Shown: positions 1-64,000 of the stretch, in pieces | How the letters are laid out: the number at the start of each line of letters is the position of its first letter | Numbering within the stretch: the stretch's first letter is position 1 | Source of the DNA: Candidatus Woesearchaeota archaeon | Lineage (GTDB): Archaea; Nanobdellota; Nanobdellia; Woesearchaeales; B29-G15 | Assembly (NCBI GenBank): GCA_017610005.1 | Contig: JAFCCU010000002.1 | Location: forward strand, 18,118 to 82,117 | DNA length: 64,000 nucleotides | Direction: 5' to 3' | Translations under genes and position numbers: made by a program | Notes under the pieces: model-generated | Database searches by the model: none | What the model was told of the DNA's origin: nothing | The model's input: only the letters and a program-made list of their open reading frames with translations

Positions 1-365
1 TTCACAGCAAAACAATCAACAGTAAAGTCTTGCAATTGCAAAATCTCAAGTTGAGTACATTGGCTTCTAACCCATTGATCTGAACATGGAAAGTTACAAT
101 CCATTTCAAGAGGTTCATTATATTGCATATCAAAAGGAAGCCCAATACATTTTGGTTCTCCATAAGTAAAGCCATAACAAGTGTCCGAATAACTATCTAC
201 AACAGTTGCTCTTGCAGTAAATCCAATACATGGTTTTTCCCAATAAAAAAGACCTCTTGAAGGACAAACTGGCCCACATAATGGTCCGCCTACACTTTTT
301 GGGAAAAAATATGCTCCAAGTGCCAAAATAAGAAGAATTACTAATATCACATGAACTAGTTTCAT
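1..365 (-). CDS. Secreted Cys-rich hypothetical protein (5' part only; the C-terminus runs off the window start)
   Basis: Minus-strand ATG near 363-365 followed by a hydrophobic signal peptide (MKLVHVILVILLILALGAYF). The open frame continues to position 1 with many Cys. It is absent from the ORF track because no stop lies inside the window. Confidence 0.45.
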   Translation of the reverse strand, partial: MKLVHVILVILLILALGAYFFPKSVGGPLCGPVCPSRGLFYWEKPCIGFTARATVVDSYSDTCYGFTYGEPKCIGLPFDMQYNEPLEMDCNFPCSDQWVRSQCTQLEILQLQDFTVDCFAV

Positions 366-437
366 TATCAATTATTCAATGTGCAAATATAAAAATCCTT
401 CGTTAGCTTTTTAATTGATGAATGATTCTTTTTTGGT

Positions 438-1064
438 ATGCACACTGCACTTTATTATAAATGGGAGGAGCAGGGTAGACCTGCTTTAACGAGGATAAAG
501 AAGAGGGATTCTATCCCTCCTCCAGAGAAACTAGAATTCTTAGCGATTTTACCCGAGAACCCAGCACAAGTTTTGGCTCAAATTTATCAAACTCAATTAG
601 TTTTCGCATATAGAGGGATAGCAAAGCCAATTGATTCTCGTTATCCTAATGGTGTTCAAGGTTTCGTGATTGAAGCAACAGATGAAGTTCCAGAAGAAGA
701 TGAAGCTCCAATAGAAAGAGGGTTTGATTTTCAAAGATGGAAAGCCCCAGTGGGGCTTCACAGGGAATTGGTAGACCATAGAAAGGCTTTAGGAGATGCG
801 GTAAGATTTTATCTATTTGATCCACTCTTGGCTGCTCGCTATGGAAATAAATCTTACTTGATTGTGAGAGACAAAGCGCTTAAAGAGTTAGAATGTAATG
901 ATCCTAATCTCCTTAATATACAAGACTTGATTGATTTGGAGTCTAAACTAGGGATTATCCTGAAAATTGCAGATGTTATGTTTGAAGGAAACGGGAAAGC
1001 GGAAATGAGGGCAATGGGGCTCTTCAATGTTAAAGACACTTCTAAACAATCAAGATACCTTTAA
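438..1064 (+). CDS. Hypothetical protein (208 aa), no recognisable domain
   Basis: Clean ATG-initiated ORF with codon usage consistent with its neighbours and no signal peptide. Confidence 0.5.
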   Translation: MHTALYYKWEEQGRPALTRIKKRDSIPPPEKLEFLAILPENPAQVLAQIYQTQLVFAYRGIAKPIDSRYPNGVQGFVIEATDEVPEEDEAPIERGFDFQRWKAPVGLHRELVDHRKALGDAVRFYLFDPLLAARYGNKSYLIVRDKALKELECNDPNLLNIQDLIDLESKLGIILKIADVMFEGNGKAEMRAMGLFNVKDTSKQSRYL

Positions 1065-1090
1065 CCCGAAAAGTTTAAATCCTCTTTTTT

Positions 1091-1345
1091 ATGAAGGATA
1101 CATTAATCCAGGGCTTGCACGCTGGTGGAAAAATAATCAAAGCTTATTTTGGTCAAACCTTAGAAACAGAAGTTAAACAATCTCAATCTCACATTGTTAC
1201 TAAGGCTGGGGCCAAGGTTACAGACTATAAGGGGGAAGAAATTAACTTTGAAGTCATTCCTGAAACTTACAAGAGAAATTTTGAGATTGCAATAGCTCCT
1301 CCATCGATACATCCAGAATTAATTGAGCTTATCCGAAAAGTTTAA
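1091..1345 (+). CDS. Small hypothetical protein (84 aa)
   Basis: ATG ORF in the same orientation, just upstream of the proteasome subunit. No motif recognised. Confidence 0.4.
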   Translation: MKDTLIQGLHAGGKIIKAYFGQTLETEVKQSQSHIVTKAGAKVTDYKGEEINFEVIPETYKRNFEIAIAPPSIHPELIELIRKV

Positions 1346-1412
1346 ATAAGACTGCTGATTCAATTGACTTAAGTTTTTCTGAAAATGATAAAGCTTCTGA
1401 GAGGGTAGTATA

Positions 1413-2057
1413 ATGGAAACCAAAGATAATGTACTAAAAACTGGCACCACTACTATGGGTTTAATGTGTAAAGATGGTGTAGTTCTAGCAGCTGACAAAA
1501 GAGCAACTGTTGGTAATTTTATCGCAGATTCAAAAGCACAGAAGATTCATGAGATCGCACCCCATATTGGAGTTACTATCGCAGGCAGTGTTTCAGATGC
1601 ACAATTAATTATTAAGATCTTAAAGGCAAATGTAAGATTAAAAGACATTGCCACTAGGAGAAGTTCAAGTGTAAGAGAAGTTGCAAATTTCCTTTCTGGA
1701 GTGATCTACTCAAGCATAAGAAAATTCTCTGCAATTCCTAGCATTTCTCATTTTATTATGGGTGGAAAAACATACGATGGATATGAGCTTTATGATATTT
1801 ATCCAGATGGTTCATTAACTGAAATTGAAACCTTTGTATCAAGTGGTTCTGGTTCAGTTATGGCACTTGGTGTTTTAGAAACTGATTACAAAGCAGGCAT
1901 CAGTATTGAGGAAGGAGTAACTCTAGCTAGAAAGGCATTAACGGCAGCACTTCGTCGTGATTCTGCATCTGGTTCAGGGGTAGAAATTATATCAATTACT
2001 AAAGATGGCATCAAAAAGATGTTTGAAAAGGATTTAAGTGTTGATATTAGAAAGTAA
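1413..2057 (+). CDS. psmB: Proteasome subunit beta
   Basis: Short propeptide followed by the G|TTT active-site threonine context (KTGTTTMGLMCKDGVVLAADKRAT). Length is 214 aa. The Ntn-hydrolase beta-subunit pattern is established. Confidence 0.9.
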   Translation: METKDNVLKTGTTTMGLMCKDGVVLAADKRATVGNFIADSKAQKIHEIAPHIGVTIAGSVSDAQLIIKILKANVRLKDIATRRSSSVREVANFLSGVIYSSIRKFSAIPSISHFIMGGKTYDGYELYDIYPDGSLTEIETFVSSGSGSVMALGVLETDYKAGISIEEGVTLARKALTAALRRDSASGSGVEIISITKDGIKKMFEKDLSVDIRK

Positions 2058-2059
2058 AG

Positions 2060-3967
2060 GTGTTTCTATTGCCAGATATAATAAAAGAAATACTCAAGCA
2101 TATACCGGATAAGAAAATCTCTGAAGCCGCATTTGAAGGAGCAAATATTGTGCTCTACACTAAAGATGCAAAGTTCTTTAGAGAGAATAGCAGTTTAATA
2201 AAAGAGATAGTTAATACTATCAAAAAAAGAATTGAATTAAGACCGGATCCTTCCATATCCATGGAGGAAGATGATGCTGAAAAAGAGATTAAAAAATTAA
2301 TCCCTAAAGAAGCAGGGATCACAAATATTATCTTTGATGGCCAACGTTCCAAGGTAATAATAGAGGCTGAAAAACCAGGACTTGCAATTGGAAAAAGAGG
2401 AGATATCTTAGCAACAATTCGAGAAAAATGTTTCTGGATCCCAGTTATTAGAAGAACTCCTCCGATTAAATCTGCATTAATTGAAAATATTAGGGGTGTA
2501 TTGTATGAGCATAGTGATTACAGAAGGAAATTTTTAGACAAAGTAGGCCATAGGATTTATGATGGCTGGATTCGAGAGAAGAAACAAGAATGGATAAGAG
2601 TTTCAGTACTTGGTGCAGGGAGGCAGGTAGGAAGATCATGCTTTTTATTACAAACTCCTGAAAGTAGGGTATTATTGGATTGTGGAATTGATGTTGCTTC
2701 TTCTGAAAAAGATGCTTACCCTTATCTTGATGCACCTGAATTTAATATTAAAGAACTTGATGCAGTAATCCTCTCTCATGCACATTTAGACCACTGTGGT
2801 TTTGTGCCTTATCTTTTTAAATTCGGTTTTAGGGGTCCAGTTTATTGCACTAAACCAACAAGAGATATTGCAGCATTATTGCTTTTAGATTATGTAAAAA
2901 TTATGCGTTCAGAAAATAAAAAACCAATATTTGACCAAGATGACATTAAAGAGATGGTTAAACATACTATAACTTTAGAATTTGAAGAAGTAACTGATAT
3001 CACACCTGATTTGAGAATTACATTATATAATGCTGGGCACACAATTGGTTCAGCAATGATTCACATACATGTGGGCAATGGTCTTCATAATATGATGTAT
3101 ACAGGAGACATGAAGTATGGAAAAACTGAATTATTGAACCCTGCTGCAACCTCTTTTCCAAGACTTGAAACTTGTATACTTGAAAGTACATACGGTGGAA
3201 GAGATGATATTTTACCAAGAAGGGCAGACTGTGAAAATGAATTAAAAGATATTATTGCAAAGACCATTAAAAGAAAAGGAAAGGTTTTAATTCCTGTTTT
3301 AGGTGTTGGACGAGCTCAGGAAGTGATGGTAGTTGTTGAAAAGATGTTAAAAGAGAAGAAGCTCAAAAAAGTTCCAGTTATAGTTGACGGAATGGTTTGG
3401 GATGTTACAGCAATTCATACAACCTATCCTGAATTTTTAAACAGAGAACTTAAAAAAATGATCTTTCATAAAGACACTAATCCTTTCTTATCTGAATGTT
3501 TCAGGAGAATTGGCTCTCAAAAAGAACGTAGTCAAGTTATCGAAGATGAAGGCCCTTGTATAATTATGGCAACCTCCGGAATGCTTGTTGGCGGCCCTTC
3601 TGTTGAATACTTAAAACGCCTTGGAGATAATCCTAAAAACTCCCTAGTCTTTGTATGTTATCAGGGAGCAGGCTCTTTAGGAAGAAGAATTCAGAGAGGA
3701 GAAAAAGAATTAATTATGGCAACAAATGGAACCAAGCAAGAGATATTGCATTTGAAAATGGAGCACCACACTATCTCTGGTTTAACTGGACACTCTGGAA
3801 GAAATGAATTAATGAACTTTATCCAAAACTGTAGTCCTAGACCTAATAAGGTAATTTTTAATCACGGTGAAAATTCAAAAGTTTTAAACTTAACAAGCTC
3901 CATGCATAAACGCTTTAGAATTGAAACAATCGCACCAAGAAATCTTGAATCTGTTAGAGTTAAGTAG
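2060..3967 (+). CDS. fttA: Archaeal CPSF1 homolog (aCPSF1/FttA-type KH + metallo-beta-lactamase + beta-CASP ribonuclease)
   Basis: 635 aa with an MBL motif HAHLDHCG and downstream beta-CASP motifs. N-terminal KH-like region. GTG start 1 nt after the proteasome stop, giving the typical psmB-aCPSF1 neighbourhood. Confidence 0.9.
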   Translation: MFLLPDIIKEILKHIPDKKISEAAFEGANIVLYTKDAKFFRENSSLIKEIVNTIKKRIELRPDPSISMEEDDAEKEIKKLIPKEAGITNIIFDGQRSKVIIEAEKPGLAIGKRGDILATIREKCFWIPVIRRTPPIKSALIENIRGVLYEHSDYRRKFLDKVGHRIYDGWIREKKQEWIRVSVLGAGRQVGRSCFLLQTPESRVLLDCGIDVASSEKDAYPYLDAPEFNIKELDAVILSHAHLDHCGFVPYLFKFGFRGPVYCTKPTRDIAALLLLDYVKIMRSENKKPIFDQDDIKEMVKHTITLEFEEVTDITPDLRITLYNAGHTIGSAMIHIHVGNGLHNMMYTGDMKYGKTELLNPAATSFPRLETCILESTYGGRDDILPRRADCENELKDIIAKTIKRKGKVLIPVLGVGRAQEVMVVVEKMLKEKKLKKVPVIVDGMVWDVTAIHTTYPEFLNRELKKMIFHKDTNPFLSECFRRIGSQKERSQVIEDEGPCIIMATSGMLVGGPSVEYLKRLGDNPKNSLVFVCYQGAGSLGRRIQRGEKELIMATNGTKQEILHLKMEHHTISGLTGHSGRNELMNFIQNCSPRPNKVIFNHGENSKVLNLTSSMHKRFRIETIAPRNLESVRVK

Positions 3968-4000
3968 TCTTCAGACTTCTTACTTCTTACTTCAGACTGC
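3965..4000. repeat. Octamer repeat family element (CTTCAGAC / GTCTGAAG units)
   Basis: agtcttcagacttcttacttcttacttcagactg immediately after the aCPSF1 stop. Part of the dispersed family listed in the findings. Confidence 0.5.
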
Positions 4001-4058
4001 TAACTGTTTGATCGCAAGTTTTATATATTTGTATAGTAAAATAGTGTCTGAGGGAAAA

Positions 4059-5507
4059 ATGTCAAAAAAGGTGTTTTTAGTATTACTAATACTGCTATGT
4101 GCTAGTTTTACATATGCAGAAGAATCATTAGATGTTCAAATTGAATTGATTGCAAATGACTTTTCACTTGTACAAGGCACTAATCAATTTGCAGAGTATG
4201 GGATAAAACTTACTAATCCTTATTCTTATGAAGATACCTTTGAATTTCGTGTAAAAGATTTTTCTTGGAATATTTGGACTAATCCCTTATCTGATTATGT
4301 TGGAGGGGGAGTGGATGTTCAACCAGGCGAAACTTATGAAGTCCAGCTTTTTATCGCCCCCACAGGAACTAAAAATATTGGAAGATATTCTATTCCTTTA
4401 ACAATCACAACAAGGTCTAATGGGGAAAAAATCCAAAAGAATCTTGTTGTAGATATTGTTTCAGGAGTCCCAACAATAAAAGAATATGAATTGGGGATTT
4501 TAGTTAATGTTGATCTACCTTCAGTTATCGATCCCCGTGGTAAAACCACCCTGGTTGTTGATGTAGAAAATGTATTTCCTCGAAATATTACTAACATAAA
4601 GTTAGAATTGATTTCAGAATTAATCAGGGGCAGGTCAAACTTTTCACTTGGAAGACTGGGTGAAGAAACATTAGAGTTTCCAATCGAATTAAATGATTAC
4701 CAAAGCCCTCTTCAAGACAAACTTGAATTAAGATTCTCTAAAGATGATGAAGTCTTTAAATCCGTTAAGGTGAATTATGCTGTTTTAAGTTACTCGATTG
4801 TAAATACTGTTTCTGATGAAACCTATGGCAAATTTTTAAAATCAACAAGAGTAATTGAAGTTCATAATGATGGAAATATCGCAAAAAGTCATCAGATTAG
4901 AATACCTTTAAAATTTGGAAGTGGAATTTTTACCAGGACAGATCCAAAAAACTATCTTGTAAAAGATGAAGAAGGCACATTTATGGTTTGGGATTTAAAT
5001 CTTGATAGTCAAGCCAAGTCAACAGTCACAATTAATCAAAATTATCAAGTATTATTTTGGTTTGGCGTTGTTATTATTTTGATAGGATTATTTTATTGGT
5101 TTATGCGTTCACCTGTGTTAATTGCAAAAGAGGCAAAAGTAGTTGAGATTAGAGATGGTGCAGTATCACAGTTGAAGGTATTGCTTCATTTAAGAAATAG
5201 AACTAACAAACCAATTACGGCAATTAAAATTGCAGATCGTGTCCCAGATATTGCACAAATTCTAGAAGAGTTTGACGTTGGTACAATTAGACCTGAAAAA
5301 ATTGTTAGAGACTCCAAAGGAGGTACTTTAATTAAATGGTCCATTTTGAAGCTTGATCCATATGAAGAACGAATTATCAGCTATAAATTAAGATCCAAAC
5401 TTCAAGTTCTTGGAAGCTTTGTCTTGCCTAGCGCCCTTGTTAAATTCAAGAGCCCCGGCGGTAGCAATCTAAAGTCTAAGAGTAAAATGGGGAAAATTAA
5501 TCAGTAA
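4059..5507 (+). CDS. Membrane protein with N-terminal signal peptide, large extracytoplasmic region, one internal TM helix and a C-terminal cytoplasmic domain
   Basis: The ORF-track ORF starts at 3921 but overlaps the aCPSF1 3' end. The in-frame ATG at 4059 (MSKKVFLVLLILLCASFTYA) gives a signal peptide. TM segment VLFWFGVVIILIGLFYWFM. Confidence 0.6.
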   Translation: MSKKVFLVLLILLCASFTYAEESLDVQIELIANDFSLVQGTNQFAEYGIKLTNPYSYEDTFEFRVKDFSWNIWTNPLSDYVGGGVDVQPGETYEVQLFIAPTGTKNIGRYSIPLTITTRSNGEKIQKNLVVDIVSGVPTIKEYELGILVNVDLPSVIDPRGKTTLVVDVENVFPRNITNIKLELISELIRGRSNFSLGRLGEETLEFPIELNDYQSPLQDKLELRFSKDDEVFKSVKVNYAVLSYSIVNTVSDETYGKFLKSTRVIEVHNDGNIAKSHQIRIPLKFGSGIFTRTDPKNYLVKDEEGTFMVWDLNLDSQAKSTVTINQNYQVLFWFGVVIILIGLFYWFMRSPVLIAKEAKVVEIRDGAVSQLKVLLHLRNRTNKPITAIKIADRVPDIAQILEEFDVGTIRPEKIVRDSKGGTLIKWSILKLDPYEERIISYKLRSKLQVLGSFVLPSALVKFKSPGGSNLKSKSKMGKINQ

Positions 5508-5526
5508 GAAGTCTGGAGTCTAAAGG
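5502..5526. repeat. Octamer repeat family element
   Basis: cagtaagaagtctggagtctaaagg overlapping and following the stop of the 4059..5507 gene. Confidence 0.4.
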
Positions 5527-5739
5527 GTATGGCTCAAAATTCAGGGGGGTTTGTAGTATTCAGTTTTTTAAATTTCTTTAGAGGGTTGTTAATTTTTTTG
5601 AAGATGTCATAATTGGGCCTGATTTAGAAAAACTCCAAAAAAGATTGTAAAAAATTAAAAAAATTAATTAAGGATGGCATAATACTTATTAATGAGAGAA
5701 CCCATTATGGATGATAAGTGCATAATAAAAATAAATTAA

Positions 5740-7551
5740 ATGGGTGAGATTATTAGGCAAAGATCTTGGTTAACAATTATTGTATCAATTTTGTTATTAT
5801 CTGTTCTTCTTTATTTGATTATGTTAAATGGCTATAAAGATAACAGAATTGCAGATGCAAAAGTAATATTCTGTGAGGTGATTTTAACACCTGCAACTGA
5901 AAGAGTGTGCGAAGTTGTAACAGGAAGTAATTCTTTGCTCATAAAAGGGAATGTGCTTGACCCAGATATAATTTATCATGGGGGAGAAGTTCTTGTTGAT
6001 GAAACTGGGTTAATTAGGTATGTTGGATGTAGTGAAAACAGACCAGAAGAGCTAGATGCTATCGCATTAGGGGCAACAAAAATTGAATGTGCAGAAGGTG
6101 TTGTTTCTCCAGGGCTTATTAATTCCCATGATCATTTGAATTATAATAATTACCCCTTAGCTGAAACTGGCAAGCGATATGACCATCGCAATGATTGGAG
6201 GTCAAGTTTATCTCCTTTCCCCTATAATTCTTCTCAAGAGAAAGTAACTTGGGCAGAGATGAGACAAACAATGGTGGGCACCACTTCTATTGTAGGCTCT
6301 GGGAATACATTTGGTTTTGTTCGTAACCTTGATTCTGAAAATGAACACTGGGAGATCGTTAACCAAACTGAAATAGTCTCAGATACATTCCCTCTTGAAT
6401 CTCCTGAAGATTATATTCAAAATGATAGGGAATGTTCCCTTTACTCCAAAAAGAATAGATTGAATCCTTATCCTGGGGTTTATGTGCCCCATGTTGCAGA
6501 AGGGGTTAATGAGGCCGCTCATAATGAATTTATTTGTTTAAGTAAGGAAATTGAGAGGAATTTCGCAATTGTTCATGGAATTGCTTTAGATGCTTATGAT
6601 GGAAAACTCATTGCAGAAAGGGGAGCTTCAATAATTTGGTCACCTAGGTCCAACGTAGCCCTGTATGGCAATACTGCCCCGGTTAAAATGCTAAAAAATC
6701 AAGGGGTATTAATTTCATTAAGCACCGATTGGACTCCCACTGGTTCAATGAACCTTGGGCGGGAACTTTTGTGTGCAGATGAATTGAATAAAAAATATTT
6801 TGGCAATATATTTAATGATAGGGAATTGTGGTTAATGGTTACTTATAATCCTGCGGTAGCATTACAAATTGATGATAAACTTGGATCATTAAAACCAGGC
6901 CTTTTTGGAGATATTGTAATTTATGATGGGAGGGGAAAAGATAATCCTTACCGTGCAGTTATAGAAGCGAATGTAAAAAGCACAGTTCTTGTTCTACAAA
7001 GATCATTATTTTCTCAAGGAAATTCTGTGTATGCTGGGAGTATTGCACTTTATGGGGATTCAGAAATATTAAAGGCATTGCCAGAACATGAGATTCAGGC
7101 GCCCCGTTTTGGATTTAGCAAACCCCTTTGCGAGCTAATTTCTGTTTGTGGTGTTGAAAAGACAATATGCCCCGTAAGGGAAACTTGGTGGACTATTTTA
7201 GAAGGTCATACTCCTCTTTCTATGGATGATTTATACAAAAAGAACCAAGATTCTTATCCTTTGTTCTTTTGTGGGGAACCCATTGATGAACCTACATGTA
7301 CTCCTTTTAGGTCAGGAGAATACACTGGAATTATTGCTAATAATGATCTTGATGGAGATGGGATACTTAATATTAATGATAACTGCAAAAATATCTTTAA
7401 TCCCATAAAACTAATGGATGGTAACATCCAACCAGATGCAGATAATGATGGAATTGGAGATGCGTGTGATAGATGCCCATTGGATGCAGGCAAAATGTGT
7501 AATTCATTTAATCCCTACACAAAAGAGATAATTAATATCTTTGATGGATAA
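5740..7551 (+). CDS. Membrane-anchored amidohydrolase-superfamily protein with C-terminal thrombospondin type-3-like Ca-binding repeats
   Basis: N-terminal TM (LTIIVSILLLSVLLYLIMLNG). Metal-binding HxH motif GLINSHDHLNYNNYP typical of amidohydrolases. C-terminal DxDxDGxxDxxDNC repeats (NNDLDGDGILNINDNC, DADNDGIGDACDRCPLD). Confidence 0.7.
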   Translation: MGEIIRQRSWLTIIVSILLLSVLLYLIMLNGYKDNRIADAKVIFCEVILTPATERVCEVVTGSNSLLIKGNVLDPDIIYHGGEVLVDETGLIRYVGCSENRPEELDAIALGATKIECAEGVVSPGLINSHDHLNYNNYPLAETGKRYDHRNDWRSSLSPFPYNSSQEKVTWAEMRQTMVGTTSIVGSGNTFGFVRNLDSENEHWEIVNQTEIVSDTFPLESPEDYIQNDRECSLYSKKNRLNPYPGVYVPHVAEGVNEAAHNEFICLSKEIERNFAIVHGIALDAYDGKLIAERGASIIWSPRSNVALYGNTAPVKMLKNQGVLISLSTDWTPTGSMNLGRELLCADELNKKYFGNIFNDRELWLMVTYNPAVALQIDDKLGSLKPGLFGDIVIYDGRGKDNPYRAVIEANVKSTVLVLQRSLFSQGNSVYAGSIALYGDSEILKALPEHEIQAPRFGFSKPLCELISVCGVEKTICPVRETWWTILEGHTPLSMDDLYKKNQDSYPLFFCGEPIDEPTCTPFRSGEYTGIIANNDLDGDGILNINDNCKNIFNPIKLMDGNIQPDADNDGIGDACDRCPLDAGKMCNSFNPYTKEIINIFDG

Positions 7552-7576
7552 AATTTTTTCTTATTTCCCCCACAAT

Positions 7577-7586
7577 CTTTATAAAT
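7577..7586 (+). promoter_or_regulatory. Putative archaeal TATA box for tRNA-Tyr
   Basis: ctttataaat centred ~27 nt upstream of the tRNA 5' end, the expected archaeal spacing. Confidence 0.4.
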
Positions 7587-7609
7587 CGGGTAATTTTTCA
7601 CAGTCTAAT

Positions 7610-7733
7610 CCTCGCCTAGCTCAATGGTAGAGCGTTCGGCTGTAGATCGTTGCTCGACTGTGTTATGATAACATCGAATGATAAGCAGCCAGCCGTTACC
7701 GAAAGGTTCCTGGTTCAAGTCCGGGGGCGGGGA
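7610..7733 (+). tRNA. tRNA-Tyr (anticodon GTA) with a ~52-nt intron at the canonical 37/38 position
   Basis: Hand-folded. Acceptor CCTCGCC/GGCGGGG plus discriminator A. D-arm GCTC-AATGGTA-GAGC. Anticodon stem TTCGG/CCGAA with loop CTGTAGA. Intron ~7647-7698. T-arm CCTGG-TTCAAGT-CCGGG. Short variable loop, i.e. archaeal/eukaryal class I Tyr. Confidence 0.75.
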
Positions 7734-7793
7734 CTCATTTTCTCAGTCTGAAGATAATAGTCTGGAGTACGGAGTCTGCAGTCTGGAGTAAAT
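7704..7793 (+). repeat. Direct repeat copy 1 (tRNA-Tyr 3' third plus ~55 nt downstream)
   Basis: aggttcctggttcaagtccgggggcggggactcattttctcagtctgaagataatagtctggagtacggagtctgcag is repeated almost exactly at 7878..7957. Confidence 0.8.
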
Positions 7794-7877
7794 ATATTTC
7801 CGCCATTCTCTTTAGAGGGTTAATTCGTAGAATTTACCCGAAAGTTTGCTCCTCTGCTTTACAAAGCAGAGACTGTA

Positions 7878-7957
7878 AAGGTTCCTGGTTCAAGTCCGGG
7901 GGCGGGGACTCATTTTCTCAGTCTGAAGATAATAGTCTGGAGTACGGAGTCTGCAGT
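7878..7957 (+). repeat. Direct repeat copy 2 (duplicate of the tRNA-Tyr 3' third plus downstream sequence)
   Basis: Same ~80-nt sequence as 7704..7793. It is preceded by two strong hairpins (gggttaattc-gta-gaatttaccc and ctctgcttt-aca-aagcagag). Confidence 0.8.
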
Positions 7958-8110
7958 AAATATGTATTGAAAACTGAATTTTTCTCTCGTCTAAGCTCCC
8001 TACAGAAAGATTTATAAACAACTCCCAAATCACACAGTAGAGATGGGGCATTTTATCTTCTGAGAGCAATAACAAGTTGTTATAGTTATTAGTAGGTCAA
8101 ATGCAAACAC

Positions 8111-8248
8111 GCCCTGGTGGTGTAGTCGGACTATCATAAAGCCCTGTCGAGTTATTGGAAATGAAAATTTTCAAACACAGCAAGGCTTTGACCCGGGTTC
8201 GAATGGTTGAGTGTGAAAGCACCAACACAGAAAATCCCGGCCGGGGCG
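8111..8248 (+). tRNA. tRNA-Asp (anticodon GTC) with two introns: canonical (after the anticodon loop) and non-canonical (just after the T-loop)
   Basis: Acceptor GCCCTGG/CCGGGGC plus discriminator G. D-arm GTGTAGTCGGACTATCAT, similar to known archaeal tRNA-Asp. Anticodon stem AAGCC/GGCTT with loop CTGTCGA. Intron 1 ~8151-8183. T-stem CCGGG, loop TTCGAAT, then a 31-nt insertion (8205-8235) before the T-stem 3' strand CCCGG. Confidence 0.65.
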
Positions 8249-8264
8249 TATCCCATAATATTTT

Positions 8265-8360
8265 GGGTCGGTAGCTCAGGCTGGTAGAGCGCTTGGCTTT
8301 TAACCAAGCGGTCGCGAGTTCGAATGGTTTTAAACAACCTAGAAAATCTCGTCCGACCCA
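8265..8360 (+). tRNA. tRNA-Lys (anticodon TTT) with a 22-nt non-canonical intron just after the T-loop
   Basis: Acceptor GGGTCGG/CCGACCC plus discriminator A. D-arm GCTC-AGGCTGGTA-GAGC. Anticodon arm CTTGG-CTTTTAA-CCAAG. T-stem GCGAG, loop TTCGAAT, insertion 8326-8347, T-stem 3' CTCGT. Confidence 0.7.
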
Positions 8361-8381
8361 ATAAACGGAGTGGGCCAAAAG

Positions 8382-8618
8382 ATGGAATTTGATATAACGA
8401 AACATTCACTTACCCCCAAGCACACTAAACTTGATTCTAAAGAGGAAGAAAAGTTCTTGGAAGATACAAAATATAGAAAAGTTCACTTGCCAAAGGTCTT
8501 TTTAGAGGATCCCAGCATTCAGCATTTAAAACCTGTTGTGGGAGATATTATAAAGATTGAGAGAAAATCTCCAACGGCAGGTGTAGCTTATTTTTACAGG
8601 GTGGTCTCAGATGAGTAA
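8382..8618 (+). CDS. rpoH: DNA-directed RNA polymerase subunit H (Rpb5 homolog)
   Basis: ~78 aa with the characteristic ITKHSLTPKH ... IIKIERKSPTAG ... YFYRVV pattern. ATG at 8382; the ORF-track GTG at 8370 lies only 10 nt after tRNA-Lys. Its stop overlaps the rpoB'' start (ATGAGTAA). Confidence 0.85.
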   Translation: MEFDITKHSLTPKHTKLDSKEEEKFLEDTKYRKVHLPKVFLEDPSIQHLKPVVGDIIKIERKSPTAGVAYFYRVVSDE

Positions 8619-10098
8619 TCACGGTAGAGTATTATTAAAAAAGTATTTTGAAGAACGCTCTTTAGTTCAGTCAGACATTGATTCTTTCAACAACTTTATT
8701 GATTTTGAGTTACAAAAAATCATTGATGAAAATAAGGAGATCGTTCCAACAATTATTCCTCAGAATATTGAGGAGTTTAAAATCAAACTTGAAAAAATTA
8801 AGGTAGGCAAACCAGAGATCACCGAAGCTGACGGCAGTAAAAGGCCCATTATGCCAATTGAAGCAAGAATTAGAAAGATTAGTTATGCTGCTCCAATTTT
8901 TTTAACAGTTTCTTCTTATATTAATGGCACTCAAAGGGAATCCTTTGAAACCCAGATTGGAAAGATTCCAATTATGCTTCGTTCTAAATACTGCAATATG
9001 CATGGCTTAAAACGTGAGCAGGTTATTGAAATGGGTGAAGACCCAGATGATCCGGGAGGCTATTTTGTCATAAATGGTTCAGAAAAAGTCTTAGTAAAAG
9101 TTGAAGATTTGGCAGCAAACCATTTTATGGTTGAAAGGACTCCAACAAGCCCATCTCCATTTACAGGTAGATTATTTTCAGAACACGGATCTTATAAGAT
9201 TCTTCACAACTTTGAACGCTTAAAAGATGGAATATTCTATGTTTCATTCGTAAGATTGCAAAGAGTGCCAATAATTGTAGTTTTAAAGGCACTTGGAATG
9301 CTTAAGGATGAAGAGATTATGAAGACAGTAACATCTGAAAAAGTGCTTGATGAAGTTTACATTAATCTTTATGAGTTCTCAGATATTAAAAACAGTGAAG
9401 ATGCAATGGATTATCTTGCAAAAAAGGCAGGTATTACTCAGAGCAGGCAAATCAGACTTGAAAGAATTCAGGACATGCTTGATAGATATTTATTACCTAA
9501 CATTGGTACTGATGAAAAGTCAAGAAAATTAAAAGCCTATAACCTTTGTAAAATGATTAAGAAGTTTATCTATATTGAACGGGGTATTGTTCCTACAGAT
9601 GATAAAGATCATTACAAAAACAAAAGGATCAAACAATCAGGAGATCTTTTGGCAGACTTATTTAGGGTAAACTTGAAAGTTTTAATTAGCGACTTACTTT
9701 ACAATTTCCAAAGAATTGTAAAGCGAGGTAAGTTCCCTTCAGTTAAGGTTATTATTAGAGAAAAATTACTTACTTCAAGAATTCAAAGTGCGATGGCGAC
9801 TGGTTCTTGGGTTGGTGGAAGAAAGGGTATCTCTCAGAGAATTCAAAGAAGAAATTATCTAGATTTGCTTTCACACTTGCAAAGAGTTGTGAGTCCACTT
9901 TCAGCAACACAAGAAAATTTCAAAGCAAGAGCACTTCACCCAACACATTTAGGAAGACTTTGTCCAATTGAAACTCCAGAAGGAACAAATATTGGATTAA
10001 AGAAAAACTTGTCAATTCTTTCAGACATTACAAACAATGAACCTGAAAAAGACTTATTAAAAAAACTCAAGGAAATGGGCTTGAGTATGGTGGGATAA
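8611..10098 (+). CDS. rpoB2: DNA-directed RNA polymerase subunit B'' (N-terminal half of split RpoB)
   Basis: 495 aa; immediately followed by B'. Split B''-then-B' order is typical of archaea. Confidence 0.9.
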   Translation: MSNHGRVLLKKYFEERSLVQSDIDSFNNFIDFELQKIIDENKEIVPTIIPQNIEEFKIKLEKIKVGKPEITEADGSKRPIMPIEARIRKISYAAPIFLTVSSYINGTQRESFETQIGKIPIMLRSKYCNMHGLKREQVIEMGEDPDDPGGYFVINGSEKVLVKVEDLAANHFMVERTPTSPSPFTGRLFSEHGSYKILHNFERLKDGIFYVSFVRLQRVPIIVVLKALGMLKDEEIMKTVTSEKVLDEVYINLYEFSDIKNSEDAMDYLAKKAGITQSRQIRLERIQDMLDRYLLPNIGTDEKSRKLKAYNLCKMIKKFIYIERGIVPTDDKDHYKNKRIKQSGDLLADLFRVNLKVLISDLLYNFQRIVKRGKFPSVKVIIREKLLTSRIQSAMATGSWVGGRKGISQRIQRRNYLDLLSHLQRVVSPLSATQENFKARALHPTHLGRLCPIETPEGTNIGLKKNLSILSDITNNEPEKDLLKKLKEMGLSMVG

Positions 10099-10099
10099 A

Positions 10100-11902
10100 A
10101 TGGCAGACGTACAACTCAACGGAAGATTCGTAGGAACTGTTGCAGACGCAAAAAAGTTCGTTGAATCAATTGTTACAGAAAGAAGAGCAGGAGGAGTTTC
10201 AAAAAATGTTAGTGTTCATTATTCTCCTGAAATTGATGAAGTTCATATTGAAAACCTAGGTGGTAGGCTAAGGCGACCTTTGGCAGTGGTAAATGATGGA
10301 AAAATCTTGCTAAGCGATAAAGAGATTGTAGGGTTAGAAAAGGGATCATTAAGTTTTACTGACTTGGTTTCTCAAGGGATCATTGAATACATTGACTCTG
10401 CAGAAGAAGAAAACTCATTAGTTGGATTCTTTGATACTGAAATCACACCAGATTCAACTCATGTTACAATGCATCCGATTGATATGTTTGGGTTGACTAC
10501 AGCACTAGTTCCTTATTCAAATTTTTCAACTACCCAGAAAGTTAATACTGGTTCAAAAAACCAAAAGCAGGCACTTGGATTTTATGCTGCAAATTTTCTA
10601 ATAAGAATTGATATGGATGTAAATCTTCTTCATACTCCACAAAGACCAATTGTAAAATCAATTATGCATGATCTACTAGATTATGATTCCCACCCATCTG
10701 GGCAAAATCTTGTAGTTGCAGTTATGTCTTACAAGGGGTACAATATGGAGGATGCAATTGTTATTAACGGCGGTTCAATTGAAAGAGGCATGGGTCGTTC
10801 TTCATATTATAGACCATCTGTTGCAGAAGAACTTCGATATTCCGGAGGCCTTTTAGATGAAATCTCAATTCCTGATAAAGAAGTTAGGGGCTATAAGAGT
10901 GAAGAAGATTATAGAATGCTAGAAGAAGATGGAATTATTTATCCTGAAGCAGTTGTAAGAGAAGGGGAGGTTGTTATTGGTAAGACTTCTCCTCCAAGAT
11001 TTTTAAGTAATTTAGGAGACTACCAACTTGCAACTACTACAAGACGTGAATCTAGTGAATACTTAAAACACGGAGAAAAAGGTAAGATTGATCTTGTGGT
11101 TTTAACTGAAAATGAAGAAGGAAATAGATTAGTTGAAGTTAAAATGCGTGATGAACGTGTTCCTGAAGTTGGGGATAAGTTTACCTCAAGACATGGACAA
11201 AAGGGAGTTATTGGTTTGATTGTACCTCATGAAGACATGCCATTTACTGCAAATGGTGTTGTTCCAGATTTAATTTTCTCACCAATGGGTATTCCTTCAA
11301 GAATGACAGTTTCACATTTAATAGAACTTCTTGCTGCAAAAACTGGTGCAATGGGCGGTAGATATGTTGATGGTACTGTTTTTGATGCTGAGCCTCAAGC
11401 AGATTTAAGAAAAGAACTTGAATCTTTGGGTTTTAGAGAAAATGGAACTGAAACTATGTACGATGGAATAACCGGAAGACAGTTTCAAGTTAAAATTTAC
11501 ATTGGAGATATGTATTATCTAAAATTAAAACACATGGTTGCGAATAAAATCCACGCAAGAGCACGTGGGCCAATCCAACTACTAACTAGACAACCAACTG
11601 AAGGTAGAGCAAAAGGCGGTGGTCTAAGATTAGGAGAAATGGAGAAAGATACTTTCATTGCTCATGGAGCATCTCTCTTATTAAAGGAGAGATTTAATTC
11701 AGATTCGGCAATGGTTCCTATCTGTGAAGAATGTGGCCTTGTGGCAATTCACGATTCTTACAAAAATAGAAAGTTCTGCCCAGTATGCGGAGAGGACGGC
11801 AAGATCGAGTTTGTGGAGATGGCGTATGCATTTAAGTTGCTGCTTGACGAACTTAAGAGTTTGTGCATTTATCCAAAATTAGTTTTGGGGGACAGGTATT
11901 AA
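10100..11902 (+). CDS. rpoB1: DNA-directed RNA polymerase subunit B' (C-terminal half of split RpoB)
   Basis: 600 aa. Conserved RpoB C-terminal motifs (SRHGQKGV, GGLRLGEME) and a C-terminal Zn ribbon CEECG...CPVCG. Confidence 0.95.
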   Translation: MADVQLNGRFVGTVADAKKFVESIVTERRAGGVSKNVSVHYSPEIDEVHIENLGGRLRRPLAVVNDGKILLSDKEIVGLEKGSLSFTDLVSQGIIEYIDSAEEENSLVGFFDTEITPDSTHVTMHPIDMFGLTTALVPYSNFSTTQKVNTGSKNQKQALGFYAANFLIRIDMDVNLLHTPQRPIVKSIMHDLLDYDSHPSGQNLVVAVMSYKGYNMEDAIVINGGSIERGMGRSSYYRPSVAEELRYSGGLLDEISIPDKEVRGYKSEEDYRMLEEDGIIYPEAVVREGEVVIGKTSPPRFLSNLGDYQLATTTRRESSEYLKHGEKGKIDLVVLTENEEGNRLVEVKMRDERVPEVGDKFTSRHGQKGVIGLIVPHEDMPFTANGVVPDLIFSPMGIPSRMTVSHLIELLAAKTGAMGGRYVDGTVFDAEPQADLRKELESLGFRENGTETMYDGITGRQFQVKIYIGDMYYLKLKHMVANKIHARARGPIQLLTRQPTEGRAKGGGLRLGEMEKDTFIAHGASLLLKERFNSDSAMVPICEECGLVAIHDSYKNRKFCPVCGEDGKIEFVEMAYAFKLLLDELKSLCIYPKLVLGDRY

Positions 11903-11903
11903 A

Positions 11904-14498
11904 ATGATAGCATCACCAGTATTCAAAAAAATCGACAAGATTGTCTTTAACGCATTATCACCTCAGATGATTAAGAAAATGTCATCAGCAAAGGTTGTTA
12001 CACCAGAACTGTATGATAAAGAAGGTTATCCTGTTGATGGTGGACTAATGGATGTAAGGCTTGGTGTTATTGATCCAGGGTTAAGATGCGCCACATGTGG
12101 TTCAAGACTAAAAGAGTGTCCAGGGCACTTTGGGCATATTTCTTTAGCAAGACCTGTTATTCATGTTAAATATATTAGAACAATTCTAAGTTTTTTAAGA
12201 GGAACTTGCCAGGAATGTTCTCATGCATTAATGGATGAAAAGAAAGCCAAGAGATATATCAAAGAATTAGCAGATTTAAGACAAATCAAACCTGATATCT
12301 ATTGGGATAAAGTTAGAAAGGTTATGGCAGAGATGACAAAACAAACTAAATGCCCTCACTGTAATGCTAAGCAAAACCATGTTGTTTTGGAAAAACCAAC
12401 TACTTTTGTTGAAAAAGAAACTCAATTAAGAATTAGTCCAATTGAAATTAGGAGCAGATTTGAAAAAATCCCTGATGAAGATTGTGAACTATTCGGATTA
12501 AATGCTGAATCATTAAGACCTGAATGGATGGTATTAACAATTCTTGCAATCCCCCCAGTCACAGCTAGACCCAGTATCACATTAGAGTCTGGTGAAAGGA
12601 GCGAAGATGATCTAACCCATAAATTGGGAGATATTGTTAGAATCAACCAAAGGTTATTTGAAAATATCAATGCTGGTGCCCCTGAAATTATTATTGAAGA
12701 TTTATGGGACTTATTACAATACCATGTTACAACTTTCTTTGATAACAATATTTCTCAAGTGCCCCCTGCAAGACATAGATCTGGCCAACCTCTAAAAACT
12801 CTTTCTGAGAGAATTAAGAGTAAGGAAGGGCGTGTTAGAAGGAATTTGGCAGGTAAAAGAACTAATTATTCTGGTCGTACTGTGATTTCACCAGATCCAA
12901 TGCTAGAACTATTTGAAGTTGGAGTTCCAATGGATATGGGAACAGTATTAACAGTTCCTGAAATTGTTACTGAATGGAATTTAGAATATCTAAAGAAATT
13001 TATTGAACGTGGACCAAAAGAGTACCCTGGTGCAAATTATGTTATAAGGCCTGACGGTAAAAAGAAGAAGATTACTGAAGAGACAAAAGAAACTGCAATG
13101 GAAGAACTTGAGCCAGGTTATATTGTTGAAAGACATATTATGGACGGAGATGTTGCATTATTTAACAGACAACCATCACTTCACAGAATGAGTATGATGG
13201 CTCACAGAATTAAGATGCTTAAGTATAAAACCTTAAGATTAAATCCAGCAGTTTGTCACCCATACAATGCAGATTTTGATGGGGATGAAATGAACTTGCA
13301 TATTCCACAAACTGAAGAAGCAAGAGCAGAAGCTGAATTATTACTTTCTGTAAAGAATCATTTAATCTCGCCAAGATATGGGTTGAGTATTATTGGTTGT
13401 GTGCAAGACGCTCTTGCAGGCAACTATCTTTTGACAAGAAGTGATATGAAAATGCCATTTAACGAGGCAGTTTCTCTTCTAAATAACTCAAATGTTACTG
13501 ATTTTTCAGGGCTTCCAAATAAGGATACTGTAACTGGTAAAGAAGTTTTTAGTGCACTGTTACCACCTGACTTTTCATTTACTGGGGAATCGAAAGCAAT
13601 CGATCTTGGTGAAACCGGTAAAGAAGTATTAATCAGAAAAGGTAAGTTGACTAAGGGAGTTATGGATTCAAATAACTTAGGTCAAGGCGCTGGAATGATG
13701 TTAAGAAAGCTTCACGAGATGTATGGCCCAAATACAACTATTATAATCTTGGGAAATATTTTCAAGCTTGGAATTCAAATGCTTATGAAAAGAGGATTTA
13801 CAATCGCATTGTCTGATATGGATCTTCCAAAAAAAGTAAGGGATGGAATTAATGCAGCACTTGATGGTGCCGAAGAAGATGTTGATAATTTAATTAATAG
13901 CTTTCATGCTGGAGAATTAAAAGCATTACCTGGCCGAAGCAGAAATGAAACTCTTGAATTAAAAATTATGGAGAGACTAAATGCTGCACGAGATGAGACA
14001 GGTAATATTGTTGCGGAAAATGCAGATCCTAAATCGCATACAATGATTATGGCAATTTCTGGAGCAAGAGGTAAACTTCTAAATCTTGCCCAGATTGCAG
14101 GCTCAGTTGGCCAACAGGCACTTCGTGGTCAAAGGATTAGTGGTGGATTTAAAGGAAGAACATTATCTTGCTTTAAAGAAGGCTCATTAACTCCTGCATC
14201 TAGGGGATTTATTAAAAGTTCATTTTCAGGTGGTATGAGGCCAGATGAATTTTTCTTCCAGGCAATAACTGGTAGGGATTCATTGATGGATACTGCTCTA
14301 AGAACTCCAAAATCTGGTTATCTTTACAGGAGACTCTCAAATGCAATGCAGGATCTAAAAGTTGAATATGATAATACTGTAAGGGATGTTTCAAAAAAGA
14401 TTATCCAATTTAGGTATGGAGAAGATTCAATAGATGTAAGTAAATCCGAGGGTGGAAAGCTAGATATTGCTCCAATCCTTGAAGAGGTGCAAAGATGA
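11904..14498 (+). CDS. rpoA1: DNA-directed RNA polymerase subunit A'
   Basis: 864 aa. Zn-binding CATCGS...CPGHFGHI, the [10 protein letters not shown] catalytic aspartate triad, and the clamp/trigger region. Confidence 0.95.
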
Positions 14499-15601
14499 AA
14501 CTCCCTCCAAAAATTAAAGATGATATTAAAGACGCAACAGCAAATTTAAATGTTGCCCAAAAGAAAATAGTCCAGGACATGGTTGAAAAGAAATATGCAC
14601 GTATGAGGGTTCAAGCTGGTGAATGTGTTGGTATTCTATCAGCTGAATCAATTGGCGAACCAGGCACCCAGATGACATTAAATACATTCCACTTTGCAGG
14701 AGTTGCTGAGATGAATGTTACTGTTGGACTTCCTAGATTAATTGAGATTTTAGATGGAAGAAAATCAATTTCCACCCCAAATATGGAAGTTTATTTGCAA
14801 CCCCCTTATAACAAGGGAAAAGATATTAAGAAAATTGCAAACGAAATTAAAGAGATTAAAATGAGTGAATTAATCTCAGAAATTTCATTAAATATTGCAG
14901 ATTCTTCTCTTGAACTTTCTTTAGATAAGGCAATTTTAGAAGATTTAGAATTAGACTCAAAAACTGTTAAAACTCTTCTTACAAAGAAATTAAAAGCAGG
15001 TTTTAAGGCTGAACTTGCTGAAGAATTTTTAATAATTGTAAGATTAAGTGAAAAAACAAAAGATTTAAAGGAACTTTATAGGCTTAAAGAGACTATTAAA
15101 GGAGTATATGTTAAGGGTGTAAAGGGTGTTACTCAAGTTTTGCCAATTAAGAAAGGTGATGAATTTATAATCATCACTGCAGGAAGTAACTTTAAGGCAA
15201 TTTTAAAGCTTGATTATGTTGATCCAATAAGAACTGTTACAAATGATATTTTCCAAATCGAAGAGGTTTTAGGAATAGAAGCAGCAAGATCTGCTATTAT
15301 CAATGAAGCTTATAAAGTCATTCAAGAACAAGGATTAAATGTTGATATTAGACATTTAATGCTTGTTGCAGACACAATGTGTGTGAATGGCAAAGTAAAA
15401 GGAATTACAAGGTATGGTATTATCAGAGAAAAAACAAGTGTGCTTGCAAGAGCATCTTTTGAAACTCCACTTAGGCATATTTTCAATGCTGCAAAGATTG
15501 GAGAAGAAGATGTTCTAAATTCAGTTGTTGAAAACGTCATGATAAACCAACCTGTACCAATTGGTACTGGACTTCCTGGGCTTGTTACAAAGGTGAAATG
15601 A
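14495..15601 (+). CDS. rpoA2: DNA-directed RNA polymerase subunit A''
   Basis: 368 aa. ATGA overlap with rpoA'. Trigger-loop-containing A'' region ([20 protein letters not shown]). Confidence 0.95.
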
Positions 15602-15602
15602 T

Positions 15603-15866
15603 ATGACATTAAATGATGAGATTAAAACTGGACTTGATAAGGGAACTATTGTCTTAGGTGAAAACGCAGTTATTAGAAGAATTAGGCAAAGTAAAATATC
15701 AAAGGTAGTATTGGCCTCAAATTGCTCACTTAAAGTTAAAGAAGAAGTAGTTTTTTTATGTGACACCTCAAGCATTGCATGTGAAAACATTAACTTGACA
15801 AATATTGACTTGGGAGCAATGTGTAAAAGAAGCCATTCAGTTTCAGTATTAGGGTTTACCAAGTGA
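15603..15866 (+). CDS. rpl30e: Ribosomal protein L30e
   Basis: 87 aa L7Ae/L30e-fold protein at the canonical position after rpoA'' in the archaeal RNAP operon. Confidence 0.8.
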   Translation: MTLNDEIKTGLDKGTIVLGENAVIRRIRQSKISKVVLASNCSLKVKEEVVFLCDTSSIACENINLTNIDLGAMCKRSHSVSVLGFTK

Positions 15867-16285
15867 AAAACATTAAGTTTGATAAAGATACAATAGGATT
15901 CATTTCACTATTTGAAAAACTCACCCATGCAAAAATAAAGGATTGTTTTACTGATCAAAATGAAATTTTGGTTTTTGTTGTTGAAGATGGAGATATTGCA
16001 AAAGCACTTGGTAAACAAGGGCGGACTGCAAAGATGGTTACAATAAAATTCAAGCGTAAAATCAAGATAGCTGAGTATTCAGCTGATTTGATTAAGTTTA
16101 TAAAGAACCTCATTCTCCCTTACAAAGTTGATGATATAACCCAAGTGGGTGGAATTGTCACTTTAAAGAGCGAGGACGTGCAAGTTAAAGGTTTGCTTAT
16201 TGGTAAAAACGGGAAAAATCTACGCAATTACGAGTCAATTGCAAAAAGGTATTTTTCTGATTTAGAAGAAATCAAGGTCATATAA
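15863..16285 (+). CDS. nusA: Archaeal NusA homolog (two KH domains)
   Basis: 140 aa with [10 protein letters not shown] and [18 protein letters not shown] motifs. Operon position between L30e and S12. Confidence 0.85.
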
Positions 16286-16286
16286 A

Positions 16287-16724
16287 ATGGGAAGAAAAAC
16301 AAGTGGCTTAAATGCTGCAAAAAAATTAGTAAAAAGAAGAACAAAGGGCAGATGGATGGATATTAAGTATAAGAAAAAAACCCTTCATTTAAAAGAAAAG
16401 TCAGATCCTTTGAGAGGATCATCTCAGGCAAAAGGGATTGTTCTTGAAAAAGTACAGCTAGAAGCAAAGCAACCAAATTCTGCAATGAGAAAATGCGTCC
16501 GTGTTCAGTTAATCAAGAACGCAAAGCAAGTAACTGCATTTGCACCAGGTGATGGAGCAATTAAGTTTATTGATGAACACGATGATGTAGTCATTGAATG
16601 TATTGGCGGTAATAAGGGCGGATCCAAGGGAGATATCCCTGGAGTTAGATGGCAAGTTATCAAAGTTAACGGCCAGTCACTCGTTGGCTTAATTAGCGGC
16701 AAGATTGAAAAAGCAAGAAGGTAA
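16287..16724 (+). CDS. rps12: Ribosomal protein uS12 (S12/S23e)
   Basis: 145 aa with the conserved [13 protein letters not shown] and GGxxxDIPGVRW motifs. Confidence 0.95.
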
Positions 16725-16726
16725 GG

Positions 16727-16785
16727 CAGTCAGAAGTCAGAAGTCTGAAGTCAGAAGTCAGAAGTCTGAAGTCTGAAGTCTTCGG
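16727..16785. repeat. Tandem octamer repeat (GTCAGAAG / GTCTGAAG x ~7) immediately 3' of rps12
   Basis: ggcagtcagaagtcagaagtctgaagtcagaagtcagaagtctgaagtctgaagtcttcgg. A related unit (cttcagac) sits at 16848-16860, directly after the stop of the convergent lipid-kinase gene. Confidence 0.85.
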
Positions 16786-16858
16786 TGTATATATTTATTG
16801 TAGATTTTAAATTGTTATTGGTTTTAATAGAAAATACTTTTTACTGTAAACTTCAGAC

Positions 16859-17830
16859 TCAAAATTGTTTCACAATTTTGTACGCTTTTGGGATAACTCT
16901 TACAGAATATTGAGTTTCTTGAAGTTGCCCAGATATTACATTTCCATCTGATTCAATGAAATGTCCTTCCCTCAGCTTAAACTCGATATGCTCTCCCTTG
17001 TATAATTTTGCATGTCTTGGTTCATGTTGATTAAGGCAGGTTAAGGGTGAATTTAGAATCTGACCTTTGTTCATTGCATCATAAACAACTATTCTTGCGA
17101 GTCCGTCATCAAGGGGCCCAGGAGGCGCTACCCAAATGCCTGCTCCAGGCGTGAAACCTTTTGCAATAATTAAATCAAATGCCGGTTTATTTCTTTCAAC
17201 AATCTTACCATCAACTTTCAACCATTCAATATAAATTGGTTTGTGGGGAATTAAATTCAGCAAGCCTGCTCCTACATGGGCTGGAATTCCCCTAGATTGT
17301 TTCCTTTCTTTTAATTTTTCAACCCTCTTAATATGTTCAGCAGTCCAGCCAAACCCAAGAAAGTTAAGTGAGTAAGCATCAATCCCTCCAGTTATTTCTA
17401 AAATATCTACTTCTTTTGATTTTCCTTCAACTCCTAAAAGAAATAAATCTTCAAGCGCGTTTGGCAAACCGAGAGCGAAAGCATACCCATTTCCTGTTCC
17501 TGCAGGAATCCATACAATTTCAGGCATATTTTCAAGATGATGGTGCCTTAAGTATGTAACAAAATCAAGCACAGTTCCATCCCCTCCAATCCCCCAAAGC
17601 CTTTCATGGATCCCTGGGTCAAAAAAAGGCATTTGAAACACACCATTAAGAAGCACGGTCTGAGAAATATCTGGGGTAAAGTCATGCCCCGCAGCATTGT
17701 AAACTTCAACATATTGTTCTATATCAAAAGAAATGGGTTGCTCCCGACTAAAAAAACTCCTCCTGCGCCTAACTCCTTCAGCTGCAGGATTAGTAAGTAT
17801 TAGGGCACCATTCACAAAAATGAGAAGCAA
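16859..17830 (-). CDS. DAGK-catalytic-domain family lipid kinase (YegS/BmrU-like)
   Basis: GIGGDGTVLDFV (GGDGT) and WIPAGTGNGYAF (P.GTGNDFAR-like) motifs. TTG start 16 nt downstream of the ileS stop. Confidence 0.7.
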   Translation of the reverse strand: MLLIFVNGALILTNPAAEGVRRRRSFFSREQPISFDIEQYVEVYNAAGHDFTPDISQTVLLNGVFQMPFFDPGIHERLWGIGGDGTVLDFVTYLRHHHLENMPEIVWIPAGTGNGYAFALGLPNALEDLFLLGVEGKSKEVDILEITGGIDAYSLNFLGFGWTAEHIKRVEKLKERKQSRGIPAHVGAGLLNLIPHKPIYIEWLKVDGKIVERNKPAFDLIIAKGFTPGAGIWVAPPGPLDDGLARIVVYDAMNKGQILNSPLTCLNQHEPRHAKLYKGEHIEFKLREGHFIESDGNVISGQLQETQYSVRVIPKAYKIVKQF

Positions 17831-17846
17831 TCATCGCTAAAAAGGG

Positions 17847-20800
17847 TTACGGTTTAAGAGAAATCACAAACTTCTTCCCAATAATCTCAAAACTTCCCTT
17901 ATGCTTAAACTTATTCTCCCCAAAAGAGAGCTTGCTAACACCACATTTTAGTTTTATCTGAGATGAAAAATTCTTAAACATTTTATCACTGACATCTAAT
18001 TCAACTTTATCTTCTTTTTTTAGCCCTGCCTTCTTTCTTAAGTCCTGTACTCTCCTCATAAGCTCTCTTGCTAAACCTTCTTTTTCAAGTTCTTTTGTTA
18101 GTTCAGTATTTAGATATACACGACCGTAGTGGCATTCTCCCATTTGGTAATCCCCTGGCAGGTGTTCTTCAATTACTAAATCATCTCCGTCTAGCTCATA
18201 TTTACCAAGTTTAAATTTTCCTGCTGTAGCTTTTCCTACAAGCTTAGCTGGATTCTCTTTTGCTATAAGTTTTTCAACGTCTCTAACCTCTGCACCATAT
18301 TTTTTACCAAGGGTTTTAAAGTTAGCTTTTACAGCATAATTCACTTTAAAGGTTTGTTTTGTAACAATACTTTTTACATTAGTATGCTTCTCCATCAATG
18401 AAATAAGTGGTTTGATTTTACTTGTAAATTCTTTTTTATTTGGAATGATTGTAGCTTCAATTACTGGCCACCTTATTCCTCTATTTGCTTTTTCTCTGGC
18501 AGCTAAAATTGCCCCAATAAATCCAGTTGCAAGGCCCATTGACTCTTCAAGTTTTTTGTCAATTACTCTTTCATCAGCTTTAGGCCATTTGCAAAGATGA
18601 ACTGATTCTTCTTTTAGATTTAATGGCTTGCGTAAATTTTGCCACATTGCTTCAGAAGCAAATGGGGTAATTGGTGCGAGTAATTTTAAAGAACCAACTA
18701 AAACTTTTCCAATTGTTTCTGCAACAAGCCCAGGATCAACAATTAATTTTTCTCTTGTAAATTGAATATAACTTCTAGACAATTCTAAGAAAAGCTCTTC
18801 AACCTTGCCAGGAATTTTATCAATCTTGTAATTATTAAATAATTCAGTTACTTCTTTGATTGTGGAATTTAATTTTGATAATATATATCTCTCAACTAAA
18901 TCTTCTTTGCCTTTTTTCTTGAAGTTAACATATCCAAGCAAGTAATTATGAACATTCCACAAAACCCCTAAACTTCTATACTTTGTTTTAACATCGTCTG
19001 CATTGTAATTTAAATCAAGCCCTGCATTTGCTCCACCAATACTATAAAAGCGAAAGGCATCTGCCCCAAAGTCTTTTATTACTTCTTGAGGTGAGATTAT
19101 ATTTCCTAAGGATTTTGACATCTTCCTTCCTTTAGAATCCTGGATAAAGCCGTGCATATAACAAGCCTTAAACGAAGGCTTTTTCATTGCAACCATTGAA
19201 CTAACGAGAAGCAGGTTAAACCACCCCCTAATTTGATCTTTACCTTCTAAAATAAAATCAGCAGGGAAAAGTTTTTCAAAATTTTTCTTTGTTGCAGGAA
19301 AGTCTAGGCAATTCCAAGATGAAGTGCCTGCATCAATCCAAACATCTAAAATATCAGGAGACCGAATCATAGTGCCCCCACATTTACATTTCCATGTGCA
19401 TTTGTCAATGTAAGGTTTATGTAAATCCTTTGGAACAAAACCCGCTTTCTTTTCTAGCTCCTTAACTGTACCAATTACATCATAGGCATTGCATTTTTCA
19501 CATTGCCAAATTGGCAACGGAGTTCCCCAGTACCTTTGTCTTGTAATTGAATTATCACGAAGTTGGGTTAACCAAGAATCAAACCAGTTTTGACCAGCCC
19601 AGGCAGGCTCCCATTTAATCTTTTCATTTTCTTTTTTTAAATCTTCAATTAAATCTTCAACCTTGAAAAACCATTGTTTGGTTGTTCTAAATATAACTGG
19701 ATCTTTGCAACGCCAGCAATGGGCATAATCGTGTTCAACTTTGGTTGTTGCAATTAACGCCCCTCTTGATTCTAAATCTTCAATAAATTTCCCATCATCC
19801 TTTTTGGCAGTAAGCCCAGAAAATTTCCCCATTGATTCAGGAAAAACTCCATCCTCCTGCAGGGAATTAAATGGAGGAATACCTTCTTTATGACCTACTT
19901 CATAATCCTCTGGCCCACAGCCAGGTGCCATATGGACAAGCCCTGTTCCAGCAGATAAATCCACGTAGTCTCTACTTAAAACTACTGTGTGGACTTTTTT
20001 ATTTTTTATTTTTTTAAAAAAATCAATTTCGTCAGTTTGTGGATGGACATATTTTAAACCCTCAAGCTCTTCACCTTTAAATTCTTCTATTACCTTGTAA
20101 GGTTTCCCTACAACTGCGTTTAGGAATGGTGCACAAAGTCCAGCCGACACAATCCAGATTTCTCCTTCAACTTCTATTCTTACATAATCTAGCTCGGGAT
20201 GAACCATGACCCCCATATTAAATGGAATTGTCCAAGGAGTAGTTGTCCAGATTACTAAATACTCTCCAGGTTTATCTTTAATTTGTAATTTTACAAAGAT
20301 TGAATCCTCTTTGACATTATGATATTCAAGCTCATGTTTTGCAAGCGCAGTTGAACATGATTTACACCAATGCATTGTTTTCTCGGCTTGGTAAAGCCTT
20401 TTATTTTTTTCTGCTTGTTTTATCAGCCACCATTCACCTTCAATGTATTCTTTTGTTATTGGCATATAAGCGTTATCAAAGTCCATCCAAACTCCAAGAC
20501 TTTGAAATTCTTCATTCATAAAACCCATATTTTCCAGGGCAAATCTCTTACATTCAATTATAAACTTGGCAATCCCATACTTTTCAATATCTTCTTTTGT
20601 TTCTAAATTTAATTTTGCTTGCACTTTTCTTGCAGTAGGGAGCCCATGCATATCATAGCCAGCTCGATCCCATACATCTCGCCCAGCCATCCTAAAATAT
20701 CTGAGAACAGTATCTTTTAGTGATTTATTCCAGGCAGTACCAATGTGAACATGTCCTGAAGTATAAGGCGGGCCATCTAGAAAATAGAAAGACTTTTTCC

Positions 20801-20906
20801 CAATATTTGCTTTTTTTGCCTTTTTGTAAGTATTATTATCCTTCCAAAATTTACTTATTTCCTTTTCTATCTTGTGTGGGTCAAAATTGGACATCATAAT
20901 CACCAA
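17847..20906 (-). CDS. ileS: Isoleucyl-tRNA synthetase
   Basis: 1019 aa class I aaRS. HIGH-type motif GPPYTSGHVHIGTAWNK, YDMHGLP (the IleRS WDCHGLP equivalent), KMSKSLGN, and a CP1 editing-size insertion. Length fits archaeal IleRS. Confidence 0.9.
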   Translation of the reverse strand: MVIMMSNFDPHKIEKEISKFWKDNNTYKKAKKANIGKKSFYFLDGPPYTSGHVHIGTAWNKSLKDTVLRYFRMAGRDVWDRAGYDMHGLPTARKVQAKLNLETKEDIEKYGIAKFIIECKRFALENMGFMNEEFQSLGVWMDFDNAYMPITKEYIEGEWWLIKQAEKNKRLYQAEKTMHWCKSCSTALAKHELEYHNVKEDSIFVKLQIKDKPGEYLVIWTTTPWTIPFNMGVMVHPELDYVRIEVEGEIWIVSAGLCAPFLNAVVGKPYKVIEEFKGEELEGLKYVHPQTDEIDFFKKIKNKKVHTVVLSRDYVDLSAGTGLVHMAPGCGPEDYEVGHKEGIPPFNSLQEDGVFPESMGKFSGLTAKKDDGKFIEDLESRGALIATTKVEHDYAHCWRCKDPVIFRTTKQWFFKVEDLIEDLKKENEKIKWEPAWAGQNWFDSWLTQLRDNSITRQRYWGTPLPIWQCEKCNAYDVIGTVKELEKKAGFVPKDLHKPYIDKCTWKCKCGGTMIRSPDILDVWIDAGTSSWNCLDFPATKKNFEKLFPADFILEGKDQIRGWFNLLLVSSMVAMKKPSFKACYMHGFIQDSKGRKMSKSLGNIISPQEVIKDFGADAFRFYSIGGANAGLDLNYNADDVKTKYRSLGVLWNVHNYLLGYVNFKKKGKEDLVERYILSKLNSTIKEVTELFNNYKIDKIPGKVEELFLELSRSYIQFTREKLIVDPGLVAETIGKVLVGSLKLLAPITPFASEAMWQNLRKPLNLKEESVHLCKWPKADERVIDKKLEESMGLATGFIGAILAAREKANRGIRWPVIEATIIPNKKEFTSKIKPLISLMEKHTNVKSIVTKQTFKVNYAVKANFKTLGKKYGAEVRDVEKLIAKENPAKLVGKATAGKFKLGKYELDGDDLVIEEHLPGDYQMGECHYGRVYLNTELTKELEKEGLARELMRRVQDLRKKAGLKKEDKVELDVSDKMFKNFSSQIKLKCGVSKLSFGENKFKHKGSFEIIGKKFVISLKP

Positions 20907-20929
20907 AAAACAATTGAGTATTTAATATT

Positions 20930-21075
20930 TTTCAAAAACCACCAGTGAGTTCACTTGTGGCCTGTTGAAAATAGTGGTTTTTGATGCTCAGAATTCTACC
21001 CACAAGTGGCATTTTTGAGCACACAGATTCCACTTTGACCACCCATCTGGGGTGGAATTCTGTTGTTTTAAAGAA
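20930..21075 (-). repeat. MITE-like intergenic repeat, copy A (reverse orientation)
   Basis: Shares termini TTTAAACAACAGAATTCCACCC ... CACTGGTGGTTTTTGA and internal blocks (gaattctgagcatcaaaaaccac; tgtgctcaaaaat) with copies at 27762..27932 and 54199..54485. Confidence 0.75.
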
Positions 21076-21198
21076 ATTGGCCCCTAGTTAATTCCTATAA
21101 TCATAAAATTTCCAAAGGATTTCATATTATCAAAGAATAAGAAGTATATTTTAAAGCTTTCGTAAGATTTATTAATCTGGAGCCATTATCAAGTTAAT

Positions 21199-21546
21199 AT
21201 GAAACCTCTTGCTGCAGAATCCCTAGACCAGGGGAGATATTATAATCTAATGGCCGGCGAAGATATTGTTATGGCAAAATACATTCTTGAAAGTGGGGAA
21301 TATTTACATTTTTTAAGTGTCTCTAAATTTCCTAAAAAAAGATCTGCTGTAATTGAATATAGAGTTCCCCTCAGATATGCGAAAGTAAATTGGAGAGGAA
21401 TAATAAGTGGAGGGATTGAAAAAATAACAATTGCCATGTGGTCGCCTACAACCCCATTATCTCCATCAGACTTATCTACACAAGTCTTGGAGACAGCAAA
21501 AAGAATATCTCTGCCCAAAATGCGGGCCTTGCAATCTCTAGGTTAG
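21199..21546 (+). CDS. Hypothetical small protein (115 aa); weak call
   Basis: ATG ORF in a ~900-nt intergenic region. A 92-aa antisense ORF overlaps it, so the coding status is uncertain. Confidence 0.25.
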   Translation: MKPLAAESLDQGRYYNLMAGEDIVMAKYILESGEYLHFLSVSKFPKKRSAVIEYRVPLRYAKVNWRGIISGGIEKITIAMWSPTTPLSPSDLSTQVLETAKRISLPKMRALQSLG

Positions 21547-21623
21547 AACAAGAAGTTACAAATTATTCTGATTTATCGAACACTTTATACCCTAGACTAT
21601 ATACTCTAGACTATTATTATGGG

Positions 21624-21768
21624 GTGTAAGGTTTAGGAGATAATATTTTTCACTCCAGACTCCAGACCCCAGACCCCGTACTCCAGATTGTTGTAGGGTA
21701 TAAGGTATAAGGTTTAGGAGATATTATTTTTCACTTCTGACTTTAGACTTCAAACTTCAGACTGATAG
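21624..21768. repeat. Tandem ~70-nt duplication upstream of the first surface-protein gene
   Basis: Two copies of ggtataaggtttaggagataatatttttcact-C/T-c-A/T-gact... Each ends in octamer-family units (ccagactccagacc / cttcagact). Confidence 0.7.
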
Positions 21769-21772
21769 AATA

Positions 21773-21782
21773 CTTTAAATAT
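21773..21782 (+). promoter_or_regulatory. Putative TATA box for surface-protein gene A
   Basis: ctttaaatat ~35 nt upstream of the ATG at 21814. Confidence 0.3.
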
Positions 21783-21813
21783 AAGTTAACCAGAAATAAC
21801 CCTTGTGATCACC

Positions 21814-23841
21814 ATGATAAAAAAGAGCTGGTTAATTTTCTTAGTAGCACTGCTACTTACATCAACAATAGTTACTGCAGGAGATTATTTATTTCCTGGC
21901 GCTTTTGAAGATAATTCTTTTTGGATCGTTTCAATTGAGAGAGATGATGCAATCCTCCCATGCCTTGGGATGATTGAGATTGGATCTGATGCAATTTTGG
22001 TTTCTCCAGAAGGAGAAGAACATCCTACTGAGATTATTTATGGGCCTCATTTCTTTTCTGAAACCTTTATGAATCGGTGGAGAATTGGTGCTGCAGGATT
22101 AAAATTACCTGAAGAACTATTGGGAGAAGGATGGCAACTTAAGTTAACTTGTGAAACCGAAACAGTAAATTGTGTTGACCAATTGTTTTACAGAGATGAT
22201 GATGGGGTTGAAGAAGAAAAATTACCTGGTTTTGCTTATGGTATTTATGAAGATGAACTACAAAGGGTTGATAATATTTGTGAAGATGATATTGTAACTC
22301 AAGCAGTTTGTAGTGATGACAACATAAGTGTTGAGATAGTAAATCTTGAATGCCCAGCAGGTTGCGCTGGGGCTCACTGTGCTCCTGTATTTGTATGCAT
22401 TGATTCAGATATTGATGAAGAAGATTTTACTGTTATTGCTGGTTTTGTTAATATAACAAGGTATGATGAGGAATATAATGAAACCATTTCTATTGCAGAA
22501 TCTTTAGATGTTTGCGATACTAGGGCATTAACAGAATATTATTGTGAAGATGAAACTGCAACAGAAGCAACTTCTGTTGTAATTTACTGTGATCCTGAAT
22601 GTGCTGACGAAGGATCTTGCATGACCCCAGAAGTTGTTATTGATTGGGATAATATCTCTGGATGTTGTTTAAACAAATTAACAGAGCCTTGCAGATATTA
22701 TGATTCGGCTTTAGAGTGTTGCCCAGTAGAAGGTTATGAAGATGTTGTCGATACCTTTGCGCCTCAAAATCAAGAGGAATGTTTGGCTGACTTCTTTTTC
22801 GAATCAGATAATGCTGAAGCATGTGCAGAGATGGGTCCTGAAGATGCAGAAAATTATAGACTTTGTGAAAAAGGATGCTGTTGTGAATATACGACTGCGG
22901 CTGTTGATTGTGGGCCTGAAGAGGAAACTTGTGAATCAACATTAACGGTTACTGCGGCAAATCAATTATCTAGTGTAGCATGTGCAGTAATTGAAGGCCA
23001 CAGGGCTTACTACACATTTGAAACTATTGAAACTTGTTCAATTGAGTCTTGCTCTGAAAGATTAGGAGGAATAGCTGAAAATCAACCTCCTGTATTTGAG
23101 TTATTAGAAGGTCAAATTGATGTATGCCTTGGAGATGAAGTTAAGTTTGATGTTCAGGCAATTGACGCCGATTCAGACTTTTTAATTTATTCAACTGGAG
23201 TTTTACCTGAAGGTGCAACCTTTCAACAAAAAACAATTCCTCAATATGTTGATGAAGGTTATTCAAGTGAGGGGTATGTCTTTACGTGGACTCCAAGTGA
23301 GGTAGAATCAGTTACTCTTAACTTTTCTGTAACTGATAATCTTTATGAAGTCTCACAAGGAGTTGTAATAAATATTAGTGATTGTAATCCAGTCACAATC
23401 AGCGAATGTAAACCAATGACTCCTCCAAATAATAATACAATTTGTTTGGGAGATAAATTCTCATTTTGTTTAGGGATGGGAGAAATATCAGCAGATTCAT
23501 TGCCTGAGGGAGCAACTTTTAACCAAAATTGCTTTGAATGGGAACCAACTGAAGAAGGCCAATATACTGTAACTTTCGTAAAGGAAGATTGTGAAGAACC
23601 ATTAAATCAAGAGCTGTTTGTACAAGATTGTGATAATGGTTTGGGAGAGTGGATAAAGGGTTTATTTATTGGGGCAGGCATTGCCGCAATAATTGTAGCA
23701 ATCCTTGCTTTTATTGTATGGAAAGGGGTCCTGACGATTGTTTGGTTTGGAATTTCCCTTGCAACAGCTCCTTTGCTATTTATGTCCATATTTGTAGCAA
23801 TCGGAGCAATAGTGGGCGCACTGGTCTGGGGGCTTCTCTAA
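21814..23841 (+). CDS. Cys-rich modular surface protein A: signal peptide, CxDxDGG-type Cys repeats, GCC...GCCC signature module, two He_PIG/cadherin-like domains, C-terminal double TM anchor
   Basis: ATG at 21814 (the ORF-track GTG at 21805). MIKKSWLIFLVALLLTSTIVTA signal. Signature module ~22660-23050 (GCCLNKLTEPCRYYDSALECCPVEGYE...EACAEM...GCCCEY). LPEGATF...W(T/E)P He_PIG-like motifs. C-terminal hydrophobic helices. Confidence 0.8.
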   Translation: MIKKSWLIFLVALLLTSTIVTAGDYLFPGAFEDNSFWIVSIERDDAILPCLGMIEIGSDAILVSPEGEEHPTEIIYGPHFFSETFMNRWRIGAAGLKLPEELLGEGWQLKLTCETETVNCVDQLFYRDDDGVEEEKLPGFAYGIYEDELQRVDNICEDDIVTQAVCSDDNISVEIVNLECPAGCAGAHCAPVFVCIDSDIDEEDFTVIAGFVNITRYDEEYNETISIAESLDVCDTRALTEYYCEDETATEATSVVIYCDPECADEGSCMTPEVVIDWDNISGCCLNKLTEPCRYYDSALECCPVEGYEDVVDTFAPQNQEECLADFFFESDNAEACAEMGPEDAENYRLCEKGCCCEYTTAAVDCGPEEETCESTLTVTAANQLSSVACAVIEGHRAYYTFETIETCSIESCSERLGGIAENQPPVFELLEGQIDVCLGDEVKFDVQAIDADSDFLIYSTGVLPEGATFQQKTIPQYVDEGYSSEGYVFTWTPSEVESVTLNFSVTDNLYEVSQGVVINISDCNPVTISECKPMTPPNNNTICLGDKFSFCLGMGEISADSLPEGATFNQNCFEWEPTEEGQYTVTFVKEDCEEPLNQELFVQDCDNGLGEWIKGLFIGAGIAAIIVAILAFIVWKGVLTIVWFGISLATAPLLFMSIFVAIGAIVGALVWGLL

Positions 23842-23930
23842 CTTTTTTTTAATTAACTCCTTTATGGAGACCATTTTAATACGAAATATTTAAAAGAACA
23901 AGCTAACTTTCGTATTCTTGGTGATTATTT

Positions 23931-24362
23931 ATGGCAATTGTAGGATTTGGATTCACAAAAATACTTGTTGAGAAGAAAAAACAGTTAACCTCAAAAATTA
24001 ACATTAAAAATAATATTGCAATAAAAGATATTGTAGAACATGATTTTCATGATGCAGGAAAAGATAGGCAAGGCCTAAAATTTATATTTGAGTTTATATC
24101 AAGTTATGATCCTGGAGCAGCCGAAATAAGACTTCTTGGAGAGGTTTTTTTTATTGCTGAAACAAAGAAATCTCAAGAAATATTAAACACATGGAAGAAA
24201 GACAAGAAAGTAACAAAAGAAGTTATGCCAATTGTCTTAAACTATGCTCTGTCAAGATCTAATGTTATGGCAATTTCATTATCAAAAGATGCTGGACTTC
24301 CACCTCCTTTGCCCATGCCAAGGGTAAACAATGAAAAGGCCGATAACTCTTATATTGGCTAA
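23931..24362 (+). CDS. Hypothetical cytoplasmic protein (143 aa) between surface-protein genes A and B
   Basis: ATG ORF with no signal peptide and no motif recognised. Confidence 0.4.
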   Translation: MAIVGFGFTKILVEKKKQLTSKINIKNNIAIKDIVEHDFHDAGKDRQGLKFIFEFISSYDPGAAEIRLLGEVFFIAETKKSQEILNTWKKDKKVTKEVMPIVLNYALSRSNVMAISLSKDAGLPPPLPMPRVNNEKADNSYIG

Positions 24363-24397
24363 AAGTTTATATATTTGTTATTCAATTTTTTATCTTA

Positions 24398-26581
24398 ATG
24401 ATTAGATATACTGCTTTCTTCATAGCATTTTTATTAGCAGTGTCAATTGCTTCGGCAGCTTGCACTGATACAGATAATGGTAAAACTTACTATGAACTGG
24501 GTAATTGCCAGGCCCCAAATGGATACCCTGGTGATGATGAATGCTGGGACTGGCAAATTGTTAGAGAAAAATTCTGTCAAGATGACGAATCCTGCTGGTT
24601 TTATGATCACCCCTGTAGATATGAATGTGAAGATGGGGCTTGTATTCCTAATCCTAACGAATATTTGATTCCTGTAGGATATGATGGCAAGTGGTACGGC
24701 GCAAGATATCCAAGTAAAAATGACAATATCCCACCTTGCCTTGCATCAGTTAATGAGGGAGATTCAATCAACCTTGTAACAGCAGAATGGCTGGAATTTC
24801 CTGCAAGGGTAGAAGAGGCGCCTCATTCATTTAGGGAGCATATGAATGATTTCCAGATTGTTATTACTGATAATTCAGTTTCAGAGGGACAAAGGCAAGG
24901 GTTAATATTTTCCGCAAGTTTAATTTGTGAAGATGATAGGATGCAATGTATTGATCAGGCAACAAAGGTTAATACTAATAGATACCCAGATGATGGTGAC
25001 TGGATGCCAGGCTTCGCATTTGGAAATTTTTCAGATGAAATTGTGAGAAAAAATAATTATTGTATTGATGATGAGAACTTAACAATATACACATGTGCTG
25101 ATAAATACAATATTCAAAATGTAACAGTTGTATGTGAAAATGGATGCAGTAATGGTCATTGTAAACCTAGATACTTCTGCGAGGATTTTGATGAAGGTCT
25201 TGATCTAAGAACCCCCTCATATGTGGAGATTACAATTGAGCTCGATGGAGAAGAGGATTTTGTTAGAGTATATGAAGATTATTGCAACGGGGATAAAAAA
25301 ATAACAGAGAGAACTTGCAATAGAGATGGAACCTACAAATCAAATATTGAATCATGCTCTTGTGAGGAAGAAGACTGCTGCGATGAAGGAGCATGTGTCA
25401 GTGGGGGGAGCATTAGTGATGTTCCAACAACAATAATCCCTCAAGACCCTGCAGGAACTGAAGATTCTGGATGTTGTTTAAACCCAAATAGGGAAGCATG
25501 CGCCTATTACGACCGGGCGGAAAATTGCTGCTTGGAATGGGAAGATGAATATTTAGTGGAGGGGGGCCCAGTTGATCAGGCAGATTGCCTTGCAAATTAC
25601 TTTTTTGTCTATGAGACAGATGATGCTTGTGCAGTAATGGGAGAAGCATACAATTCATTTGCAAATTATGAGATGTGTTCTTATGGGTGTTGTTGTGTCA
25701 AGGGCCCCATGGGAGATGAAGACTATGTTTATACTGCAACAATTGAAAGAGGGGCTCTTTGTATGGAAACAGATGATAAAATGTGGAGTCCTTTAGCAGA
25801 CATAATTAATTGCGATGAAGCAACTTGTAGGGGGATTATTGCAAATGGTGGGAGCATCAGTGATATTCCCACTATTGCTGACCCTATTATTGATGACCCA
25901 ATTATACCCTCCTCTACTGAACCAATCGAAGATGAAGTTTGCGCTAACGAGGAATTTAAATTATGTTTAGATACTATTGATCCCTTGGGGGGATTTTATC
26001 ACTTCCAAGCAACCTCTGTTCCTTCAGGGGTTGTATTTCATCAAGATCAAGGTTGTATTGTTTGGACTCCAATAATGGAGAATTTGGGTTGGAATATAAT
26101 GAAATTTCAAGACACTGAAAAGGGCAAGGAGGCCCAGATGGGAATAAATGTTTTGTCTTGCTGTCCTGAATTTGTTGAATTACCAAATCAAGAGTCTTGC
26201 ATTAACCAAAATTTAGAATTTTGTTTAGAGGCAGAACCCAATAATGGGAATTTAATCTTTTCAGCAACAACTTACCCTACTGGTGCTACTTTCACTCCCC
26301 TATCGGCTTGCTTTTTATGGAAACCAGAAAAAGAAGGACATTACACAGCTGATTTTTCAGTGTCCAACGGAGAATGTGGAGATCAAATGCAGGTTTCAAT
26401 TTATGCTGGCTCTTGTGGGGCAGAAATCAGCAGCGAGGATGGAGGAATTGATTGGGGACAAATGTGGGTGGGGATAGGTTTAGCGGTGTTGGGTATACTT
26501 GCAATAGCTTTAAGCTGGATTGCTTTCCCAGTATTTTTCGTTATAGAAGCAATTGCAATTGCAATTATGGTATTTTCATAA
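24398..26581 (+). CDS. Cys-rich modular surface protein B (closest paralog of A)
   Basis: Signal MIRYTAFFIAFLLAVSIASA. Signature module ~25469-25840 (GCCLNPNREACAYYDRAENCCLEWEDEY...DACAVM...GCCCVKG). Two He_PIG-like motifs (VPSGVVFHQDQGCIVWTP; YPTGATFTPLSACFLWKP). C-terminal TM. Confidence 0.8.
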   Translation: MIRYTAFFIAFLLAVSIASAACTDTDNGKTYYELGNCQAPNGYPGDDECWDWQIVREKFCQDDESCWFYDHPCRYECEDGACIPNPNEYLIPVGYDGKWYGARYPSKNDNIPPCLASVNEGDSINLVTAEWLEFPARVEEAPHSFREHMNDFQIVITDNSVSEGQRQGLIFSASLICEDDRMQCIDQATKVNTNRYPDDGDWMPGFAFGNFSDEIVRKNNYCIDDENLTIYTCADKYNIQNVTVVCENGCSNGHCKPRYFCEDFDEGLDLRTPSYVEITIELDGEEDFVRVYEDYCNGDKKITERTCNRDGTYKSNIESCSCEEEDCCDEGACVSGGSISDVPTTIIPQDPAGTEDSGCCLNPNREACAYYDRAENCCLEWEDEYLVEGGPVDQADCLANYFFVYETDDACAVMGEAYNSFANYEMCSYGCCCVKGPMGDEDYVYTATIERGALCMETDDKMWSPLADIINCDEATCRGIIANGGSISDIPTIADPIIDDPIIPSSTEPIEDEVCANEEFKLCLDTIDPLGGFYHFQATSVPSGVVFHQDQGCIVWTPIMENLGWNIMKFQDTEKGKEAQMGINVLSCCPEFVELPNQESCINQNLEFCLEAEPNNGNLIFSATTYPTGATFTPLSACFLWKPEKEGHYTADFSVSNGECGDQMQVSIYAGSCGAEISSEDGGIDWGQMWVGIGLAVLGILAIALSWIAFPVFFVIEAIAIAIMVFS

Positions 26582-26606
26582 TTTTTTAACATTAAATTTT
26601 GTAAAC

Positions 26607-27684
26607 ATGAAAAAAGTAATTCTCTTGCTAATTTTTCTTTTAAACATTTACACAGTCTCAGCAGGATGCTGCATCAATCCAAATAGCTACGCTTGTTAGA
26701 TAGTTGATACTCAATGTTGCCCAACAGATGGAGAATACTCTTCTCCTTTTGGCCCCTCTGGACCAAATGACTATAAGACTTATTGGTTTTATGATTCAAC
26801 ACATCCAGAAGCATGCGCAATAATGGGGCTTGAGTCAAGCCCAAATTACCAATTATGTGAATTTGGATGTTGCTGTGAGCTAATGCCAGAGGGGATAACG
26901 AATGGAAAGCCTATGGCCCAGGCAGCTTGCATGGATAATCATCAACGTTGGCACACTTTTGATCAAATACCAGATTGTTCACCAACAAATTGCGCAGCAA
27001 AATTTAACACAAAAGCTGTTGGAGCAACAACTACTACAATAAATTTAGAAACAGCAAGAAGGAGAACTGAGGAATCAGGAGTTGAAGCAGAAGACTTCTT
27101 TGAAAGAGTGCAAGCATGTATTGGAGAACAGTTAGTGTGGTGTCACGATTGGTATATAATTGAGGAAGGTAAAATCCTCCCAGTGGGCGCAATAAGGGTG
27201 AATGATTGCTTTCATTGGACTCCTGACCAGGAAGGAGAATATCAAATAAGTTTAGGATATACGTTTGATGTGCCAAGTTATATAGAAAGAATGTTGCCAG
27301 AACCCACTTTGAATATTTCAGTGGATTACTGTGGTGATTGCTTTCTTATTGCAGAGATTGCTGATGAAAATACTGCAGAAGGGATATGATCCCTTTTATG
27401 GTTGAAGCTGCAGATGAAGAAGGGGATTTACTCACTTACTCAGCATTAAATTTACCAGAGGGCGCAATTTTCAAAACTGATATTGGATTATTTTTTTGGC
27501 AGAGCAAGGATGCAACACCCGGCATATATGAATTAGAATTTGTTGTAACAGATGGAAAATGCACTGTTTTGAGAAAGTAACTCTTGAGATTGAAGAGTGC
27601 GGCGACACATCAATAGTATCACAGATTCTTGCTATGCTTGCTATAATTTTTGGTGGGGCAACTGTTTATACAATTGCTGCATGA
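26607..27684 (+). pseudogene. Decayed paralog C of the Cys-rich surface-protein family (in-frame TAG plus at least 2 frameshifts)
   Basis: Signal peptide and GCCINPNSYAC then TAG at 26697-26699, exactly where paralogs have the conserved Tyr (C-x-Y-x-D). The frame then continues through CCPTDGEY...EACAIM...GCCCE. Frameshifts near 27386 and ~27575. The He_PIG-like and C-terminal TM remnant (ILAMLAIIFGGATVYTIAA) are in other frames. Confidence 0.75.
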
Positions 27685-27761
27685 GTTGGTTTAATTGATG
27701 CCCCAGCCCATGTAAAACAATATGGTAAATTTCTCGCTGATACAACTGGTCTTGGAACTTT

Positions 27762-27932
27762 TTTAAACAAAAGAATTCCACCCTTCTATTGAAGGGTGGT
27801 CTAGGTGGAATTCTGTGTGCTCAAAAATTACCTATGATCGGTGGAATTCTGAGCATCAAAAACCACTCAACAGCGAGCAAGCTTTTCAACATGCCACCAA
27901 TGTATTCACTGGTGGTTTTTGACAAGCAGTTG
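27762..27932 (+). repeat. MITE-like intergenic repeat, copy B
   Basis: Same family as 20930..21075 and 54199..54485. Lies between the pseudogene and surface-protein gene D. Confidence 0.75.
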
Positions 27933-27985
27933 CAATGCATTTTAATAGAAAAATTTAAATGTTAAAACCTTAAATAATAATAACA

Positions 27986-29587
27986 ATGAAGAAATTTGTA
28001 TTTGTAGTCATTCTTTTTTTACTCTTTTTAACAGCGTGTGACAAAGATACAGATGGTGATGGAATTTCTGATACTGAAGATAATTGTATTGGTATTAGAA
28101 ACTCGGATCAAATAGATTCAGATAAAGATGGCTGGGGGGATCCATGCGATTTTAATGAAGATCTAAGTGAAACACTTTTATATTTTTCCGCAACCTGGTG
28201 TACTTATTGCCATGAACAGTTACCAATTATTCGAGAACTTGATCAAGACTTTCCAGATTTAGAAATTCAATATCTTGATTTTGATGCAAGGCAAGATTTA
28301 GTTAGGGAATATGGTATTGTGGGTGTGCCTCATTATGTATTTATAAAAGGAGATTGTTGGAAAAAAACAAGAGGTACAACAAGTTATTCAGAATTAGTTA
28401 ATTGGATGGGAAAGGGTGCTTGCGCAAGATCAGCAGCAGTCCGTAGCCAAGGAGTCAATTTGCAGTCTGAAGTCATAAGTCAGAAGTCACTCAAACCCCA
28501 AACCCCAAACCCCAAACCCCAAACCTTACCAACTGGTTGTTGTATAAATCCTAATGAAAATGCGTGTGTTTATTCTGATGATATTGATAAATGTTGCCCA
28601 GTAGATGGTTATGAAGAATCAATAGGACCGCAATCACAAGCTGAATGTAAAGAACATTGGTTCTTTCCCCACGCAACAGAAGAAGCATGCAGCGTAATGG
28701 ATCCATTAACTTATGAAAATGCACAATATTGTGAATTTGGGTGCTGTTGCGAGGCTACCCCCATAGGTATAGCTGCATTTGCCTCAGAAAAAATCAAGTG
28801 TAATGATTATTGGGGAAGTTATGAAGAATTAAATTGCACGGTAAATGATTGTTCTAAATTTATTGAAGGGGGGGCAACATTAAAGACTGCTTCTCGTGTT
28901 TCTCCAATGGCAACAATCTCAGTTACTCAAACAGAAGATGAAACTTGCGTTGATGAATTGTATATTTTTTGTACAGTAAATCCTTTAGCTACTGAGATAT
29001 CAAATTTACCTGCTGGCGCAATAATTACTAACAACTGCATTGAATTCACCCCCACTGAAGCCCGTAGTTATTCAATTACGTTTAGAGAGGGAGATTATTA
29101 TTCAGAGGTACTAAACTTAGAGGTAATAGACTGCTCTGATCCGCCAGTTTTAGGATTCTTGCGAAATCGGAATGTATACAAAAATCAGATATTTAGTATT
29201 AGGGTACGTGCTACTGGGACAGGAGATTTGACATATGTAGTAGAGGATATGCCTGATGATGCCAAATTCAATCCAAAAAAATTAAAATTTTCTTGGATTC
29301 CAAGAGAGGAGAACGTTGGCAAACAATATAATGTTAAATTTATTGTGATAGATTCAAATGGGAGAACTGATGAAAAAACAGTTGAACTTAATGTTAGAAA
29401 TTATTCTTTCATGTGGATAGCTGGTTTGTCATTGGCCCTTGCAGGTTTACTTTACTTAGGTGCATTATTTTCCGGATTGCTTGAATCTCTAACATGGTTT
29501 TCCTCTTCTGCATGGATATATGTTGCAGGGGCTTGTATTGCGATATCCTTTATTCTGGTCGCGCTTTATTTTCTTTCGGGATTATGA
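27986..29587 (+). CDS. Cys-rich modular surface protein D with thrombospondin type-3 repeats and a thioredoxin-like CxxC domain
   Basis: Lipobox-like signal (FLLFLTAC). TSP3 repeats DKDTDGDGISDTEDNC / DSDKDGWGDPCD. Trx-fold motif LLYFSATWCTYCHEQ...GVPHYVFI. Pro/Thr linker encoded by repeats. Signature module ~28535-28860 (GCCINPNENACVYSDDIDKCCPVDGYE...EACSVM...GCCCEA). He_PIG-like LPAGAIITNNCIEFTPT. C-terminal TMs. Confidence 0.8.
   Translation: MKKFVFVVILFLLFLTACDKDTDGDGISDTEDNCIGIRNSDQIDSDKDGWGDPCDFNEDLSETLLYFSATWCTYCHEQLPIIRELDQDFPDLEIQYLDFDARQDLVREYGIVGVPHYVFIKGDCWKKTRGTTSYSELVNWMGKGACARSAAVRSQGVNLQSEVISQKSLKPQTPNPKPQTLPTGCCINPNENACVYSDDIDKCCPVDGYEESIGPQSQAECKEHWFFPHATEEACSVMDPLTYENAQYCEFGCCCEATPIGIAAFASEKIKCNDYWGSYEELNCTVNDCSKFIEGGATLKTASRVSPMATISVTQTEDETCVDELYIFCTVNPLATEISNLPAGAIITNNCIEFTPTEARSYSITFREGDYYSEVLNLEVIDCSDPPVLGFLRNRNVYKNQIFSIRVRATGTGDLTYVVEDMPDDAKFNPKKLKFSWIPREENVGKQYNVKFIVIDSNGRTDEKTVELNVRNYSFMWIAGLSLALAGLLYLGALFSGLLESLTWFSSSAWIYVAGACIAISFILVALYFLSGL
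28461..28527. repeat. In-frame simple-sequence tract inside gene D: octamer-family units followed by (AAACCCC) x 4.7
   Basis: cagtctgaagtcataagtcagaagtcac then aaacccc x4 plus aaacc (28493-28525). It encodes QSEVISQKSLKPQTPNPKPQT. Confidence 0.85.
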
Positions 29588-29648
29588 GCTTAGATATACT
29601 TAAGGATTTATAAAAACCTTTTTAAGTTCTCTGATATAACCTAAACAA

Positions 29649-31037
29649 ATGCTAAGAGTATTTAACACATTAACAAGGAAGAAAGAAGAGTTTATCCCAA
29701 TAAAACAAGGAGAGGTAAGAATGTATTCTTGCGGACTTACTGTTTATGGATTTGGGCATATTGGAAATTTTCGCGCGTTTATTGCATCTGATTTAATTTC
29801 TAGGTATTTAAAATATAAGGGATATAAGGTTACAAAGGTAATTAACATAACAGATGTTGATGATAAAACAATCAGGGGAGCAATTAAAGAAGGAGTCTCT
29901 TTAAACAAATACACTGAAAAATATATTAAGGGTTTTTTTGATGATATTAATACATTAAATGTTGATCCTGCTAATTATTATCCTAAGGCAACTGATTATA
30001 TTAAAGAGATAGTTGAACTTATTGAAAAATTAAAGGCTAAAGGCCATACTTATGAACAAGATGGCTCAATTTATTTTAAGATTTCAAGCGATAAAAATTA
30101 TGGGAAATTAGCGCATTTAGATTTTTCTAAATTAGTTGATAACGCGCAAGGACGGTTAGATTCTGATGAATATGATAAAGATAATGCAAGAGACTTTGTA
30201 TTATGGAAGGGTTACAAAGAAACAGATGGCGAAATATTTTGGAATACAAAGCTTGGCAAGGGAAGACCTGGATGGCACATTGAATGTTCTGCAATGTCAA
30301 CCAAATTATTGGGTGACTCTTTTGATATTCATACGGGTGGAGTTGATTTAATATTCCCTCACCACACAAACGAAATAGCTCAAAGTGAAAATGCAACTTG
30401 CAAACATTATGTGAAGTATTGGCTTCATAATGAATACTTAAAAGTTGAAGGCGAAAAAATGTCAAAGTCTTTGGGGAACTTTTTCACATTAAAAGATTTA
30501 TTAGAAAAAGGACTTGATCCAATAGCAATTCGTTATGAACTTTTAGCAACAAATTATAGAATGCCATTAAATTTTACAATAGATGGCGTAGGGGCATCAA
30601 AGGTTGCAATTGAAAAATTAAATAATTTTGTGTGGGAATTGACTGTTGCAAAAGAAGGAAAGTTATCAGAAAATATTGAAGAATTAATCAAATCAGCAAA
30701 AGATAACTTTGAATCTGCAATGGATGATGATTTTAATATATCTAGGGCACTTGCAAGTATATTTGACTTTATGAAATCAATCTTTAAAGAAGGATTTACA
30801 TCTGCTGATTCAAAACTAATTCTAAGTTTCTTAAAAAGTATCGATTCTGTGCTAGGAGTTATCTCTTTTGAAAGAGATACTGAGATTGATAAGAATATTG
30901 AGCAACTAATTGAACAAAGAAATATTGCAAGAAAAAATAAAGACTTTACAACAAGTGACAGAATTAGAGATGATCTGCTCAAGAAGGGAATTGAACTTTT
31001 AGACGGGCCAGAAGGCACTAAATGGCGCAAAAAATAA
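29649..31037 (+). CDS. cysS: Cysteinyl-tRNA synthetase
   Basis: 462 aa class I aaRS with MYSCGLTVYGFGHIGNFR (HIGH), KMSKSLGN, and the CysRS length and anticodon-binding tail. Confidence 0.9.
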   Translation: MLRVFNTLTRKKEEFIPIKQGEVRMYSCGLTVYGFGHIGNFRAFIASDLISRYLKYKGYKVTKVINITDVDDKTIRGAIKEGVSLNKYTEKYIKGFFDDINTLNVDPANYYPKATDYIKEIVELIEKLKAKGHTYEQDGSIYFKISSDKNYGKLAHLDFSKLVDNAQGRLDSDEYDKDNARDFVLWKGYKETDGEIFWNTKLGKGRPGWHIECSAMSTKLLGDSFDIHTGGVDLIFPHHTNEIAQSENATCKHYVKYWLHNEYLKVEGEKMSKSLGNFFTLKDLLEKGLDPIAIRYELLATNYRMPLNFTIDGVGASKVAIEKLNNFVWELTVAKEGKLSENIEELIKSAKDNFESAMDDDFNISRALASIFDFMKSIFKEGFTSADSKLILSFLKSIDSVLGVISFERDTEIDKNIEQLIEQRNIARKNKDFTTSDRIRDDLLKKGIELLDGPEGTKWRKK

Positions 31038-31065
31038 ATACTAGGGTTGTTGATTCTTAAGTATT

Positions 31066-32469
31066 GTGAAAAAAGAACTTATATATTTTTTAATGGCATT
31101 AGTATTATCTTTCTCAGTTGTTGGTGCTGGTTGTGATGGTTCAACCGGATTATGTGATGCTCCAGAAGAAGGACAAGAATGTATTTACGAAACAGATTAT
31201 GGATTTAATCTATACTTAAAAGGAACTTGTTCTGATGGGCAGATTGATCCAGTGACAGATAAATGCTCACAAGAAAGAGTGGGCGTGCCAGTTCAAATTG
31301 AAGAGTATTACTGCAATACTTACGGGCAGTGCCACATGATGCAAAAATGGTGCCCCAATGGGTGTTTAAATGGGGAATGTTTGCCTTCTGGTATACCTAC
31401 AACTTCTGCTACTCCTGGATGTTATGATGAAGATGGGGGTATTTTTTACGATCGACAAGGTACTTGCACAGATAAATTTGGAACCCACACAGAAAGTTGT
31501 GATTATGCAAAAGGGTATAGAATAACTGAATATTATTGTGTAAATGTAACTGGGGGAGATGGATGTGGGGGAGGAGTTTGTGGGGATGATGATGTTCCTG
31601 AATTCCGATGCATGGCGCAAGGCACAAGATGTAGTGGGGGTTATTGTGAGAGGGGCGCTTGTACAACTGAACTTTATATGGATAGTGCAACTCCTGGTTG
31701 TTGTTTGAACCCTAAAACAAGACCTTGTGATTATGTTTCTAATATTAGATCTTGTTGTCCTTCATCTTGGCAGGGATATGCTGCATGGGATGAACCTGGA
31801 CCAAAAGGGATATTTGATTGTGCAGCTGCTTGGTTTTTCCCTTCTGACTCTCCAGAGGCTTGTGCAGCCATGGCAGAAGCTGAGCATCCAAAAGCAGACA
31901 TGTGTGGCTTTGGCTGTTGTTGTTACAAAACTCCTAGTGATGAAATAAGGTCAGACCAACAAACCCAGTCAGAATGTACTGGCACCGATAAACAATGGGT
32001 AAATTTTGGTACAATAACTGAATGTACCCCCCAATATTGCCATGGTTACTTTGATGGGGGCACGCTTGCAGATGACCCAGATGTTCCAACCACAACTACC
32101 AGTGTGGAATACACTCCTGGCTCACCTCAAGAAGATGATGATGGGGATGGGGTAGTGAATGGGATTGATAATTGCATAAATACATTCAATTCTCAGAATA
32201 ATATTGATAATGATGAGTTTGGAGACGCATGTGATCCTGATATGGACAATGATGGAATAATAAATGAGGAAGATGAATGTCCTCTTGATATTACAAAATC
32301 AGTTAAACCTTGCAGTGACAAACAAATAGCCCCATTGTGGTTTTTGGCAGGAGGCGCATTAGCGGGATTAATTGCATCTTTTTTTATTCCTGGCGCAACA
32401 ATTATTATTGGATTGCTTATTGGTGCGATTTTAGGATTAATTGCATTATTATTGGTGAGTTCATTATGA
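31066..32469 (+). CDS. Cys-rich modular surface protein E (two CxDxDGG-type repeats, signature module, TSP3 repeats, C-terminal TM)
   Basis: GTG start. Signal MKKELIYFLMALVLSFSVVGAGC. Signature module ~31696-32050 (GCCLNPKTRPCDYVSNIRSCCP...EACAAM...GCCCYK). TSP3 DDDGDGVVNGIDNC...DPDMDNDGIINEEDEC. TM FFIPGATIIIGLLIGAILGLIALLLV. Confidence 0.8.
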   Translation: MKKELIYFLMALVLSFSVVGAGCDGSTGLCDAPEEGQECIYETDYGFNLYLKGTCSDGQIDPVTDKCSQERVGVPVQIEEYYCNTYGQCHMMQKWCPNGCLNGECLPSGIPTTSATPGCYDEDGGIFYDRQGTCTDKFGTHTESCDYAKGYRITEYYCVNVTGGDGCGGGVCGDDDVPEFRCMAQGTRCSGGYCERGACTTELYMDSATPGCCLNPKTRPCDYVSNIRSCCPSSWQGYAAWDEPGPKGIFDCAAAWFFPSDSPEACAAMAEAEHPKADMCGFGCCCYKTPSDEIRSDQQTQSECTGTDKQWVNFGTITECTPQYCHGYFDGGTLADDPDVPTTTTSVEYTPGSPQEDDDGDGVVNGIDNCINTFNSQNNIDNDEFGDACDPDMDNDGIINEEDECPLDITKSVKPCSDKQIAPLWFLAGGALAGLIASFFIPGATIIIGLLIGAILGLIALLLVSSL

Positions 32470-33605
32470 AAAAGTATTATACTAAGAGTAATAATGCAAA
32501 TGATATCATGAAACAAATCATATATTTTTTAATTGCAGTTTTATTAATTTGGAATGCTACTGCTACAGCTTATGATCACAGTTGTACTGATAGTGATGGG
32601 GGTAAGAATTACCATATTAAAGGTAATTGTGTTGACTATGACCAATCTGAGATGGACTACTGCAATGGTTATAATTATATCCAAGAGTGGTATTGCTTTT
32701 CTGGCTGTATGGACTTCCCCATGGAAGCTAGTTCAGAATTGCAAGGCCATGATCCTAATTGTATCTGGGGTTGTTATGATGGTAGATGCGCAAGTAATGG
32801 AGAAATCATTGAAAGTTTAGGTTTAATTTACACTCCGGGAGAGTGCCTTGATACAGATGGAGGAATTGATAAATTCACTGATGGAATTTGTATAGACTCA
32901 GATGGGAAGTATTACATCGAACAATGCAATAAGGGGAATGTAGAGGAATATTATTGTGAAAGCAATATGTGCAAAAGAGCATTTGGAGAACAGGATACTT
33001 ATTGTCCTGGTGGAACAGGTGAGATGCAGGATCAGGGAGGATGTGAAGCTGGCGCTTGTAAGAAAGTTGATGAAACCTTAAGTGGGTGTTGTTTTAATCC
33101 TGATACTGTTGCTTGTGAATGGATAGATAAAAGAGATGACTGCTGTCCTGTTTTTGGAGATTATGAAAAAGATTTGCCTTTTGGGCCAGATAAGACAACT
33201 GATTGCATTAATAATTGGTTCTTTAAAACTGAAAAGAGCGAAGAATGCCCTCCTAAATTAGATGTGTTTGAAAATAGTAAACATTGTCTTAATGGTTGCT
33301 GTTGCTTTAGAGATCCTGAAGGAGTTGCTCACGCAACTATTCTTCCCCAATTAGTTTGTAAATGGTGGCAGCCTTTTGAAGCTGTAGAAGAATTTGGTTG
33401 TGTTGATTCATATTGTGAAGAAATTGTGCCAATTGTAGAAGCAGGGATTGTTCCGCCTAAAGCTACAACTACAATTTTACAAGAGTCTCCGACAACAATA
33501 AATATCCAAGAACCAGAAGGAACTGGACTAAATACGTTTCAAATCTCAATTATAATTTTTATTATCCTTGTATTGTTCATCCTTGCAGCCCTCTTTTTGC
33601 TGTAA
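32466..33605 (+). CDS. Cys-rich modular surface protein F
   Basis: ATG at 32466 overlaps the stop of gene E (ATGA), so the two are translationally coupled. The ORF-track N-terminal extension from 32337 is an artefact. Signal MKQIIYFLIAVLLIWNATA. Signature module ~33084-33420 (GCCFNPDTVACEWIDKRDDCCPVFGDYE...GCCCFR). C-terminal TM. Confidence 0.8.
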   Translation: MKKYYTKSNNANDIMKQIIYFLIAVLLIWNATATAYDHSCTDSDGGKNYHIKGNCVDYDQSEMDYCNGYNYIQEWYCFSGCMDFPMEASSELQGHDPNCIWGCYDGRCASNGEIIESLGLIYTPGECLDTDGGIDKFTDGICIDSDGKYYIEQCNKGNVEEYYCESNMCKRAFGEQDTYCPGGTGEMQDQGGCEAGACKKVDETLSGCCFNPDTVACEWIDKRDDCCPVFGDYEKDLPFGPDKTTDCINNWFFKTEKSEECPPKLDVFENSKHCLNGCCCFRDPEGVAHATILPQLVCKWWQPFEAVEEFGCVDSYCEEIVPIVEAGIVPPKATTTILQESPTTINIQEPEGTGLNTFQISIIIFIILVLFILAALFLL

Positions 33606-33659
33606 AATTGGGAAAATTTTATATACCTTGGACATAACTTTTATATCCATAGATAACAA

Positions 33660-35078
33660 ATGTGCAAAATGAAAAGATTAATACCCCTGTTTATATTCTT
33701 ATTTGTAATTAGTTTTGTGTATGGTGGGACATACAATCCTCCAGCTCAAGGAATTGGGGCAATGACTTCTGCTTGGTGTATTGATGGAGATGGGCCCGAC
33801 ACTGGAGATTTTAGTACTCATCCAGATTATAGTGGAGACACAAACTGGGCCCCAGAACCAAGAAAAGTTAAAAGTTTTTGTACAAGCCAAATAGATTACC
33901 CTCATCAAAGAGAAGATTCTTGTGTTGATGGATTGTACTCTTTAATGGAATGGGAATGTACTGGCTGTGCAGGTGGGGGCAGTCAAGAATGCGATAACCC
34001 TTTAGATACTTGCGAATTTGGGTGTGTTCATGGGGCATGTTTAGATTCAAGACAAGATTTATTGAACCACATTTATGGGGCAGATAGCCCTGCTTCACTT
34101 TGGTTTGAAGGCCAGTGTAAGGATTCTGATGATCATGATGGGTTTTTATATGATAAATATGATGGAATGGATTATACCGTCCAAGGGGTCTGTGTTGATA
34201 GTAGAGGAGATGTATTTATTGATTATTGCAATAAAGGGCATTTACAAGAATATGTTTGCACTACCGGGGGAGACTGCACTCCACTTGATGAACCAGATGA
34301 TAATGAATGTGACTTGTGTAAGAATGGTAAGTGTATTACTCTTGATAAAACAGTTAGTGGATGTTGCTTAAGTGAGTTTACAACTGGGTGTGGGTATGTT
34401 GATAAATTAGATCAATGCTGTCCAGATTATGGCACTTACGCAGGTGATGATGAGACTGGTCCCACTAGCCCCGGAGATTGCCGTGATAATTATTTTTATG
34501 AAAGAGAAGATACAGAAGCTTGCAGTTTAATTCCTGATACTTTTGAAAATAAAGATTTATGTTTTAGTGGCTGCTGTTGCGATCTTGATACTGAAGGTAA
34601 TCCTCTTGGAAAGCCTTTAAAAAAAGTTGAATGTAACTTATGGCTTGCAGATGGTGTAATGGAACAATTTGGGGGATGTAATCCAGAAAATTGTTTAGTC
34701 GCATCAGGGGGGCAATCATTAATTTCAGGAGAGAGGGATAGCGATCAAGATGGGGTTAATGACGCAGAAGATAATTGTATTTATATCCCAAATCCAATAA
34801 ATGATGATGGGATCCAACTAGATTCAGATAATGATGGTTTGGGAGATGCCTGCGATCCAGATGATGATAATGATGGTATTTTGGATGTAGATGATGACCC
34901 AATAGTCCCTGAAACTTTTATGGAAAAATTATTTGCTTCAGAATCTTTCTGGGGGATACTTATTGCAATATTTGTTGTCCTTGCATTAATATTTTTTACT
35001 TCATTAACTTGGATACCAATTACCCTAATAGGTATTGGAATAGCACTAGCAGGAGTTTTAATTGAGTTTTTGGGGTGA
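33660..35078 (+). CDS. Cys-rich modular surface protein G (signature module plus TSP3 repeats plus C-terminal TM)
   Basis: Signal MKRLIPLFIFLFVISFVYG. Signature module ~34359-34700 (GCCLSEFTTGCGYVDKLDQCCPDYGTY...EACSLI...GCCCDL). TSP3 DSDQDGVNDAEDNC...DSDNDGLGDACDPDDDNDGILD. Confidence 0.8.
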   Translation: MCKMKRLIPLFIFLFVISFVYGGTYNPPAQGIGAMTSAWCIDGDGPDTGDFSTHPDYSGDTNWAPEPRKVKSFCTSQIDYPHQREDSCVDGLYSLMEWECTGCAGGGSQECDNPLDTCEFGCVHGACLDSRQDLLNHIYGADSPASLWFEGQCKDSDDHDGFLYDKYDGMDYTVQGVCVDSRGDVFIDYCNKGHLQEYVCTTGGDCTPLDEPDDNECDLCKNGKCITLDKTVSGCCLSEFTTGCGYVDKLDQCCPDYGTYAGDDETGPTSPGDCRDNYFYEREDTEACSLIPDTFENKDLCFSGCCCDLDTEGNPLGKPLKKVECNLWLADGVMEQFGGCNPENCLVASGGQSLISGERDSDQDGVNDAEDNCIYIPNPINDDGIQLDSDNDGLGDACDPDDDNDGILDVDDDPIVPETFMEKLFASESFWGILIAIFVVLALIFFTSLTWIPITLIGIGIALAGVLIEFLG

Positions 35079-35131
35079 ATTATTAACATTTGCCCACAAA
35101 GTTTAAATAACATTTTTTTTATTTAATTAGA

Positions 35132-37624
35132 ATGAAGTATTCACTTTCTTTACTCCTTTTCTTACTAATCCCCCTAACCTTCGCCGCAACACTTGAGACT
35201 TATGAGGGCGGAGCTGTTGACCCAGCAGGATTTTCTATGAGTGCTAGTGGCGCGCAAACACTTAGCATTAGTAAAACTGTTTATACTGACAGCACAATTC
35301 CCTTACAAATCTCCAATTCAATATATGGTTTTTCAATTTCAGGCAACTTCAATTTACAAACAGACTCAGCAACATTAAGAGTGATTTTAATAGATAGTAA
35401 TGACCAAGAATACTTGGTTTTTGAAGCATATAACTTGCTTTATGGCCAAGGTTATGGCTCATTTAATTACATCTGCGAAGAAACCTGCTTACTTCATGGA
35501 GTTAACCCAAGTAATCTAAAAGTTGAAATTGATGGTGCAACAATGGATATAGCTAATGCCCATTATATAACCCAAAGGCCTCTTTCTCCGCAGGCCATTA
35601 GTACACAGAAAAGTGATAATCAACAATCTCAAACAAATTTTAAAATCCAAAAGTTAAATGAAAAAGCAGAAGGCTGGATTGCTGGAGAAACTGAGGTGGG
35701 GAATTTATTATATTCAGAAAAAAAAAATCTTTTTGGAGGAGAAAAACTTCCTAACTTGCAAGGATTTGAATATTATAAAGGAGGAGTATTCTCTTTTGGC
35801 AAAAGCACAACAGTTAATCAAAAAAATTTAAACTTCCAGTTTCCAATTAAATTTGATTGGCGTGACCGCCATGGCAAGTCTTGGATTCCCAATATTGAAT
35901 CTCAAGGTCATTGTGGCGCTTGCTGGGCGTTTGGAGTATCATCAACAGTTGATGCAGTAATTAATTTGTATTATAATCGAAGGTTAAACATTGACATGTC
36001 TGAACAACACATTATTTGTGATAAAAAGGGTTCGTGTGTGGGTGGAGCTTGGCCACAAAGAGCTTTAAACCTTTTTAAAAATGAGGGAATTGTTGAAGAG
36101 AATTGTATGTATTATTCTGCAAGGGATGATGATTGTGATAGGTTATGTAATGAATGGCAAAAATCTCTTTGGAAGATTGAGGATTACCATCTTGTATTGG
36201 GATCAGATGATTCAATAAAAAAAGCATTAATTGAGCATGGGCCTTTAACTTTTGCGACTGCATTTTGGGATGGGAGATCAATGGAAGGTTCAAATTACGG
36301 AAATTTCCCGGATGGTCCAAGGCCTTGGGCAAATCATGCGATGAGTCTTATTGGATATGAGACTGGTTCATTAGAGACTATTTGGATTGTTAAGAATTCC
36401 TGGGGCCGTACCTGGGGCCAAAATGGTTATGGCTATATTCAACTGCCTTTTATTCAAAGATGGTCTATATACTGGATTGAACATCCTTATTTGGAATATG
36501 ATCCTGATAGATTTGAAGTGAGATGTGAGGATAAGGATGGAGATAATTATTGTAATTGGGGAATAATTGGGGATAAACCTGTTACTTGCCCAGAGAATTG
36601 CCTTCAATTAAAAGATTGCGATGATTCAAATCCTCACTTTGGCCCATACTCAGATACATTTGAATGTATTGAAATAACCTCCAGCAGGGCAGGAATTTCA
36701 GTAAAGAATGATTCAAAAGGGTGTTGTGTAAATCCCTATAGCGAGGCATGTGTGATATCCACAAAAAATCAGTGTTGCCCAGATGAAGGATATGGGGTTA
36801 CAAAAGATTTGGGACCAATTTCAAGAGAAGAATGTGAATCTCATTTTTTTTACCCTTCTGAATCAGCTGAAGCATGCGTGCTTATGGATTTATCAAGTTT
36901 TCCAAATGCTAATTTTTGTAATGCTGGTTGCTGCTGCACTAGATTTGAAGATTCTAAATTTTCTTTCCCTCTGCTGGAGGGTGAAGAAAAAATAAAGGCT
37001 CAATGTTTAAATGATTATCAAAGATGGTATACTTATCAGGAAGTAGGAGGATATTGTTCTAATTGGGAATGTGGGAATATTGCTTCAGGCATAGCCAGTA
37101 CATCAGGAACTCTTTATGGATCGCATCCGATAGATGAGTTTAATAGGCCACTTATTTCTTCTGCTATAGAATACAAGGGAACTGTGGGTGAAGAGTTAAT
37201 GTTTAGAATTGAGGCCACTGGGGCAAAACCAATTACTTTTTTAATGTTAGAATTTGAAAAGCCAATCCCTAACGGTGTTGAATTTAATCCAATCACTGGG
37301 GTTTTTAAGTGGACTCCAAAAAAAGCAGATGTTTTTACATTCAAGGTTGTAGCTCAAAATAAGAATGGTTATGATTCTGAATTGATTCAAATAGATATTT
37401 TTGATAATTCTCCTGCAGGGAATAACCTTATGTGGGGGTTAATCTTAGCAGGATTAGCTCTTTTTGTGGCAATTATAGGGATTGCTTTTTATGGGCTTAT
37501 TGGTTTTGTTGCAGGGTTTTTGGGGCTTGCAGGGCTCTGGGGAATGATAATTTCTGGAGTAGCAATAATATTGGCTGCACCTTCAGCTGGTTTTATTTTA
37601 GGATGGATATTGGGTTTTTGTTAG
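35132..37624 (+). CDS. Cys-rich modular surface protein H carrying a papain-like (C1A) cysteine peptidase domain
   Basis: Signal MKYSLSLLLFLLIPLTFAA. C1 motifs ~35850-36450: FDWRDRHG, QGHCGACWAFG (catalytic Cys), ANHAMSLIGYE (His), VKNSWGRTWGQNGYGYI (Asn). Signature module ~36719-37080 (GCCVNPYSEACVISTKNQCCPDEGYG...EACVLM...GCCCTR). He_PIG-like IPNGVEFNPITGVFKWTP. C-terminal Gly-rich TMs. Confidence 0.85.
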   Translation: MKYSLSLLLFLLIPLTFAATLETYEGGAVDPAGFSMSASGAQTLSISKTVYTDSTIPLQISNSIYGFSISGNFNLQTDSATLRVILIDSNDQEYLVFEAYNLLYGQGYGSFNYICEETCLLHGVNPSNLKVEIDGATMDIANAHYITQRPLSPQAISTQKSDNQQSQTNFKIQKLNEKAEGWIAGETEVGNLLYSEKKNLFGGEKLPNLQGFEYYKGGVFSFGKSTTVNQKNLNFQFPIKFDWRDRHGKSWIPNIESQGHCGACWAFGVSSTVDAVINLYYNRRLNIDMSEQHIICDKKGSCVGGAWPQRALNLFKNEGIVEENCMYYSARDDDCDRLCNEWQKSLWKIEDYHLVLGSDDSIKKALIEHGPLTFATAFWDGRSMEGSNYGNFPDGPRPWANHAMSLIGYETGSLETIWIVKNSWGRTWGQNGYGYIQLPFIQRWSIYWIEHPYLEYDPDRFEVRCEDKDGDNYCNWGIIGDKPVTCPENCLQLKDCDDSNPHFGPYSDTFECIEITSSRAGISVKNDSKGCCVNPYSEACVISTKNQCCPDEGYGVTKDLGPISREECESHFFYPSESAEACVLMDLSSFPNANFCNAGCCCTRFEDSKFSFPLLEGEEKIKAQCLNDYQRWYTYQEVGGYCSNWECGNIASGIASTSGTLYGSHPIDEFNRPLISSAIEYKGTVGEELMFRIEATGAKPITFLMLEFEKPIPNGVEFNPITGVFKWTPKKADVFTFKVVAQNKNGYDSELIQIDIFDNSPAGNNLMWGLILAGLALFVAIIGIAFYGLIGFVAGFLGLAGLWGMIISGVAIILAAPSAGFILGWILGFC

Positions 37625-37781
37625 GAATATCCTATTGCTTACAGTGGATGGGTGAACATGAGCTACATAAAAATGGGGATTACTAACATTAAAAATACTC
37701 AGAAATGCCCTCATTTCTGGTACCAGAAACCCTGTTTCTTTGTACCCCTCAACTTGTTGAGGTTGGGATTTTTACTTAGTT

Positions 37782-40220
37782 TCACATGAGCTCTTCATGC
37801 AACTTAACATCCATCTTAATTTTAAATTCTTCAGAGACAAGTTCCATTGGGTCTCCATAAACAATTCTTAAAGAATTTGTGGTAGTCCTTAGGGTTTCTT
37901 CAAAGTCGGCAAATTGTTTTTGGTACTTTTTCTCAATTGTCAACACATCAATTTGCTTTTTTAAACTTAAATCGCGAATTGATTTAAACTTTCTAATCCT
38001 TGAGATAATATCAACAACTTGGTCTCCATGTTCTTGGACTTTTATTTCCTTTAATTCCTTGTCATAAGTTGGCCAAGAGGTTAAATGAATACTTTCAACA
38101 CTCTCATGATCCTTGAAGAAATAAGAGTATACTTCTTCAGTAATGTGGGGTAAGATCGGTGCCATCAACTTAAGAATTGTCAACATTACTTTATACAGAG
38201 TATACTGTGCAGATCTTCTTTCAGGAGAAGCTTTTTCTTCTGAATAAATCCTGCCCTTAATCATCTCTAGATAATTATCACAAAATGTATGCCAAAAGAA
38301 ATTTTCAACCATTTGTTTTGTCTTTGAAAATTCATAATTTTCAAAAGTAGCTGTACTTTCTTTAACAATATCTTGAAGTTTTGATAAAATCCATTGGTCA
38401 ACTGGATTAAGCACATCTGGTTTTGAAAAATCATAGTCTTCTAAGTGTATTATAGAAAACTTTGATGCATTCCAAAGTTTGTTTAGAAATTTAGTTCCAG
38501 TAACTAAGTCTTTTTCTTGGTAAGGAAGGTCATCTCCTAGTTTACTTGAGGCTGCCCAGAAACGGAGTGCATCAGCTGAATATTCTTTTAATACATCTCC
38601 AGGGGTAACAATGTTCCCTTTTGACTTAGACATTTTCTCTCCTTTTGGATCAAGTACAAATCCATTAATCATTGCATCTTTCCAAGGTAACTTCTTTTTA
38701 TGTAAGTAGGACTTTACAATTGCATTAAACAGCCAAAATGTAATGATGTCGTGCCCGTTGCTTCTAAGGGCGTATGGAAAAATTTTATCAAAATATGCCT
38801 CGTCTTCATGCCATTTTGCTGGCAAAAATGGAGTTAATGAACTTGTTGCCCAAGTATCTAAAATATCTTTTTCAGGAACAAATTCAGTGCATTTACATTT
38901 TGGACATTCTTTAACTGGTGGAGAATCAACAAGAGGGTCAACTGGCAATTGTTCTGGGGTAGCAACAATTTCAGTACCACATTCTTTACAATACCATACT
39001 GGAATTGGTACTCCGAAGTACCTTTGCCTAGAAATGCACCAGTCCCATTTTAATCCCTTTACCCAGTTGTCGTATCTAACTTTCATATGTGCAGGATACC
39101 AGTTTAATTTTTCACCTAGTTCTAAGAATTTTTCTTTTAAGTCTAAATATTTTATAAACCACTGTTTTGATACGATAAATTCAACTTCTGTACCACATCT
39201 TTCATGTACATTTACAAAATGGCTAATTGGTTTTTGATCTTTAAGTAAGGCCTTTGCTTCCATATCTTTTAAAATCTCTAATCTGGCTTCTTTCATTGAT
39301 AAGCCTTCATATTTGCCTGCAAGAGAGTTCATCTTGCCCCCTTCTGTAATGCAAATTCGAAGCGGCAGATTATGTTGTTTATACCATTCAATATCAGCTT
39401 GGTCCCCAAATGTGCAACACATAACAATTCCTGTGCCTTTTTCCATATCTACAGTATTATCCGCCAAGATCGGAACTTTGTGTTCAAATACTGGCACTTT
39501 TGCTTCTTTTCCTTCTAAATGCTTATATCTTTCATCATCGGGGTGATAAAAGAGTGCAACACAGGCAGGTAATAATTCTGGTCTTGTTGTTGCAATAATC
39601 AAATTACTTGATCCCACTTTAAACACAATATTATTAAACGTTGATGCAAATTGTTTATCTTTAAGTTCTACTTGGGCTATGGCTGTATGACATTCAGGAC
39701 ACCAGATAATTGGTGATTCTTTGCGGTATTCACGCCCTTGTTTGTAAATATCAAGAAAAGATAATTGAGACATCTTTTGAACTGGTTTGTCAATTGTATG
39801 GTAAATTGTATCTGTATCCGGAGAAATTCCTAGCGCTAAAAACTGTGATAACATTTTTTCTTCGGTTTCTTTTGTTGTTTCAAGGCATAATTTTACAAAG
39901 TCCTCGCGTTTCATTTCAGTTGCTTTTTTACCAGTTTTTCTCTCGACAAACCGTTCAGTTGCAAGCCCATTATCATCAAAACCCCAAGGATAAAACACTT
40001 CAAAATCATTCATTCGCTTAAATCGCATTACAAAGTCTGCTTGAGAATAGGCCATAGCATGCCCAATATGCATAGATCCAGAGACTGTTGGGGGAGGAGT
40101 ATCTAGGGCAAATACAGTTTTTTTAGTATCTTCATTAAACTTGTAAATGCCTTTATCTTTCCACTCTTTTTGTAACTTCTTTTCAACATCCTTTGGTTCG
40201 TATCTTCTGGGCAGTTCCAT
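37782..40220 (-). CDS. valS: Valyl-tRNA synthetase
   Basis: Class I aaRS with TPPPTVSGSMHIGHA (HIGH), KMSKSKGN, and FDDNGLATE. ATG at 40220 (MELPRRYEP...); the ORF-track TTG at 40280 extends through repeat sequence. Confidence 0.8.
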   Translation of the reverse strand: MELPRRYEPKDVEKKLQKEWKDKGIYKFNEDTKKTVFALDTPPPTVSGSMHIGHAMAYSQADFVMRFKRMNDFEVFYPWGFDDNGLATERFVERKTGKKATEMKREDFVKLCLETTKETEEKMLSQFLALGISPDTDTIYHTIDKPVQKMSQLSFLDIYKQGREYRKESPIIWCPECHTAIAQVELKDKQFASTFNNIVFKVGSSNLIIATTRPELLPACVALFYHPDDERYKHLEGKEAKVPVFEHKVPILADNTVDMEKGTGIVMCCTFGDQADIEWYKQHNLPLRICITEGGKMNSLAGKYEGLSMKEARLEILKDMEAKALLKDQKPISHFVNVHERCGTEVEFIVSKQWFIKYLDLKEKFLELGEKLNWYPAHMKVRYDNWVKGLKWDWCISRQRYFGVPIPVWYCKECGTEIVATPEQLPVDPLVDSPPVKECPKCKCTEFVPEKDILDTWATSSLTPFLPAKWHEDEAYFDKIFPYALRSNGHDIITFWLFNAIVKSYLHKKKLPWKDAMINGFVLDPKGEKMSKSKGNIVTPGDVLKEYSADALRFWAASSKLGDDLPYQEKDLVTGTKFLNKLWNASKFSIIHLEDYDFSKPDVLNPVDQWILSKLQDIVKESTATFENYEFSKTKQMVENFFWHTFCDNYLEMIKGRIYSEEKASPERRSAQYTLYKVMLTILKLMAPILPHITEEVYSYFFKDHESVESIHLTSWPTYDKELKEIKVQEHGDQVVDIISRIRKFKSIRDLSLKKQIDVLTIEKKYQKQFADFEETLRTTTNSLRIVYGDPMELVSEEFKIKMDVKLHEELM

Positions 40221-40297
40221 TTTAGAATATCTCTCTCTATTAAATTGATTTATATAGAAGAATAAGGTAGTCAGAATCAATTTATAAGGTTTGCCAT

Positions 40298-40415
40298 ATC
40301 AGTCTGGAGTTAGAAGATTGAAGTTTGAAGTTTGAAGTTTGAAGTTTGAAGTGAAAAAAGAAGTTCAAACCACAAAACTCACACCTCAAATCTCATATCA
40401 GTCTGAAGACTGAAC
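40298..40415. repeat. Octamer/heptamer repeat element in the divergent valS / ABCE1 intergenic region
   Basis: atcagtctggagttagaagattgaag then (gaagttt) x4 then ...atcagtctgaagactgaac, which ends in the hairpin cagtc-tgaa-gactg. Confidence 0.8.
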
Positions 40416-40460
40416 TATTTGCCCAAAAGATTAATAAAAGCGCTGGCAAAAATAGTCCTT

Positions 40461-42218
40461 ATGTCACGAATTGCAATTGTTGAGCGTAAGAAGTGTAATC
40501 CTACTAATTGTGGGAATTTTCTTTGCCAAAGAGTCTGCCCAGTTAACCGTAAGGGAGATGAATGTGTATTTGAAGCAGAAGGGAAGGTAGGAATTGATGA
40601 AAGTCTTTGTATTGGGTGTGGAATTTGCGTCAAAAAATGCCCATTTGAGGCTATTCAGATCATTAATCTACCTGCACAGCTTGATAAGCCACCAATTCAT
40701 TGCTATGGCAAGAATGGATTTCACTTATTTAACCTGCCAATGCCAATTTTTGGAAAAGTTGTGGGAATTATTGGGAAAAATGGGATTGGAAAGACAACTG
40801 CAATTAATATTTTATCTGGGCTTCTCAGTCCCAATCTTGGTGTGCCTAGAAAGAAAGCAAAATTAGCTGAACTTATTGAATATTTTAAGGGAACTGAACT
40901 TCATAATTACTTTGAAAAATTAAATGCTGGAGAAATAAATGTTGCAGTAAAACCTCAACAAGTATCAATGCTTCCAAAACACTTCAAGGGAAGCGTAAAA
41001 GAATTATTAATTGAGATGGATGAGAAAAAGCAACTTAATGAAATTGCTAAGACCCTTGAATTAGAGAATATTTTTGATAGAAAACTTGATCAAATTTCTG
41101 GTGGAGAATTACAAAGAGTTGCAATTGCTGCTTGTGTTTTACGTAAAGCAAATGTTTACTTTTTTGATGAACCAACTTCTTATTTAGATATTAAACAAAG
41201 AATTAAGGTTAGTAAATTTATTAGAAATTTAGCAGATGAAAATACTGCGGTAGTTGTGATTGAACATGATTTAATTATTCTAGATTATATGACTGACCAA
41301 ATTCACATAACTTTTGGTGCGCCTTCAGCTTATGGTGTTGTGTCAAGTATTGCGGCCACAAAAGAAGGGATTAATGAATACTTGGCAGGCTTTTTAAGAA
41401 AAGAAAATATGAGATTTAGGGCCAATACAATCTCTTTTGATGATAAACCTCCAGTAAAAACTATTCAAGGAGATTTGTTAGTTTCTTGGGATAATTTATC
41501 TAAGACTCTCGGAAGTTTTAAATTTAGGGCATCCCCTGGAGGACTTTCAAGAAAACATGTCATTGGAGTTTTAGGAGAAAATGGAATCGGCAAATCCACT
41601 TTTATGAAAATTTTAGCTGGAGAATTAAAAGTTGATTCTGGCAAGGTTTCAGATAAGGTTTCTTTAGCATATAAACCCCAATATATTGATACTGATTCAG
41701 ATATGATTGTAAGAGAATATCTTAAAGAAGTAATTGCAAAATTTTCAACCGAACTTGTTGCACCATTAAAACTTGAGAAATTGTTTAATGAACCATTAAA
41801 GCAGCTTTCAGGAGGAGAATTACAAAAAGTAATGATTGCAAAAACCCTTGGTCAAGAAGCTGTTAATCTATTCTTATTAGATGAGCCATCTGCCTACCTT
41901 GATGTTGAACAAAGGTTAATTACTTCAAAAGTCATTTCAAAGCTTATTCATAACAGCGGCAAAACTGCATTAATAATTGATCACGATTTATTATTCATGG
42001 ATTATTTGTCTGAAGATTTAATCGTATTTGAAGGTGAACCTGCAAAGCGAGGTCAACTTGAAGGCCCATTTGAAATGGAAAAAGGCATGAATAAATTTCT
42101 AACAGACTTAAACCTTTCAATGAGGCGTGATCAAGAAAGCAAACGCCCAAGAGTTAACAAACTAAACTCTCGACTAGACAGAGAACAAAAAGGAAAAAAG
42201 AAGTTATATTATAGTTGA
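40461..42218 (+). CDS. abcE1: ABCE1 / RNase L inhibitor homolog (ribosome recycling factor; 2 x 4Fe-4S plus two ABC ATPase domains)
   Basis: ATG at 40461 (MSRIAIVERKKCNPTNCG...). Fe-S clusters CNPTNCGNFLCQRVCPVN and CIGCGICVKKCP. Two Walker A sites (GKNGIGKTT; GENGIGKST) and two ABC signatures (LSGGELQ). Confidence 0.9.
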   Translation: MSRIAIVERKKCNPTNCGNFLCQRVCPVNRKGDECVFEAEGKVGIDESLCIGCGICVKKCPFEAIQIINLPAQLDKPPIHCYGKNGFHLFNLPMPIFGKVVGIIGKNGIGKTTAINILSGLLSPNLGVPRKKAKLAELIEYFKGTELHNYFEKLNAGEINVAVKPQQVSMLPKHFKGSVKELLIEMDEKKQLNEIAKTLELENIFDRKLDQISGGELQRVAIAACVLRKANVYFFDEPTSYLDIKQRIKVSKFIRNLADENTAVVVIEHDLIILDYMTDQIHITFGAPSAYGVVSSIAATKEGINEYLAGFLRKENMRFRANTISFDDKPPVKTIQGDLLVSWDNLSKTLGSFKFRASPGGLSRKHVIGVLGENGIGKSTFMKILAGELKVDSGKVSDKVSLAYKPQYIDTDSDMIVREYLKEVIAKFSTELVAPLKLEKLFNEPLKQLSGGELQKVMIAKTLGQEAVNLFLLDEPSAYLDVEQRLITSKVISKLIHNSGKTALIIDHDLLFMDYLSEDLIVFEGEPAKRGQLEGPFEMEKGMNKFLTDLNLSMRRDQESKRPRVNKLNSRLDREQKGKKKLYYS

Positions 42219-43978
42219 CCTTGCCCAATCATATAAGCCAGATTTCTTGGTTGGTTCATTAAAGAACTAGGCATTACTAAACTTCCATCTGGCTTAATAG
42301 TTTGGTAAATTAAGGCCCTTCCAAGTGGGAAGTGTGAAGTTGCCTGTTCAATCATGTTTTTTCTTGACATATCAATTGTTGCATCTCTAAAGGTTCTCCA
42401 ACCTTCAAGGTCACCAGTGGCCTTATAATCGCCTAGTCTTCCCAATAATTTTGGAATTTCTCTTCTCATAACCTGGAGGTCAACTTTGTAAGTTGGTGTT
42501 CCTGCGTGGCTAGTATCCTCAACAAATCCTCCTGTTTCAAGGAAATAGTGGAAGATTATATTTCTAGCACCGCTATGATCTAAAGGAGGAAATCTTAAGG
42601 AGCTAATTCCTGAAAGTAACATATCATAGTAACCTGCTAGTTCATGTTCTTTTGTTATAGCTCCTGCTTCAACTAATTGTGGTAAGGCCCACATTCCAAA
42701 GACCTCTGCTCTTGCTTCTTCAAGCACCGAATATTCTTTACCAAAGACCTTTCGGGGCATTTGAATAACACTGCCACCTAGTGCGTGACCTACTTCGTGT
42801 TCAGCGGTGTGGATATCTCCCACATAGGCCATCAAAGGTAAAATATCATTTAATAGCGCCGCATCAAAGAACAACTCACCCCATCTTCTATTTCCTCCCT
42901 CCCCAATTGCCGCTGAAACATTAATTGGAAGCACAATTATTGTACCATACTTTTCTCTAAATTCTTGTTCATCAGGTAAATTTTGGCCTGCAATTACTGA
43001 TGGCCAACAATTTGAGAAACCTGACCAGTTTACTGCATCTACAATTTTTAATACAGGCAAGACCTTGCCATCAATTGATTCTTTATGTTTCCATGGCGCA
43101 GTTTCAACTTGCATACTTACAAGATCAAGAATTTGAACTTCAAGATCCCTAAACTTTGGATTACTAACATAGAGTACTCCCTGTGCGGCCCCAAGTGCTC
43201 CATGAACTTTATCTAAGTAAGTTTCTCTTCCTGTTTCAATGATAAAATCAACTGGTTGAGTTTTATTGCCAAGCCAAATTCTATCTGTTTCAAATCTGCC
43301 TGGTTTTGAATCAGATTGTAATGATACTATCTTGGCCGCAAGGTAAGCTTTTAACTCAGGGTTTTTAGTTATCCCCATTGCTTTTCTCATATGGCCAAGC
43401 ACAACTTCTAGTTCTGGACCAAATCTCTCATAATTTGGAACAATTGCAGGAGTTCCATCCTCTCCCCGGACAACAGTGGAAGCTAAAGCATCCCCTAATT
43501 CAAGTTTCTTCCTCTCTTCTAGGGGCATATCTGCTGGATATAAACCAGAACCTTCAACAAACTTGGCATTTCCCCAAAGAACATCTGCAAATTCCATAAT
43601 AGGATCATCTTTAGGAATATCTCCCCATCCTACTGGAAAAACATAACTCATTTGAAAGCTATCAAATATTGTTGAACTTGCAGTTAATCTGTTTAAAAAA
43701 TGAGTAATTGCTTCAGGATTTTGGGCCCTGTCTCGGTAATCAATAACTGCTTTTACCAAAGGAATCACTTTTTCATCTTGCTGCTTGGCATAAATTGGCT
43801 GCAATGCATCAACAGCCAGAGAAAGTTCATGAATTAAGGCTGTTTGATCTGGAGTAAATCCTGACAAATCAACTTCTACAGGAATAATTTCTCCTGATTT
43901 TCTTGCCCCATCTGATCTTAGGTATTCAATAGTATTTAATTGTGTACTTACTTGTCCACCTGGTGGAAAATCATTCAT
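42209..43978 (-). CDS. Zn metallopeptidase, DPP III (M49)-like HExxH ... EExRAE motifs, paralog 1
   Basis: HEVGHALGG ... EEARAE. ATG at 43978 is preceded by AGGAGG 6 nt upstream; the ORF-track GTG at 44008 sits inside the conserved leader. Convergent 10-nt overlap with the abcE1 3' end. Confidence 0.55.
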   Translation of the reverse strand: MNDFPPGGQVSTQLNTIEYLRSDGARKSGEIIPVEVDLSGFTPDQTALIHELSLAVDALQPIYAKQQDEKVIPLVKAVIDYRDRAQNPEAITHFLNRLTASSTIFDSFQMSYVFPVGWGDIPKDDPIMEFADVLWGNAKFVEGSGLYPADMPLEERKKLELGDALASTVVRGEDGTPAIVPNYERFGPELEVVLGHMRKAMGITKNPELKAYLAAKIVSLQSDSKPGRFETDRIWLGNKTQPVDFIIETGRETYLDKVHGALGAAQGVLYVSNPKFRDLEVQILDLVSMQVETAPWKHKESIDGKVLPVLKIVDAVNWSGFSNCWPSVIAGQNLPDEQEFREKYGTIIVLPINVSAAIGEGGNRRWGELFFDAALLNDILPLMAYVGDIHTAEHEVGHALGGSVIQMPRKVFGKEYSVLEEARAEVFGMWALPQLVEAGAITKEHELAGYYDMLLSGISSLRFPPLDHSGARNIIFHYFLETGGFVEDTSHAGTPTYKVDLQVMRREIPKLLGRLGDYKATGDLEGWRTFRDATIDMSRKNMIEQATSHFPLGRALIYQTIKPDGSLVMPSSLMNQPRNLAYMIGQGQL

Positions 43979-43980
43979 TT

Positions 43981-44160
43981 TTATCCTCCTAAAAAATATA
44001 TATCTCACAGAATCGCAAGGTCTTCACCTCTTAAAAATTAGAATGAAGCTTGATTAATAAACTTTTGTATAAAGGAGTATATAACAAGGCCAAAACCCAC
44101 AATCATTATAACAATTAAACCTCAATATATTGGTTTATGCTGAGGATATCTTAGCAAAAT
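43981..44160. repeat. Conserved upstream block, copy 1 (shared with 46098..46262)
   Basis: ttatcctcct...cacagaatcgcaaggtcttcacctcttaaaaattagaatgaagcttgattaataaac...ggccaaaac...aaacctc is ~85-90% identical to the block upstream of the paralogous peptidase. Confidence 0.8.
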
Positions 44161-44226
44161 TTCTAACAGCGCTTGACCCCTCAATGAGATCAAGAGTTAA
44201 CTCGCGACTAGAGAACAAAAAGGAAG

Positions 44227-46095
44227 TTATAGTTGACCATTTTGAATCATGGCCGGAATAGTTCTCTTTTGATCCATATACTCTTTTGGCCATGATACCT
44301 CATAAGATGTTCTCCCCGAACCAGCAATTTCTCCCACTTTGATTTGTGGGAAGACCAACAATCTTCCAAGGGGTCTGTCTGAAGTAGTCTTTCTAACCCA
44401 ATGAGCCCTTTTCATGCTAATATACTTGTCAAGATGGGCTTCAGTGGATTCATAGTCTCCAACCGCTTTCCAATCAGTTAACTTACCAAGCAGTTCTGCA
44501 GTTGTAGCTTCCCATTTTTCAATATCAATTGTGAATTTCTGAGAAACACTTTCTCCTGGCCTTGCATGTGCCCTTGTGTGATGGGACACAATTGCTCCTT
44601 TTTCAAGGAAATAGTGGAAGCACATGTTGGCTGCTCCAGAATGATCTTCTGCAGGGAACATTAATGAAAATGCCCAACCTATTAACTCGTTATAATATCC
44701 TGCAATCTTTTGTTCTTCCGTAATTACTCCCATTTCAACTAGATCTGGGAGAGTCCAGGAGGCAAAAAGATTGGCTCTTGCCTCTTCAAATTCAGAGAAT
44801 CTTGCATCATGTTCTCCAAAGTAATCATCAGGAGATTTTGGAAGATCATAGCCTCCTGTGGTGTGCCCAAGTTCGTGTTGGCCCATGTGTAGCTGCGACA
44901 TAAATCCAAACAGTGAGACATATTGGTGAGCTTCAGGCATTAAGAATTGATCTGCAAGTTCTGTTCCAACAGTCAATTGAACTGCCCTGTGAATATTAGA
45001 GAATATCACATTGACTGTTCCATATTTTTCTGCAACTTTCTTGTCATTTGGTAAGGATTCTGCAGCAGTTATAAACGGGAAATGGTCGTAGTTTCCAGTC
45101 CAAGATAAAACCTCGAGGAATTTTATAATTGGGACATTTTCAAGCGTTGCTTCATCCTTCTTATGATCCCAAGGAGCATTTTTCTCCCAATAAGTCATCC
45201 TTGCCTTAAGTTTTTCGATTAATGGATCAAATTCATGATTTACAAGACCAACCACTCCTTGAGCCATTCCTCTAATTCTAGCTATTCCATCAGAATATTT
45301 TTCAATACCAGTGCCAATAATAAAATCAAGATCACTTTTACTACCAATCCAAGCAACTTCACTTGCAGTTAAACTCTCTTTTGATCCAACTTGAAATTGA
45401 TTAATTGTTGCATCAAGATATGCCTCTAAGGTTGGTTCCTGAGTTAACTCTTTAGCCCGTTGTAAGGAGCTAATAATTGGTCTTAATTCTATTGCAAATC
45501 TTTCTTCATTTAAGGGGGCTATGTACCCTTCAGAAGTTTTAACAACTGTTGAATTAACTGCATCCCAGTTTTTAAGCCGTTTAATTTGTTCAAGAGGTAA
45601 TTCATCAGCAACAAGTCCTCTTGCTTTTGGGGGATCGGTGTGATCCCAAAGAGGGAGATCTCCTTCTAAAAATCCTTCAGGGATTCTATCTCTAGGGATA
45701 GGGAAAGGCAATGACCAGTGAAAAGCATCCCAAGGCGTATTTGATGCACTAATAAGTCTTGCATAATCTGTAACTTTTGCTTTGTCTTCTTCATCTTCTA
45801 AGGAATCTCTAACCTGGATCAATTCTCTTTGAAAATCAATCATTCTAGGATCTTCCTGGATTGCATAAATCGGATTAATTGAATCAACCCCTTCAGCTAT
45901 AGCTAAAGCAGTTTGCATTTGTGAGGGGGGGGTGGCTCTTAAAACACTTTCATCAATATCAATAGGAATGATCCAATGATCTCTTGTTTCAGTTACCTTT
46001 CCATTTGTTCTAGTATAAGGAACCCTTTTTAGTTCTGGCTTTTCTCCTACTTCCCTAACAATTGTACCTGTTTTTCCAACATTACTTGCTCCCAT
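44227..46095 (-). CDS. Zn metallopeptidase, DPP III (M49)-like HExxH ... EExRAE motifs, paralog 2
   Basis: HELGHTTGG ... EEARAN. AGGAGGATAAG then ATG. ~30-35% aa identity to paralog 1, judged by eye. Confidence 0.55.
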   Translation of the reverse strand: MGASNVGKTGTIVREVGEKPELKRVPYTRTNGKVTETRDHWIIPIDIDESVLRATPPSQMQTALAIAEGVDSINPIYAIQEDPRMIDFQRELIQVRDSLEDEEDKAKVTDYARLISASNTPWDAFHWSLPFPIPRDRIPEGFLEGDLPLWDHTDPPKARGLVADELPLEQIKRLKNWDAVNSTVVKTSEGYIAPLNEERFAIELRPIISSLQRAKELTQEPTLEAYLDATINQFQVGSKESLTASEVAWIGSKSDLDFIIGTGIEKYSDGIARIRGMAQGVVGLVNHEFDPLIEKLKARMTYWEKNAPWDHKKDEATLENVPIIKFLEVLSWTGNYDHFPFITAAESLPNDKKVAEKYGTVNVIFSNIHRAVQLTVGTELADQFLMPEAHQYVSLFGFMSQLHMGQHELGHTTGGYDLPKSPDDYFGEHDARFSEFEEARANLFASWTLPDLVEMGVITEEQKIAGYYNELIGWAFSLMFPAEDHSGAANMCFHYFLEKGAIVSHHTRAHARPGESVSQKFTIDIEKWEATTAELLGKLTDWKAVGDYESTEAHLDKYISMKRAHWVRKTTSDRPLGRLLVFPQIKVGEIAGSGRTSYEVSWPKEYMDQKRTIPAMIQNGQL

Positions 46096-46097
46096 CT

Positions 46098-46262
46098 TAT
46101 CCTCCTATAAAAATAATAATTACCCCACAGAATCGCAAGGTCTTCACCTCTTAAAAATTAGAATGAAGCTTGATTAATAAACCTTTGTGTAAAGAAGTAA
46201 ATAAGGAGGCCAAAACTTACAATTATCACAACAATCAAACCTCCAATAAAAACAGAACTCTC
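46098..46262. repeat. Conserved upstream block, copy 2 (overlaps the 3' coding end of the 46158..46571 gene)
   Basis: See 43981..44160. Here the block also encodes the C-terminal TM anchor ...GLLIYFFTQRFINQASF of the neighbouring small secreted protein. In copy 1 this coding frame is broken by a 2-nt deletion. Confidence 0.8.
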
Positions 46263-46571
46263 CTTACCACTAACCTTCACTGGCACAATAATCTCACTAT
46301 TATTCTCCTTGATAATAACCTCATGCTCACCAGGTGGCAACTCAAAGGTTACCTTCGTCCAATCGTTAACAGTCTGAAGTTGAAAGTCTGAAGTTGAAAG
46401 TAACTTTAGACTTCGGACTTCGGACTTCTGACTTATTTGGGCTGTCCACACCTCAAACCCCTCTCCCCTAACCCGCAAAACAACTTCTCCATCAGTCTCA
46501 ATACTAGCTGGTGACACTGCAATTCCCTGGGCCAATGGAATTAATAATAAAAAAAGAATTAGATATTTCAT
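46158..46571 (-). CDS. Small secreted protein with a C-terminal TM anchor (137 aa)
   Basis: Signal MKYLILFLLLIPLAQG and a C-terminal hydrophobic helix. Translationally coupled to the upstream LTD protein (4-nt overlap). It contains an in-frame octamer-repeat palindrome at 46369-46435. Confidence 0.6.
   Translation of the reverse strand: MKYLILFLLLIPLAQGIAVSPASIETDGEVVLRVRGEGFEVWTAQISQKSEVRSLKLLSTSDFQLQTVNDWTKVTFELPPGEHEVIIKENNSEIIVPVKVSGKESSVFIGGLIVVIIVSFGLLIYFFTQRFINQASF
46369..46435. repeat. Octamer repeat family element, imperfect palindrome, in-frame inside a CDS
   Basis: cagtctgaagttgaaagtctgaagttgaaagtaactttagacttcggacttcggacttctgac. It encodes ...ISQKSEVRSLKLLSTSDFQLQTV... on the minus strand. 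Confidence 0.8.
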
Positions 46572-47605
46572 TTTGAAGCAGAGACCACAATTTCTCCAAA
46601 ATGTTTTCCTTCATTAATCCCTGGAGGGCTTTCAAATTGAAAGCTAACTGCCATCACTGTATTTACAAATAGTTCAAATTGAAAAGGCAATGTAAAAAAC
46701 TCATCCCCTAATGAAACTGAAATGTAATCACTTGTAATTGGACCAATTCCTGTACTTGAAAATTTTATATTGCATGGGACATTCCCAATGTTTTTTATTG
46801 TGGGGTGATTGATTGTATCAATGTCCGTGTCTCCAATAACGAGGAAGTTTTCAACAATTAGATTGTTTGTGTCCATAATAAAACCAAGAACTTCCATAAC
46901 AGTAAAATCAAAATTTTCAGTTGTACATTCTTGATTATTACAAATAATCACCATTAAATTATGAAGCCCTGGAATCATTGTTAAAGGAATATTTAAACTA
47001 ATAATCTCCACTCCATCCAGCAAAATTTGTGAAGAGGTAACCCCTCCTTGTACAATTAAATTAATCTCTTTTTCGCCAGGCAATACTTGGACTCCAGTAA
47101 TTTCAGATGCGTCATCAATAATAGAAAATTCAATTATGCTTGGAGCAGAACTTTCAACAGTTAATTCAACATTAATAATGTGAGAATTTTTGTAAGATCC
47201 ATCTGGGGTTGCAACTCCACAACCAGTTTCATAATAACTTTCTCCTTCGGTGCAGTCTCCAGGATAGGAAAGTTCAGCAACTATCCCTCCCTCAGAAAAT
47301 AATTTAACATAACCTCCTAAATTATTAAGAGTCATATCTTCTTCATAATCAGCTCCATTATTATAACCTTCATCAGCAATTAAGATTGTTCCAGAAAATG
47401 TAAAACCTAAAGGAAAAGTAACATCTCTTTCAGAGCTGGTTGTATTTAACCAAAACCCAGAGATATCAACTTCTGTTTTAGAATACAGTTCTACATACTC
47501 TGATTCATATTCAGATCCAATTGGATTGTAATGGATCTCATTTATAGTTATTGCATTTGCACTGCTAATGCAAATTAAGATTAAAAAGAGGGTTATTTGT
47601 TTCAT
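46568..47605 (-). CDS. Secreted lamin-tail-domain (LTD) protein
   Basis: Signal MKQITLFLILICISSANA followed by ITINEIHYNPIGSEYESEYVELYS, the characteristic LTD opening (INEIxYNP...E-hydrophobic-ELYN). Confidence 0.6.
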   Translation of the reverse strand: MKQITLFLILICISSANAITINEIHYNPIGSEYESEYVELYSKTEVDISGFWLNTTSSERDVTFPLGFTFSGTILIADEGYNNGADYEEDMTLNNLGGYVKLFSEGGIVAELSYPGDCTEGESYYETGCGVATPDGSYKNSHIINVELTVESSAPSIIEFSIIDDASEITGVQVLPGEKEINLIVQGGVTSSQILLDGVEIISLNIPLTMIPGLHNLMVIICNNQECTTENFDFTVMEVLGFIMDTNNLIVENFLVIGDTDIDTINHPTIKNIGNVPCNIKFSSTGIGPITSDYISVSLGDEFFTLPFQFELFVNTVMAVSFQFESPPGINEGKHFGEIVVSASK

Positions 47606-47767
47606 CTTTATTAGCCTTCCATTACCTTAAAAATAACTTACTACAAATTTTCCGGAAGATTTTCAAAGCAACTGCTAAAAATATATTTTTAATAGTAACC
47701 CTATTTTTTTAATAGCATTTAAATACCCTCCCCTGGTTTTTTAATATCTCTTAGAGGTGTGGAAAAA

Positions 47768-49495
47768 GTGTGTGGAATTGTGGGGATAACATCCAAAAAA
47801 CCATTTTCAGTTAAAGATGATTTAATATTTGCATTAAAGAAGCTTGAATATAGAGGATATGACTCTTCTGGTATTGCTACAACTGAAGGAATTGTTCAAA
47901 AAGAAATTGGTGGGATTTCAAATTTAATTAAGAAATTACCTGATTCTTTAAAGTCAGTTACCGGCATTGGCCATACTAGGTGGGCAACACATGGTGGAAT
48001 TACTAAAGCTAATTCTCATCCTCATCAATCAAATAATATTTTCTTAGCCCATAATGGGATTATTGAGAACTTTGAAGAATTAAAAGAAAATTTAGAGAAA
48101 AAAGGCTATAAATTCTACTCTGAAACTGATTCAGAAGTAATTGTTAATTATTTAGAAGAAGAATTAAAGAAAAAAACACCACAGGAAGCAATTAGAACCT
48201 TTATGAGGGAAGCTAAGGGCACTTATGGAGTATTATTCTTCCTTAAGGGAGAAGATACTTTATGGGCATTTAAGAAGGATTCTCCGCTATGCTTGGGAGT
48301 ACATGATGGCGTGACTCTTGTTGGATCAGATATCTATGCTTTTTCCCATGTAACAAATAAGGTAGTTTTCTTAGAAGATTATGAATTTGCAAAAATCACT
48401 CCTGGAAGTTATACATTATATAACTTGGAAGGAGACTTGAAAAAAGACACAATCACAATTGAATGGGAGCGTGAGCCAGTTTTTAAAAAACACTTTGATC
48501 ATTATATGTTAAAAGAGATTTATGAGCAACCTGAAGCAGTTAACAGATTATTAAAATCACTAAGAACTACTCAAAAAACCCAGGTTAAAGAAATCGGAGA
48601 AATGATTAAAGGCGCATCAAGAGTTTTATTTCTTGCTTGTGGCACATCCTACCATGCTTCTTTGATTGGTTCTTATTTATTAACCAGGCGTGGTTATGAA
48701 GCACACGCAGTTATTGCTTCTGAATTTGAGGCATTTTCATTAATTGATGAAAAGACTGTAATTATTGTTGTTTCTCAATCGGGAGAGACAATGGATATTA
48801 TATCAGTTTTAAAAGATGTTGCAAAATTTAATCCAAAACTTGTCGCAATTGTCAATTATCCTTATTCAACAATTCATAGAATGGCAGATAACTATCTTGA
48901 GATGATGGCTGGGCAAGAAATCTGTGTTGCTGCAACAAAAACTTTTACTAATAGTTTAATCGCATTATATGAAATTGCAAAAGTGCTTGATAACCACATT
49001 ACCCTTGATAAAATTCCAGAGAAAATTGAGTATGTGTTAAAGAACAATGAAAAGAAAATACAAAAGCTTGCTAAAAAATTAAAAAATTGTAAAGACATAT
49101 TTGTACTTGGTCATCAAATAAGTTATCCAGTATCAAGAGAAATTGCATTAAAATTAAAAGAGATTAGCTATGTGCACGCAGAAGGGATGATGGCAGGGGA
49201 GTTAAAACATGGTACAATTGCTCTTATTGAAAAGGGAGTGCCAGTAATTGGATTATCTTATGATACTGTTGCTACCCGAATGAAATCTGCATTAAGAGAA
49301 GTAGAAGCACATGGAGCAGATGTCTATAATATTGGCAATGGAGATTCAGACTTTGATTTGCCTGAAACAAATGAAGAAGAGTTTTCAATTTTATCAACAA
49401 TTATTGGCCACTTATTAAGTTATTATATTGCAGTAGAAAGAGGTCTGCCCATTGATAAACCAAGAAACTTAGCAAAAAGTGTGACTGTAAAGTGA
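47768..49495 (+). CDS. glmS: Glutamine--fructose-6-phosphate aminotransferase (isomerising)
   Basis: The GTG at 47768 gives an N-terminal M-CGIVGI, the Ntn Cys after Met removal; the ORF-track GTG at 47759 would put three residues ahead of it. Class II GATase domain followed by two SIS domains. ~575 aa. Confidence 0.9.
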   Translation: MCGIVGITSKKPFSVKDDLIFALKKLEYRGYDSSGIATTEGIVQKEIGGISNLIKKLPDSLKSVTGIGHTRWATHGGITKANSHPHQSNNIFLAHNGIIENFEELKENLEKKGYKFYSETDSEVIVNYLEEELKKKTPQEAIRTFMREAKGTYGVLFFLKGEDTLWAFKKDSPLCLGVHDGVTLVGSDIYAFSHVTNKVVFLEDYEFAKITPGSYTLYNLEGDLKKDTITIEWEREPVFKKHFDHYMLKEIYEQPEAVNRLLKSLRTTQKTQVKEIGEMIKGASRVLFLACGTSYHASLIGSYLLTRRGYEAHAVIASEFEAFSLIDEKTVIIVVSQSGETMDIISVLKDVAKFNPKLVAIVNYPYSTIHRMADNYLEMMAGQEICVAATKTFTNSLIALYEIAKVLDNHITLDKIPEKIEYVLKNNEKKIQKLAKKLKNCKDIFVLGHQISYPVSREIALKLKEISYVHAEGMMAGELKHGTIALIEKGVPVIGLSYDTVATRMKSALREVEAHGADVYNIGNGDSDFDLPETNEEEFSILSTIIGHLLSYYIAVERGLPIDKPRNLAKSVTVK

Positions 49496-50808
49496 GATAC
49501 TTTGGGACAGATGGTATCAGGGGGGAAGCAAATAAGTTTCCATTAGTTCCAGAATTCTTAGTTAAATTAGGAAAAGCTACTGTAACCTATTTTGATAATG
49601 ATAGCAGGGCAATAATTCTTGCAGGAGACACTAGGCAAAGTACAACAATGATTGCATCAGCATTATCTTCTGGAATTGTTGCTAGTGGTTGTGATGTTTT
49701 AGAATTAGGTATTGCCCCAACCCCTGTTTTAGCATATTTTACAAGAATATTAAAAGCAAAATGTGGAATAATGGTGACTGCATCTCACAATCCCTGGCAA
49801 GATAATGGGGTAAAATTTTACAAGAATGATGGAACTAAACTTTCTGAACACCAAGAAGAAAATTTTGAAAAATTAATTGATTTGGATATAAATGAAGATT
49901 CTGAGCCAGGTGCAATCCATCCACTAATTGAGTGGCAGGAAGATTATATTGCCCATCTAAAAACCTTATTTGATTTAGACCTTGCAAGCGTGGAAATTAC
50001 CTTGGATTGTGCAAATGGCCCCACTTCTTTTTTAGCTCCAATGGTCTTTGAAGCGTTTAATGCTAAACCAAAAGTAATTCATAATGCCCCCGATGGAAAA
50101 AACATTAATGAAAATTGCGGTGCAACAAGTCTAAATAATTTAAAAAAAGAAAGGCAAGGAGTGGGAATTGCATTTGATGGTGATGGGGATAGAGTAATAA
50201 TGATTGATGAATTGGGAAACACAATTGATGGTGACCATATTATGGGGATTATCGCAGTTGATTTAAAAGAAGAAAATAAACTGCAAAAAGATTCAATCGT
50301 GATTACTAAATACTCTAACATGGGATTAAGAGTTGCTCTTTGGGAAAAGGGAGTAAAGGTTGACTATGCTGATAATGGAGATCAATATGTTTCTGCATTA
50401 ATGAAAAACCACGGCTATTCTCTTGGTGGAGAAAAAACAGGGCATATTATCTTAAGCGAGTATGAAACTACTGGAAATGGCATCATTGTTGCACTAAAAG
50501 TGCTTGAGATTATGAAAAAGAAAAATAAAAAATTACATGAATTAAATTTCTTAAAAGAGTATCCTCAAATTTTGATCAATGTAGAAGTAAAAGAAAAAAT
50601 TCCAATTGAGAATTTGCCAAATGTAATCCTAGCAATTGAGGGCGTTGAATCCAAGCTTGGGGATAATGGGCGGGTGTTTGTAAGATACTCAGGCACCCAA
50701 AATCTTGTAAGAATCATGATTGAAGGCCAGGATAAAGATTTAATAAGAAGCTATGCAGATAAGATTGCAGAGGAATTTAAACAACAAAATTCCACAGGGA
50801 ATGAGTAG
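49492..50808 (+). CDS. glmM: Phosphoglucosamine mutase / phosphohexomutase
   Basis: Active-site TASHNPWQDNG motif, Mg site GIAFDGDGDR, 438 aa. GTG start overlapping the glmS stop. Confidence 0.85.
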   Translation: MRYFGTDGIRGEANKFPLVPEFLVKLGKATVTYFDNDSRAIILAGDTRQSTTMIASALSSGIVASGCDVLELGIAPTPVLAYFTRILKAKCGIMVTASHNPWQDNGVKFYKNDGTKLSEHQEENFEKLIDLDINEDSEPGAIHPLIEWQEDYIAHLKTLFDLDLASVEITLDCANGPTSFLAPMVFEAFNAKPKVIHNAPDGKNINENCGATSLNNLKKERQGVGIAFDGDGDRVIMIDELGNTIDGDHIMGIIAVDLKEENKLQKDSIVITKYSNMGLRVALWEKGVKVDYADNGDQYVSALMKNHGYSLGGEKTGHIILSEYETTGNGIIVALKVLEIMKKKNKKLHELNFLKEYPQILINVEVKEKIPIENLPNVILAIEGVESKLGDNGRVFVRYSGTQNLVRIMIEGQDKDLIRSYADKIAEEFKQQNSTGNE

Positions 50809-50863
50809 TGCTCTGAATGTGTTCCGAGCAAACACTTTAAAAACAATTTTACCAGAGGTTGAC

Positions 50864-52051
50864 ATGCAAGGAATAATACTAGCCGCAGGCCATTCAACAA
50901 GATGCTTTCCATTAACAGTTAATATTCACAAGGCATTACTAAATGTTGCTAACAAACGAATTATGGATTATAACCTTGATTGTTTTTTAGGGCTCGTAGA
51001 TGAAGTGATCATTGTAATTGGCAACAATGGAGATAAAATTAAGAAAGTTTATGGAGATAATTATAAAGGATTAAAATTAACTTATTTTAGGCAAAGAGGT
51101 TTGAAGGGAACTGGGGATGCAATGATCCAAGTTTCTAAATTAATCAAAGACAGTTTTATCTTAATGCATGGTGATGATATTTACAATAAAGAAGATATTA
51201 AACAATTAGCTAAGTTTGAAAATGCTATATTGGTTTCAGAATCAGAGAATCCAGAATTGTTTGGAGTGATCCAACATAAAGCGGGAAAAGTTACTGGCAT
51301 TATTGAGAAGCCAAAAAACCCAAAGAGTAAGCTTGTTAATGATGCATGCTATATACTTGAAAATGCTATTTTTGAAGAACTCAAAAACTTATCTCCAAGC
51401 GAAAGAGGAGAACTTGAGTTTACTGATGCAATAACTGCGTATGCTAAACAGTACGAGGTAAACTTTTCTGTTGCCAAGAACTGGATTCCAATTGGATACT
51501 CTTGGGATTTACTTGTTGCAAATGAGAAAATACTAAGAACTATGAAGAAAAAAATCCAGGGAAAAGTTGAAAGAGGAGCTACAGTAAAAGGAAAATTAAT
51601 TTTGGGCAAGGGTTCAATAATCAAATCAGGCGCATATCTAGAAGGAGATATTTGTATTGGAGAAAATACTGTGATCGGCCCTAATTGTTATATTCGTGGC
51701 CCAACTTCAATTGGATCAGATTGTAAGGTTGGAAACGCAGTTGAAATTAAAAATGCAATTTTGATGGACGGAGCAAAGATTGGTCATTTAGGCTATTTTG
51801 GAGATTCAATAATGGGTGAAAAGAGTAATTTTGGTGCCGGAACAAAAGTTGCAAATCTAAGACATGATGGCAAAAACGTTTTCTCAGCAATCAAGGAAGA
51901 GCTTGTAGACACCGGCAGAAGAAAGCTTGGAGCAATTATCGCAGAACATGTTCACACAGGTATTAACACAAGTATTTACCCAGGCAGAAAACTCTGGCCA
52001 AATACTATGACTCTTCCCGGGGAAGTTGTGCAGAAGGATATTACAGAGTAA
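50864..52051 (+). CDS. glmU: Bifunctional sugar-1-phosphate nucleotidylyltransferase / acetyltransferase (GlmU-like; N-terminal NTP-transferase plus C-terminal left-handed beta-helix)
   Basis: ATG at 50864 (MQGIILAAGHSTRCFPLT); the ORF-track start at 50753 overlaps glmM. Hexapeptide repeats GDICIGENTVIGPNCYIRGPTSIGSDCKVGNAVEIKNA. Sits in a glmS-glmM context. Confidence 0.7.
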   Translation: MQGIILAAGHSTRCFPLTVNIHKALLNVANKRIMDYNLDCFLGLVDEVIIVIGNNGDKIKKVYGDNYKGLKLTYFRQRGLKGTGDAMIQVSKLIKDSFILMHGDDIYNKEDIKQLAKFENAILVSESENPELFGVIQHKAGKVTGIIEKPKNPKSKLVNDACYILENAIFEELKNLSPSERGELEFTDAITAYAKQYEVNFSVAKNWIPIGYSWDLLVANEKILRTMKKKIQGKVERGATVKGKLILGKGSIIKSGAYLEGDICIGENTVIGPNCYIRGPTSIGSDCKVGNAVEIKNAILMDGAKIGHLGYFGDSIMGEKSNFGAGTKVANLRHDGKNVFSAIKEELVDTGRRKLGAIIAEHVHTGINTSIYPGRKLWPNTMTLPGEVVQKDITE

Positions 52052-52089
52052 TCGATATATTTATTAGTATAAGATTTTCTAAAGTATAT

Positions 52090-53844
52090 ATGCTAAAGGA
52101 GTTTAAAGAAATTCTTCAAGGATTTGGAAAAGTTACTAAACTATTACACAGAAAAGAAAAAATTACTTTAGGCTTTGCAACATTTATCATGCTCATCACA
52201 GGATTTTTAGTCAACTTACCTGCTGTAATCTTAGGAAAGTTTGTTGATAGAATGATTGGGATGGAAAACGCCACTTTTGCTATTGCAGTCCCATTTTTAG
52301 TCTTAATTATTATTATAATCATTTCTAAAGAACTTCTTAATGTGCTGAGAAAATACTTAGTAGAAAATATAGCAACTCAAACAGAAAAGAAGCAAACTGT
52401 TGCAGTAATTGATAGATTACTTAGGACAGATATTACTTCATTTATTAACAAATTCCAAATTGGCGCGTTGCACGGCAAAATGTTTAGATCAATCCAAGGC
52501 TTAATCAAGCTTTTAAAGCTTGGTTTTTTAGATTTCTATCCAGCACTTTTTGCAGGAATTGCAGCACTAGTTATTGCTTTTGTTCAAAAACCTGCATTGG
52601 CTTCTTTCATGATTCTTGTAATCCCCACAGGGCTATATATTGTGGTAAGGCAAGTTGCATCTCAGAAAGGTATTAGGGTTTCTTTACTTCGTGGAAAAGA
52701 AAAGATAGATGGAAAGGTTGTTGAAATGATGGGTGGTCTTGAAACAATAAGGGTTGCAAATACAACAGATATTGAAGTTAGCAAAGTTGAAGCAATAACT
52801 GAAGATTTAAGAAAGATTGAAATTAAACATCACATCTGGATGGCTTTTTATGATGCCTTAAAATATCTAAATGAAGCATTTTTCTATGTGCTTGTTGTTT
52901 CTGTTTCAATATATTTTGCAGTTAATGGAATGATCACAAAAGGAGATATTTTAACTTACTCAATATTGTTTATGAGCGTCATCGGCCCCTTAAGACAAAT
53001 TCATAGGATATTAGATGAAGCGCATGAAAGCTCAATTAAGGTGCAAGATTTGCATGATTTAATGACTCAACCCTTAGATGAATCTTTTTCAAAATCATTG
53101 AGAATCAAAGGTAAAAAATCCAAATTTGTATTAGAAGCAAAAAACATTGCTTTCAAATACGGAAAAGAAAAAGTACTTGAGAATGTTAACGTAAAGATAT
53201 TGTATGGAGAAAAAATTGGGGTTGCAGGGGCTTCAGGGTGCGGCAAATCCACTTTTGTTAAGCTTCTTTTGCGATTAATTCATAATTACACTGGAGAACT
53301 ATTATTCTTGGGAAAAGACATTAAACAATTATCAAGAAAAGAAATAGCAGAAAAAATCGCATATGTGCCTCAAAAAACTTACATTTTCTCTGGCACAATT
53401 GAAGAAAATATTGTTTACGGCTGTGGCAAAGTAACTAAGAATGATTTAATTAAAGCGGCAAAGAAAGCCAATATTTACAATGAAATTGTTAAAAAGCTAG
53501 GAGGCTTTGAAGGATACGTAGCAGAAAATGGCAACAACTTAAGTGGAGGCCAGAGACAAAGATTGGCAATTGCAAGACTAATCTTAAAATCCCCAGAAGT
53601 ATTAATCTTTGATGAGGCGACATCTGCTCTTGATAACACAAATGAAACAATCATCCAAAAAAACATCGAGCAAATCTTTAAAGATAAAACTATGATAACA
53701 ATCGCACACAGATTAACGACTTTAAAAAATTCTGATAAGATCTTAGTATTCGATAAAGGCACAATTATTCAAGAAGGTAAGTTTGAAGCGCTTTCTAGCG
53801 TAGAAGGGAAGTTTAAAGAGTTTTTGCATCAGAAGAAGGAATAA
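52090..53844 (+). CDS. ABC exporter, fused permease plus ATPase (MsbA/lipid-multidrug exporter type)
   Basis: Six predicted N-terminal TM helices. Walker A GASGCGKST, signature LSGGQRQRLAIAR, Walker B LIFDEATSALD. Confidence 0.85.
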   Translation: MLKEFKEILQGFGKVTKLLHRKEKITLGFATFIMLITGFLVNLPAVILGKFVDRMIGMENATFAIAVPFLVLIIIIIISKELLNVLRKYLVENIATQTEKKQTVAVIDRLLRTDITSFINKFQIGALHGKMFRSIQGLIKLLKLGFLDFYPALFAGIAALVIAFVQKPALASFMILVIPTGLYIVVRQVASQKGIRVSLLRGKEKIDGKVVEMMGGLETIRVANTTDIEVSKVEAITEDLRKIEIKHHIWMAFYDALKYLNEAFFYVLVVSVSIYFAVNGMITKGDILTYSILFMSVIGPLRQIHRILDEAHESSIKVQDLHDLMTQPLDESFSKSLRIKGKKSKFVLEAKNIAFKYGKEKVLENVNVKILYGEKIGVAGASGCGKSTFVKLLLRLIHNYTGELLFLGKDIKQLSRKEIAEKIAYVPQKTYIFSGTIEENIVYGCGKVTKNDLIKAAKKANIYNEIVKKLGGFEGYVAENGNNLSGGQRQRLAIARLILKSPEVLIFDEATSALDNTNETIIQKNIEQIFKDKTMITIAHRLTTLKNSDKILVFDKGTIIQEGKFEALSSVEGKFKEFLHQKKE

Positions 53845-54130
53845 TTCTTAAACCTTCCTTTTCAGGGATAATTGAAACACTTTCAGATTCTTTTAACTTA
53901 TACTTCTTAACAAGCTCCCTTGGAATCCTTATGCCCAGGCTCATCCCCCATTTAGAAAGTTTAGCATTATATTTTTTTAAAGTTCTGTATTTATCGGCAA
54001 TTGCGTGGAGCTGGGACATATCAACAATCTCTTCCCCACAAGAACATTTGAAATATTTATATTCCATTCCTTCAGGCGTCTTGCCAGTAAGTTCCTTCAT
54101 CCCTTTCCCGCAAACTGAACACTTTTTCAT
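53813..54130 (-). CDS. Zn-ribbon plus AbrB/SpoVT-like swapped-hairpin DNA-binding protein
   Basis: N-terminal CSVCG...CSCG. C-terminal LSKWGMSLGIRIPRELVKKYKLKESESVSIIPEKEGLRI resembles the AbrB/MazE fold. Convergent 32-nt overlap with the ABC exporter. Confidence 0.55.
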   Translation of the reverse strand: MKKCSVCGKGMKELTGKTPEGMEYKYFKCSCGEEIVDMSQLHAIADKYRTLKKYNAKLSKWGMSLGIRIPRELVKKYKLKESESVSIIPEKEGLRIIPSSDAKTL

Positions 54131-54198
54131 TTTTTCATCACAGTTATTATCTTAATTTTATTATTTGTCCTCACACCAATGCAAATGACCTTTATTCG

Positions 54199-54485
54199 TT
54201 TAAACAACAGAATTCCACCCATCTCATGGAAATGCAAAGCATTTCTAGGACAACAGAAATCGAGATTTCTATTTGTAATGATAGGTGGTAAATGTGGAAT
54301 CTGTTTGCTCAAATGCTTAAAAATCAAAGATTTTTAGCACTCTGAGAAGCAAAGCTTTTCAGTTGAACCACCAAACAGCGAGCAAGCTTTTCAACATGCC
54401 ACCAGTGTCTTTGAAATTGTAACAATTTCTAAGGCACAAAAAACACAAAGTGTTTTTTCGTGTATTCACTGGTGGTTTTTGACAG
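54199..54485 (+). repeat. MITE-like intergenic repeat, copy C (longest copy)
   Basis: Termini tttaaacaacagaattccaccc ... cactggtggtttttgaca. Shares the ccaccaaacagcgagcaagcttttcaacatgccacca core with copy B. ORF-track ORFs 54127..54327 and the N-terminal part of 54460.. lie inside it and are probably not coding. Confidence 0.75.
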
Positions 54486-54633
54486 TTTATATCGCTTTCC
54501 AAAATCAGATATTTTTATTGTACTTTCTTTTCTGATTTTCTCAAGCTTTTTTAAGTATTCTTCTTTAGCTTTTTTCTCCATAAAGATTTTTAAAATCCTA
54601 ACTTATTTAAATATTACTAACTTCCCAAAACCC

Positions 54634-54987
54634 ATGACTGATATCGTAATAACTTTAGGCTCAGGTAAGGGCACATGGACTTACTTAGTTGAATTAATCA
54701 AAAGAGAGAACTGGACAAATGTTATAGTTGTGACAAATGCTTTTGGTGCAGAAAATTTTACTGTTGAAGGCAAACAACTTACCTTTGTTATAATTGATGA
54801 CAGAAAGAAGATGAGGCTTCTCGTTGAAGATATCTTGCCTCAATTAAAACTAAGTGGCACAACAGTTGCCTTAAATATGGTCTCAGGAGAGGGTAAGCTG
54901 CATATGGCAGTATTGGCATCAATTCTTAAAACAGGACTTGGAGTGAGGCTTGTTGGAATAAAGGACTATAAGGTAACAGAATTATAA
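54634..54987 (+). CDS. Hypothetical protein (117 aa from the ATG at 54634)
   Basis: The ORF-track GTG start at 54460 is inside the MITE-like repeat. The in-frame ATG (MTDIVITLGSGKGTW...) gives a compact soluble protein. No motif recognised. Confidence 0.45.
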   Translation: MTDIVITLGSGKGTWTYLVELIKRENWTNVIVVTNAFGAENFTVEGKQLTFVIIDDRKKMRLLVEDILPQLKLSGTTVALNMVSGEGKLHMAVLASILKTGLGVRLVGIKDYKVTEL

Positions 54988-55176
54988 CACTTGCTCATCA
55001 ATAAATTTCTGTAATTTTTTAGCTTCTTGCTCAACTTTTAGAAGTAGTTTTGTATCATTAAAAAGCTCTTTAGCACATTTTTTACAATAGTAATTATTTG
55101 TACCTTTAATTTGATACTCTGCAGGTCCGTCACAAATATTACACTTAGGCATTTTGATAAACTCTAAATCCTCCAC
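54982..55176 (-). CDS. Small Zn-ribbon protein (CxxC ... CxxC)
   Basis: MPKCNICDGPAEYQIKGTNNYYCKKCAKE. The start is either the GTG at 55176 or the ATG at 55152. Overlaps the stop of the upstream methyltransferase gene. Confidence 0.45.
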   Translation of the reverse strand: MEDLEFIKMPKCNICDGPAEYQIKGTNNYYCKKCAKELFNDTKLLLKVEQEAKKLQKFIDEQVL

Positions 55177-55729
55177 TTCTTTCTAAGGTAATTGAGCTAC
55201 CAAATATATTCTCCATAAAGCTATTTAAACTTTTCCCACCCTTGTTATGCCTAGCAACAAAGTTTAGTTTACCGTCGGGAGTTAAAAAATTCTTACTTTC
55301 TTCAATCAATTTTTCACATAGCTTTTTCCCAGCAGTTTGTGGGGGGTTAAGTAAGATTAAATCAAACTTTCCTTCAATTTTACTAAATCCATCACTTTTA
55401 AAAGCAATTGCATTAGATATCTTATTTAATCTTATATTCCTTTTTGTAGTTGTAATTGCTCTTTCATTAATATCACACATTACAACCACGCATTTAGCTG
55501 ATTTGGCAATTGAAATTCCAATAATCCCATTACCACACCCTAAATCAAGGACTCTTTGCCCATCTGTAACAACCGCGGTTTTAGCTAGTAAATAAGAACC
55601 CTTATCAACTTTCTTAGCTGAAAACACTCCGGAGGCTAGATAAAATACCAAATCATTGCCCCTCATCTTAATTTCTAACTTTGTTAGTCTTAATTGAGAG
55701 TCTTGTTTTTCAGAGTAATAATGTTCCAT
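55145..55729 (-). CDS. Class I SAM-dependent methyltransferase, MTS family (RsmC/RsmD-like, NPPQ motif)
   Basis: Motif I VLDLGCGNGIIGI, acidic-loop MCDIN, motif IV LILLNPPQ, 194 aa. Confidence 0.8.
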   Translation of the reverse strand: MEHYYSEKQDSQLRLTKLEIKMRGNDLVFYLASGVFSAKKVDKGSYLLAKTAVVTDGQRVLDLGCGNGIIGISIAKSAKCVVVMCDINERAITTTKRNIRLNKISNAIAFKSDGFSKIEGKFDLILLNPPQTAGKKLCEKLIEESKNFLTPDGKLNFVARHNKGGKSLNSFMENIFGSSITLERSGGFRVYQNA

Positions 55730-55731
55730 TT

Positions 55732-56328
55732 TTACATAATCCCATATAGCATAAACAAAAATCTGTCAACTGCTCTTACAAGTTCAAAACCGCTGCCTTG
55801 GAAAATAATGCAGTTATCTACTGCTGTGATGCTTGTGACATTTGATTTTTGAAGAAGGAATACTGATTCATTGGTATTGGTGCAGGTTATAATTTCTTTA
55901 GGGGGGCAAACTCCTTCAAATTCTTCTGTGCATGCTGAAGTAGGGATAATTTTGAAAATTTTAGCTAAAGAGATTGATAATTCGCTAGCAGCTAATGCAA
56001 CATATTGCAAATCTGTATCTTCTGGGTTAAAAGTGATATACAGGGGGTCAAGAGAAAATTCGTATATTTCACCATTAATTGTAACATTTTCAGTCTGCTC
56101 TGGATTATACCTAAAAGGAATTGTATACTCTGTGTTGCCAGAAATCCACTTGGTCCACCACATATCTGCAATTCTTTCAAATTCAAAATGATTATATGTT
56201 AGAAAATTGTCTTCTTCATATTGCTTTTGCTCTCGAATATTATTATATCTTGTTATTCCGATAATAACAAGTACAATTAAAACTAAAATCAAAAAAGCTT
56301 TTGTTCCAGAACTAAATTTAATTTTCAT
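55732..56328 (-). CDS. Membrane-anchored hypothetical protein (tandem paralog of 56325..56912)
   Basis: ATG at 56328 overlaps the upstream gene's stop (ATGA). N-terminal TM AFLILVLIVLVIIGI. C-terminal region alignable by eye with the neighbour (ITC.N...NC..I...A.D...L.GI). Confidence 0.55.
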   Translation of the reverse strand: MKIKFSSGTKAFLILVLIVLVIIGITRYNNIREQKQYEEDNFLTYNHFEFERIADMWWTKWISGNTEYTIPFRYNPEQTENVTINGEIYEFSLDPLYITFNPEDTDLQYVALAASELSISLAKIFKIIPTSACTEEFEGVCPPKEIITCTNTNESVFLLQKSNVTSITAVDNCIIFQGSGFELVRAVDRFLFMLYGIM

Positions 56329-56912
56329 AGTATTCCTAAGAGCTTGTACACAATCCAATCCTTAACTGCAAAAAATTCATAACGCGTTTTTGCAGTAATT
56401 TTTAGACAGTTTCCAAATGGTTTTATCGCTGTTTCATCCCTTTGTTCAAGGTAGATTACTGGATTTTCGGGAGTTGAATTGAGGCAGGTTATAACTGGTC
56501 TTTTGGAGACGCCTTCTAATGTATAGGAAGGAATTGGCCTGATACCTAATTTGATTAGGTTAGTGCCAAGTAAGTACTCTGTTTCAGCAATGTCTTGTGC
56601 AATATCAGATAATGGATCAGAGGTTGTATAAACAACTTTTTTACCTTGAATTACTTCAATTCCACTAAATGAATTATTTGTAAATGAACTAGGCAGGAAA
56701 TGAAATTCAAATGGCACATTTTGAATCTTTAATTCATAAGTTCCCCTATCAGTTATTTTAAAGGAATAGTCGCCAAATTTTATTTTGCCACTTCCTTCAG
56801 AACCAATGATTCCTAAGATTGAAGAGACCATAATAAAGATAATAACTCCTCCTATGATGTACTTGGCTTTCTTATTCTCGTGATGTACCTGCTTGTCCTT
56901 AATCTGTTTCAT
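56325..56912 (-). CDS. Membrane-anchored hypothetical protein (tandem paralog)
   Basis: N-terminal TM YIIGGVIIFIMVSSILGIIG. Shares a C-terminal pattern with 55732..56328. Confidence 0.55.
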   Translation of the reverse strand: MKQIKDKQVHHENKKAKYIIGGVIIFIMVSSILGIIGSEGSGKIKFGDYSFKITDRGTYELKIQNVPFEFHFLPSSFTNNSFSGIEVIQGKKVVYTTSDPLSDIAQDIAETEYLLGTNLIKLGIRPIPSYTLEGVSKRPVITCLNSTPENPVIYLEQRDETAIKPFGNCLKITAKTRYEFFAVKDWIVYKLLGIL

Positions 56913-57036
56913 TTTTAAATAAGTAAAAAACGCCTATTTAAATTCTTTTTGATAGATTTTGGTGGATAAATAAGATACCACTTAATAGTACTAAAATACA
57001 AAAACATTTATAAATGATTAATACATGATATTGTAA

Positions 57037-58044
57037 ATGCTCCCAAGAGATGTTAAAGATTGGTTGATTTTGTGTAGTGCGAATGGTATGCGAAGTCCAG
57101 TGTTTCATAGATTTTTAGAATATGAGTTACTTGAAAGAGGTATTGATGCTAATGTAGTTAGTAGAATGGCTGCAAAAGGTGAGAGAGTAGGGGAAGGACT
57201 TTCTTTGATTGCAGAGGAGACAATTTTGAAATTTTTTAATGACCAAGAATTTGTAGAATCTCATAGATCCCTTGATGCTTCTGCTCGCGATCTTAGTAAT
57301 GCATCTATAATTCTTGGAATGTCTAATGACCATGCTACAAGAATGAGAAGATTAGTTGAATCATATGATGAGAATAATTGTTGCAAGGCATATTCAATTT
57401 GGGAACTTTTACAAAGGGAAGACACCCTTGCAGGATGGATTTCCTCTTTTAGGGAAGCAACAAGAAGGGGGGCGAGAGAGAATATTGTGACTTCCTATGG
57501 GAGAGAGATGAGTTCCCTTGTTAAGTCACTTTTAAATTTAGAGAATTTGCCCCTAAAGACATTAGACACAGTTTTTGGAGAAGAGATAACGAAACGTTTT
57601 GAGAATTTTAACTTGACTTTTTTAGGGACAGATGAAAGGAGAATTGAGTTGGGATCTGATTCCCTATTTGCATATAAGGCTTTGGTTGGTTTAGTTGATC
57701 AGGCAAGGTATCTCATGAGGCAAGGAGAAATAGAAACTCCGTTAATTGAATTTAATAAGGCACTTAATCTGGAAATTAAGCAATATTTTCCAGAAGGGAC
57801 CAAATTTGTTGGAGGATGCAATGAAAAAGATCCCTTACTGGCTGGAGAACATAGAAGATTTGCCGGTACAACCTTGTACACTCATCTAAGAGGCATGGCT
57901 CAACTTGCAAGAAAAAAGATGATTAATTCTCCAAGAAAAATTGCTGTTGCATATTCAAATTTGGGTTATTTGGTGGAAGAGGTTGGAAGTAAGGTATTGG
58001 GTCTTGAGGCAATTAAACATTTATACCAAGATCTTTCTAACTAA
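57037..58044 (+). CDS. Hypothetical protein (335 aa), Arg/Glu-rich, no recognised domain
   Basis: Long clean ATG ORF. Its coding strand looks visibly more G-rich than its neighbours. Confidence 0.5.
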   Translation: MLPRDVKDWLILCSANGMRSPVFHRFLEYELLERGIDANVVSRMAAKGERVGEGLSLIAEETILKFFNDQEFVESHRSLDASARDLSNASIILGMSNDHATRMRRLVESYDENNCCKAYSIWELLQREDTLAGWISSFREATRRGARENIVTSYGREMSSLVKSLLNLENLPLKTLDTVFGEEITKRFENFNLTFLGTDERRIELGSDSLFAYKALVGLVDQARYLMRQGEIETPLIEFNKALNLEIKQYFPEGTKFVGGCNEKDPLLAGEHRRFAGTTLYTHLRGMAQLARKKMINSPRKIAVAYSNLGYLVEEVGSKVLGLEAIKHLYQDLSN

Positions 58045-58357
58045 TACAAACACTACACCCAACATACCCAAGCGCTTCTGCATCAGCAATTGTCTTTATG
58101 CAGATCATATTTTCTTGCTTTATCCTATCAGCAAAAGCACAGTCACATAGATGATACTTATTAGAAGTCTTGCTGGCCACAATATTTGTTCCTTCAGGAC
58201 AGCCAAAAGCTTGACATCCAGTAAAGGTGTTTCCAACAGTTATGTTTGTCGCACAAGAGTGTACATTCCACACTCCAACTTCTTTTGCAACAAAACACAA
58301 TAGGGCAACAATTAACAATGATAAAAATACATAGAAAAACCATGTGCCACTCTTCAT
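58037..58357 (-). CDS. Small secreted Cys-rich protein (106 aa)
   Basis: Signal MKSGTWFFYVFLSLLIVALLCFVA, 10 Cys, and a C-terminal CSVC. Confidence 0.45.
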   Translation of the reverse strand: MKSGTWFFYVFLSLLIVALLCFVAKEVGVWNVHSCATNITVGNTFTGCQAFGCPEGTNIVASKTSNKYHLCDCAFADRIKQENMICIKTIADAEALGYVGCSVCIS

Positions 58358-58467
58358 GTGGTTAGTTTGGATTACAAACTATATAAATTATTCTCCCAAA
58401 ACAACTTCTGATTTATACCCGTGTACAATAAGGGTTGGAGAAACTGAGAAGTATTGTACAATGGTTG

Positions 58468-60264
58468 TTAAATAGCTAAAATTAATATGCTATAAAAAAC
58501 AGCCGATATTGCTAAGAACATCAAACTAAAAGAAATTAAAAAACTGGCATTTACATTTTCTTTGTAGTATATATTAACCCAGACATTCTTCTTAAAATAC
58601 TTTTCATATACAATTAAGGTTAGAATCGTAAATGCAAAAGCAGTAGATATAACCCCTAAAATTAGGGGTAAATCAAAATAAAAAAAAGCAGATAGTAATA
58701 TTATATAAATTGGAAAGCTTACTGCAATTATAATATATTTGTAAATATTTCTCACAGTAAAATCAAATTTATATTTTGGATATTCGCGAGTAAGTTTCAC
58801 AGCCATAACAATTATTCCAATAACTGCAATTGTGCCAATTAATGCAGCAAATCCTTCTAAATCCCAGTTCATTGATGTAACAATCACAAATAATCCAGCT
58901 AGGAAAAATAATGTAAAAGCAGTCCAATACATTTTCCAAGGTGAAAAGTAAGTTTCTTTATCTTTAATATTATAAGGCAATTCATTTTTCCTTGATTTAA
59001 TAAAACTACTCGAGGCAAAACCGTATCCAAAGAGAGTTGCAAAATTAAATAATCCTAGGTAAAAAAGTAAGCTCTTTTTTTGTGATTTGTAATAAATTGA
59101 TCCAGCAATAAAAGATGCAAGACAAGAAGAAATTGCAAAAATTATTATAGCGATTAATCCAGTGTTTCTTCTTAAGAAATTAAAGTAACTAATTTTTGCA
59201 GGCACTTTATCTTCAATATACAAATCATTAACATAAGCATTTGATTTACCATTAATCAAGATTCTTGTGTACTCTACGGAAGATGCAAATCCAACTGTTA
59301 CATCCCTTGTTTCCATTCTTTTATAGTTCTCATCAAAATAGTACTCTCTTATGTGGTCATTTAATGTGTACTCTTCATCAGAAAAAAATCTTTCTAATTC
59401 TAAATCAAAAGTTACTCTCCCTTTTCTATAAGTTACTTCTTCTTCAAGTCCTGGGAACAATTCAGGACTCACATAACCTATCACATAGATTGCTGCAGGA
59501 ACCTTTTTATTTCCATAAACAGAGGTTGGTTTAAGAGGAAAAAACATCTTTTCTGTTGGGAACTTAACATATGCACCAACTTTAAACTGATTATATCCAT
59601 CTCTTCTATACCCTCTCGCTACCACATTATCTTCATTAAACTCTTTAATATCTGTAATAAACCCTACAACAAAAGAATAATCTTCTCCCAAATATTCGCT
59701 CTTTAGCACAGGAGAAAGTTCAGTTGGAAGTATCAAATCTTTACTTGCCAAATATTCTTCAAATTCAACAATATTTTTAGCTGTTACAAGTTCAAGGGTT
59801 AACCCCCTCCTGGTTACTGATTGATGAACTTCCGCACCTCCCTGTATTGAGGCAAAGTCCGCCATTTTAGAAAATCCTCCAATTCTAGATAATAATGTAA
59901 AAGGAATTGGCCAAAGTTGGGATGCTGCAAATGAGGCATAGGGCGCAATCAGAATTTCTTTTAATCCAACTTCAATATCTTCGCCCATAAATTGAGGAAA
60001 TCCTTTTAAAATATCAATGTCAATATTTTCTGGATTTCCAGGGATTGGGAAAAGCCACACAGCTTCATTATAAGAGTCTCCTGTGTCAATTCCAATTAAA
60101 AGTTCTTGAATACCTTTATCATATTTTATTGCAGCAAATTGTTGTTCTTCATCTCCAAGTAACCATGGTTGCCCCATGTCTGGAGGGGGCCTAAAGACAC
60201 AACCATCACCGTAAACAGCAGGAATAAGTAAAAGAAGTAACAAAACAACATATAGCTTCGCCAT
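58468..60264 (-). CDS. Large membrane protein: signal peptide, ~380-aa extracytoplasmic domain, C-terminal polytopic region (at least 6 TM)
   Basis: MAKLYVVLLLLLLIPAVYG signal, followed by multiple C-terminal hydrophobic helices. Confidence 0.6.
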   Translation of the reverse strand: MAKLYVVLLLLLLIPAVYGDGCVFRPPPDMGQPWLLGDEEQQFAAIKYDKGIQELLIGIDTGDSYNEAVWLFPIPGNPENIDIDILKGFPQFMGEDIEVGLKEILIAPYASFAASQLWPIPFTLLSRIGGFSKMADFASIQGGAEVHQSVTRRGLTLELVTAKNIVEFEEYLASKDLILPTELSPVLKSEYLGEDYSFVVGFITDIKEFNEDNVVARGYRRDGYNQFKVGAYVKFPTEKMFFPLKPTSVYGNKKVPAAIYVIGYVSPELFPGLEEEVTYRKGRVTFDLELERFFSDEEYTLNDHIREYYFDENYKRMETRDVTVGFASSVEYTRILINGKSNAYVNDLYIEDKVPAKISYFNFLRRNTGLIAIIIFAISSCLASFIAGSIYYKSQKKSLLFYLGLFNFATLFGYGFASSSFIKSRKNELPYNIKDKETYFSPWKMYWTAFTLFFLAGLFVIVTSMNWDLEGFAALIGTIAVIGIIVMAVKLTREYPKYKFDFTVRNIYKYIIIAVSFPIYIILLSAFFYFDLPLILGVISTAFAFTILTLIVYEKYFKKNVWVNIYYKENVNASFLISFSLMFLAISAVFYSILILAI

Positions 60265-60316
60265 GATTTATATTAAAAAAAAGAGTATTTAAACTTATTG
60301 AAAACTTCAATTGAAG

Positions 60317-61771
60317 TTATAGGCTTTTTGCAATATAAACTACTGCTTTAGCCTCATTGCCTGTAAAGGGGCATTTAGCACCTTTTTTAGGCACTTCATC
60401 AAAAGGAATAATAATTGTCTTACCGCCAGTTTGAGCTTTAATGATTTCATCAGTGTCTTTCTCTCTGTCAAAGATAGTCTTTACAATCTTGCCTTCCTTA
60501 ACATACTTGGCAATCTTTTTAACATCTTTTTCTTCTACAACAATTGAATCATCTAAGAATTTTTTTGCTTTGTTATACATATCCTTGTGCATTGTTTCAA
60601 GCATCTTACTTACTTTTTCCTTAAGATTTTTTGCAGGTATATTCTCCTTTTGTAATATGTCGCGCCTTACAACAGTAACTTTTTTTGCATCAACTTCTTG
60701 TTCTCCAATTTCAATTCTGATTGGATAACCATAAAGTTCAGCTTCATTAAATTTCCAACCAACAGAATAATTCTCTCTGTCATCTAAGAATGGATTAAAA
60801 GTTGCAAGCTCTTTTTTAATATTCTCTGCAAATTTCAAGACTTTTTCTTTATTATCTTTCCTTATAATTGGTACAATTATAACTTTATGTTCAGCAACTT
60901 TTGGTGGTAACACCAAACCATGAGAATCTGAATGCATCATAACCATTGCCCCAATTGATCTGGTTGATAATCCCCAAGAATTTTGATGAACAAACTTCTT
61001 CTTTTGGTCAGTATCAGTAAATTGGATATTAAATGCTTTAGCAAAGTTTTGGCCAAGGTAATGAGTGGTTCCGCCCTGGATTGCTTTTCCAATTGGTAAA
61101 AAAGGCTCAACAGACATTGTGTGAACTGCTCCAGCAAATTTTTCTTTTTCAGATTTAAACCCAAATAAAACTGGAATTGCAAGCACCTCTTCATACATCT
61201 TTTTGTAAACATCAATTAAGATGTCTTTTGTTTCTAAAACAGCTTCCTCTTTTGTTGCAAATACAGTATGTCCTTCTTGCCAATAAAATTCTCTTGTTCT
61301 AAGAAATGGTTGAGGATGTTTAAATTCCCATCTTACAACATTGCACCATTGATTTAATTTTAATGGGAGATCATTATGGCTCCTTACCCATTTAGAATAA
61401 GCAGCATACATTACTGTTTCAGAAGTAGGTCTAATTGCAAGTCTCTCGGCAAGCTTTGAGTTCCCACCATGGGTAACCCATGCAACTTCGGGCGCAAATC
61501 CTTCAACATGTTCTTTTTCTTTTGTTAGCAAATGTTCTGGAATAAATAGGGGGAAGGCGGCATTTTTAACTCCTTTTTTCTTAATTTTCTTATCCATATA
61601 CGCTTGAATTTGCTCCCAGATATACCAGGCTCTTGGTTTTAGAATATAACACCCAGATACATCAGTGTATTCAATAAGATTTGCTTTATTAATTACGTCA
61701 GTATACCATTCATTGGTCTGCTCGGTCTTGTCAAATTCTATTCCTGATTTGTTTTTTCCCATATTAGGCAA
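60317..61771 (-). CDS. proS: Prolyl-tRNA synthetase (archaeal/eukaryal type)
   Basis: 484 aa class II aaRS with the archaeal-type N-terminus (FDKTEQTNEWYTDVINKANLIEY...), motif 2/3 regions, and the C-terminal Zn-binding extension ending ...YIAKSL. Confidence 0.85.
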   Translation of the reverse strand: MPNMGKNKSGIEFDKTEQTNEWYTDVINKANLIEYTDVSGCYILKPRAWYIWEQIQAYMDKKIKKKGVKNAAFPLFIPEHLLTKEKEHVEGFAPEVAWVTHGGNSKLAERLAIRPTSETVMYAAYSKWVRSHNDLPLKLNQWCNVVRWEFKHPQPFLRTREFYWQEGHTVFATKEEAVLETKDILIDVYKKMYEEVLAIPVLFGFKSEKEKFAGAVHTMSVEPFLPIGKAIQGGTTHYLGQNFAKAFNIQFTDTDQKKKFVHQNSWGLSTRSIGAMVMMHSDSHGLVLPPKVAEHKVIIVPIIRKDNKEKVLKFAENIKKELATFNPFLDDRENYSVGWKFNEAELYGYPIRIEIGEQEVDAKKVTVVRRDILQKENIPAKNLKEKVSKMLETMHKDMYNKAKKFLDDSIVVEEKDVKKIAKYVKEGKIVKTIFDREKDTDEIIKAQTGGKTIIIPFDEVPKKGAKCPFTGNEAKAVVYIAKSL

Positions 61772-61847
61772 TAAGCAAGATTTGCTTTATAAAGGTTTTT
61801 ACTGGAATTCAAAAAGTTTAAAAAAAGAAGCAGAATATCTGATTCTT

Positions 61848-62597
61848 ATGGACCTGTCTATATTAGTAAAAGACCCCCTGGAAAATTTACCTCAAAATAG
61901 GGCGTTATTGGTAGTAAATGACTCCTCACCGGTTTCTTTAGAGGACGCGCTTAAAATTGATATTGAGCTTGCTGTTTTAATAGACGGAACCGATGAAGAA
62001 AAAGAAAGATTTTATGAAACTTTTAAGGGCAGAGAATCAAGTGATGATGGAAAATTTATTGTTGCGCCCCTCCCTTATTATGAGGGTGCAGATATCGTAA
62101 TTGCATACACACAAGGGTGGGAGTTTTTTAACCCTCCAGATACTCATGACGGATCTGATGCTGATTATTTTGCACATCACAAGGATAAGCAAATGGCCTT
62201 ACAAGGATTTGGAGATAAGGCCATTTCCACTGTTCATAAGCACCTTTTTGGGGATCCTAAAAGTGTAAGAGAATTATTCTGGTCATTTCATGGAGAGCTA
62301 TGGGACCTTGTAGAAAATAAACTTCATGGACTTTCAAGGGATAAACATGTTGTATTTGATGTTGGAAAAAATTATGAACTTTCTCAAGATGGTAAACTGT
62401 ATGTTCCTGGAACTCCTGTTATTTGGACTCATTCTGGTCAGCCATTAAAGATATATTCCAATGAAGTTCATCAAGCAGGAACCTCTAGGAAACCATCATT
62501 GGCAGCCTTATGGATGGGAGAATTTATGGTCCATGATCATTGCAAACGTAATGAGCGCATAGGGGAAGCGCTTAGAAGAAACCAGTTTTACAAGTGA
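61848..62597 (+). CDS. Hypothetical protein (249 aa from the ATG at 61848)
   Basis: The ORF-track GTG start at 61665 would overlap the proS 5' end by ~100 nt. The internal ATG (MDLSILVKDPLENL...) avoids that overlap. Confidence 0.45.
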   Translation: MDLSILVKDPLENLPQNRALLVVNDSSPVSLEDALKIDIELAVLIDGTDEEKERFYETFKGRESSDDGKFIVAPLPYYEGADIVIAYTQGWEFFNPPDTHDGSDADYFAHHKDKQMALQGFGDKAISTVHKHLFGDPKSVRELFWSFHGELWDLVENKLHGLSRDKHVVFDVGKNYELSQDGKLYVPGTPVIWTHSGQPLKIYSNEVHQAGTSRKPSLAALWMGEFMVHDHCKRNERIGEALRRNQFYK

Positions 62598-63279
62598 AAA
62601 TTGCCATATATGCAATTGGTGAGAGCTTTTCAATAACTATTTCAAGTTCAACTTTTTTAGCAAGATTCTTTAGCGTATCTTTTGAGAATCTTAAAGAAGT
62701 TATTCCTCCTTCAAGTGATACTGAAGAGATTTTATCTTGGATTATTTTTAGATCATTTTTCATATACCATTCTAGTTGCGCTTCTCTTGCATTTTCAGAA
62801 TATGCACTGATCAATATTTTTCCATCCTTTTTTATTACTCTTTTCATCTCTTTAAGAATTCCAAACCTTGTTTTTTCGTCCCAATTGCCAGCAGTTGCCC
62901 CTAAGCAAATTACGAAGTCAAATCTTTTGGTCCAAAATCTCGGTAAGTTGAGCGCGTTCCATTTTGAAATATGGACATTTAATTGATTCTTAAATCTCTC
63001 CTTGCACATATTAATTTGATGTTCTGCAAGGTCTATTCCAAAAATTTCAATAGGCAATTTACTAATGCCCATAATCCCATTTCCATGACCTCAACCAACA
63101 TCCAAAACTATTCCAATTTTATTCCCAATATGCTTCTTAATACATTCTTTTTCTGCTTTATGGTACAAAGAAATTGCTGGAGTTTTCTTTTCTTCCATCA
63201 TCACTATATGACTTAGCCTTGGAGACTCGAAAAATTCTCTCAACTTCACTAGATTTTCATCCAATCCTTTTTTTGCCAT
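62572..63279 (-). pseudogene. Class I SAM-dependent methyltransferase interrupted by a single in-frame TGA inside motif I
   Basis: Two same-frame ORFs (63279..63091 and 63072..62572) read ...KIGIVLDVG-TGA-GHGNGIMGISKLP...FDFVICLG...LKEMKRVIKKDGKILIS. The TGA at 63091-63093 sits where motif I (VLDVGxGxG) normally has Cys/Ser/Ala, and TGY to TGA is a single substitution. Confidence 0.65.
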
Positions 63280-63382
63280 ATGTAATCACTATACAGTAAT
63301 ATCTACTTATTTATTAAACTATCTTGAGAATATTTTAACAGAAGGAAAAACTTTTAAGTGATTAACTCTTTAAGTTAATAAA

Positions 63383-64000
63383 ATGACAAGTATTTCCATA
63401 GATCAGAAGGACAAGCGTATTCTTTTTGAACTTTCCATTAATGCCAGGGCTTCAATTTCATATATAGCAAAAAAAGTGGGACTTTCTAAACAAGTTGTTA
63501 AGTATAGGATGGACCTGCTTGAAAAAAGAGGTATTCTGGAAGGTTATTATGTATTAATCAATATTGCTAAACTAGGATATAGCTACTACAGATGTTTCTT
63601 AAATTTTAGAAATGTTGATCCAGAAACTGAGCAAGAAATTGTAGAATATTGTGTTAAGAATAAAAGCATAATGTGGGTTGCACAGGTTGATGGAGACTTA
63701 GATTTTATTTTTGTAGTCAATGTAAAAAATGCAGTTGAATTTCAAGAAGTTTTAGGGGAAATGCTCAATAAATACGGCCAGTTTTTTGAGGAGAAATATA
63801 TTTCAATTGCAACTTCAATCCATCATTACCCCCATAAGTTTTTATTAAATATTAAGGCTGACGATGAAATAATTATGGGTGGTCCAATACAAAACTTGAC
63901 ATTAGATAAAATTGATTTTCAAATTCTTGAACAATTAACAATTAATGCAAGAAGGTCTCTCTTAGACATTGGATCAAAATTAAAAATTCATGCAAAGGTC
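63383..64000 (+). CDS. Lrp/AsnC-family transcriptional regulator (appears to carry two HTH-AsnC units); 3' end beyond the window
   Basis: MTSISIDQKDKRILFELSINARASISYIAKKVGLSKQVVKYRMDLLEKRGIL (HTH_AsnC), followed by a RAM-like region and a second DKIDFQILEQLTINARRSLLDIGSKL unit. Confidence 0.7.
   Translation, partial: MTSISIDQKDKRILFELSINARASISYIAKKVGLSKQVVKYRMDLLEKRGILEGYYVLINIAKLGYSYYRCFLNFRNVDPETEQEIVEYCVKNKSIMWVAQVDGDLDFIFVVNVKNAVEFQEVLGEMLNKYGQFFEEKYISIATSIHHYPHKFLLNIKADDEIIMGGPIQNLTLDKIDFQILEQLTINARRSLLDIGSKLKIHAKV

Follow-up and report, generated by a model that had tools for sequence, protein, structure and literature searches.

Cysteine-rich variant surface proteins of eukaryotic parasites, such as the VSPs of Giardia, are encoded by tandem or multi-copy genes and combine a high Cys content and variable ectodomains with a conserved C-terminal anchor. 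The CBM14/peritrophin-A chitin-binding modules (Avr4, Der p 23 and Blo t 12) may also be named among the closest known systems. In ultra-small uncultured archaea, how partners or substrates are recognized and held is largely obscure, and candidate molecules are few. In Nanoarchaeota, hypothetical cell-surface proteins showed the highest non-synonymous SNP densities, and a role in host interaction was proposed for them (Jarett et al., 2018, PMC6142677).

In this study, we analyzed a 64-kb stretch of archaeal DNA (the window), whose archaeal core genes include split RpoB and RpoA, FttA and ABCE1. The plus strand from 21814 to 37624 contained seven intact genes (A, B, D, E, F, G and H) and one pseudogene (C) of a single family. 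The ORF listing agreed with the preliminary description in that eight co-oriented family loci were found, with starts essentially as claimed; the run is not unbroken, however, since a 143-aa ORF and the CysRS gene intervene:

21814..23841, plus strand: gene A, 675 aa; signal-like N-terminus, beta-rich head, signature module, two Ig-like (He_PIG) domains and a double hydrophobic C-terminal anchor
23119-23373 and 23437-23598, plus strand: the Ig-like domains of gene A (its hydrophobic anchor, from hydropathy, spans aa 610-675)
23931..24362, plus strand: 143-aa orphan ORF, not a family member; backbone gene between A and B
24398..26581, plus strand: gene B, 727 aa; signal peptide, three CxDxDxG modules, signature module, two Ig-like domains and a C-terminal hairpin anchor
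26607..27690, plus strand: pseudogene C; signal peptide directly before the signature module, Ig-like remnant and truncated anchor
27986..29587, plus strand: gene D, 533 aa; lipobox-type signal (LTAC), TSP3 motifs, thioredoxin domain (CxxC), heptamer-encoded Pro-rich linker, signature module, two Ig-like domains and a hairpin anchor
28151..28408, plus strand: thioredoxin-fold domain of D (PF00085, 44.7 bits against a cut-off of 23.5, 1.5e-11, aa 56-141, WCTYC), with putative redox activity
29649..31037, plus strand: CysRS, not a family member (tRNA-synt_1e 2.9e-108, DALR_2, CysS_C)
31066..32469, plus strand: gene E, 467 aa from a GTG start; signal, two CxDxDxG modules, signature module, TSP3 repeats and a hairpin anchor
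32508..33605, plus strand: gene F, 365 aa from ATG 32508; signal, two CxDxDxG modules, signature module, Thr/Pro linker and a single TM
33660..35078, plus strand: gene G, 472 aa; signal, two CxDxDxG modules, signature module, TSP3 repeats and a hairpin anchor
35132..37624, plus strand: gene H, 830 aa; signal, N-terminal beta-rich region, papain-like protease, signature module, Ig-like domain and a multi-helix hydrophobic anchor
35843..36442, plus strand: papain-family (C1) protease domain of H (PF00112, 128 bits against a cut-off of 20.7, 7.4e-37, aa 238-437)

The common module, all-against-all BLAST and Cys content confirmed that these genes form a true paralogous family, both modular and Cys-rich. 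A and B were full-length paralogs (27% identity over 696 aa), F and G were also paralogous (E 3.5e-36), and the eight paralogs were divergent overall (~30% identity in the module alignment). Cys made up 6.0% of the family proteins vs 1.04% in 32 other ORFs of the window, and the GC content of the region was not atypical. E and F had been described as translationally coupled through an ATGA. The overlap of the E stop with an alternative F ATG (32466) is indeed present in the DNA; however, F more likely begins at 32508, where the F ortholog P0016 aligns (residue 15 of the longer F ORF) and where the E start aligns as well, the start regions of E and F being paralogous at the DNA level (repeat D15). 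Thus, coupling of the two genes is doubtful.

Hydropathy and motif inspection supported an N-terminal signal and a C-terminal hydrophobic anchor in all intact genes, and most homologs likewise had hydrophobic termini at both ends; an [F/W/I]-P turn recurred within the anchors. An archaeosortase-type sorting signal (PGF-CTERM and relatives) would comprise a short motif (e.g., PGF), a single TM helix, a basic tail and an NCBIfam model match; no NCBIfam CTERM model matched any of the seven proteins, and their C-terminal tails (26-70 aa) consisted mostly of two helices with a hydrophobic end and without a basic tail. The signal of D (...LFLTAC-DKD, that is, L-T-A-C) matches the lipobox pattern [L/V/I][A/S/T/V/I][G/A/S]C at the signal peptide end, as the abstract of PMC12462473 gives it; lipidation of D is putative on this pattern match, and the motif is absent from the other members.

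The single signature module shared by all members, as proposed, was recovered in all eight loci, whose copies have 17 alignment columns without any variation. In the HMM search across the window, the intact copies gave E-values from 1e-29 to 1e-37, and no other ORF carried the module:

22645..23082, plus strand: signature module of A, HMM E 9.5e-31; an insertion with an extra Cys pair gives 16 Cys in total
25454..25855, plus strand: signature module of B, HMM E 1e-33
26664..27023, plus strand: signature module of C (from alignment), broken by TAG; post-TAG fragment HMM E 7.6e-15
28520..28879, plus strand: signature module of D, HMM E 2.6e-32; AlphaFold2 model with pLDDT 94.1 and pTM 0.81
31681..32067, plus strand: signature module of E, HMM E 9.1e-39
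33069..33443, plus strand: signature module of F, HMM E 1.1e-30
34344..34721, plus strand: signature module of G, HMM E 3.6e-30
36704..37102, plus strand: signature module of H, HMM E 3.7e-32

The module is ~120 aa long and has 14 conserved Cys columns across 36 modules. Cys totals were even in 33 of these 36, C6 and C56 were absent together in two sequences, and A gained an extra pair; count parity and co-loss of this kind, used here in place of model geometry, pointed to seven disulfides. No match was found in Pfam, NCBIfam, PHROGs, PDB sequences or PDB folds, which agrees with the earlier statement that the module lies outside described families, and literature searches on cysteine-rich, thrombospondin or surface proteins of DPANN/Woesearchaeota yielded no description of it. 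A low-complexity artefact can be set aside, as the module is not of low complexity and is present in related genomes, and profile and PDB searches did not place the proteins as ordinary members of a well-characterised family. Judged from its sequence, the signature module is a previously undescribed domain, its modelled fold being without a match in the PDB. The CxDxDxG unit was a second shared module (60-85 aa, 41 occurrences in the family), for which AF2 gave an all-beta model with pLDDT 95.7; a word-index search with its profile returned only four weak matches of ~110 aa.

Pfam analysis reproduced exactly the reported shuffling of accessory domains, namely a protease in H, thioredoxin plus TSP3 in D, and TSP3 in E and G. 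TSP_3 (PF02412, cut-off 25 bits) scored 27.2 bits in D (3.1e-06) and 26.8 bits in both E and G, and the Asp-rich motif DxDxDG..D..D.C was located in D and G. The thioredoxin domain of D also gave sub-threshold matches to TIGR01068 and pdi_dom. In H, the catalytic Cys, His and Asn motifs of the protease are intact in the translation (QGHCGACWAF, NHA and NSWG), and PDB relatives included cathepsins C, F, H and K, with matches down to 2e-24. The claim that members usually carry He_PIG domains (PF05345, gathering score 24 bits) held above threshold for A (35.8 bits, 1.1e-08), whereas H (23.2 bits), D (22.0 bits, 2.3e-4) and B (16.5 bits) were sub-threshold, the Ig-like regions of these three being linked to A only via BLAST or jackhmmer.

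The family is rare. Among 1.84e9 cluster representatives, an exhaustive profile search with the signature module matched 38 (31 with E<=1e-10), and a word-index homology search with the same profile gave no matches. The closer subset of the module alignment led to one genome locus and three metagenome loci, and the single labelled relative with the module was the MAG 'Candidatus Woesearchaeota archaeon B29_G15'; on this one relative, a DPANN or small-genome status of the source archaeon is tentative. A survey of copy number and synteny in related genomes revealed 0 to 8 copies at the locus on a shared housekeeping backbone, the related genomes having 0, 1, 2 or at least 3. The order was family gene, D-like gene, CysRS and E-like gene in L007, and CysRS, H-like gene (the H ortholog P0011) and ValRS in L006, while the contigs of P0007 and P0040 carried two family genes before ValRS (minus strand) and ABCE1. 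L009 had the same backbone with zero family genes at the locus and one member elsewhere in that genome, and a distant archaeon (L014) contained a separate tandem array of the family. Such varying copy number on the same backbone suggests a lineage-specific expansion. The B ortholog P0004 was 45% identical over its full length and the E ortholog of L007 46% identical, and the D ortholog P0009 had the same architecture as D. With orthologs 33-46% identical vs 65-69% for the neighbouring CysRS, ValRS, IleRS and ABCE1, and with a copy number of 0 to 8, the description of the family as rapidly evolving held up comparatively.

Pseudogene C is currently decaying, as had been noted: its reading frame is broken by a TAG at 26697, a codon that ends three other genes in the normal way, and by two frameshifts near 27386 and 27577, and the conserved Cys42 of its signature module is replaced by Tyr. 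Simple-sequence tracts were also found as described, comprising (CAAACCC)x4.9 at 28492-28525 within D and heptamer tracts upstream of A. The MITE-like repeats reported in the array correspond to a real repeated element, but this element is non-coding, ~165 nt long and present in three copies (located by blastn and alignment), only one of which lies within 21814-37624, and no Rfam match was found at E<=1:

27761-27925, plus strand: repeat element copy
20929-21072, minus strand: repeat element copy
54199-54484, plus strand: repeat element copy

With regard to the interleaved genes, the 143-aa ORF had no match in Pfam, NCBIfam or PHROGs and six relatives besides itself, all without a name; it adjoins CysRS in L009, whose locus has no family genes, and lies upstream of the B ortholog in L005. 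It was rejected as a family component, since it is a backbone neighbour of CysRS even where the family is absent. A role as a SecB-like export chaperone, for which we presumed a motif resemblance to SecB, was likewise rejected since no profile supported it. In L006, L007 and L009, CysRS stands at the corresponding place in the backbone. Because L009 keeps CysRS in place without family genes, a functional tie between CysRS and the Cys-rich genes was rejected, and insertion of the family into a conserved backbone is the best explanation for their being neighbours. A phage or mobile origin of the array was rejected too, as PHROG matches covered only generic thioredoxin and peptidase domains and GC content was unremarkable.

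Taken as a whole, the sequence evidence favors, with a probability of about 0.6, the reading that a rare archaeal family has expanded in tandem in this lineage; its members would be modular, disulfide-rich ectoproteins, exported and tethered to the membrane, that serve as surface recognition proteins and ecto-enzymes. The proteins would be exported via the N-terminal signal peptide (D via its lipobox-type signal) and held on the outer side of the membrane by a Gly/Ala-rich helix-Pro-helix hydrophobic C-terminal tail. The predicted ectodomain has three layers: a variable head, formed by CxDxDxG beta modules in B, E, F and G, a beta-rich region in A and B, the papain-like protease in H and the CxxC thioredoxin in D; an invariant core, the ~120-aa alpha/beta signature domain probably locked by seven disulfides; and a stalk of Ig-like (He_PIG) domains, putatively calcium-binding TSP3 repeats or a Thr/Pro linker. 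At the cell surface, a common scaffold would display heads that differ in binding and catalysis, an arrangement that may suit recognition of, and adhesion to, other cells or polymeric substrates, in addition to surface proteolysis by H. D might assist the folding of its cysteine-laden paralogs as a thiol-disulfide oxidoreductase anchored outside the cytoplasm. At the locus, genes were probably inserted and duplicated around the backbone IleRS ... small ORF - CysRS ... ValRS - ABCE1, and copy number seems to turn over quickly between related genomes. A role in adhesion or host-cell attachment is plausible from the domain types (TSP3 and Ig-like). We also considered a more far-reaching proposal, speculative and rather unlikely, in which the 14-Cys, seven-disulfide domain would be a new fold and the shared core for recognition or docking in a host-interaction apparatus of DPANN type, the IleRS-CysRS-ValRS locus would be a diversification hot-spot that shuffles heads (lectin-like modules, protease, oxidoreductase) to track host surfaces, and D would be a dedicated co-encoded extracellular foldase.

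Different functions of the family were also weighed. The protease of H, the carbohydrate-binding-like CxDxDxG modules and a nearby amidohydrolase-TSP3 protein could be part of a substrate-scavenging toolkit, whose anchored exo-enzymes and polymer-binding modules harvest environmental peptides and glycans rather than making host contact; we consider this rather unlikely. It is quite improbable that the family forms or decorates a cell wall or an S-layer-like coat with the signature domain as lattice or oligomerisation unit. Most family proteins do have exactly one signature module and a conserved anchor, and the UDP-GlcNAc synthesis genes GlmS, GlmM and GlmU lie in the same window, which would fit an envelope function; however, the eight paralogs are divergent (~30% identity), the module can sit anywhere in the protein between the N-terminal tip and a membrane-proximal site, and relatives whose housekeeping genes are about 65% identical differ in copy number from 0 to 8, which is a poor fit to an essential structural role.

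The cysteines themselves could be read in another way. The signature module carries dense CC, CCP and GCCC motifs and is fused to a thioredoxin domain in D, so that its 14 cysteines might ligate metals or Fe-S clusters and the module might be an extracellular redox/electron-transfer domain. This appears very improbable, because the even Cys totals (33/36), the C6/C56 co-loss and the extra pair in A are the hallmark of disulfide pairing, searches for ferredoxin- or cytochrome-type motifs and Pfam matches found none, and the predicted location is extracellular.

The locus offers a compact, well-defined candidate set of seven predicted anchored ectoproteins on one scaffold. Its disulfide-rich signature domain is new and was modelled with confidence; Pfam, NCBIfam and PDB contain no relative, only 38 of 1.84 billion protein clusters have it, and it is small enough for expression and mapping. 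With a housekeeping backbone that stays fixed while relatives carry 0 to 8 copies, the locus is a natural experiment in gene gain and loss, and the anchored thioredoxin encoded with the family hints at a way, open to testing, in which archaea may form disulfides outside the cell. Should the family prove to be only generic envelope decoration, the finding would shrink to a new domain-of-unknown-function entry.

Comparison with known systems revealed several partial similarities. Like the Giardia VSPs, the array is tandem and multi-copy, with high Cys, variable ectodomains and an anchor, a likeness of features, with homology not expected, that stops short of mutually exclusive expression and antigenic switching. 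It also resembles the Nanoarchaeota/DPANN surface proteins, which are uncharacterised and exported, outpace the remainder of their genome in divergence and have a proposed role in host recognition; however, the likeness is one of such features, and cysteine has 0 occurrences in that report (PMC6142677). The TSP3 repeats of D, E and G are of the type seen in thrombospondin/COMP type-3 repeats and also match the model of the myxobacterial cohesion protein MtsC (NF047638), but only in the TSP3 region and far below the equivalog cut-off (43.1, 36.2 and 22.9 bits vs 350). Thus, the repeat is all that MtsC and the array proteins have in common, and the anchor, heads and signature module are unrelated. 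D shares with extracytoplasmic thiol-disulfide oxidoreductases of the DsbA/DsbE/ResA/PDI type a thioredoxin fold and CxxC behind a secretion/lipobox signal, whereas its fusion to the family scaffold sets it apart, and its NCBIfam equivalog and subfamily scores were far below the cut-offs. Finally, the protease domain of H and its catalytic motifs are those of cathepsins and dipeptidyl peptidase I, but in H this domain forms one head on a membrane-anchored scaffold with a 14-Cys module and an Ig-like domain, an arrangement otherwise seen only in cluster P0011.

All substantial ORFs between positions 21199 and 37624 were encoded on the plus strand. As the preliminary description had proposed, eight co-oriented Cys-rich loci (A-H), comprising seven intact genes and pseudogene C, were found in this region; the array is not an uninterrupted run, because a 143-aa ORF and the cysteinyl-tRNA synthetase (CysRS) gene sit between members:

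21814-23841, +, gene A, intact, Cys-rich
23931-24362, +, 143-aa orphan ORF, interleaved, not of the family
24398-26581, +, gene B, intact, Cys-rich
26607 to ~27690, +, pseudogene C (in-frame TAG at 26697, two frameshifts near 27386 and 27577, one conserved Cys missing)
27986-29587, +, gene D, intact, Cys-rich
29649-31037, +, CysRS, interleaved, not of the family
31066-32469, +, gene E, intact, Cys-rich
32508 (or 32466)-33605, +, gene F, intact, Cys-rich
33660-35078, +, gene G, intact, Cys-rich
35132-37624, +, gene H, intact, Cys-rich

Because three other genes in the window also end in TAG, the genetic code is standard. Genes were separated by 25-89 nt, except for 295 nt downstream of C, and cysteine content was 6.0% in family proteins versus 1.04% in 32 other ORFs of the window; GC content was not unusual. 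The source is an archaeon, as indicated by split RpoB and RpoA, FttA/aCPSF1, ABCE1 and an intron-containing tRNA. A 124-nt tRNA gene (7610-7733, +), which matched Rfam at 50 bits and was missed by ARAGORN, presumably contains an intron, a feature typical of archaea. Gene F has two possible starts, 32466 and 32508, the upstream ATG overlapping the stop codon of E (ATGA). This overlap, previously read as translational coupling, is present in the DNA, but the coupling itself is doubtful, because both the F ortholog and the start of the paralogous gene E align to the ATG at 32508; the upstream start would add a hydrophilic 14-residue extension that the ortholog lacks.

Each of the eight loci contains a single copy of a signature module of ~120 aa, with the pattern GCC-x8-C-x8-CCP...GP..C...FF...AC...C..GCCC...C...C.x4.C. 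The copies showed ~30-37% pairwise identity and 17 invariant alignment columns. When the ORFs of the window were scanned with a profile derived from the wider family, none outside these loci carried the module. That it could not be assigned to a described family was borne out by searches of Pfam (even at E<=10), NCBIfam, PHROGs and PDB sequences (profile search, E<=10), none of which gave a match. Among 1.84 billion cluster representatives, searched exhaustively with the profile, only 38 proteins matched (31 at E<=1e-10), and six of these 38 are the window's own products. No description of the 14-Cys domain and its scaffold was found in the libraries or literature searched, and it is well supported that, within these sources, the core domain of the family is previously undescribed.

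Fourteen cysteine columns were conserved among 36 aligned modules. Metal binding by these residues is unlikely, since several observations speak for pairing instead: the total number of cysteines was even in 33 of the 36 modules, two of the Cys columns (C6 and C56) were jointly missing in two module sequences, and an insertion in the module of A carries exactly two extra cysteines. Together, they argue for seven disulfides and against metal ligands. Two homologs (P0030 and P0032) have two tandem modules each, and the first copy lacks exactly C6 and C56, which provides covariation evidence for one disulfide.

The accessory domains noted previously were recovered with Pfam: Peptidase_C1 in H (128 bits), with the catalytic Cys, His and Asn motifs and matches to structures of the cathepsin family, TSP_3 and a WCTYC-containing thioredoxin domain in D, and TSP_3 in E and G. 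He_PIG exceeded the threshold in A and fell slightly below it in D and H. A and B were paralogs along their full length and E, F and G formed a second paralogous subgroup, whereas C, D and H could be aligned chiefly via the signature module and the regions downstream of it. All intact members had a signal-like N-terminus (with a lipobox-type LTAC in D) and a Gly/Ala-rich, hydrophobic C-terminal tail of 26-70 aa reaching the final residue, which in most members and most homologs consists of two helices joined through an [F/W/I]-P turn. These tails did not qualify as PGF-CTERM-type signals with NCBIfam models. Distant members (P0038 and P0029; 3966-6380 and 2621-3940 of L014, a distant archaeon) end in GCSFVPG, one hydrophobic helix and a basic tail, which by sequence resembles an archaeosortase-type sorting signal, unlike the hairpin anchor in the window. 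It is well supported that the family represents predicted exported, membrane-tethered, disulfide-stabilised modular ectoproteins on a common core domain. Elsewhere in the window, an amidohydrolase-family protein (5740-7551, +; 2.7% Cys, C-terminal TSP_3 repeat, no signature module) is probably another surface enzyme, with a TSP3 stalk type common with the family.

Orthologs, all from short metagenomic contigs, were 45% (B, P0004), 33% (D, P0009), 46% (E, a gene in contig L007), 46% (F, P0016), 33% (G, P0020) and 34% (H, P0011) identical, versus 65-69% for CysRS and 66-68% for ValRS, IleRS and ABCE1 in the flanks. Divergence is thus markedly faster in the family than in the flanking genes; together with variable copy number (0, 1, 2, at least 3, and 8 among relatives), this agrees with the rapid evolution suggested earlier. 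Gene order was [family member][D-like][CysRS][E-like] in L007 and [CysRS][H-like][ValRS(-)] in another contig (L006), and a more distant relative had two family genes directly ahead of ValRS(-)-ABCE1. In GCA_964407035.1 the backbone of the window locus was present as S12 - DAGK - IleRS ... small ORF - CysRS - unrelated gene - ValRS(-) - ABCE1, with zero family genes at this locus and one member elsewhere in the genome. These arrangements indicate that the small ORF and CysRS are backbone genes around which the family was inserted and amplified. Apart from itself, the small ORF has six relatives; it is a conserved, unannotated orphan. CysRS lies mid-array among proteins of 4-8% Cys, and likewise in three related contigs; a functional link with the family was rejected, as the small ORF and CysRS are adjacent in GCA_964407035.1 without family genes, and the co-location appears to result from family genes having entered a conserved backbone. 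L014 carries a separate tandem array, with 439-aa and 804-aa members behind a 75-Cys protein. All genomic contexts inspected were archaeal, and the sole taxonomically labelled genome with the module was a Woesearchaeota MAG. A lineage-specific expansion with fast turnover is well supported.

The repeat called MITE-like is a non-coding element of ~165 nt with three copies, only one of which lies inside the array:

20929-21072, -, element copy
27761-27925, +, element copy
54199-54484, +, longer copy with two insertions

The first two are mutually inverted and flank ORF115-A-smallORF-B-C. Conserved hairpins (GAATTCCACCC..GGGTGG; CCACCAGTG..CACTGGTGG then TTTTT, a terminator-like end) were present, and Rfam gave no match; the element may represent a MITE or, alternatively, a family of small RNAs. 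The simple-sequence tracts were confirmed upstream of A, where a 57-nt direct repeat (21618-21674 and 21699-21755; 81% identity) carries (ACTCCAG)n-type heptamer tracts, and within D, where 28455-28525 contains a related inverted tract plus (CAAACCC)x4.9 and encodes the Pro-rich linker PQTPNPKPQT.

With regard to function, several features taken together suggest that the family may be a repertoire for recognition and adhesion at the cell surface that includes ecto-enzymes: Ca-binding TSP3 repeats, Ig-like stalks, small beta modules at the tips, a protease and a thioredoxin on one scaffold, rapid divergence, and genes being gained, lost or decaying. As a published precedent, diversification in Nanoarchaeota is greatest in hypothetical surface proteins (PMC6142677). 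As the possible partner of such a repertoire, we rank a host cell first, as proposed earlier, and an environmental polymer second; an envelope-structural role of the family comes third. With respect to the envelope, the segments 46568-47605 (-) and 47759-52051 (+) encode an LTD (lamin-tail-domain) protein beside a GlmS-GlmM-GlmU-like UDP-GlcNAc synthesis cluster, with possible relevance to glycosylation of the envelope, and an LTD protein was also located near ABCE1 on the contig of homolog P0040. As a type of system, modular surface proteins with many paralogs are well known, and uncultured archaea frequently carry orphan surface-protein families; new relative to the sources searched are the cleanly defined 14-Cys domain and its particular scaffold.

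Follow-up and report, generated by a model that had tools for sequence, protein, structure and literature searches.

A cysteine-rich module without detectable relatives in predicted surface proteins of Woesearchaeota-type archaea, and its possible role in docking or assembly

The gene cluster and its eight modules

About 13 kb of the window (the whole 64 kb stretch of DNA that we analyzed) is devoted to a family of proteins sharing a module of approximately 115 residues with 14 conserved cysteine columns, here termed the GCC module. The first-pass annotation of this DNA had placed eight copies of it, starting at 22660, 25469, 26664, 28535, 31696, 33084, 34359 and 36719, and each of these positions proved to be an in-frame start of the form G-C-C-[LIVF]-[NS]; a six-frame scan of the 64 kb for GCC and CCC recovered no ninth copy. 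The module bounds were set by a profile built from 35 family members, which gives domain E-values of 1e-27 to 2.5e-36 across the eight genes. The features of the locus are listed below with their domains in N- to C-terminal order, the signal peptides and hydrophobic anchors being calls from a Kyte-Doolittle scan and not from a dedicated predictor.

21805..23841, +: gene A, 678 aa from a GTG start (database version begins at 21814), identical to family representative P0004; signal peptide, 8-Cys beta modules, GCC module, He_PIG Ig-like domain (Pfam E = 1.1e-8), C-terminal hydrophobic anchor (~23641-23838)
22660-23061, +: GCC module of gene A; 16 Cys, i.e. the 14 conserved ones and an extra pair in an insertion; E = 1e-27
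23931..24362, +: 143-aa gene of unassigned function between genes A and B; not a family member; syntenic backbone
24398..26581, +: gene B, 727 aa; signal peptide, three 8-Cys modules, GCC module, Ig-like region, double hydrophobic anchor (~26453-26578)
25469-25837, +: GCC module of gene B; 14 Cys, CCL replacing CCP; E = 6.4e-32
26607..27389, +: gene C, decayed paralog (pseudogene); signal peptide, GCC module
26664-27005, +: GCC module of gene C; 13 Cys, interrupted by TAG; E = 3.1e-28
27986..29587, +: gene D, 533 aa; lipobox-like signal peptide, TSP3 repeat (TSP_3, Pfam E = 3.1e-6), thioredoxin domain (~28151-28408, active site W-C-T-Y-C, Pfam E = 1.5e-11), GCC module, He_PIG, double hydrophobic anchor (~29402-29584)
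28535-28864, +: GCC module of gene D; 14 Cys; E = 1.5e-29
29649..31037, +: cysteinyl-tRNA synthetase (CysRS) between genes D and E; PF01406, E = 2.9e-108; syntenic backbone
31066..32469, +: gene E, 467 aa; signal peptide, two 8-Cys modules, GCC module, TSP3 repeats, double hydrophobic anchor (~32326-32466)
31696-32052, +: GCC module of gene E; 14 Cys; E = 2.5e-36
32466..33605, +: gene F, likely start ATG 32466 or 32508 (listed ORF from 32337); signal peptide, two 8-Cys modules, GCC module, single hydrophobic anchor (~33516-33602)
33084-33425, +: GCC module of gene F; 14 Cys, E-E-C-P-P-K replacing E-A-C-x-M; E = 1e-27
33660..35078, +: gene G, 472 aa; signal peptide, 8-Cys modules, GCC module, TSP3 repeats, double hydrophobic anchor (~34926-35075)
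34359-34697, +: GCC module of gene G; 14 Cys; E = 2.5e-27
35132..37624, +: gene H, 830 aa; signal peptide, N-terminal region, papain-family Peptidase_C1 domain (~35843-36442, E = 7.4e-37), GCC module, He_PIG, multi-pass hydrophobic anchor (~37415-37621)
36719-37081, +: GCC module of gene H; 14 Cys; sequence used for the AlphaFold2 model
37782..40280, -: class I aminoacyl-tRNA synthetase of the Ile/Leu/Val type (ValRS-like), bounding the cluster
40419-42218: ABCE1, after the ValRS-like gene

The annotated consensus had rightly counted the last three cysteines within the module, and the pattern as such is present in all eight paralogs; its description as invariant does not hold, given the substitutions in genes B and F. 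Likewise, only seven of the eight paralogs are intact. Gene C is decayed: an in-frame TAG interrupts it at 26697-26699, the conserved Cys6 is gone (D-C to D-Y) and no C-terminal hydrophobic segment was seen. Pyrrolysine insertion or read-through at this codon can be dismissed, as TAG is an ordinary stop in this window, where three of the 38 long ORFs, gene H among them, end with it, and as both Cys6 and the anchor are missing.

Several neighbors of the family recur in related genomes. The product of the 143-aa gene has no Pfam match, but its orthologs were found in L073 (70% identity), L095 (43%) and L097 (34%), in the latter two directly upstream of CysRS. L094 repeats the order D-ortholog, CysRS, E-ortholog, and the ValRS-like boundary of the cluster recurs in L001, L095 and L097, all three of which have the CysRS, ValRS-like and ABCE1 backbone in common. 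A functional link between CysRS and the cysteine-rich cluster is hence unlikely, because CysRS belongs to a housekeeping block (with the 143-aa, ValRS-like and ABCE1 genes) that is syntenic in relatives and around which the paralogs expanded. Identities within the family are lower than those of its neighbors: 32% and 46% for the orthologs of genes D and E in L094 versus 69% for CysRS, and 43% for the ortholog of gene B in L073 versus 70% for its neighbor. These comparisons indicate that the family grew through tandem duplications at a single conserved position of the chromosome and that its members diverge rapidly, a tendency common among the surface proteins of symbionts. Hypothetical cell-surface proteins with elevated non-synonymous variation are on record in Nanoarchaeota (PMC6142677).

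Family membership, export and distribution

A profile of the eight copies, as the annotation had advised building, retrieved the family outside this locus: among 1.84 billion proteins 38 matched at E <= 1e-3 and 27 at E <= 1e-10. All retrieved proteins keep the same 14-Cys register, and the pattern cannot be attributed to chance. Almost all members contain a single module, combined with interchangeable partners, namely a papain-like protease, a thioredoxin-fold oxidoreductase, the Ig-like He_PIG domain, Ca-binding TSP3 repeats or a second, 8-Cys beta module. TSP3 repeats (PF02412) occur in genes D, E and G and in at least 10 other members, and fusions with a Peptidase_C1-type cysteine protease in at least 3 proteins. 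In these fusions the order is shuffled, with the protease preceding the module in gene H and P0013 and following it in L097 (5926-7782).

Nearly all full-length members have an N-terminal hydrophobic segment resembling a signal peptide and most have a C-terminal hydrophobic anchor, and these Kyte-Doolittle calls agree with the extracellular location originally predicted for the module. A lipobox reading of the 'A-G-C-C' that follows some signal peptides was rejected, since the same GCC is also found in the interior of proteins and the glycine is preceded by variable residues. The module is a genuine domain, under selection, within proteins built for export.

The searches revealed no established family to which this domain could be assigned. 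No Pfam-A model (24,736 in all) matches the module region above its gathering threshold, whether in the eight proteins of the window or in 32 further members. When 35 isolated modules were compared with Pfam-A at E <= 10, only nine unrelated families were hit, by one member each, with a best E of 0.018. The 18,950 NCBIfam models likewise leave the module region unmatched, hitting only the TSP3-like and thioredoxin parts, far below curated cut-offs, and no PDB sequence matches the module. In source databases the carriers are listed as 'hypothetical protein' or under the name of a neighboring TSP3 or thioredoxin domain; some bear the title 'thrombospondin type 3 repeat-containing protein', which they owe solely to adjoining TSP3 repeats, and PF02412 itself does not match the module. 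In the literature on cysteine-rich, disulfide, thrombospondin and surface proteins of DPANN archaea and Woesearchaeota we found no description of it. Neither among described families nor among solved folds could a relative of the module be detected, in keeping with the initial view that it is not a named domain.

The family appears to be specific to Woesearchaeota-type DPANN archaea; the DPANN origin that the annotation had raised fits the taxon labels at hand, which cover only a few members and read Candidatus Woesearchaeota. Genomes were searched with a fixed-gap degenerate DNA pattern (G-C-C-x-N-P-x4-C-x8-C-C) that catches only ~40% of modules, so that the genome counts are lower bounds. 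Chance matches made up 36 of the 41 genome, 45 of the 50 metagenome and both of the 2 viral hits, and came mostly from high-GC bacteria. One bin labeled 'Methanosarcinales' was not accepted as spread beyond DPANN: a contig of this bin (sampled in L035) encodes a fused PriS-PriL primase, a DPANN trait, which makes the label doubtful.

Cysteine pairing and predicted fold

Complete modules contain 12, 14 or 16 cysteines, save for two representatives, P0016 (15 cysteines) and P0024 (13 cysteines within the stretch that was extracted). Losses and gains occur by twos: Cys1 and Cys7 are lost jointly in P0030 and P0033, Cys9 and Cys14 in P0032, and additional cysteines arrive in pairs in gene A and P0038. 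Even numbers and pairwise change, in exported proteins, are the general marks of a disulfide-rich extracellular domain, from which only the two representatives above depart. With regard to the assignment of disulfides by co-variation that the annotation had proposed, Cys1-Cys7 and Cys9-Cys14 are candidate bonds, these being the only two pairings that co-loss suggests, each from one to two sequences.

AlphaFold2 models the gene H module with a pLDDT of 93.0 and a pTM of 0.81 (92-93 pLDDT in all five models), predicting an alpha/beta fold of four short helices and a three-stranded sheet. Comparison of this model with the PDB, also recommended at the outset, recovered no structural neighbor. The confident model and the shuffled domain order together argue for an autonomously folding unit.

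The closest known systems bring out the peculiarities of the module: 1) Granulin/epithelin (PF00396) and other disulfide-ladder domains with CC doublets are, like the module, small and extracellular, with signatures consisting almost only of cysteines and including CC pairs and CCP, and in granulin and the module alike there are presumably many disulfides, adjacent cysteines being bonded to different partners. However, the granulin motif has twelve cysteines with four CC pairs at fixed spacing, while the module has 14 at other spacings, does not match the Pfam model even at E = 10, and is predicted to be alpha/beta rather than a stack of beta-hairpins. 2) Proteins of the thrombospondin/COMP type display the same mosaic of small disulfide-rich and Ca-binding extracellular modules, with the GCC module being separate from the TSP3 repeats. 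3) The Ly6/uPAR three-finger fold (CD59, snake three-finger toxins) also ranks among the closest known systems. 4) Metallothioneins share runs of adjacent cysteines (CC, CCC) with the module. 5) Dockerins, which bind cohesins, and SLH domains likewise occur as one copy per protein, on unrelated partners and in several proteins per genome. They have no sequence or fold similarity to the module, and dockerins are Ca-binding EF-hand-like duplications without disulfides; moreover, the intact proteins of the window have their own membrane anchors, and a cohesin-like partner was not seen.

Proposed role and competing explanations

On balance, and with moderate confidence, we regard the module as an autonomous extracellular domain with seven disulfides that serves as the docking or assembly unit of a Woesearchaeota-type surface-protein family. 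It would fold as a compact alpha/beta unit locked by seven disulfide bonds, and appears to be the one element common to surface proteins that bear predicted signal peptides and are mostly anchored in the membrane at their C-termini. A single conserved domain copy on many different partners follows the logic of dockerin and SLH domains, and by this purely architectural analogy the module most likely acts as a rigid docking or assembly unit resistant to proteases and denaturation. Candidate partners would be other proteins of the family, the cell's own envelope lattice or a structure of the host cell; a catalytic or small-ligand site is probably not its role.

A possible, though distinctly less probable, explanation is that the module is an adhesin or ligand-binding tip for a glycan or protein of the host cell or substrate, with the partner domains acting on the bound target. 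The position of the module relative to the anchor is not fixed across the family, which counts against the docking role: in 14 representatives it begins 0-5 residues past the predicted signal peptide, and this position at the mature N-terminus suits a distal tip as well as docking. In the window genes, however, the module is membrane-proximal instead of lying at the tip and is the best-conserved part of paralogs that are otherwise unalignable. Furthermore, a single host-recognition domain would have no obvious need of repetition on seven co-encoded proteins.

The annotation had left open whether the fold was disulfide-knotted or metal-binding. The even cysteine counts and paired losses and gains support the former, and we consider it very unlikely that the cysteines are metal or iron-sulfur ligands of an extracellular redox or metal-sequestering domain of the metallothionein or electron-transfer type. 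The resemblance of the CC, CC and CCC runs to metallothioneins, the source sediments, which are presumably reducing and unfavorable to disulfides, and the Cu-binding_MopE motif that one member, P0007, has outside the module would suit such a function. Against it: 1) cysteines change by twos, when a four-ligand site would be expected to vanish whole; 2) the modules have no conserved His, Asp or Met ligand column; 3) the spacings are GCC, CCP and C-x2-GCCC, with no CxxC, CxxCH or CxxCxxC; 4) cysteines make up only ~12% of the module, which has conserved aromatics (W/F-F-[FY]) and a confident alpha/beta model, at variance with the CxC, CxxC or CxxCxxC ligand spacing, very high cysteine content and few aromatics of metallothionein or Fe-S domains; and 5) the sole metallothionein-family match in Pfam concerns one member at E = 8.6.

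Fusion of a thioredoxin domain to the module is kept in three lineages (gene D, P0010 of L094 and P0025 of L023), with a common active-site motif W-C-[TR]-Y-C and lipobox-like leaders. The paralogs of the gene D type may be surface-tethered thiol-disulfide oxidoreductases or isomerases that form or reshuffle the disulfides of the family. That the module is instead a redox switch or substrate handle, its disulfides opened and closed by such a paralog so as to control the protease and other domains joined to it, accords with this conserved fusion and with the redox-sensitive catalytic thiol of the fused cysteine proteases, but is the least credible of the explanations, as most carriers have no enzyme domain to regulate and fourteen structural cysteines far exceed the number used by known redox switches.

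Returning to docking, an extended form of the proposal, which we offer as speculation and think rather improbable, is that a DPANN-specific system of surface assembly docks its components through the module, cohesin-dockerin-like in function but with a new seven-disulfide fold, and that for this system the D-type thioredoxin would be the dedicated extracellular disulfide catalyst in an anoxic habitat. The co-encoded protease, the tethered disulfide isomerase and the Ca- and glycan-binding modules would then belong to one contact or attack structure at the host interface. The genomes of DPANN archaea, Woesearchaeota included, are small, and these organisms presumably live attached to other cells; because their surface proteins are annotated as 'hypothetical', hardly any of the molecules that make this contact are known. 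Given the confident model, clear cysteine register and profile, the module can be registered as a new family and a marker of DPANN surface-protein islands, and is ready for expression, disulfide mapping and partner hunting. Should it be only a structural spacer, this would be a useful annotation and no more.

Record names point to lake and hydrothermal sediments, presumably anoxic, as the source of these organisms. Extracellular disulfide formation in such sediments would need an oxidant, a consideration that counts against the proposed disulfide-locked module. The conserved thioredoxin-module fusion bears on how organisms of apparently anoxic sediments make disulfide-rich extracellular proteins.

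A rare lineage-specific family of cysteine-rich modules

Translation of the ranges in which the first-pass annotation had placed eight copies of a cysteine-rich module showed that all of them lie in frame 0 and combine a G-C-C-[LIVF]-[NS] start with a common cysteine register, and a six-frame scan for GCC and CCC found no further copy in the window.

Features of the module cluster in the window
21805-37624, + strand: eight ORFs (genes A-H) in the ORF listing
26607-27389, + strand: gene C
26697-26699: in-frame TAG inside the gene C module
28151-28408, + strand: thioredoxin domain of gene D
29649-31037: CysRS gene amid the cysteine-rich genes

Aligned with MAFFT, the eight modules (pairwise identities 31-36%) share 16 invariant columns, of which 12 are cysteine. 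The register of the pattern earlier described as invariant is indeed kept in all eight copies, but CCP is CCL in gene B and the E-A-C-x-M element gives way to E-E-C-P-P-K in gene F. Likewise, there are eight paralogs when module copies are counted, but not eight intact genes, as gene C is broken by its TAG. The gene C module also lacks the conserved Cys6, and no C-terminal hydrophobic segment was seen in this gene. As TAG is an ordinary stop in the window, ending three long ORFs other than gene C (3 of 38, gene H among them), we rejected recoding and, given also the loss of Cys6 and the lack of a visible anchor, read gene C as a pseudogene, a decaying paralog.

An exhaustive HMMER search with a profile of the eight copies against 1.84 billion cluster representatives retrieved 38 proteins at E <= 1e-3, 27 of these at E <= 1e-10. 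Six are the window's own, and the 14-Cys register is kept in all 38. At 90% identity the retrieved proteins form clusters of 1-4 members each, and their names in the source databases are limited to "hypothetical protein" (e.g. RLE43591.1 and RLE43052.1, Candidatus Woesearchaeota), a TSP3 name (MBW2988048.1, [quoted passage not shown]) and a thioredoxin name (cluster representative P0010, "thiol-disulfide isomerase/thioredoxin"). A degenerate DNA pattern, which catches only about 40% of modules and thus gives locus counts that are lower bounds, detected five true loci among the GTDB species representatives:

L001: two tandem module copies, Woesearchaeota MAG from lake sediment
L017: Woesearchaeota MAG from Guaymas Basin
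L015, L023, L035: three contigs of one bin labelled Methanosarcinales

A metagenome scan with this pattern added one new locus (L073), the rest having already been found, and two matches on viral contigs were rejected as chance. On L035 (757-2241, contig CAYOTZ010000013.1) a single 494-aa protein has matches to the small and the large DNA primase subunit alike; such a fused PriS-PriL primase is a DPANN trait, and we therefore suspect that the Methanosarcinales label or the binning is wrong for these three contigs. The family that the module defines is rare and lineage-specific, and is restricted to a little-understood group of archaea.

The window's modules match a profile of 35 family sequences at E = 1e-27 to 2.5e-36, and the module ends drawn from it agree with those first proposed to within a few codons. 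Scans of the window's proteins against Pfam-A and NCBIfam gave nothing on the module, matching only neighboring domains:

He_PIG Ig-like: genes A, B, D and H
TSP_3: genes D, E and G
Thioredoxin: gene D
Peptidase_C1: gene H

The scan of 32 further family members likewise gave nothing on the module, 35 modules scanned in isolation at E <= 10 matched only nine unrelated families, each in a single member, and a profile search against the full set of PDB sequences yielded no match at E <= 10, bearing out the earlier impression of an unnamed domain.

Domain architecture and possible role

At the N-terminus, nearly all full-length members have a hydrophobic segment resembling a signal peptide; at the C-terminus, most have one to three hydrophobic helices, often a ~45-residue hairpin reaching the very end of the protein. 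The anchors of genes A, B, D, E, G and H are helical-hairpin-like hydrophobic stretches of 45-70 residues (e.g. 26453-26578, 29402-29584 and 37415-37621) that run up to the last residue and leave no cytoplasmic tail; the NCBIfam C-terminal sorting-signal models gave no match to the anchors. Each protein carries a single module, to which representatives P0030 and P0033 add a weak second copy. The module lies directly behind the signal peptide in 14 representatives, and in the window genes between N-terminal domains and an Ig-like or TSP3 region, upstream of the anchor. A thioredoxin domain precedes it in gene D, P0010 and P0025, and Peptidase_C1 in gene H and P0013; a protein of the related locus L097 (5926-7782) shows the reverse order, with an N-terminal module (aa 22-111) followed by Peptidase_C1. 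As such fusions recur across genomes and in both orders, the module behaves as a mobile, independently folding domain that is shuffled as a unit.

The module is a real domain under selection, predicted to be exported and of the disulfide type, and as a cysteine-rich extracellular module of mosaic surface proteins it is of a familiar kind. That each protein has a single copy and that the partner domains are interchangeable, as with the dockerin and SLH targeting or docking domains, leads us to favor, by analogy, a role as a docking or assembly unit of surface proteins. The main rival is that the module itself is a putative direct adhesin, a reading supported by its N-terminal placement in 14 members. 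The finding would matter most if the docking role, or one in host contact, were true.

Predicted fold and cysteine pairing

An AlphaFold2 model of the gene H module, computed from the 35-module alignment (pLDDT 93.0, pTM 0.81; all five models 92-93), has four short helices, a three-stranded sheet with the G-C-C-C in its first strand and a C-terminal helix. No fold neighbor was found in the PDB, and as far as tested against Pfam, NCBIfam and PDB the module is new at the family and fold level.

The cysteines had initially been ascribed to either disulfides or metal binding, and the sequence evidence favors the former: 1) the module has 14 conserved cysteine columns, and complete modules contain 12, 14 or 16 cysteines, with two exceptions. 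2) Cys1 and Cys7 are jointly replaced in P0030 and P0033, and Cys9 and Cys14 in P0032. 3) P0022 and P0023 have a new cysteine that makes up for the lost Cys9, and the extra cysteines of gene A and P0038 are pairs. 4) No His, Asp or Met column that could supply ligands is conserved in the module alignments, and CxxC-type spacing is absent. Together these features favor a module held by seven predicted disulfides; a metal-binding domain is unlikely, as is a redox switch.

The gene D-type thioredoxin fusions of three lineages (gene D, P0010 and P0025, the last at L023 4214-5830) conserve a W-C-[TR]-Y-C active site and have in common a cis-Pro-type loop (G-[VL]-P), a further pair of cysteines and a lipobox-like signal peptide. 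Judged from these motifs, the fusion looks like a surface-tethered extracytoplasmic thiol-disulfide oxidoreductase, and we propose it as the family's own tethered disulfide catalyst.

History and setting of the locus

The window is an archaeal chromosome segment (GC about 36%) encoding split RpoB and RpoA'/A'' subunits, a proteasome subunit, FttA/aCPSF1, ABCE1, CysRS and two Ile/Leu/Val-type synthetases. Several related loci share its housekeeping genes (identities to the window's proteins):

L001: ValRS-like (69.5%) and ABCE1 (67.5%), adjoined by two module genes
L073: ortholog of the 143-aa gene between A and B (70%), then B ortholog (43%)
L094: module protein, D ortholog (32%), CysRS (69%; 3312-4736), E ortholog (46%)
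L095, L097: module genes, 143-aa gene ortholog, CysRS (57-59%; 8888-10276 and 16445-17839), ValRS-like (63-64%), followed in L095 by ABCE1 (65%)

This common backbone indicates that the chromosomal site of the family is old, and in the window's lineage tandem duplication enlarged the family there. CysRS probably owes its place amid the cysteine-rich genes to an inherited block of syntenic housekeeping genes (143-aa gene, CysRS, ValRS-like, ABCE1), with the paralogs having multiplied around it; a functional link is disfavored, as the synteny conserved in relatives accounts for the position. In another assembly, GCA_053939445.1, three contigs together encode at least five carriers. The module proteins diverge much faster than the neighboring genes, and elevated non-synonymous variation is described for hypothetical surface proteins of Nanoarchaeota (PMC6142677).

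A 528-aa protein without a Pfam match (3921-5507) adjoins FttA, 16 kb upstream of the module genes; its orthologs in L095 (6028-7470) and L097 (12962-14389), with 41-42% identity, are placed among module genes. Two further proteins may be exported or surface-located: a protein with an amidohydrolase domain, a TSP3 repeat close to the C-terminus and no module (5740-7551) may be another exported mosaic protein, and a 345-aa protein (46568-47605, - strand), whose lamin-tail-domain (LTD) match is weak and falls short of the Pfam cut-off (E = 2.8e-6), is a further candidate surface protein.

Follow-up and report, generated by a model that had tools for sequence, protein, structure and literature searches.

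Gene D joins a known kind of enzyme, a thioredoxin (Trx) domain, to a 14-Cys signature module that is an undescribed family, and this architecture is new. The host is a tiny DPANN/Woesearchaeota-like archaeon, and the gene lies in a cluster that encodes extremely Cys-rich surface proteins. The assignment of aa 56–146 as a Trx domain is solid. We propose that gene D encodes a PDI-like oxidoreductase tethered to the membrane, with the co-encoded family as its clients, a role to which we assign a probability of approximately 45%. Extracellular disulfide chemistry is poorly understood in archaea, and more so in tiny host-dependent DPANN lineages, many of which, to our knowledge, appear to lack DsbA/DsbB or VKOR systems. 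Gene D is a concrete candidate for how such archaea fold or remodel Cys-dense surface proteins, and it opens the way to a 14-Cys domain that is undescribed and is modelled with confidence (AF2 pLDDT >93).

Architecture of gene D and its cluster

From the N- to the C-terminus, gene D consists of a signal peptide with a lipobox, one TSP3 repeat, the Trx domain, a linker, the 14-Cys module, two Ig-like domains, and two TM helices. Its features are listed below; all positions are those of the window, that is, the whole 64-kb stretch of DNA that was analysed.

27986..29587, + strand: gene D, complete ORF, 533 aa (ORF list, Pfam, domain map, and hydropathy)
27986..28039, + strand: predicted signal peptide ending in the lipobox L-T-A-C18 (MKKFVFVVILFLLFLTAC), from the hydrophobic segment at aa 1-22
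28040..28150, + strand: single TSP3 (Ca-binding) repeat, aa 19-55, with the Cys pair C34/C54 (Pfam TSP_3)
28151..28423, + strand: Trx-fold domain, aa 56-146, a minimal beta-alpha-beta-alpha-beta-beta-alpha fold
28199..28210, + strand: active site C72-T-Y-C75, preceded by W71 (translation)
28325..28330, + strand: V114-P115, the predicted cis-Pro loop, with Val at cisPro-1 (translation)
28424..28531, + strand: Pro/Gln/Ser/Lys-rich linker, aa 147-182 (AF2 pLDDT <50, model residues 96-124)
28532..28873, + strand: signature module, aa 183-296, with 14 conserved Cys (HMM 126 bits, HMM positions 1-122)
28940..29401, + strand: two Ig-like domains, one Cys-framed (aa 319-384) and one He_PIG-like (aa 385-472)
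29402..29584, + strand: predicted C-terminal membrane anchor of two hydrophobic helices, approximately aa 473-502 and 505-533 (hydropathy)

The surrounding cluster is made up as follows.

21805..37624, + strand: context cluster, eight module-bearing genes, all co-directional
21805-23841, + strand: module-bearing gene
24398-26581, + strand: module-bearing gene
~26607-27600, + strand: disrupted copy of a module gene, with a remnant ORF at 26823-27389
29649-31037: CysRS, inside the module-gene cluster
31066-32469, + strand: module-bearing gene
32337-33605 as listed, + strand: module-bearing gene, the true start of which is probably at ~32466-32508
33660-35078, + strand: module-bearing gene
35132-37624, + strand: module-bearing gene with a papain head

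The intergenic gaps in the cluster are 28–61 nt from gene D onward. The eight listed cluster ORFs contain 259 Cys in sum (247 without the 26823-27389 remnant), and the paralogs of gene D in the cluster have a Cys content of 3.6–8.1%; each module has 14 Cys, some of them vicinal (CC and CCC).

L-T-A-C18 of gene D, which follows MKK and a hydrophobic core, satisfies the lipobox pattern ([L/V/I]-3 [A/S/T/V/I]-2 [G/A/S]-1 C+1, at the end of the signal peptide; PMC12462473). Cys18 is invariant in the three proteins that carry both the Trx domain and the module (LTAC, FASC, and FSSC), and predictions point to a high prevalence of lipobox proteins in DPANN (PMC12462473). Judging from this motif, Cys18 of gene D may be lipidated. 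The TSP3 repeat gave 27.2 bits against PF02412 (gathering cutoff, 25; aa 17–41) and has the pattern DxDxDGxxDxxDNC...DxDxDGxGDxCD (DKDTDGDGISDTEDNC...DSDKDGWGDPCD); the orthologs P0055 and P0070 have no such repeat.

Downstream of the Trx domain, the linker is variable in length and only 12% identical to that of P0055. The Pfam He_PIG model gave 22 bits at aa 396–470, under its cutoff of 24, and the Ig-like region is all-beta in a full-length single-sequence AF2 model (mean pLDDT, 43); segments homologous to the Ig-like domains are present in the paralogs. The same model places helices at residues 475–502 and 510–532, and an equivalent hydrophobic C-terminal tail is found in most members of the module family. 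A PGF-CTERM/archaeosortase anchor was rejected, as the motif is absent and two hydrophobic helices form the tail. The ectodomain contains an even number of Cys (24), in addition to C18 and the TM residue C517. The signal peptide, the C-terminal TM helices, the TSP3 repeat, and the even Cys number point to an extracytoplasmic location. A preliminary description of this DNA had claimed an exported, surface-anchored protein, and the predicted signal peptide, lipobox, and two-helix anchor agree with it; the N-terminal TSP3 repeats that it had described are reduced to a single repeat.

Trx domain and active site

The Trx-fold segment claimed in the preliminary description is borne out by the match of PF00085 to aa 56–141 (44.7 bits against a gathering cutoff of 23.5; E=1.5e-11) and by alignments to PDB Trx and PDI structures. 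PF00085 also matched the relatives P0055 and P0070. The CxxC and cis-Pro positions of gene D were aligned in the 197 PDB Trx/PDI matches, and the topology of the domain is superposable on that of solved thioredoxins. The N-terminal beta1/alpha1 of E. coli Trx is missing, and an extra conserved Cys pair (C124/C146) is present.

W71-C72-T-Y-C75 aligns with WCGPC of Trx and WCGHC of PDI, both of which share the Trp preceding the CxxC of gene D, and a helix starts at the CxxC motif in the AF2 model (model H24–39, corresponding to aa 73–88). In the sequence alignment, P115 is matched to Pro76 of E. coli Trx, as it is to the equivalent Pro of PDB thioredoxins, and it does not vary among the three Trx-module proteins. 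The surroundings of the CxxC and of V114-P115 fit thioredoxin-like active sites, as the preliminary description had supposed. DsbA and glutaredoxins typically have Val at cisPro-1 (PMC2665069). At the position of the buried acid shared by Trx, PDI, and DsbA (Asp26 in E. coli Trx), Tyr or Phe is found here, and Tyr65 in gene D. The motif A[TS]WCTYCH is identical in bacterial CcdA-Trx fusions of the reductase type (L092 and L094). Because WC(T/R)YC also occurs in such CcdA-fused reductase-type proteins, the redox direction is not readable from the sequence.

The domain was compared with profiles of the known Trx-fold families. Classical cytoplasmic thioredoxin (TIGR01068; 35.9 bits against 96.8) was rejected, given the motif WCTYC, the replacement of Asp26 by Tyr65, and the export of the protein. 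A DsbA-type oxidase was likewise rejected: no DSBA profile of Pfam or NCBIfam matched, the domain of approximately 90 aa has no insertion, and only the Val at cisPro-1 is DsbA-like. Sub-cutoff scores and absent insertions also ruled out DsbC/G membership. TlpA/ResA/CcmG was rejected on the scores of gene D for dsbE (18.4 against 123.15) and StoA (17.1 against 210) and on the absent insertion; the ResA profile, not listed for gene D, reached 20.2 (cutoff, 170) with the relative P0070. Pfam AhpC-TSA gave 15 (cutoff, 26). Membership in the PDI family proper was rejected (pdi_dom, 26.1 against 107.2; ER_PDI_fam, 16.8 against 344), and gene D has a single Trx domain, not the a-b-b'-a' arrangement; a functional analogy to PDI is possible.

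The 14-Cys module, orthologs, and synteny

A profile was built from the paralogs in the window, and its 126-bit match confirms the GCC...GCCC module of the preliminary description, with 14 conserved Cys instead of the approximately 12 claimed there. The module pattern is GCC..C..CCP..GP..C..WFF..AC..C..GCCC..C..W..C..C, and all 14 Cys columns are present in gene D, the module of which was modelled by AF2 with a pLDDT of 93–98. Exactly 14 Cys were found in 29 of 32 modules, and the variants are mostly even. The cysteines are probably disulfide-bonded, with seven putative disulfides per module.

Neither the Pfam models nor the PDB sequences searched matched the module. The family is very rare, with 39 representatives recovered from 1.84 billion proteins by an exhaustive HMMER search alone; faster homolog searches with the module profile or with Trx plus module returned zero, a search of GTDB species representatives with a single module gave no relatives, and full-length gene D as the query returned almost only TSP3-repeat proteins. 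The family is confined to a few Woesearchaeota-like metagenomic lineages, and searches of the DPANN/Woesearchaeota literature on Cys-rich, thrombospondin, or extracellular thioredoxin proteins yielded no account of it. The heads observed among approximately 40 representatives were TSP3 (13), He_PIG (5), Trx (3), Peptidase_C1 (2), and MopE-like (1).

W71, C72, Y74, C75, P115, C124, C146, and C18 are invariant among gene D, P0055 (36% identity), and P0070 (29% identity). Because these two divergent relatives share Trx and the module, the fusion is not an assembly artefact; a chimera was ruled out by the same architecture in orthologs from independent metagenomes. When gene D is compared with P0055, conservation is highest in the module (47% identity) and the Trx domain (43%), followed by the Ig-like and TM regions (28–37%); the two modules are reciprocal nearest neighbours. 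The contig of P0055 belongs to another organism (GC 48.6% against ~35% here; CysRS 69% identical), and its gene order (family member, Trx member, CysRS, TSP3 member) equals that in the window. In a third organism, a papain member follows CysRS and no Trx member was seen on that 5-kb contig, so the Trx member is not demonstrably obligatory. Scanning genomes with CysRS gave 80 loci, of which those from Woesearchaeota were the best (53–57% identity), and in none of the 80 did the module adjoin CysRS. A metagenome scan with the three-protein alignment gave no Trx-module fusions beyond the known P0070 contig. The syntenic ortholog and the conservation of Trx, which is about that of the module (43% against 47%), favour a role dedicated to the cluster.

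Proposed role and comparison with known oxidoreductases

In the proposed mechanism, gene D would be exported via Sec, and its signal peptide would be cut at the lipobox Cys18, perhaps with lipidation. In the ectodomain, a flexible linker of approximately 36 residues would hold the small Trx fold above the 14-Cys module, the Ig-like domains, and the two-helix anchor, and the WC72-T-Y-C75/V114-cisP115 site would swap thiols and disulfides with the cysteines of clients. The likeliest clients would be the co-encoded paralogs; seven disulfides per module are unlikely to pair error-free. Gene D would thus be the cluster's own PDI-like oxidase/isomerase, kept beside its clients by the shared anchor and module. 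The fold, the conservation of the active site, the signals for export and anchoring, the orthology, and the synteny are established; catalytic activity, an oxidase/isomerase rather than a reductase direction, and the identity of the clients are what we infer in this mechanism. A wider version of it, which we consider rather improbable, would treat gene D, together with its orthologs, as the catalytic core of a lineage-specific, self-contained system for oxidative folding or disulfide exchange on the cell surface of Woesearchaeota-like DPANN archaea, in which a PDI-like Trx permanently fused to a new 14-Cys domain with a redox-active or docking function, and conserved with CysRS as a co-transcribed unit, would build and possibly remodel a disulfide-cross-linked host-attachment apparatus without DsbB, VKOR, or Erv oxidants.

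The preliminary description had offered either a folding or isomerase partner or a surface effector; the exported Trx-fold CxxC domain fused to a Cys-rich module stands, and the evidence does not decide between these roles. Only 3 of approximately 40 representatives of the module family carry Trx, which argues against a dedicated helper, and the interchangeable heads (papain, TSP3, and MopE-like) fit equally well with Trx as one more surface effector. The Tyr/Phe at the buried-acid position, the motif shared with reductase-type CcdA fusions, the third organism with no Trx member on its 5-kb contig, and the missing redox partner in the window likewise count against the PDI-like role. We regard it as possible, if somewhat unlikely, that Trx is one such head on a common module/Ig/TM stalk and would act outside the cell, for example on surface proteins of a host or partner cell, which it would reduce or bind through mixed disulfides. 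An episymbiotic lifestyle is common among DPANN archaea, and the analogy is with cell-surface PDI or Trx in the attachment and entry of pathogens. The varied heads, including the papain paralog in the same cluster, are consistent with such an effector, as are the membrane-distal N-terminal position of Trx with its flexible linker and the limitation of the family to a few Woesearchaeota-like metagenomic lineages. The lack of a dedicated redox partner nearby also agrees with it: the preliminary description had suggested looking for dsb-like genes elsewhere in the genome, and within the 64-kb window no DsbB, VKOR, Erv, or CcdA type was found. However, an N-terminal Trx with a lipidated Cys18 would stay at its own membrane and not project outward, and the conserved place of one such gene per cluster beside Cys-rich paralogs would more simply reflect an in-house role. 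Gene D would, as an effector, be a redox tool for cell-cell interaction.

It is also conceivable, but unlikely, that gene D has a reductive or maintenance role like ResA, TlpA, CcmG, and TrxP, receiving electrons from a membrane donor and keeping surface Cys (the catalytic Cys of the papain head or metal-binding thiols) reduced, or repairing oxidised surface proteins. A hydrophobic residue at cisPro-1 (Val/Leu) gives more reducing potentials than Thr (PMC2665069), the motif shared with the CcdA-Trx fusions and the structural proximity of B. fragilis TrxP point the same way, and the same cluster encodes a papain-type cysteine protease, which requires a free thiol. Against this, no CcdA/DsbD homolog was found in the window, gene D has none of the TlpA/ResA/CcmG insertions and scores far under the cutoffs of these families (dsbE, 18.4 against 123), and the surrounding family looks disulfide-rich, not thiol-rich, with even and fixed Cys counts. 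A non-catalytic Trx fold, used for binding, for structure, or as a conformational switch that senses redox state, with no turnover on other proteins, appears very improbable. The Tyr/Phe in place of the buried acid, which speeds thiol-disulfide exchange in E. coli Trx, and the absence of beta1/alpha1 would suit it, but invariance of both active-site Cys, the Trp, the Tyr, and the predicted cis-Pro at 29–36% identity is what catalytic sites usually show. The buried acid is also absent from many active Trx-fold enzymes, such as DsbC and CcmG.

The PDI-like role that we prefer can be set against known systems. The closest known domains are of the Trx/PDI a-type (PF00085), such as Sulfolobus TrxA2 (3hhv and 2e0q), ERp46/TXNDC5 (3wgd and 8eky), and the 89-aa malarial thioredoxin-like protein 4o32. 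In contrast to these domains, gene D has the dipeptide T-Y (R-Y in P0055) and not G-P or G-H, Tyr/Phe for the buried Asp/Glu, no beta1/alpha1, and the extra pair C124/C146; moreover, its domain is exported, embedded in a 533-aa membrane protein, and below the equivalog cutoffs.

Gene D resembles ResA, StoA, TlpA, CcmG, BdbD, MdbA, and TrxP in having a lone Trx-fold CxxC outside the cytoplasmic membrane with a lipobox or TM tether, and exported B. fragilis TrxP (PDB 3hxs) was among the closest structural neighbours in a PDB search with the AF2 two-domain model. The bacterial anchored oxidoreductases have little beyond the Trx domain and have DsbB, VKOR, or CcdA as partners. Unlike them, gene D combines its Trx in cis with a 14-Cys module, Ig-like domains, and a two-helix anchor; the insertions of TlpA/ResA or DsbA are missing from the Trx domain, and a partner is not visible in the window.

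Eukaryotic members of the PDI family, including TMX, resemble gene D in that a PDI-type Trx in the lumen or outside the cell is combined with a signal peptide and a membrane anchor, and in the presumed job, the folding of Cys-rich secretory proteins. Gene D differs from them in being archaeal, in lacking the b/b' substrate-binding domains, and in having no homology beyond the Trx fold; no Ero1, VKOR, or QSOX oxidant was identified for it. In QSOX-type fusions, a Trx domain is followed by a flexible linker and a second Cys-containing redox module. Although the second domain of gene D is not of the Erv/ALR flavin type and has no Pfam or PDB sequence match, gene D resembles QSOX, by analogy only, in that a Trx CxxC is joined via a disordered linker to a Cys-dense domain in one exported polypeptide.

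Thioredoxin domain of gene D

The gene D ORF was uninterrupted over 533 aa (window 27986-29587, +) and had the following domain order.

N-terminus: signal peptide with a lipobox at its end, MKKFVFVVILFLLFLTAC18
aa 19-55: single thrombospondin type-3 repeat (Pfam TSP_3, 27.2 bits; cutoff 25)
aa 56-146: thioredoxin-fold (Trx) domain
Between the Trx domain and the module: Pro/Gln/Ser/Lys-rich linker of 36 residues
aa 183-296 (window 28532-28873): cysteine-rich family module
C-terminal to the module: two Ig-like domains, with a He_PIG match slightly under the Pfam threshold
~aa 473-502 and 505-533 (C-terminus): two hydrophobic helices

The preliminary description had placed a Trx-fold segment between TSP3 and the module, and both Pfam and the domain map bore this out. 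The segment matched PF00085 with 44.7 bits (cutoff 23.5, E=1.5e-11, aa 56-141). A phmmer search of gene D against PDB sequences matched 197 thioredoxin or PDI chains, with W-C72-T-Y-C75 lining up with WCGPC or WCGHC and G-V114-P115 with the cis-Pro loop; the context of the proposed CxxC motif therefore fits Trx/PDI. In an AlphaFold2 model of aa 50-300, built on a 32-sequence family alignment (A4), the Trx core showed the expected strand and helix order at pLDDT 78-87. The domain is real and belongs to the thioredoxin-fold superfamily. The CxxC domain is located outside the cytoplasmic membrane and is tethered to the organism's own membrane.

Gene D scored below all NCBIfam equivalog cutoffs tested (thioredoxin, pdi_dom, dsbE, ResA, StoA, and PDO), which indicates a generic Trx/PDI a-type domain outside the named Dsb subfamilies. 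Curated profiles did not assign it to the classical Trx, DsbA, DsbE/TlpA/ResA, or PDI families. In comparison with E. coli TrxA, the domain lacks the N-terminal beta1/alpha1, which indicates a minimal, glutaredoxin-sized fold. Asp26 of TrxA is replaced by Tyr in gene D and by Phe in P0070, another Trx-module protein, and gene D has an additional Cys pair, C124/C146.

Conservation of the Trx-module fusion

An exhaustive search of 1.84 billion representative proteins with the module profile (A1) matched no more than 39 proteins, of which 32 reached E<1e-10; six were the window's own products. The heads were surveyed in these 39 proteins and gene D.

Pfam domains among the 40 module-family members
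TSP3: 13/40
He_PIG: 5/40
Thioredoxin: 3/40 (gene D, P0055, P0070)
Peptidase_C1: 2/40
MopE-like: 1/40

P0055 (497 aa, automatically annotated as 'thiol-disulfide isomerase/thioredoxin') and P0070 (538 aa) shared 36% and 29% identity with gene D, respectively. W71, C72, Y74, C75, P115, C124, C146, and the lipobox Cys18 were invariant in all three, and the active-site residues of gene D are under purifying selection. Between gene D and P0055, identity was highest in the module (47%) and the Trx domain (43%) and lower in the Ig-like domains (29-37%), the anchor (28%), and the linker (12%). The modules of these two proteins were reciprocal nearest neighbours, and the P0070 module was nearest to that of P0055.

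P0055 is located on a 6.5-kb JGI contig (GC 48.6%; the window is ~35%) in the order module member, Trx member, CysRS, and TSP3-plus-module member, with 39-41 nt gaps or overlaps between genes. This order is identical to that around gene D, and the two CysRS are 69% identical. The presence of an ortholog in conserved synteny in a plainly different organism indicates that the fusion is old and has been maintained. P0070 was present on three contigs, including one of an NCBI archaeal MAG, in a gene context different from that of gene D; it has the lipobox and no C-terminal TM helices. A metagenome pattern scan found no Trx-module fusions beyond the known ones.

The cysteine-rich family and its genomic setting

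Eight genes of the window carry the module; they all lie on the + strand (21805-37624) and have Cys contents of 3.6-8.1%. A signal peptide at the N-terminus and a hydrophobic stretch of 40-70 residues at the C-terminus are common to most of the family. This cluster of putatively disulfide-dense surface proteins is conserved. The module follows the pattern GCC..C..CCP..GP..C..WFF..AC..C..GCCC..C..W..C..C, with 14 conserved cysteines (exactly 14 in 29 of the 32 aligned members); such a fixed, even count would be expected from seven disulfides. In the AlphaFold2 model from 32 sequences, the module of gene D had a pLDDT of 93-98. It matched neither a Pfam family nor, at E<=10, any PDB sequence, and appears to be an undescribed domain.

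In the paralog at 35132-37624 (+), a papain-type head (Peptidase_C1, 128 bits) precedes the module, a He_PIG domain, and a TM anchor. The orthologous P0057 (33% identity) is encoded directly downstream of CysRS in a third organism (L086), and that CysRS is 65% identical to the window's.

Two gene models deserve comment. One of the eight members, at ~26607-27600 (+), is disrupted: it reads MKKVILLLIFLLNIYTVSAGCCINPNSYAC and is then broken by a stop codon, in frame, at the conserved Tyr/Trp column. ORF 26823-27389 as listed covers the module's second half only, and past 27389 a He_PIG-like stretch continues in a different frame after a frameshift. This gene is either a pseudogene or the result of an error in the assembly. 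ORF 32337-33605 (+) has a listed GTG start lying 133 nt inside the preceding gene, and its first 43 residues resemble read-through; its true start is probably an ATG at ~32466 (MKKYY...) or ~32508 (MKQIIYFLIAVLL..., a signal peptide).

The window encodes split RNA polymerase B and A subunits, RpoH, FttA, a proteasome subunit, ABCE1, and ribosomal protein S12, and its DNA is archaeal. The genes around the cluster are as follows.

8343-15601: RNA polymerase operon
29649-31037 (+): CysRS, inside the cluster
17847-20906, 37782-40280, and 60317-61771 (-): synthetase genes around the cluster, including ProRS further on

The class-I aminoacyl-tRNA synthetase genes flanking the cluster are one IleRS-like and one of Val/Leu type. 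These synthetase and RNA polymerase neighbours place the cluster within core housekeeping DNA, with no obvious mobile island. The CysRS gene lies 61 nt past gene D and 28 nt ahead of the next member, and its association with the cluster also occurs in two other organisms (L081:3312-4736 and L086:511-1902). The CysRS and the cluster may form a co-transcribed unit in which the supply of Cys-tRNA is coupled to proteins containing 4-8% Cys; alternatively, the arrangement may be inherited synteny only. The nearest CysRS among GTDB species representatives were from Candidatus Woesearchaeota (57% and 53% identity), and the organism is accordingly assigned to the DPANN as Woesearchaeota-like. Besides a few archaeal MAGs, the nearest were bacterial (Kiritimatiellales/Pontiella, ~48-50%; Acidobacteriota, ~43-49%), which suggests that the CysRS of this lineage is bacterial-type. 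Elsewhere, 5740-7551 (+) encodes 603 aa (16 Cys) with an amidohydrolase domain and a TSP3 repeat, probably a further surface enzyme and a case of TSP3 reuse beyond the module family.

Redox direction, function, and related systems

The sequence gives mixed signals as to which way the reaction runs. The Trp preceding the CxxC is the same as in Trx and PDI, and in having an aromatic residue ahead of the second Cys the motif resembles those of DsbC, DsbG, glutaredoxins, and archaeal PDO. The active-site peptide A[TS]WCTYCH recurred in the metagenome pattern scan in two bacterial-looking proteins of reductase type (L092:560-1732 and L094:5555-6730), which combine a CcdA-like membrane domain with a TlpA/ResA-like Trx domain. 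Oxidases are thus not the only proteins with the T-Y dipeptide. The residue preceding the cis-Pro is Val in gene D and Leu in P0070. DsbA and glutaredoxins typically carry Val at this position, and a hydrophobic residue here is more reducing than Thr (PMC2665069).

We tentatively propose, with a probability of roughly 0.45, that the Trx domain of gene D would catalyse thiol-disulfide exchange (oxidation and/or isomerisation) on the co-encoded Cys-rich ectodomains, the flexible linker giving it reach and the common module and anchor holding it beside its clients. A redox effector acting at the surface on a host or partner would suit a family that swaps its heads, but the N-terminus is likely lipid-tethered and the position within the cluster is conserved, and we consider this role rather unlikely. 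The hydrophobic residue before the cis-Pro and the motif shared with CcdA fusions are consistent with a reductive or maintenance role, such as keeping the catalytic thiol of the papain paralog reduced; such a role is distinctly unlikely, as no donor was found in the window and the domain has no TlpA/ResA features. No DsbB, VKOR, Erv, or CcdA-type genes occurred in the 64-kb window, a fraction of the genome. That the domain is a non-catalytic fold is highly improbable given an entirely invariant active site.

The identity of gene D is secure and its setting unusual, and the exchange activity on co-encoded ectodomains is what we infer for its function. No description of the module family or of the Trx-module architecture was found in the literature. 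Gene D is a known kind of enzyme with a new architecture, and the archaeal surface-protein family to which it belongs is very rare and undescribed. Its nearest functional analogues are the bacterial membrane-anchored extracytoplasmic oxidoreductases and the eukaryotic transmembrane TMX proteins of the PDI family; QSOX is comparable by analogy only, in that the Trx domain of gene D is joined in cis, by a flexible linker, to another cysteine-dense domain.

Follow-up and report, generated by a model that had tools for sequence, protein, structure and literature searches.

The perfect heptamer tract inside gene D, a predicted surface-protein gene of an uncultivated Woesearchaeota-like (DPANN) archaeon, is probably a lineage-specific, slippage-born, in-frame member of a genome-wide class of heptamer arrays, tolerated as a disordered interdomain linker rather than selected as a switch. 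The coordinates of the tract and of its relatives in the window, i.e., the whole 64-kb stretch of DNA that was analysed, are collected in Table 1.

Table 1. Positions of the gene D tract, neighbouring features and related heptamer arrays in the 64-kb window
Feature	Position	Strand	Evidence
Gene D, 533 aa	27986..29587	+	ORF list, translation, Pfam, ortholog P0074
Array A, four GAAGTCN-type heptamers	28463..28490	+	TRF
Array B, tcaaacc + (ccaaacc)x4	28491..28525	+	TRF, sequence, translation
Net insertion of ~45 nt / 15 aa (LKPQTPNPKPQTLPT) relative to ortholog and paralog	28490..28534	+	BLASTP, MAFFT, ortholog DNA
Canonical G-quadruplex motif GGGGTTTGGGGTTTGGGGTTTGGGG (predicted)	28496..28520	- (antisense, template)	Regex scan
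Cysteinyl-tRNA synthetase, synteny anchor	29649..31037	+	Pfam tRNA-synt_1e 2.9e-108
Family member between FttA/aCPSF1 gene and next gene	3964..4006	-	Pfam for FttA
Short family copy overlapping stop codon of gene next to FttA/aCPSF1	5503..5520	+	
Two copies of "tRNA 3' half + heptamer array" (7744-7790; 7919-7955)	7744..7955	+	Sequence, alignment
Family member (AGTCWGA)x~8	16727..16782	+	TRF (7.6 copies, 93%), sequence
Two tandem family members, heptamer array + GTGAAAAAT...CTCCTAAACCTTAYACC	21647..21764	-	Sequence, TRF, oriented listing
Family member, two-part layout as in gene D	40300..40412	+	Sequence, TRF, RNA fold, Pfam of neighbours
Family member in predicted secreted/anchored ORF 46158-46571 (minus)	46370..46434	.	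Sequence, translation, fold

TRF resolved a period-7 array, (CAAACCC)x4.9, at 28492-28525 with 100% matches and a score of 68, in agreement with the (AAACCCC)x4.7 tract that the first-pass annotation had placed at 28493-28525. The in-frame KPQTPNPKPQT linker read there by the same annotation also stands, since a codon starts at 28493 and the peptide corresponds to K170-T180 of ORF 27986-29587(+); the perfect tract translates in frame to LKPQTPNPKPQT, in which the seven-residue period KPQTPNP results from one heptamer being read in all three phases. The preceding units, formerly taken for an octamer family, are heptamers, (GAAGTCN)x4, for which TRF likewise returned a period of 7 (28464-28489, 3.7 copies, 84% matches, consensus AGTCAGA) and which read in phase as cagtctg aagtcat aagtcag aagtcac. 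Arrays A and B together make up one heptamer-phased segment of 63 nt (28463-28525), equal to nine units or 21 codons (residues 160-180). Array A opens with the family boundary motif CAGTCTGAAGT and codes for Q160-S168 (QSEVISQKS) plus the first base of L169; only one of its three frames is free of stop codons, and this is the frame in use. Array B supplies (L)KPQTPNPKPQT, residues 169-180.

The gene D product is predicted to be a surface protein from its lipobox-type signal peptide (LFLTAC), its Pfam matches (Thioredoxin, 1.5e-11; TSP_3, 3e-06; He_PIG, 2e-04) and its C-terminal hydrophobic helices. The signal peptide is followed by TSP3 Ca-binding repeats, a thioredoxin fold with WCTYC and the linker, beyond which come a Cys-rich "GCCINPN...EFGCCCE" module, a He_PIG Ig-like domain and the C-terminal hydrophobic helices or TM anchor. 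The tract occupies codons 169-180 of 533, 32% into the gene and 3' of the complete thioredoxin domain, so that by the Pfam borders it falls between independently folding domains, in a linker whose length differs among homologs. In the AF2 model, residues 143-183 form the coil of lowest confidence (pLDDT < 50), which supports a disordered linker weakly because the model was built from an alignment of 3 sequences and has a mean pLDDT of 54. Pro/Thr-rich interdomain linkers of secreted multidomain proteins resemble this stretch in being rich in P, T, K, Q and N, in lying between folding modules, in being predicted as unstructured and in varying in length among homologs; unlike them, the gene D linker comes from a perfect microsatellite in the DNA, with a unit that does not keep codon phase.

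An exhaustive HMMER search of ~5.8 billion protein clusters recovered a single ortholog of gene D, P0074 on L345, which matches over the full length (BLASTP 6e-93, 32% protein identity) with the same architecture. On L345 the ortholog is followed by cysteinyl-tRNA synthetase (CysRS; 69% identity) and then by a TSP3 protein, and by this synteny P0074 is the positional ortholog of gene D. Its linker is 15-16 residues shorter and non-repetitive (BLASTP, MAFFT), and no period-7 repeat was found in L345. The paralog at 24398-26581 has a short linker too, likewise 15-16 aa below the length in gene D and directly before GCC. Relative to both, gene D carries the net insertion listed in Table 1, flanked by the conserved "KS" (AAGTCA) and by the GCC start of the Cys-rich module, with a gap placement that is ambiguous within the linker in the alignments with P0074 and the paralog. 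Other searches added no ortholog: a profile search found none beyond P0074, exact-protein look-ups with gene D, CysRS, S12 and the proteasome subunit gave no matches, a word-indexed homology search returned TSP3 and Ig-domain matches only for full-length gene D and no match for its thioredoxin-plus-linker part, and gene D had no match in JGI metagenomes. The collections searched yielded no related strain and no protein or contig that was identical or nearly so. CysRS searched against GTDB genomes reached 57% identity at best, at loci without heptamer motifs.

The ortholog also bears on how gene D came to have its present form. A decayed paralog at 26607-27684, with its own signal peptide directly before GCCINPN, had prompted the idea that gene D arose when two genes joined through a heptamer element that once lay between them; this was rejected because P0074 has the thioredoxin domain, linker and Cys-rich module in one ORF without the repeat. 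Because P0074 shares the fused architecture and is followed by the same genes, an assembly chimera at the repeat is ruled out. It is most improbable that the tract marks an assembly artefact joining two unrelated genes, as repeats often do by causing misassembly, or a programmed -1 ribosomal frameshift site. For the latter, a slippery C_CCA_AAC does occur in frame once per 21 nt (ACC CCA AAC at T173-P174-N175) but the stimulatory RNA structure downstream of it is absent, the folds of 28512-28620 and 28440-28580 being no better than those of shuffles (z = +1.0 and +1.3); nor did folding find any RNA or DNA hairpin at the gene D tract. Ortholog, synteny and RNA folds together largely refute both of these readings.

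The tract belongs to a family represented in the window by 11 heptamer arrays, and nothing comparable occurs there at the other periods from 4 to 11; a lag scan counted nine arrays at lag 7 and none at lags 4, 5, 6, 8, 9, 10 or 11, a comparison by which the gene D tract is far beyond chance. The motif AGTCWGAAGTC has 27 matches in the window against 1.45 expected, and CAGTCTGAAGT is exact in gene D and at three other loci, with 16 matches at ≤1 mismatch against 0.89 expected. Nine of the 11 arrays are intergenic, although the window is 88% coding (P = 2e-7), and the genes adjoining them include those for FttA, a tRNA, S12, a class-I aaRS and ABCE1 (Pfam, Rfam). The excess of 7-nt arrays, their non-coding bias near gene starts and ends and the lack of a single functional class among their neighbours are the marks of dispersed heptameric SSRs. 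An Rfam scan gave no match at the tract or at any array, its sole report being the tRNA at 7610-7733.

Members of the family share a layout in which a GAAGTCN array starts at CAGTCTGAAGT and often passes into a C/A-rich "..CTCAAACC.." part. The intergenic member at 40300..40412, between the gene for a divergent class-I aaRS and the ABCE1 gene, has (GAAGTTT)n followed by degenerate C/A-rich heptamers (TCAAACC ACAAAAC TCACACC TCAAATC), and the RNA of its two arms folds into a hairpin (-33 kcal/mol, z = -3.3). The copy at 46370..46434 consists of an array and an inverted array that form a strong hairpin (-22.7 kcal/mol, z = -6.15), and like that of gene D it is exactly 63 nt, nine units and 21 codons long and in frame, reading ISQKSEVRSLKLLSTSDFQLQT; these are the two coding copies. 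The array at 16727..16782 lies directly 3' of the ribosomal protein S12 stop codon in a convergent intergenic spacer, and the tandem members at 21647..21764 lie upstream of the TATA-like box of the surface-protein gene 21805-23841. The two duplicated copies of the tRNA 3' flank share 81 identical columns and then an indel; by eye they are one 7-nt unit (TCTGGAG) apart, at a place where MAFFT drew a 5-nt gap, and this single case suggests unit slippage in this genome.

Rickettsia palindromic elements are small repeats, with a conserved element of ~100-150 nt, that are inserted in frame into ORFs, and it is conceivable, if rather unlikely, that the 63-nt segment likewise arrived by insertion of a small element, mobile or copied, instead of having grown in place; such an insertion would concern its origin only and would be compatible with a function as a switch or through DNA structure. 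Both systems comprise a dispersed short repeat that occurs between genes and in frame inside genes, and the coding copy at 46370-46434 is a strong palindromic hairpin like the Rickettsia elements. A defined 5' boundary (CAGTCTGAAGT) common to all copies, the recurrent two-part layout, the 11-mer CACACCTCAAA found exactly at 40380 and 46447 downstream of arrays, the two ORFs each with exactly 63 nt in frame and the lack of the segment in P0074 all point in the same direction. However, the copies in the window are, unlike the Rickettsia elements, heterogeneous tandem arrays, very dissimilar in length and unit sequence, with no evidence of mobility found and no terminal inverted repeats, target-site duplications or transposase seen. 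The net length difference between gene D and its ortholog is 45-48 nt, not 63, and AAGTCA is already present at the junction in the ortholog, which makes seeding in place by slippage an equal possibility.

Public data also argue against an inserted element and against anything particular to this repeat unit. GAAGTCN arrays were present at >120 metagenome loci and 57 viral loci, and two permuted control heptamers at 48 and 35 viral loci, so that in public contigs GAAGTCN arrays and arrays of an arbitrary heptamer are of similar frequency; the unit is therefore not special, heptamer arrays being common generally. (CAAACCC)x3.5 occurred at four viral loci. Among near-identical public contigs, 15 pairs had identical arrays, a copy-number comparison that is uninformative because the flanks are themselves 98-100% identical.

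According to the first-pass annotation, units whose length is not divisible by 3 would shift the frame of the gene when one is gained or lost, and this premise held in silico: the gain or loss of one or two units brings a stop codon 6-9 codons past the tract and yields products of 184-191 aa, truncated just after the thioredoxin domain, whereas ±3 units keep the frame and give 526 or 540 aa. Gene D thus has a perfect non-triplet tract inside its ORF at which a one-unit change truncates the simulated product. DPANN archaea rely on cell-surface contact with their hosts, so that variation in surface proteins would benefit them. By slipped-strand mispairing, (CAAACCC)n could toggle gene D between the full-length anchored protein and a thioredoxin-only lipoprotein, and heritable, reversible surface variation in a host-dependent archaeon would result. 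The tract could act as an on/off switch in this way, but that it is a genuine contingency locus appears unlikely to us. On its side are the perfection of the heptamer tract, since contingency loci look just like this, with a perfect non-triplet SSR in the gene for a surface protein, the retention of an intact signal peptide and thioredoxin domain in both out-of-frame products and the single-unit change suggested by the tRNA-flank arrays of the same genome. Intragenic heptanucleotide SSRs are, moreover, accepted phase-variation candidates in Haemophilus influenzae (PMC2651432).

The context speaks against the "classic contingency-locus arrangement" that had been proposed. The repeat class is mainly intergenic and adjoins housekeeping genes, the tract of only about five units lies about a third of the way into the ORF, past a complete domain instead of near the start, and the ortholog has a shorter, non-repetitive linker in place of the tract. 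Other surface genes in the window are without such a tract: no SSR was found in six other genes with TSP3/He_PIG matches or a signal peptide plus C-terminal anchor (5740, 21805, 24398, 31066, 33660, 35132) or in three weaker secreted/anchored candidates (4053, 46568, 58468), and among the other predicted secreted/anchored genes of the window the small ORF 46158-46571 is alone in carrying a heptamer array. In H. influenzae, (AACAACC)n with 1-13 units in a TonB-dependent receptor gene and (AATTTTG)14 mid-ORF in hmw1a (Power et al. 2009, PMC2651432) are, like the gene D tract, non-triplet 7-nt tracts inside surface-protein coding regions, where a change in unit number frameshifts and truncates the product. 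There, however, the heptanucleotide loci discussed reach 6-38 units and copy number differs between strains, with ON/OFF alleles (PMC2651432), whereas gene D has 4.9 units, an ortholog without the tract and a repeat class found mostly beside housekeeping genes. The alternative offered by the first-pass annotation itself, that the tract tunes linker length in 3-unit steps, fits the evidence better than a switch. Population polymorphism may well exist nevertheless, because 4.9 perfect units imply that slippage happened recently or still goes on.

Comparable dispersed heptameric SSRs are known from bacteria, i.e., the cyanobacterial STRR and the repeats of Xanthomonas, Nostoc and the Beggiatoaceae, the last of which carry TAACTGA arrays (MacGregor 2015, PMC4679880). 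Heptameric SSRs are over-represented in prokaryotes, with a bias to non-coding DNA near gene ends and neighbours of all functional classes (PMC4692102), and for those of Xanthomonas and Nostoc a part in phase variation was considered improbable (Rehm et al. 2015, PMC4692102). The bacterial systems and the family described here have in common that many related 7-nt arrays are scattered in one genome, that the arrays are biased to non-coding DNA near gene ends beside genes of all functional classes with rare copies in ORFs, and that some inverted pairs are able to form hairpins. Unlike in the bacterial systems, the host is a DPANN archaeon, the units are GAAGTCN and CAAACCC, the arrays of the window share the start motif CAGTCTGAAGT and are often two-part, and the gene D copy is translated as a linker.

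The GGGNATC and GGGGA(C/T)T repeats of Xanthomonas and Nostoc form G-quadruplexes (G4s; Rehm et al. 2015, PMC4692102), and the gene D tract resembles them in having four G-runs on one strand, as in the predicted motif GGGGTTTGGGGTTTGGGGTTTGGGG. A scan of both strands found two G3+x4 motifs in the 64 kb, against an average of 0.025 in mononucleotide shuffles; the mRNA of gene D carries the C-rich strand at this predicted motif. It is very improbable that the tract acts through DNA structure, in which case a template-strand G-quadruplex (GGGGTTT)4, possibly with a sense-strand i-motif, would modulate how the distal part of the gene is expressed, by pausing RNA polymerase or the replisome or by promoting recombination. 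The rarity of canonical G4 motifs in this DNA of 35% GC, of which this is one of only two, would favour such a role, as would the presence of exactly four full GGGG runs, the number preferred by the Xanthomonas and Nostoc G-rich heptamers that form G4s in vitro (PMC4692102). Nevertheless, G4 potential is automatic once this unit sequence is repeated ≥4 times, the remaining members of the family are not G-rich, and a regulatory role could not be shown in the cited bacterial study (PMC4692102).

Given the anatomy, the intergenic bias and the tract-free ortholog, it is reasonable to suggest the following course of events for a tolerated linker repeat. GAAGTCN-family arrays sit mostly in intergenic spacers beside genes of every kind, where by default the family is regarded as passive, and one 63-nt segment would have come to lie in the gene D linker, with the extracellular thioredoxin domain on one side and the Cys-rich/Ig-like/TM part on the other. 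Replication slippage could then have homogenised the second half of the segment into the perfect (CAAACCC)5. The segment would persist because its length is a multiple of 21 nt, because the frame across array A is free of stops and because QSEVISQKS-LKPQTPNPKPQT would be an acceptable flexible Pro/Thr/Lys spacer that works as extra linker. As a perfect SSR it would be an indel hotspot at which changes of ±3 units would merely tune linker length, and variants of ±1 or 2 units, with their 184-191-aa thioredoxin-only products, would be mutational by-products; we thus infer no selection for switching.

A bolder reading, which we regard as quite unlikely, would take the two-part heptamer-array elements (CAGTCTGAAGT, a GAAGTCN array and a C/A-rich "..CCTCAAACC.." part, often able to fold into array/inverted-array hairpins) as marks of gene boundaries that entered two surface-protein genes as exact 63-nt in-frame modules, with (CAAACCC)5 of gene D as a working switch between an anchored multidomain protein and a short surface thioredoxin. 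To our knowledge, such a two-part heptamer-array family has not been described in a DPANN archaeon, and a literature search found no directly relevant paper on heptanucleotide repeats in archaea.

If the tract is merely a tolerated linker repeat, it would be an ordinary case, an archaeal (DPANN) example of the long-noted and unexplained excess of 7-nt repeats in prokaryotes, which illustrates that such arrays can enter proteins as a linker provided that the array, by chance, spans a multiple of 21 nt. Surface proteins of ultra-small, host-attached archaea are thought to mediate host contact. If the unit number of the gene D tract varies in populations, it would represent SSR-based surface variation in such archaea and would provide a simple sequence signature for searching other DPANN genomes; if the bolder reading is true, a host-dependent DPANN archaeon would have an SSR contingency locus. 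The heptamer family itself, with its start motif, its location at gene ends and its hairpin pairs, offers a concrete handle on the purpose of heptameric SSRs.

Gene D (27986-29587(+), 533 aa) encodes a putative modular surface protein, with a lipobox-type signal peptide (LFLTAC) at the N-terminus and two hydrophobic helices at the C-terminus. The heptamer tract that the first-pass annotation placed inside this gene was recovered by Tandem Repeats Finder as (CAAACCC)x4.9 at 28492-28525 (100% matches, score 68), while the supposed octamer-family units directly 5' of it turned out to be a second period-7 array (28464-28489, consensus AGTCAGA, 3.7 copies, 84% matches). The sequence of 28461-28527 is cagtctgaagtcataagtcagaagtcac tcaaaccccaaaccccaaaccccaaaccccaaacc. 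Read in phase, 28463-28525 consists of nine 7-nt units (cagtctg aagtcat aagtcag aagtcac tcaaacc ccaaacc x4). These 63 nt make up 21 codons in the frame of gene D and encode Q160-T180 (QSEVISQKSLKPQTPNPKPQT). AlphaFold predicted residues 143-183 as the lowest-confidence coil between two modules, a weak model built on a three-sequence alignment (mean pLDDT 54).

In gene D, the stretch separating the linker from the Ig part contains a Cys-rich module (GCCINPN...EFGCCCE) that has no Pfam match and adjoins a predicted extracellular thioredoxin; further copies occur in a decayed paralog and gene 24398-26581. The module points to a family of disulfide-rich surface domains in these archaea. The pattern GCC[IL]NPN..AC...CCP...GP..Q..C...FF....ACA.M.....N...C..GCCCE is common to the three window genes and the ortholog described below. 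The decayed paralog corresponds to the C-terminal half of gene D and has its own signal peptide; none of its lesions lies at a repeat, indicating that surface-gene decay here did not proceed via SSRs.

The window has archaeal gene content (split rpoB and rpoA, NusA, S12, FttA/aCPSF1, ABCE1), a tRNA with a long intron and a GC of ~35%, and its CysRS shares at most 57% identity with any GTDB species representative, the top match being a Woesearchaeota MAG. The collections searched contained neither identical nor closely similar proteins or contigs for gene D or its neighbours. When the C-terminal half of gene D was used in an exhaustive HMMER search, one full-length homolog emerged, P0074 (497 aa), and profile search gave no further orthologs. 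P0074 aligns end to end with gene D (6e-93, 32% identity) and has the same architecture of lipobox, thioredoxin (WCRYC), linker, GCCLNPN module, Ig domain and anchor. On its contig, L345, the next genes code for CysRS (69% identity to the enzyme of the window) and a TSP3 protein, as in the window, which makes P0074 the positional ortholog. Its linker reads ...GACSQDGIQAKGAIENSEPSNAKS before GCC, compared with ...GACARSAAVRSQGVNLQSEVISQKS[LKPQTPNPKPQTLPT]GCC in gene D. The gene D linker is thus 15-16 residues longer, and the extra residues, almost all of them the CAAACCC tract, are located between AAGTCA (KS), common to both, and the GCC start. L345 contains no period-7 repeat at all, and the linker before GCC is also short in paralog 24398-26581. 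On this comparison, the interdomain linker predates the tract, which was added in the gene D lineage only. A gene-fusion seam at the repeat was rejected, since P0074 has the same modules and gene order without the repeat, and the P0074 architecture and L345 synteny ruled out an assembly chimera. The N-terminal TSP3 repeats (residues ~17-55) are missing in P0074 as well, indicating that gene D gained two lineage-specific insertions.

Positions of gene D domains, Cys-rich modules, heptamer arrays and associated features (window coordinates unless stated otherwise)
Feature	Position	Remark
TSP3 calcium-binding repeat	gene D residues 17-41	Pfam
Thioredoxin fold	gene D residues 56-141	Pfam, E = 1.5e-11; WCTYC motif
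He_PIG Ig-like domain	gene D residues 396-470	Pfam
TSP3 region missing in P0074	28034-28150	versus L345 1830-1900
Cys-rich module	28535-28900	gene D
Cys-rich module	25480-25800	gene 24398-26581
Cys-rich module	26664-26900	pseudogene
Cys-rich module	L345 2226-2560	ortholog
Decayed paralog	26607-27684(+)	in-frame TAG 26697-26699; frameshifts near 27386 and 27559
Heptamer array	3964-4006	
Heptamer array	5503-5520	
Heptamer array	7744-7790	
Heptamer array	7919-7955	
Heptamer array	16727-16782	
Heptamer array	16849-16860	
Heptamer array	21647-21690	
Heptamer array	21731-21764	
Heptamer array	28463-28525	gene D
Heptamer array	40300-40412	intergenic
Heptamer array	46370-46434	ORF 46158-46571(-)
11-mer CACACCTCAAA	40380-40390	3' of array
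11-mer CACACCTCAAA	46447-46457	3' of array
Intron-containing tRNA	7610-7733	
Partial tRNA duplicate	~7800-7912	flanks to 7955
tRNA 3' half plus array	7702-7782	identical 81 nt
tRNA 3' half plus array	7877-7957	identical 81 nt
G4 motif GGGTTTTTGGGGCTTGCAGGGCTCTGGGG	37514-37542(+)	papain-like protease gene 35132-37624

The gene D segment belongs to a family. Period-7 arrays numbered nine at lag 7 in the window versus none at lags 4, 5, 6, 8, 9, 10 and 11, and AGTCWGAAGTC had 27 matches with at most one mismatch versus 1.45 expected. CAGTCTGAAGT, with which GAAGTCN-type arrays usually begin, opens the gene D segment; it is found unaltered at four loci and, with at most one mismatch allowed, 16 times (0.89 expected). 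Nine of the eleven arrays counted are intergenic in a window that is 88% coding (binomial P = 2e-7). Arrays sit at gene boundaries beside FttA, a tRNA, S12, a class-I aminoacyl-tRNA synthetase and ABCE1, which shows that the class has no particular tie to surface genes. At 40300-40412 the two-part layout of gene D recurs: TCAAACC-like heptamers come after a GAAGTTT array, and here the two arms form a hairpin with each other (z = -3.3). Apart from gene D, only one ORF contains an array, a small predicted secreted/anchored one for which no homolog was retrieved. This copy, exactly 63 nt and in frame, folds strongly as a hairpin (-22.7 kcal/mol, z = -6.15) and may be an in-frame insertion; folding gave no hairpin at the gene D copy on either strand. 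The exact 11-mer common to two loci, which shares its strand with the CAGTCTGAAGT start, hints that heptamer arrays may be part of a longer conserved element. Element insertion as the source of the gene D segment, a reading that concerns its origin only, seems improbable.

Beyond their 81 identical nucleotides, the two tRNA-flank copies differ by one unit, TCTGGAG, when read by eye (MAFFT gave a 5-nt gap), after which TAATAT-type sequence resumes as TAAATAT in both; on our by-eye reading, this would be evidence of slippage in this genome. The partial tRNA duplicate has the 3' half and downstream array in common with the tRNA it follows, while its different 5' part would still allow pairing with the acceptor 3' strand. 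Rfam and ARAGORN may have missed a second tRNA here, either intron-containing or unusual.

The frame mechanics proposed earlier hold in silico: gain or loss of one or two units brings a stop 6-9 codons past the tract, leaving products of 184-191 aa with signal peptide, TSP3 and thioredoxin only, and a change of three units keeps the frame. The observation was largely confirmed, and its interpretation partly supported. A selected on/off switch is unlikely, given the few units, the mid-gene site and the lack of similar tracts in other surface genes of the window, and given that the class neighbours housekeeping genes and that the ortholog has no repeat. No stimulatory structure for programmed -1 frameshifting was found (RNA folds z = +1.0 and +1.3). 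The antisense strand, GGGGTTTGGGGTTTGGGGTTTGGGG, provides a canonical G4 motif, of which the window has just one other. G-rich heptameric SSRs favour four units, and in vitro they fold into G-quadruplexes (PMC4692102). A G4-based regulatory role is highly improbable. The other motif lies within the part coding for the Gly-rich membrane anchor of a papain-like protease.

Prokaryotic genomes are enriched in heptameric SSRs, which concentrate in non-coding DNA by gene ends, occur beside genes of every functional class and differ in unit number among relatives; those of Xanthomonas and Nostoc were judged unlikely to serve phase variation (PMC4692102). TAACTGA arrays of Beggiatoaceae are a further example (PMC4679880), and H. 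influenzae has intragenic heptanucleotide SSRs that look phase-variable, with 1-14 units across strains (PMC2651432). The window arrays resemble the published ones in their 7-nt period, non-coding position near gene ends and neighbours of varied function. GAAGTCN arrays were present in 57 viral and >120 metagenome contigs (contig GC 33% to 69%), many as array/inverted-array hairpins or with another, different heptamer array behind them. Two permuted control heptamers were almost as common (48 and 35 viral loci), indicating that the general feature is the heptamer period rather than the GAAGTCN unit. Across public loci (metagenome, IMG/VR), perfect GAAGTCN and control arrays lie on dozens to hundreds of unrelated contigs, very often as heptamer hairpins or two different arrays back to back, which looks like a general, little-studied repeat architecture.

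Taken together, the gene D tract is probably an in-frame member of the dispersed heptamer-array class of this genome, which would have been expanded or homogenised by slippage. It would have been retained because nine units preserve the reading frame, because of the three frames only that in use stays open through the GAAGTCN-type array (28463-28490), and because the product would be acceptable as a Pro/Thr/Lys spacer. The tract is in principle an indel hotspot.
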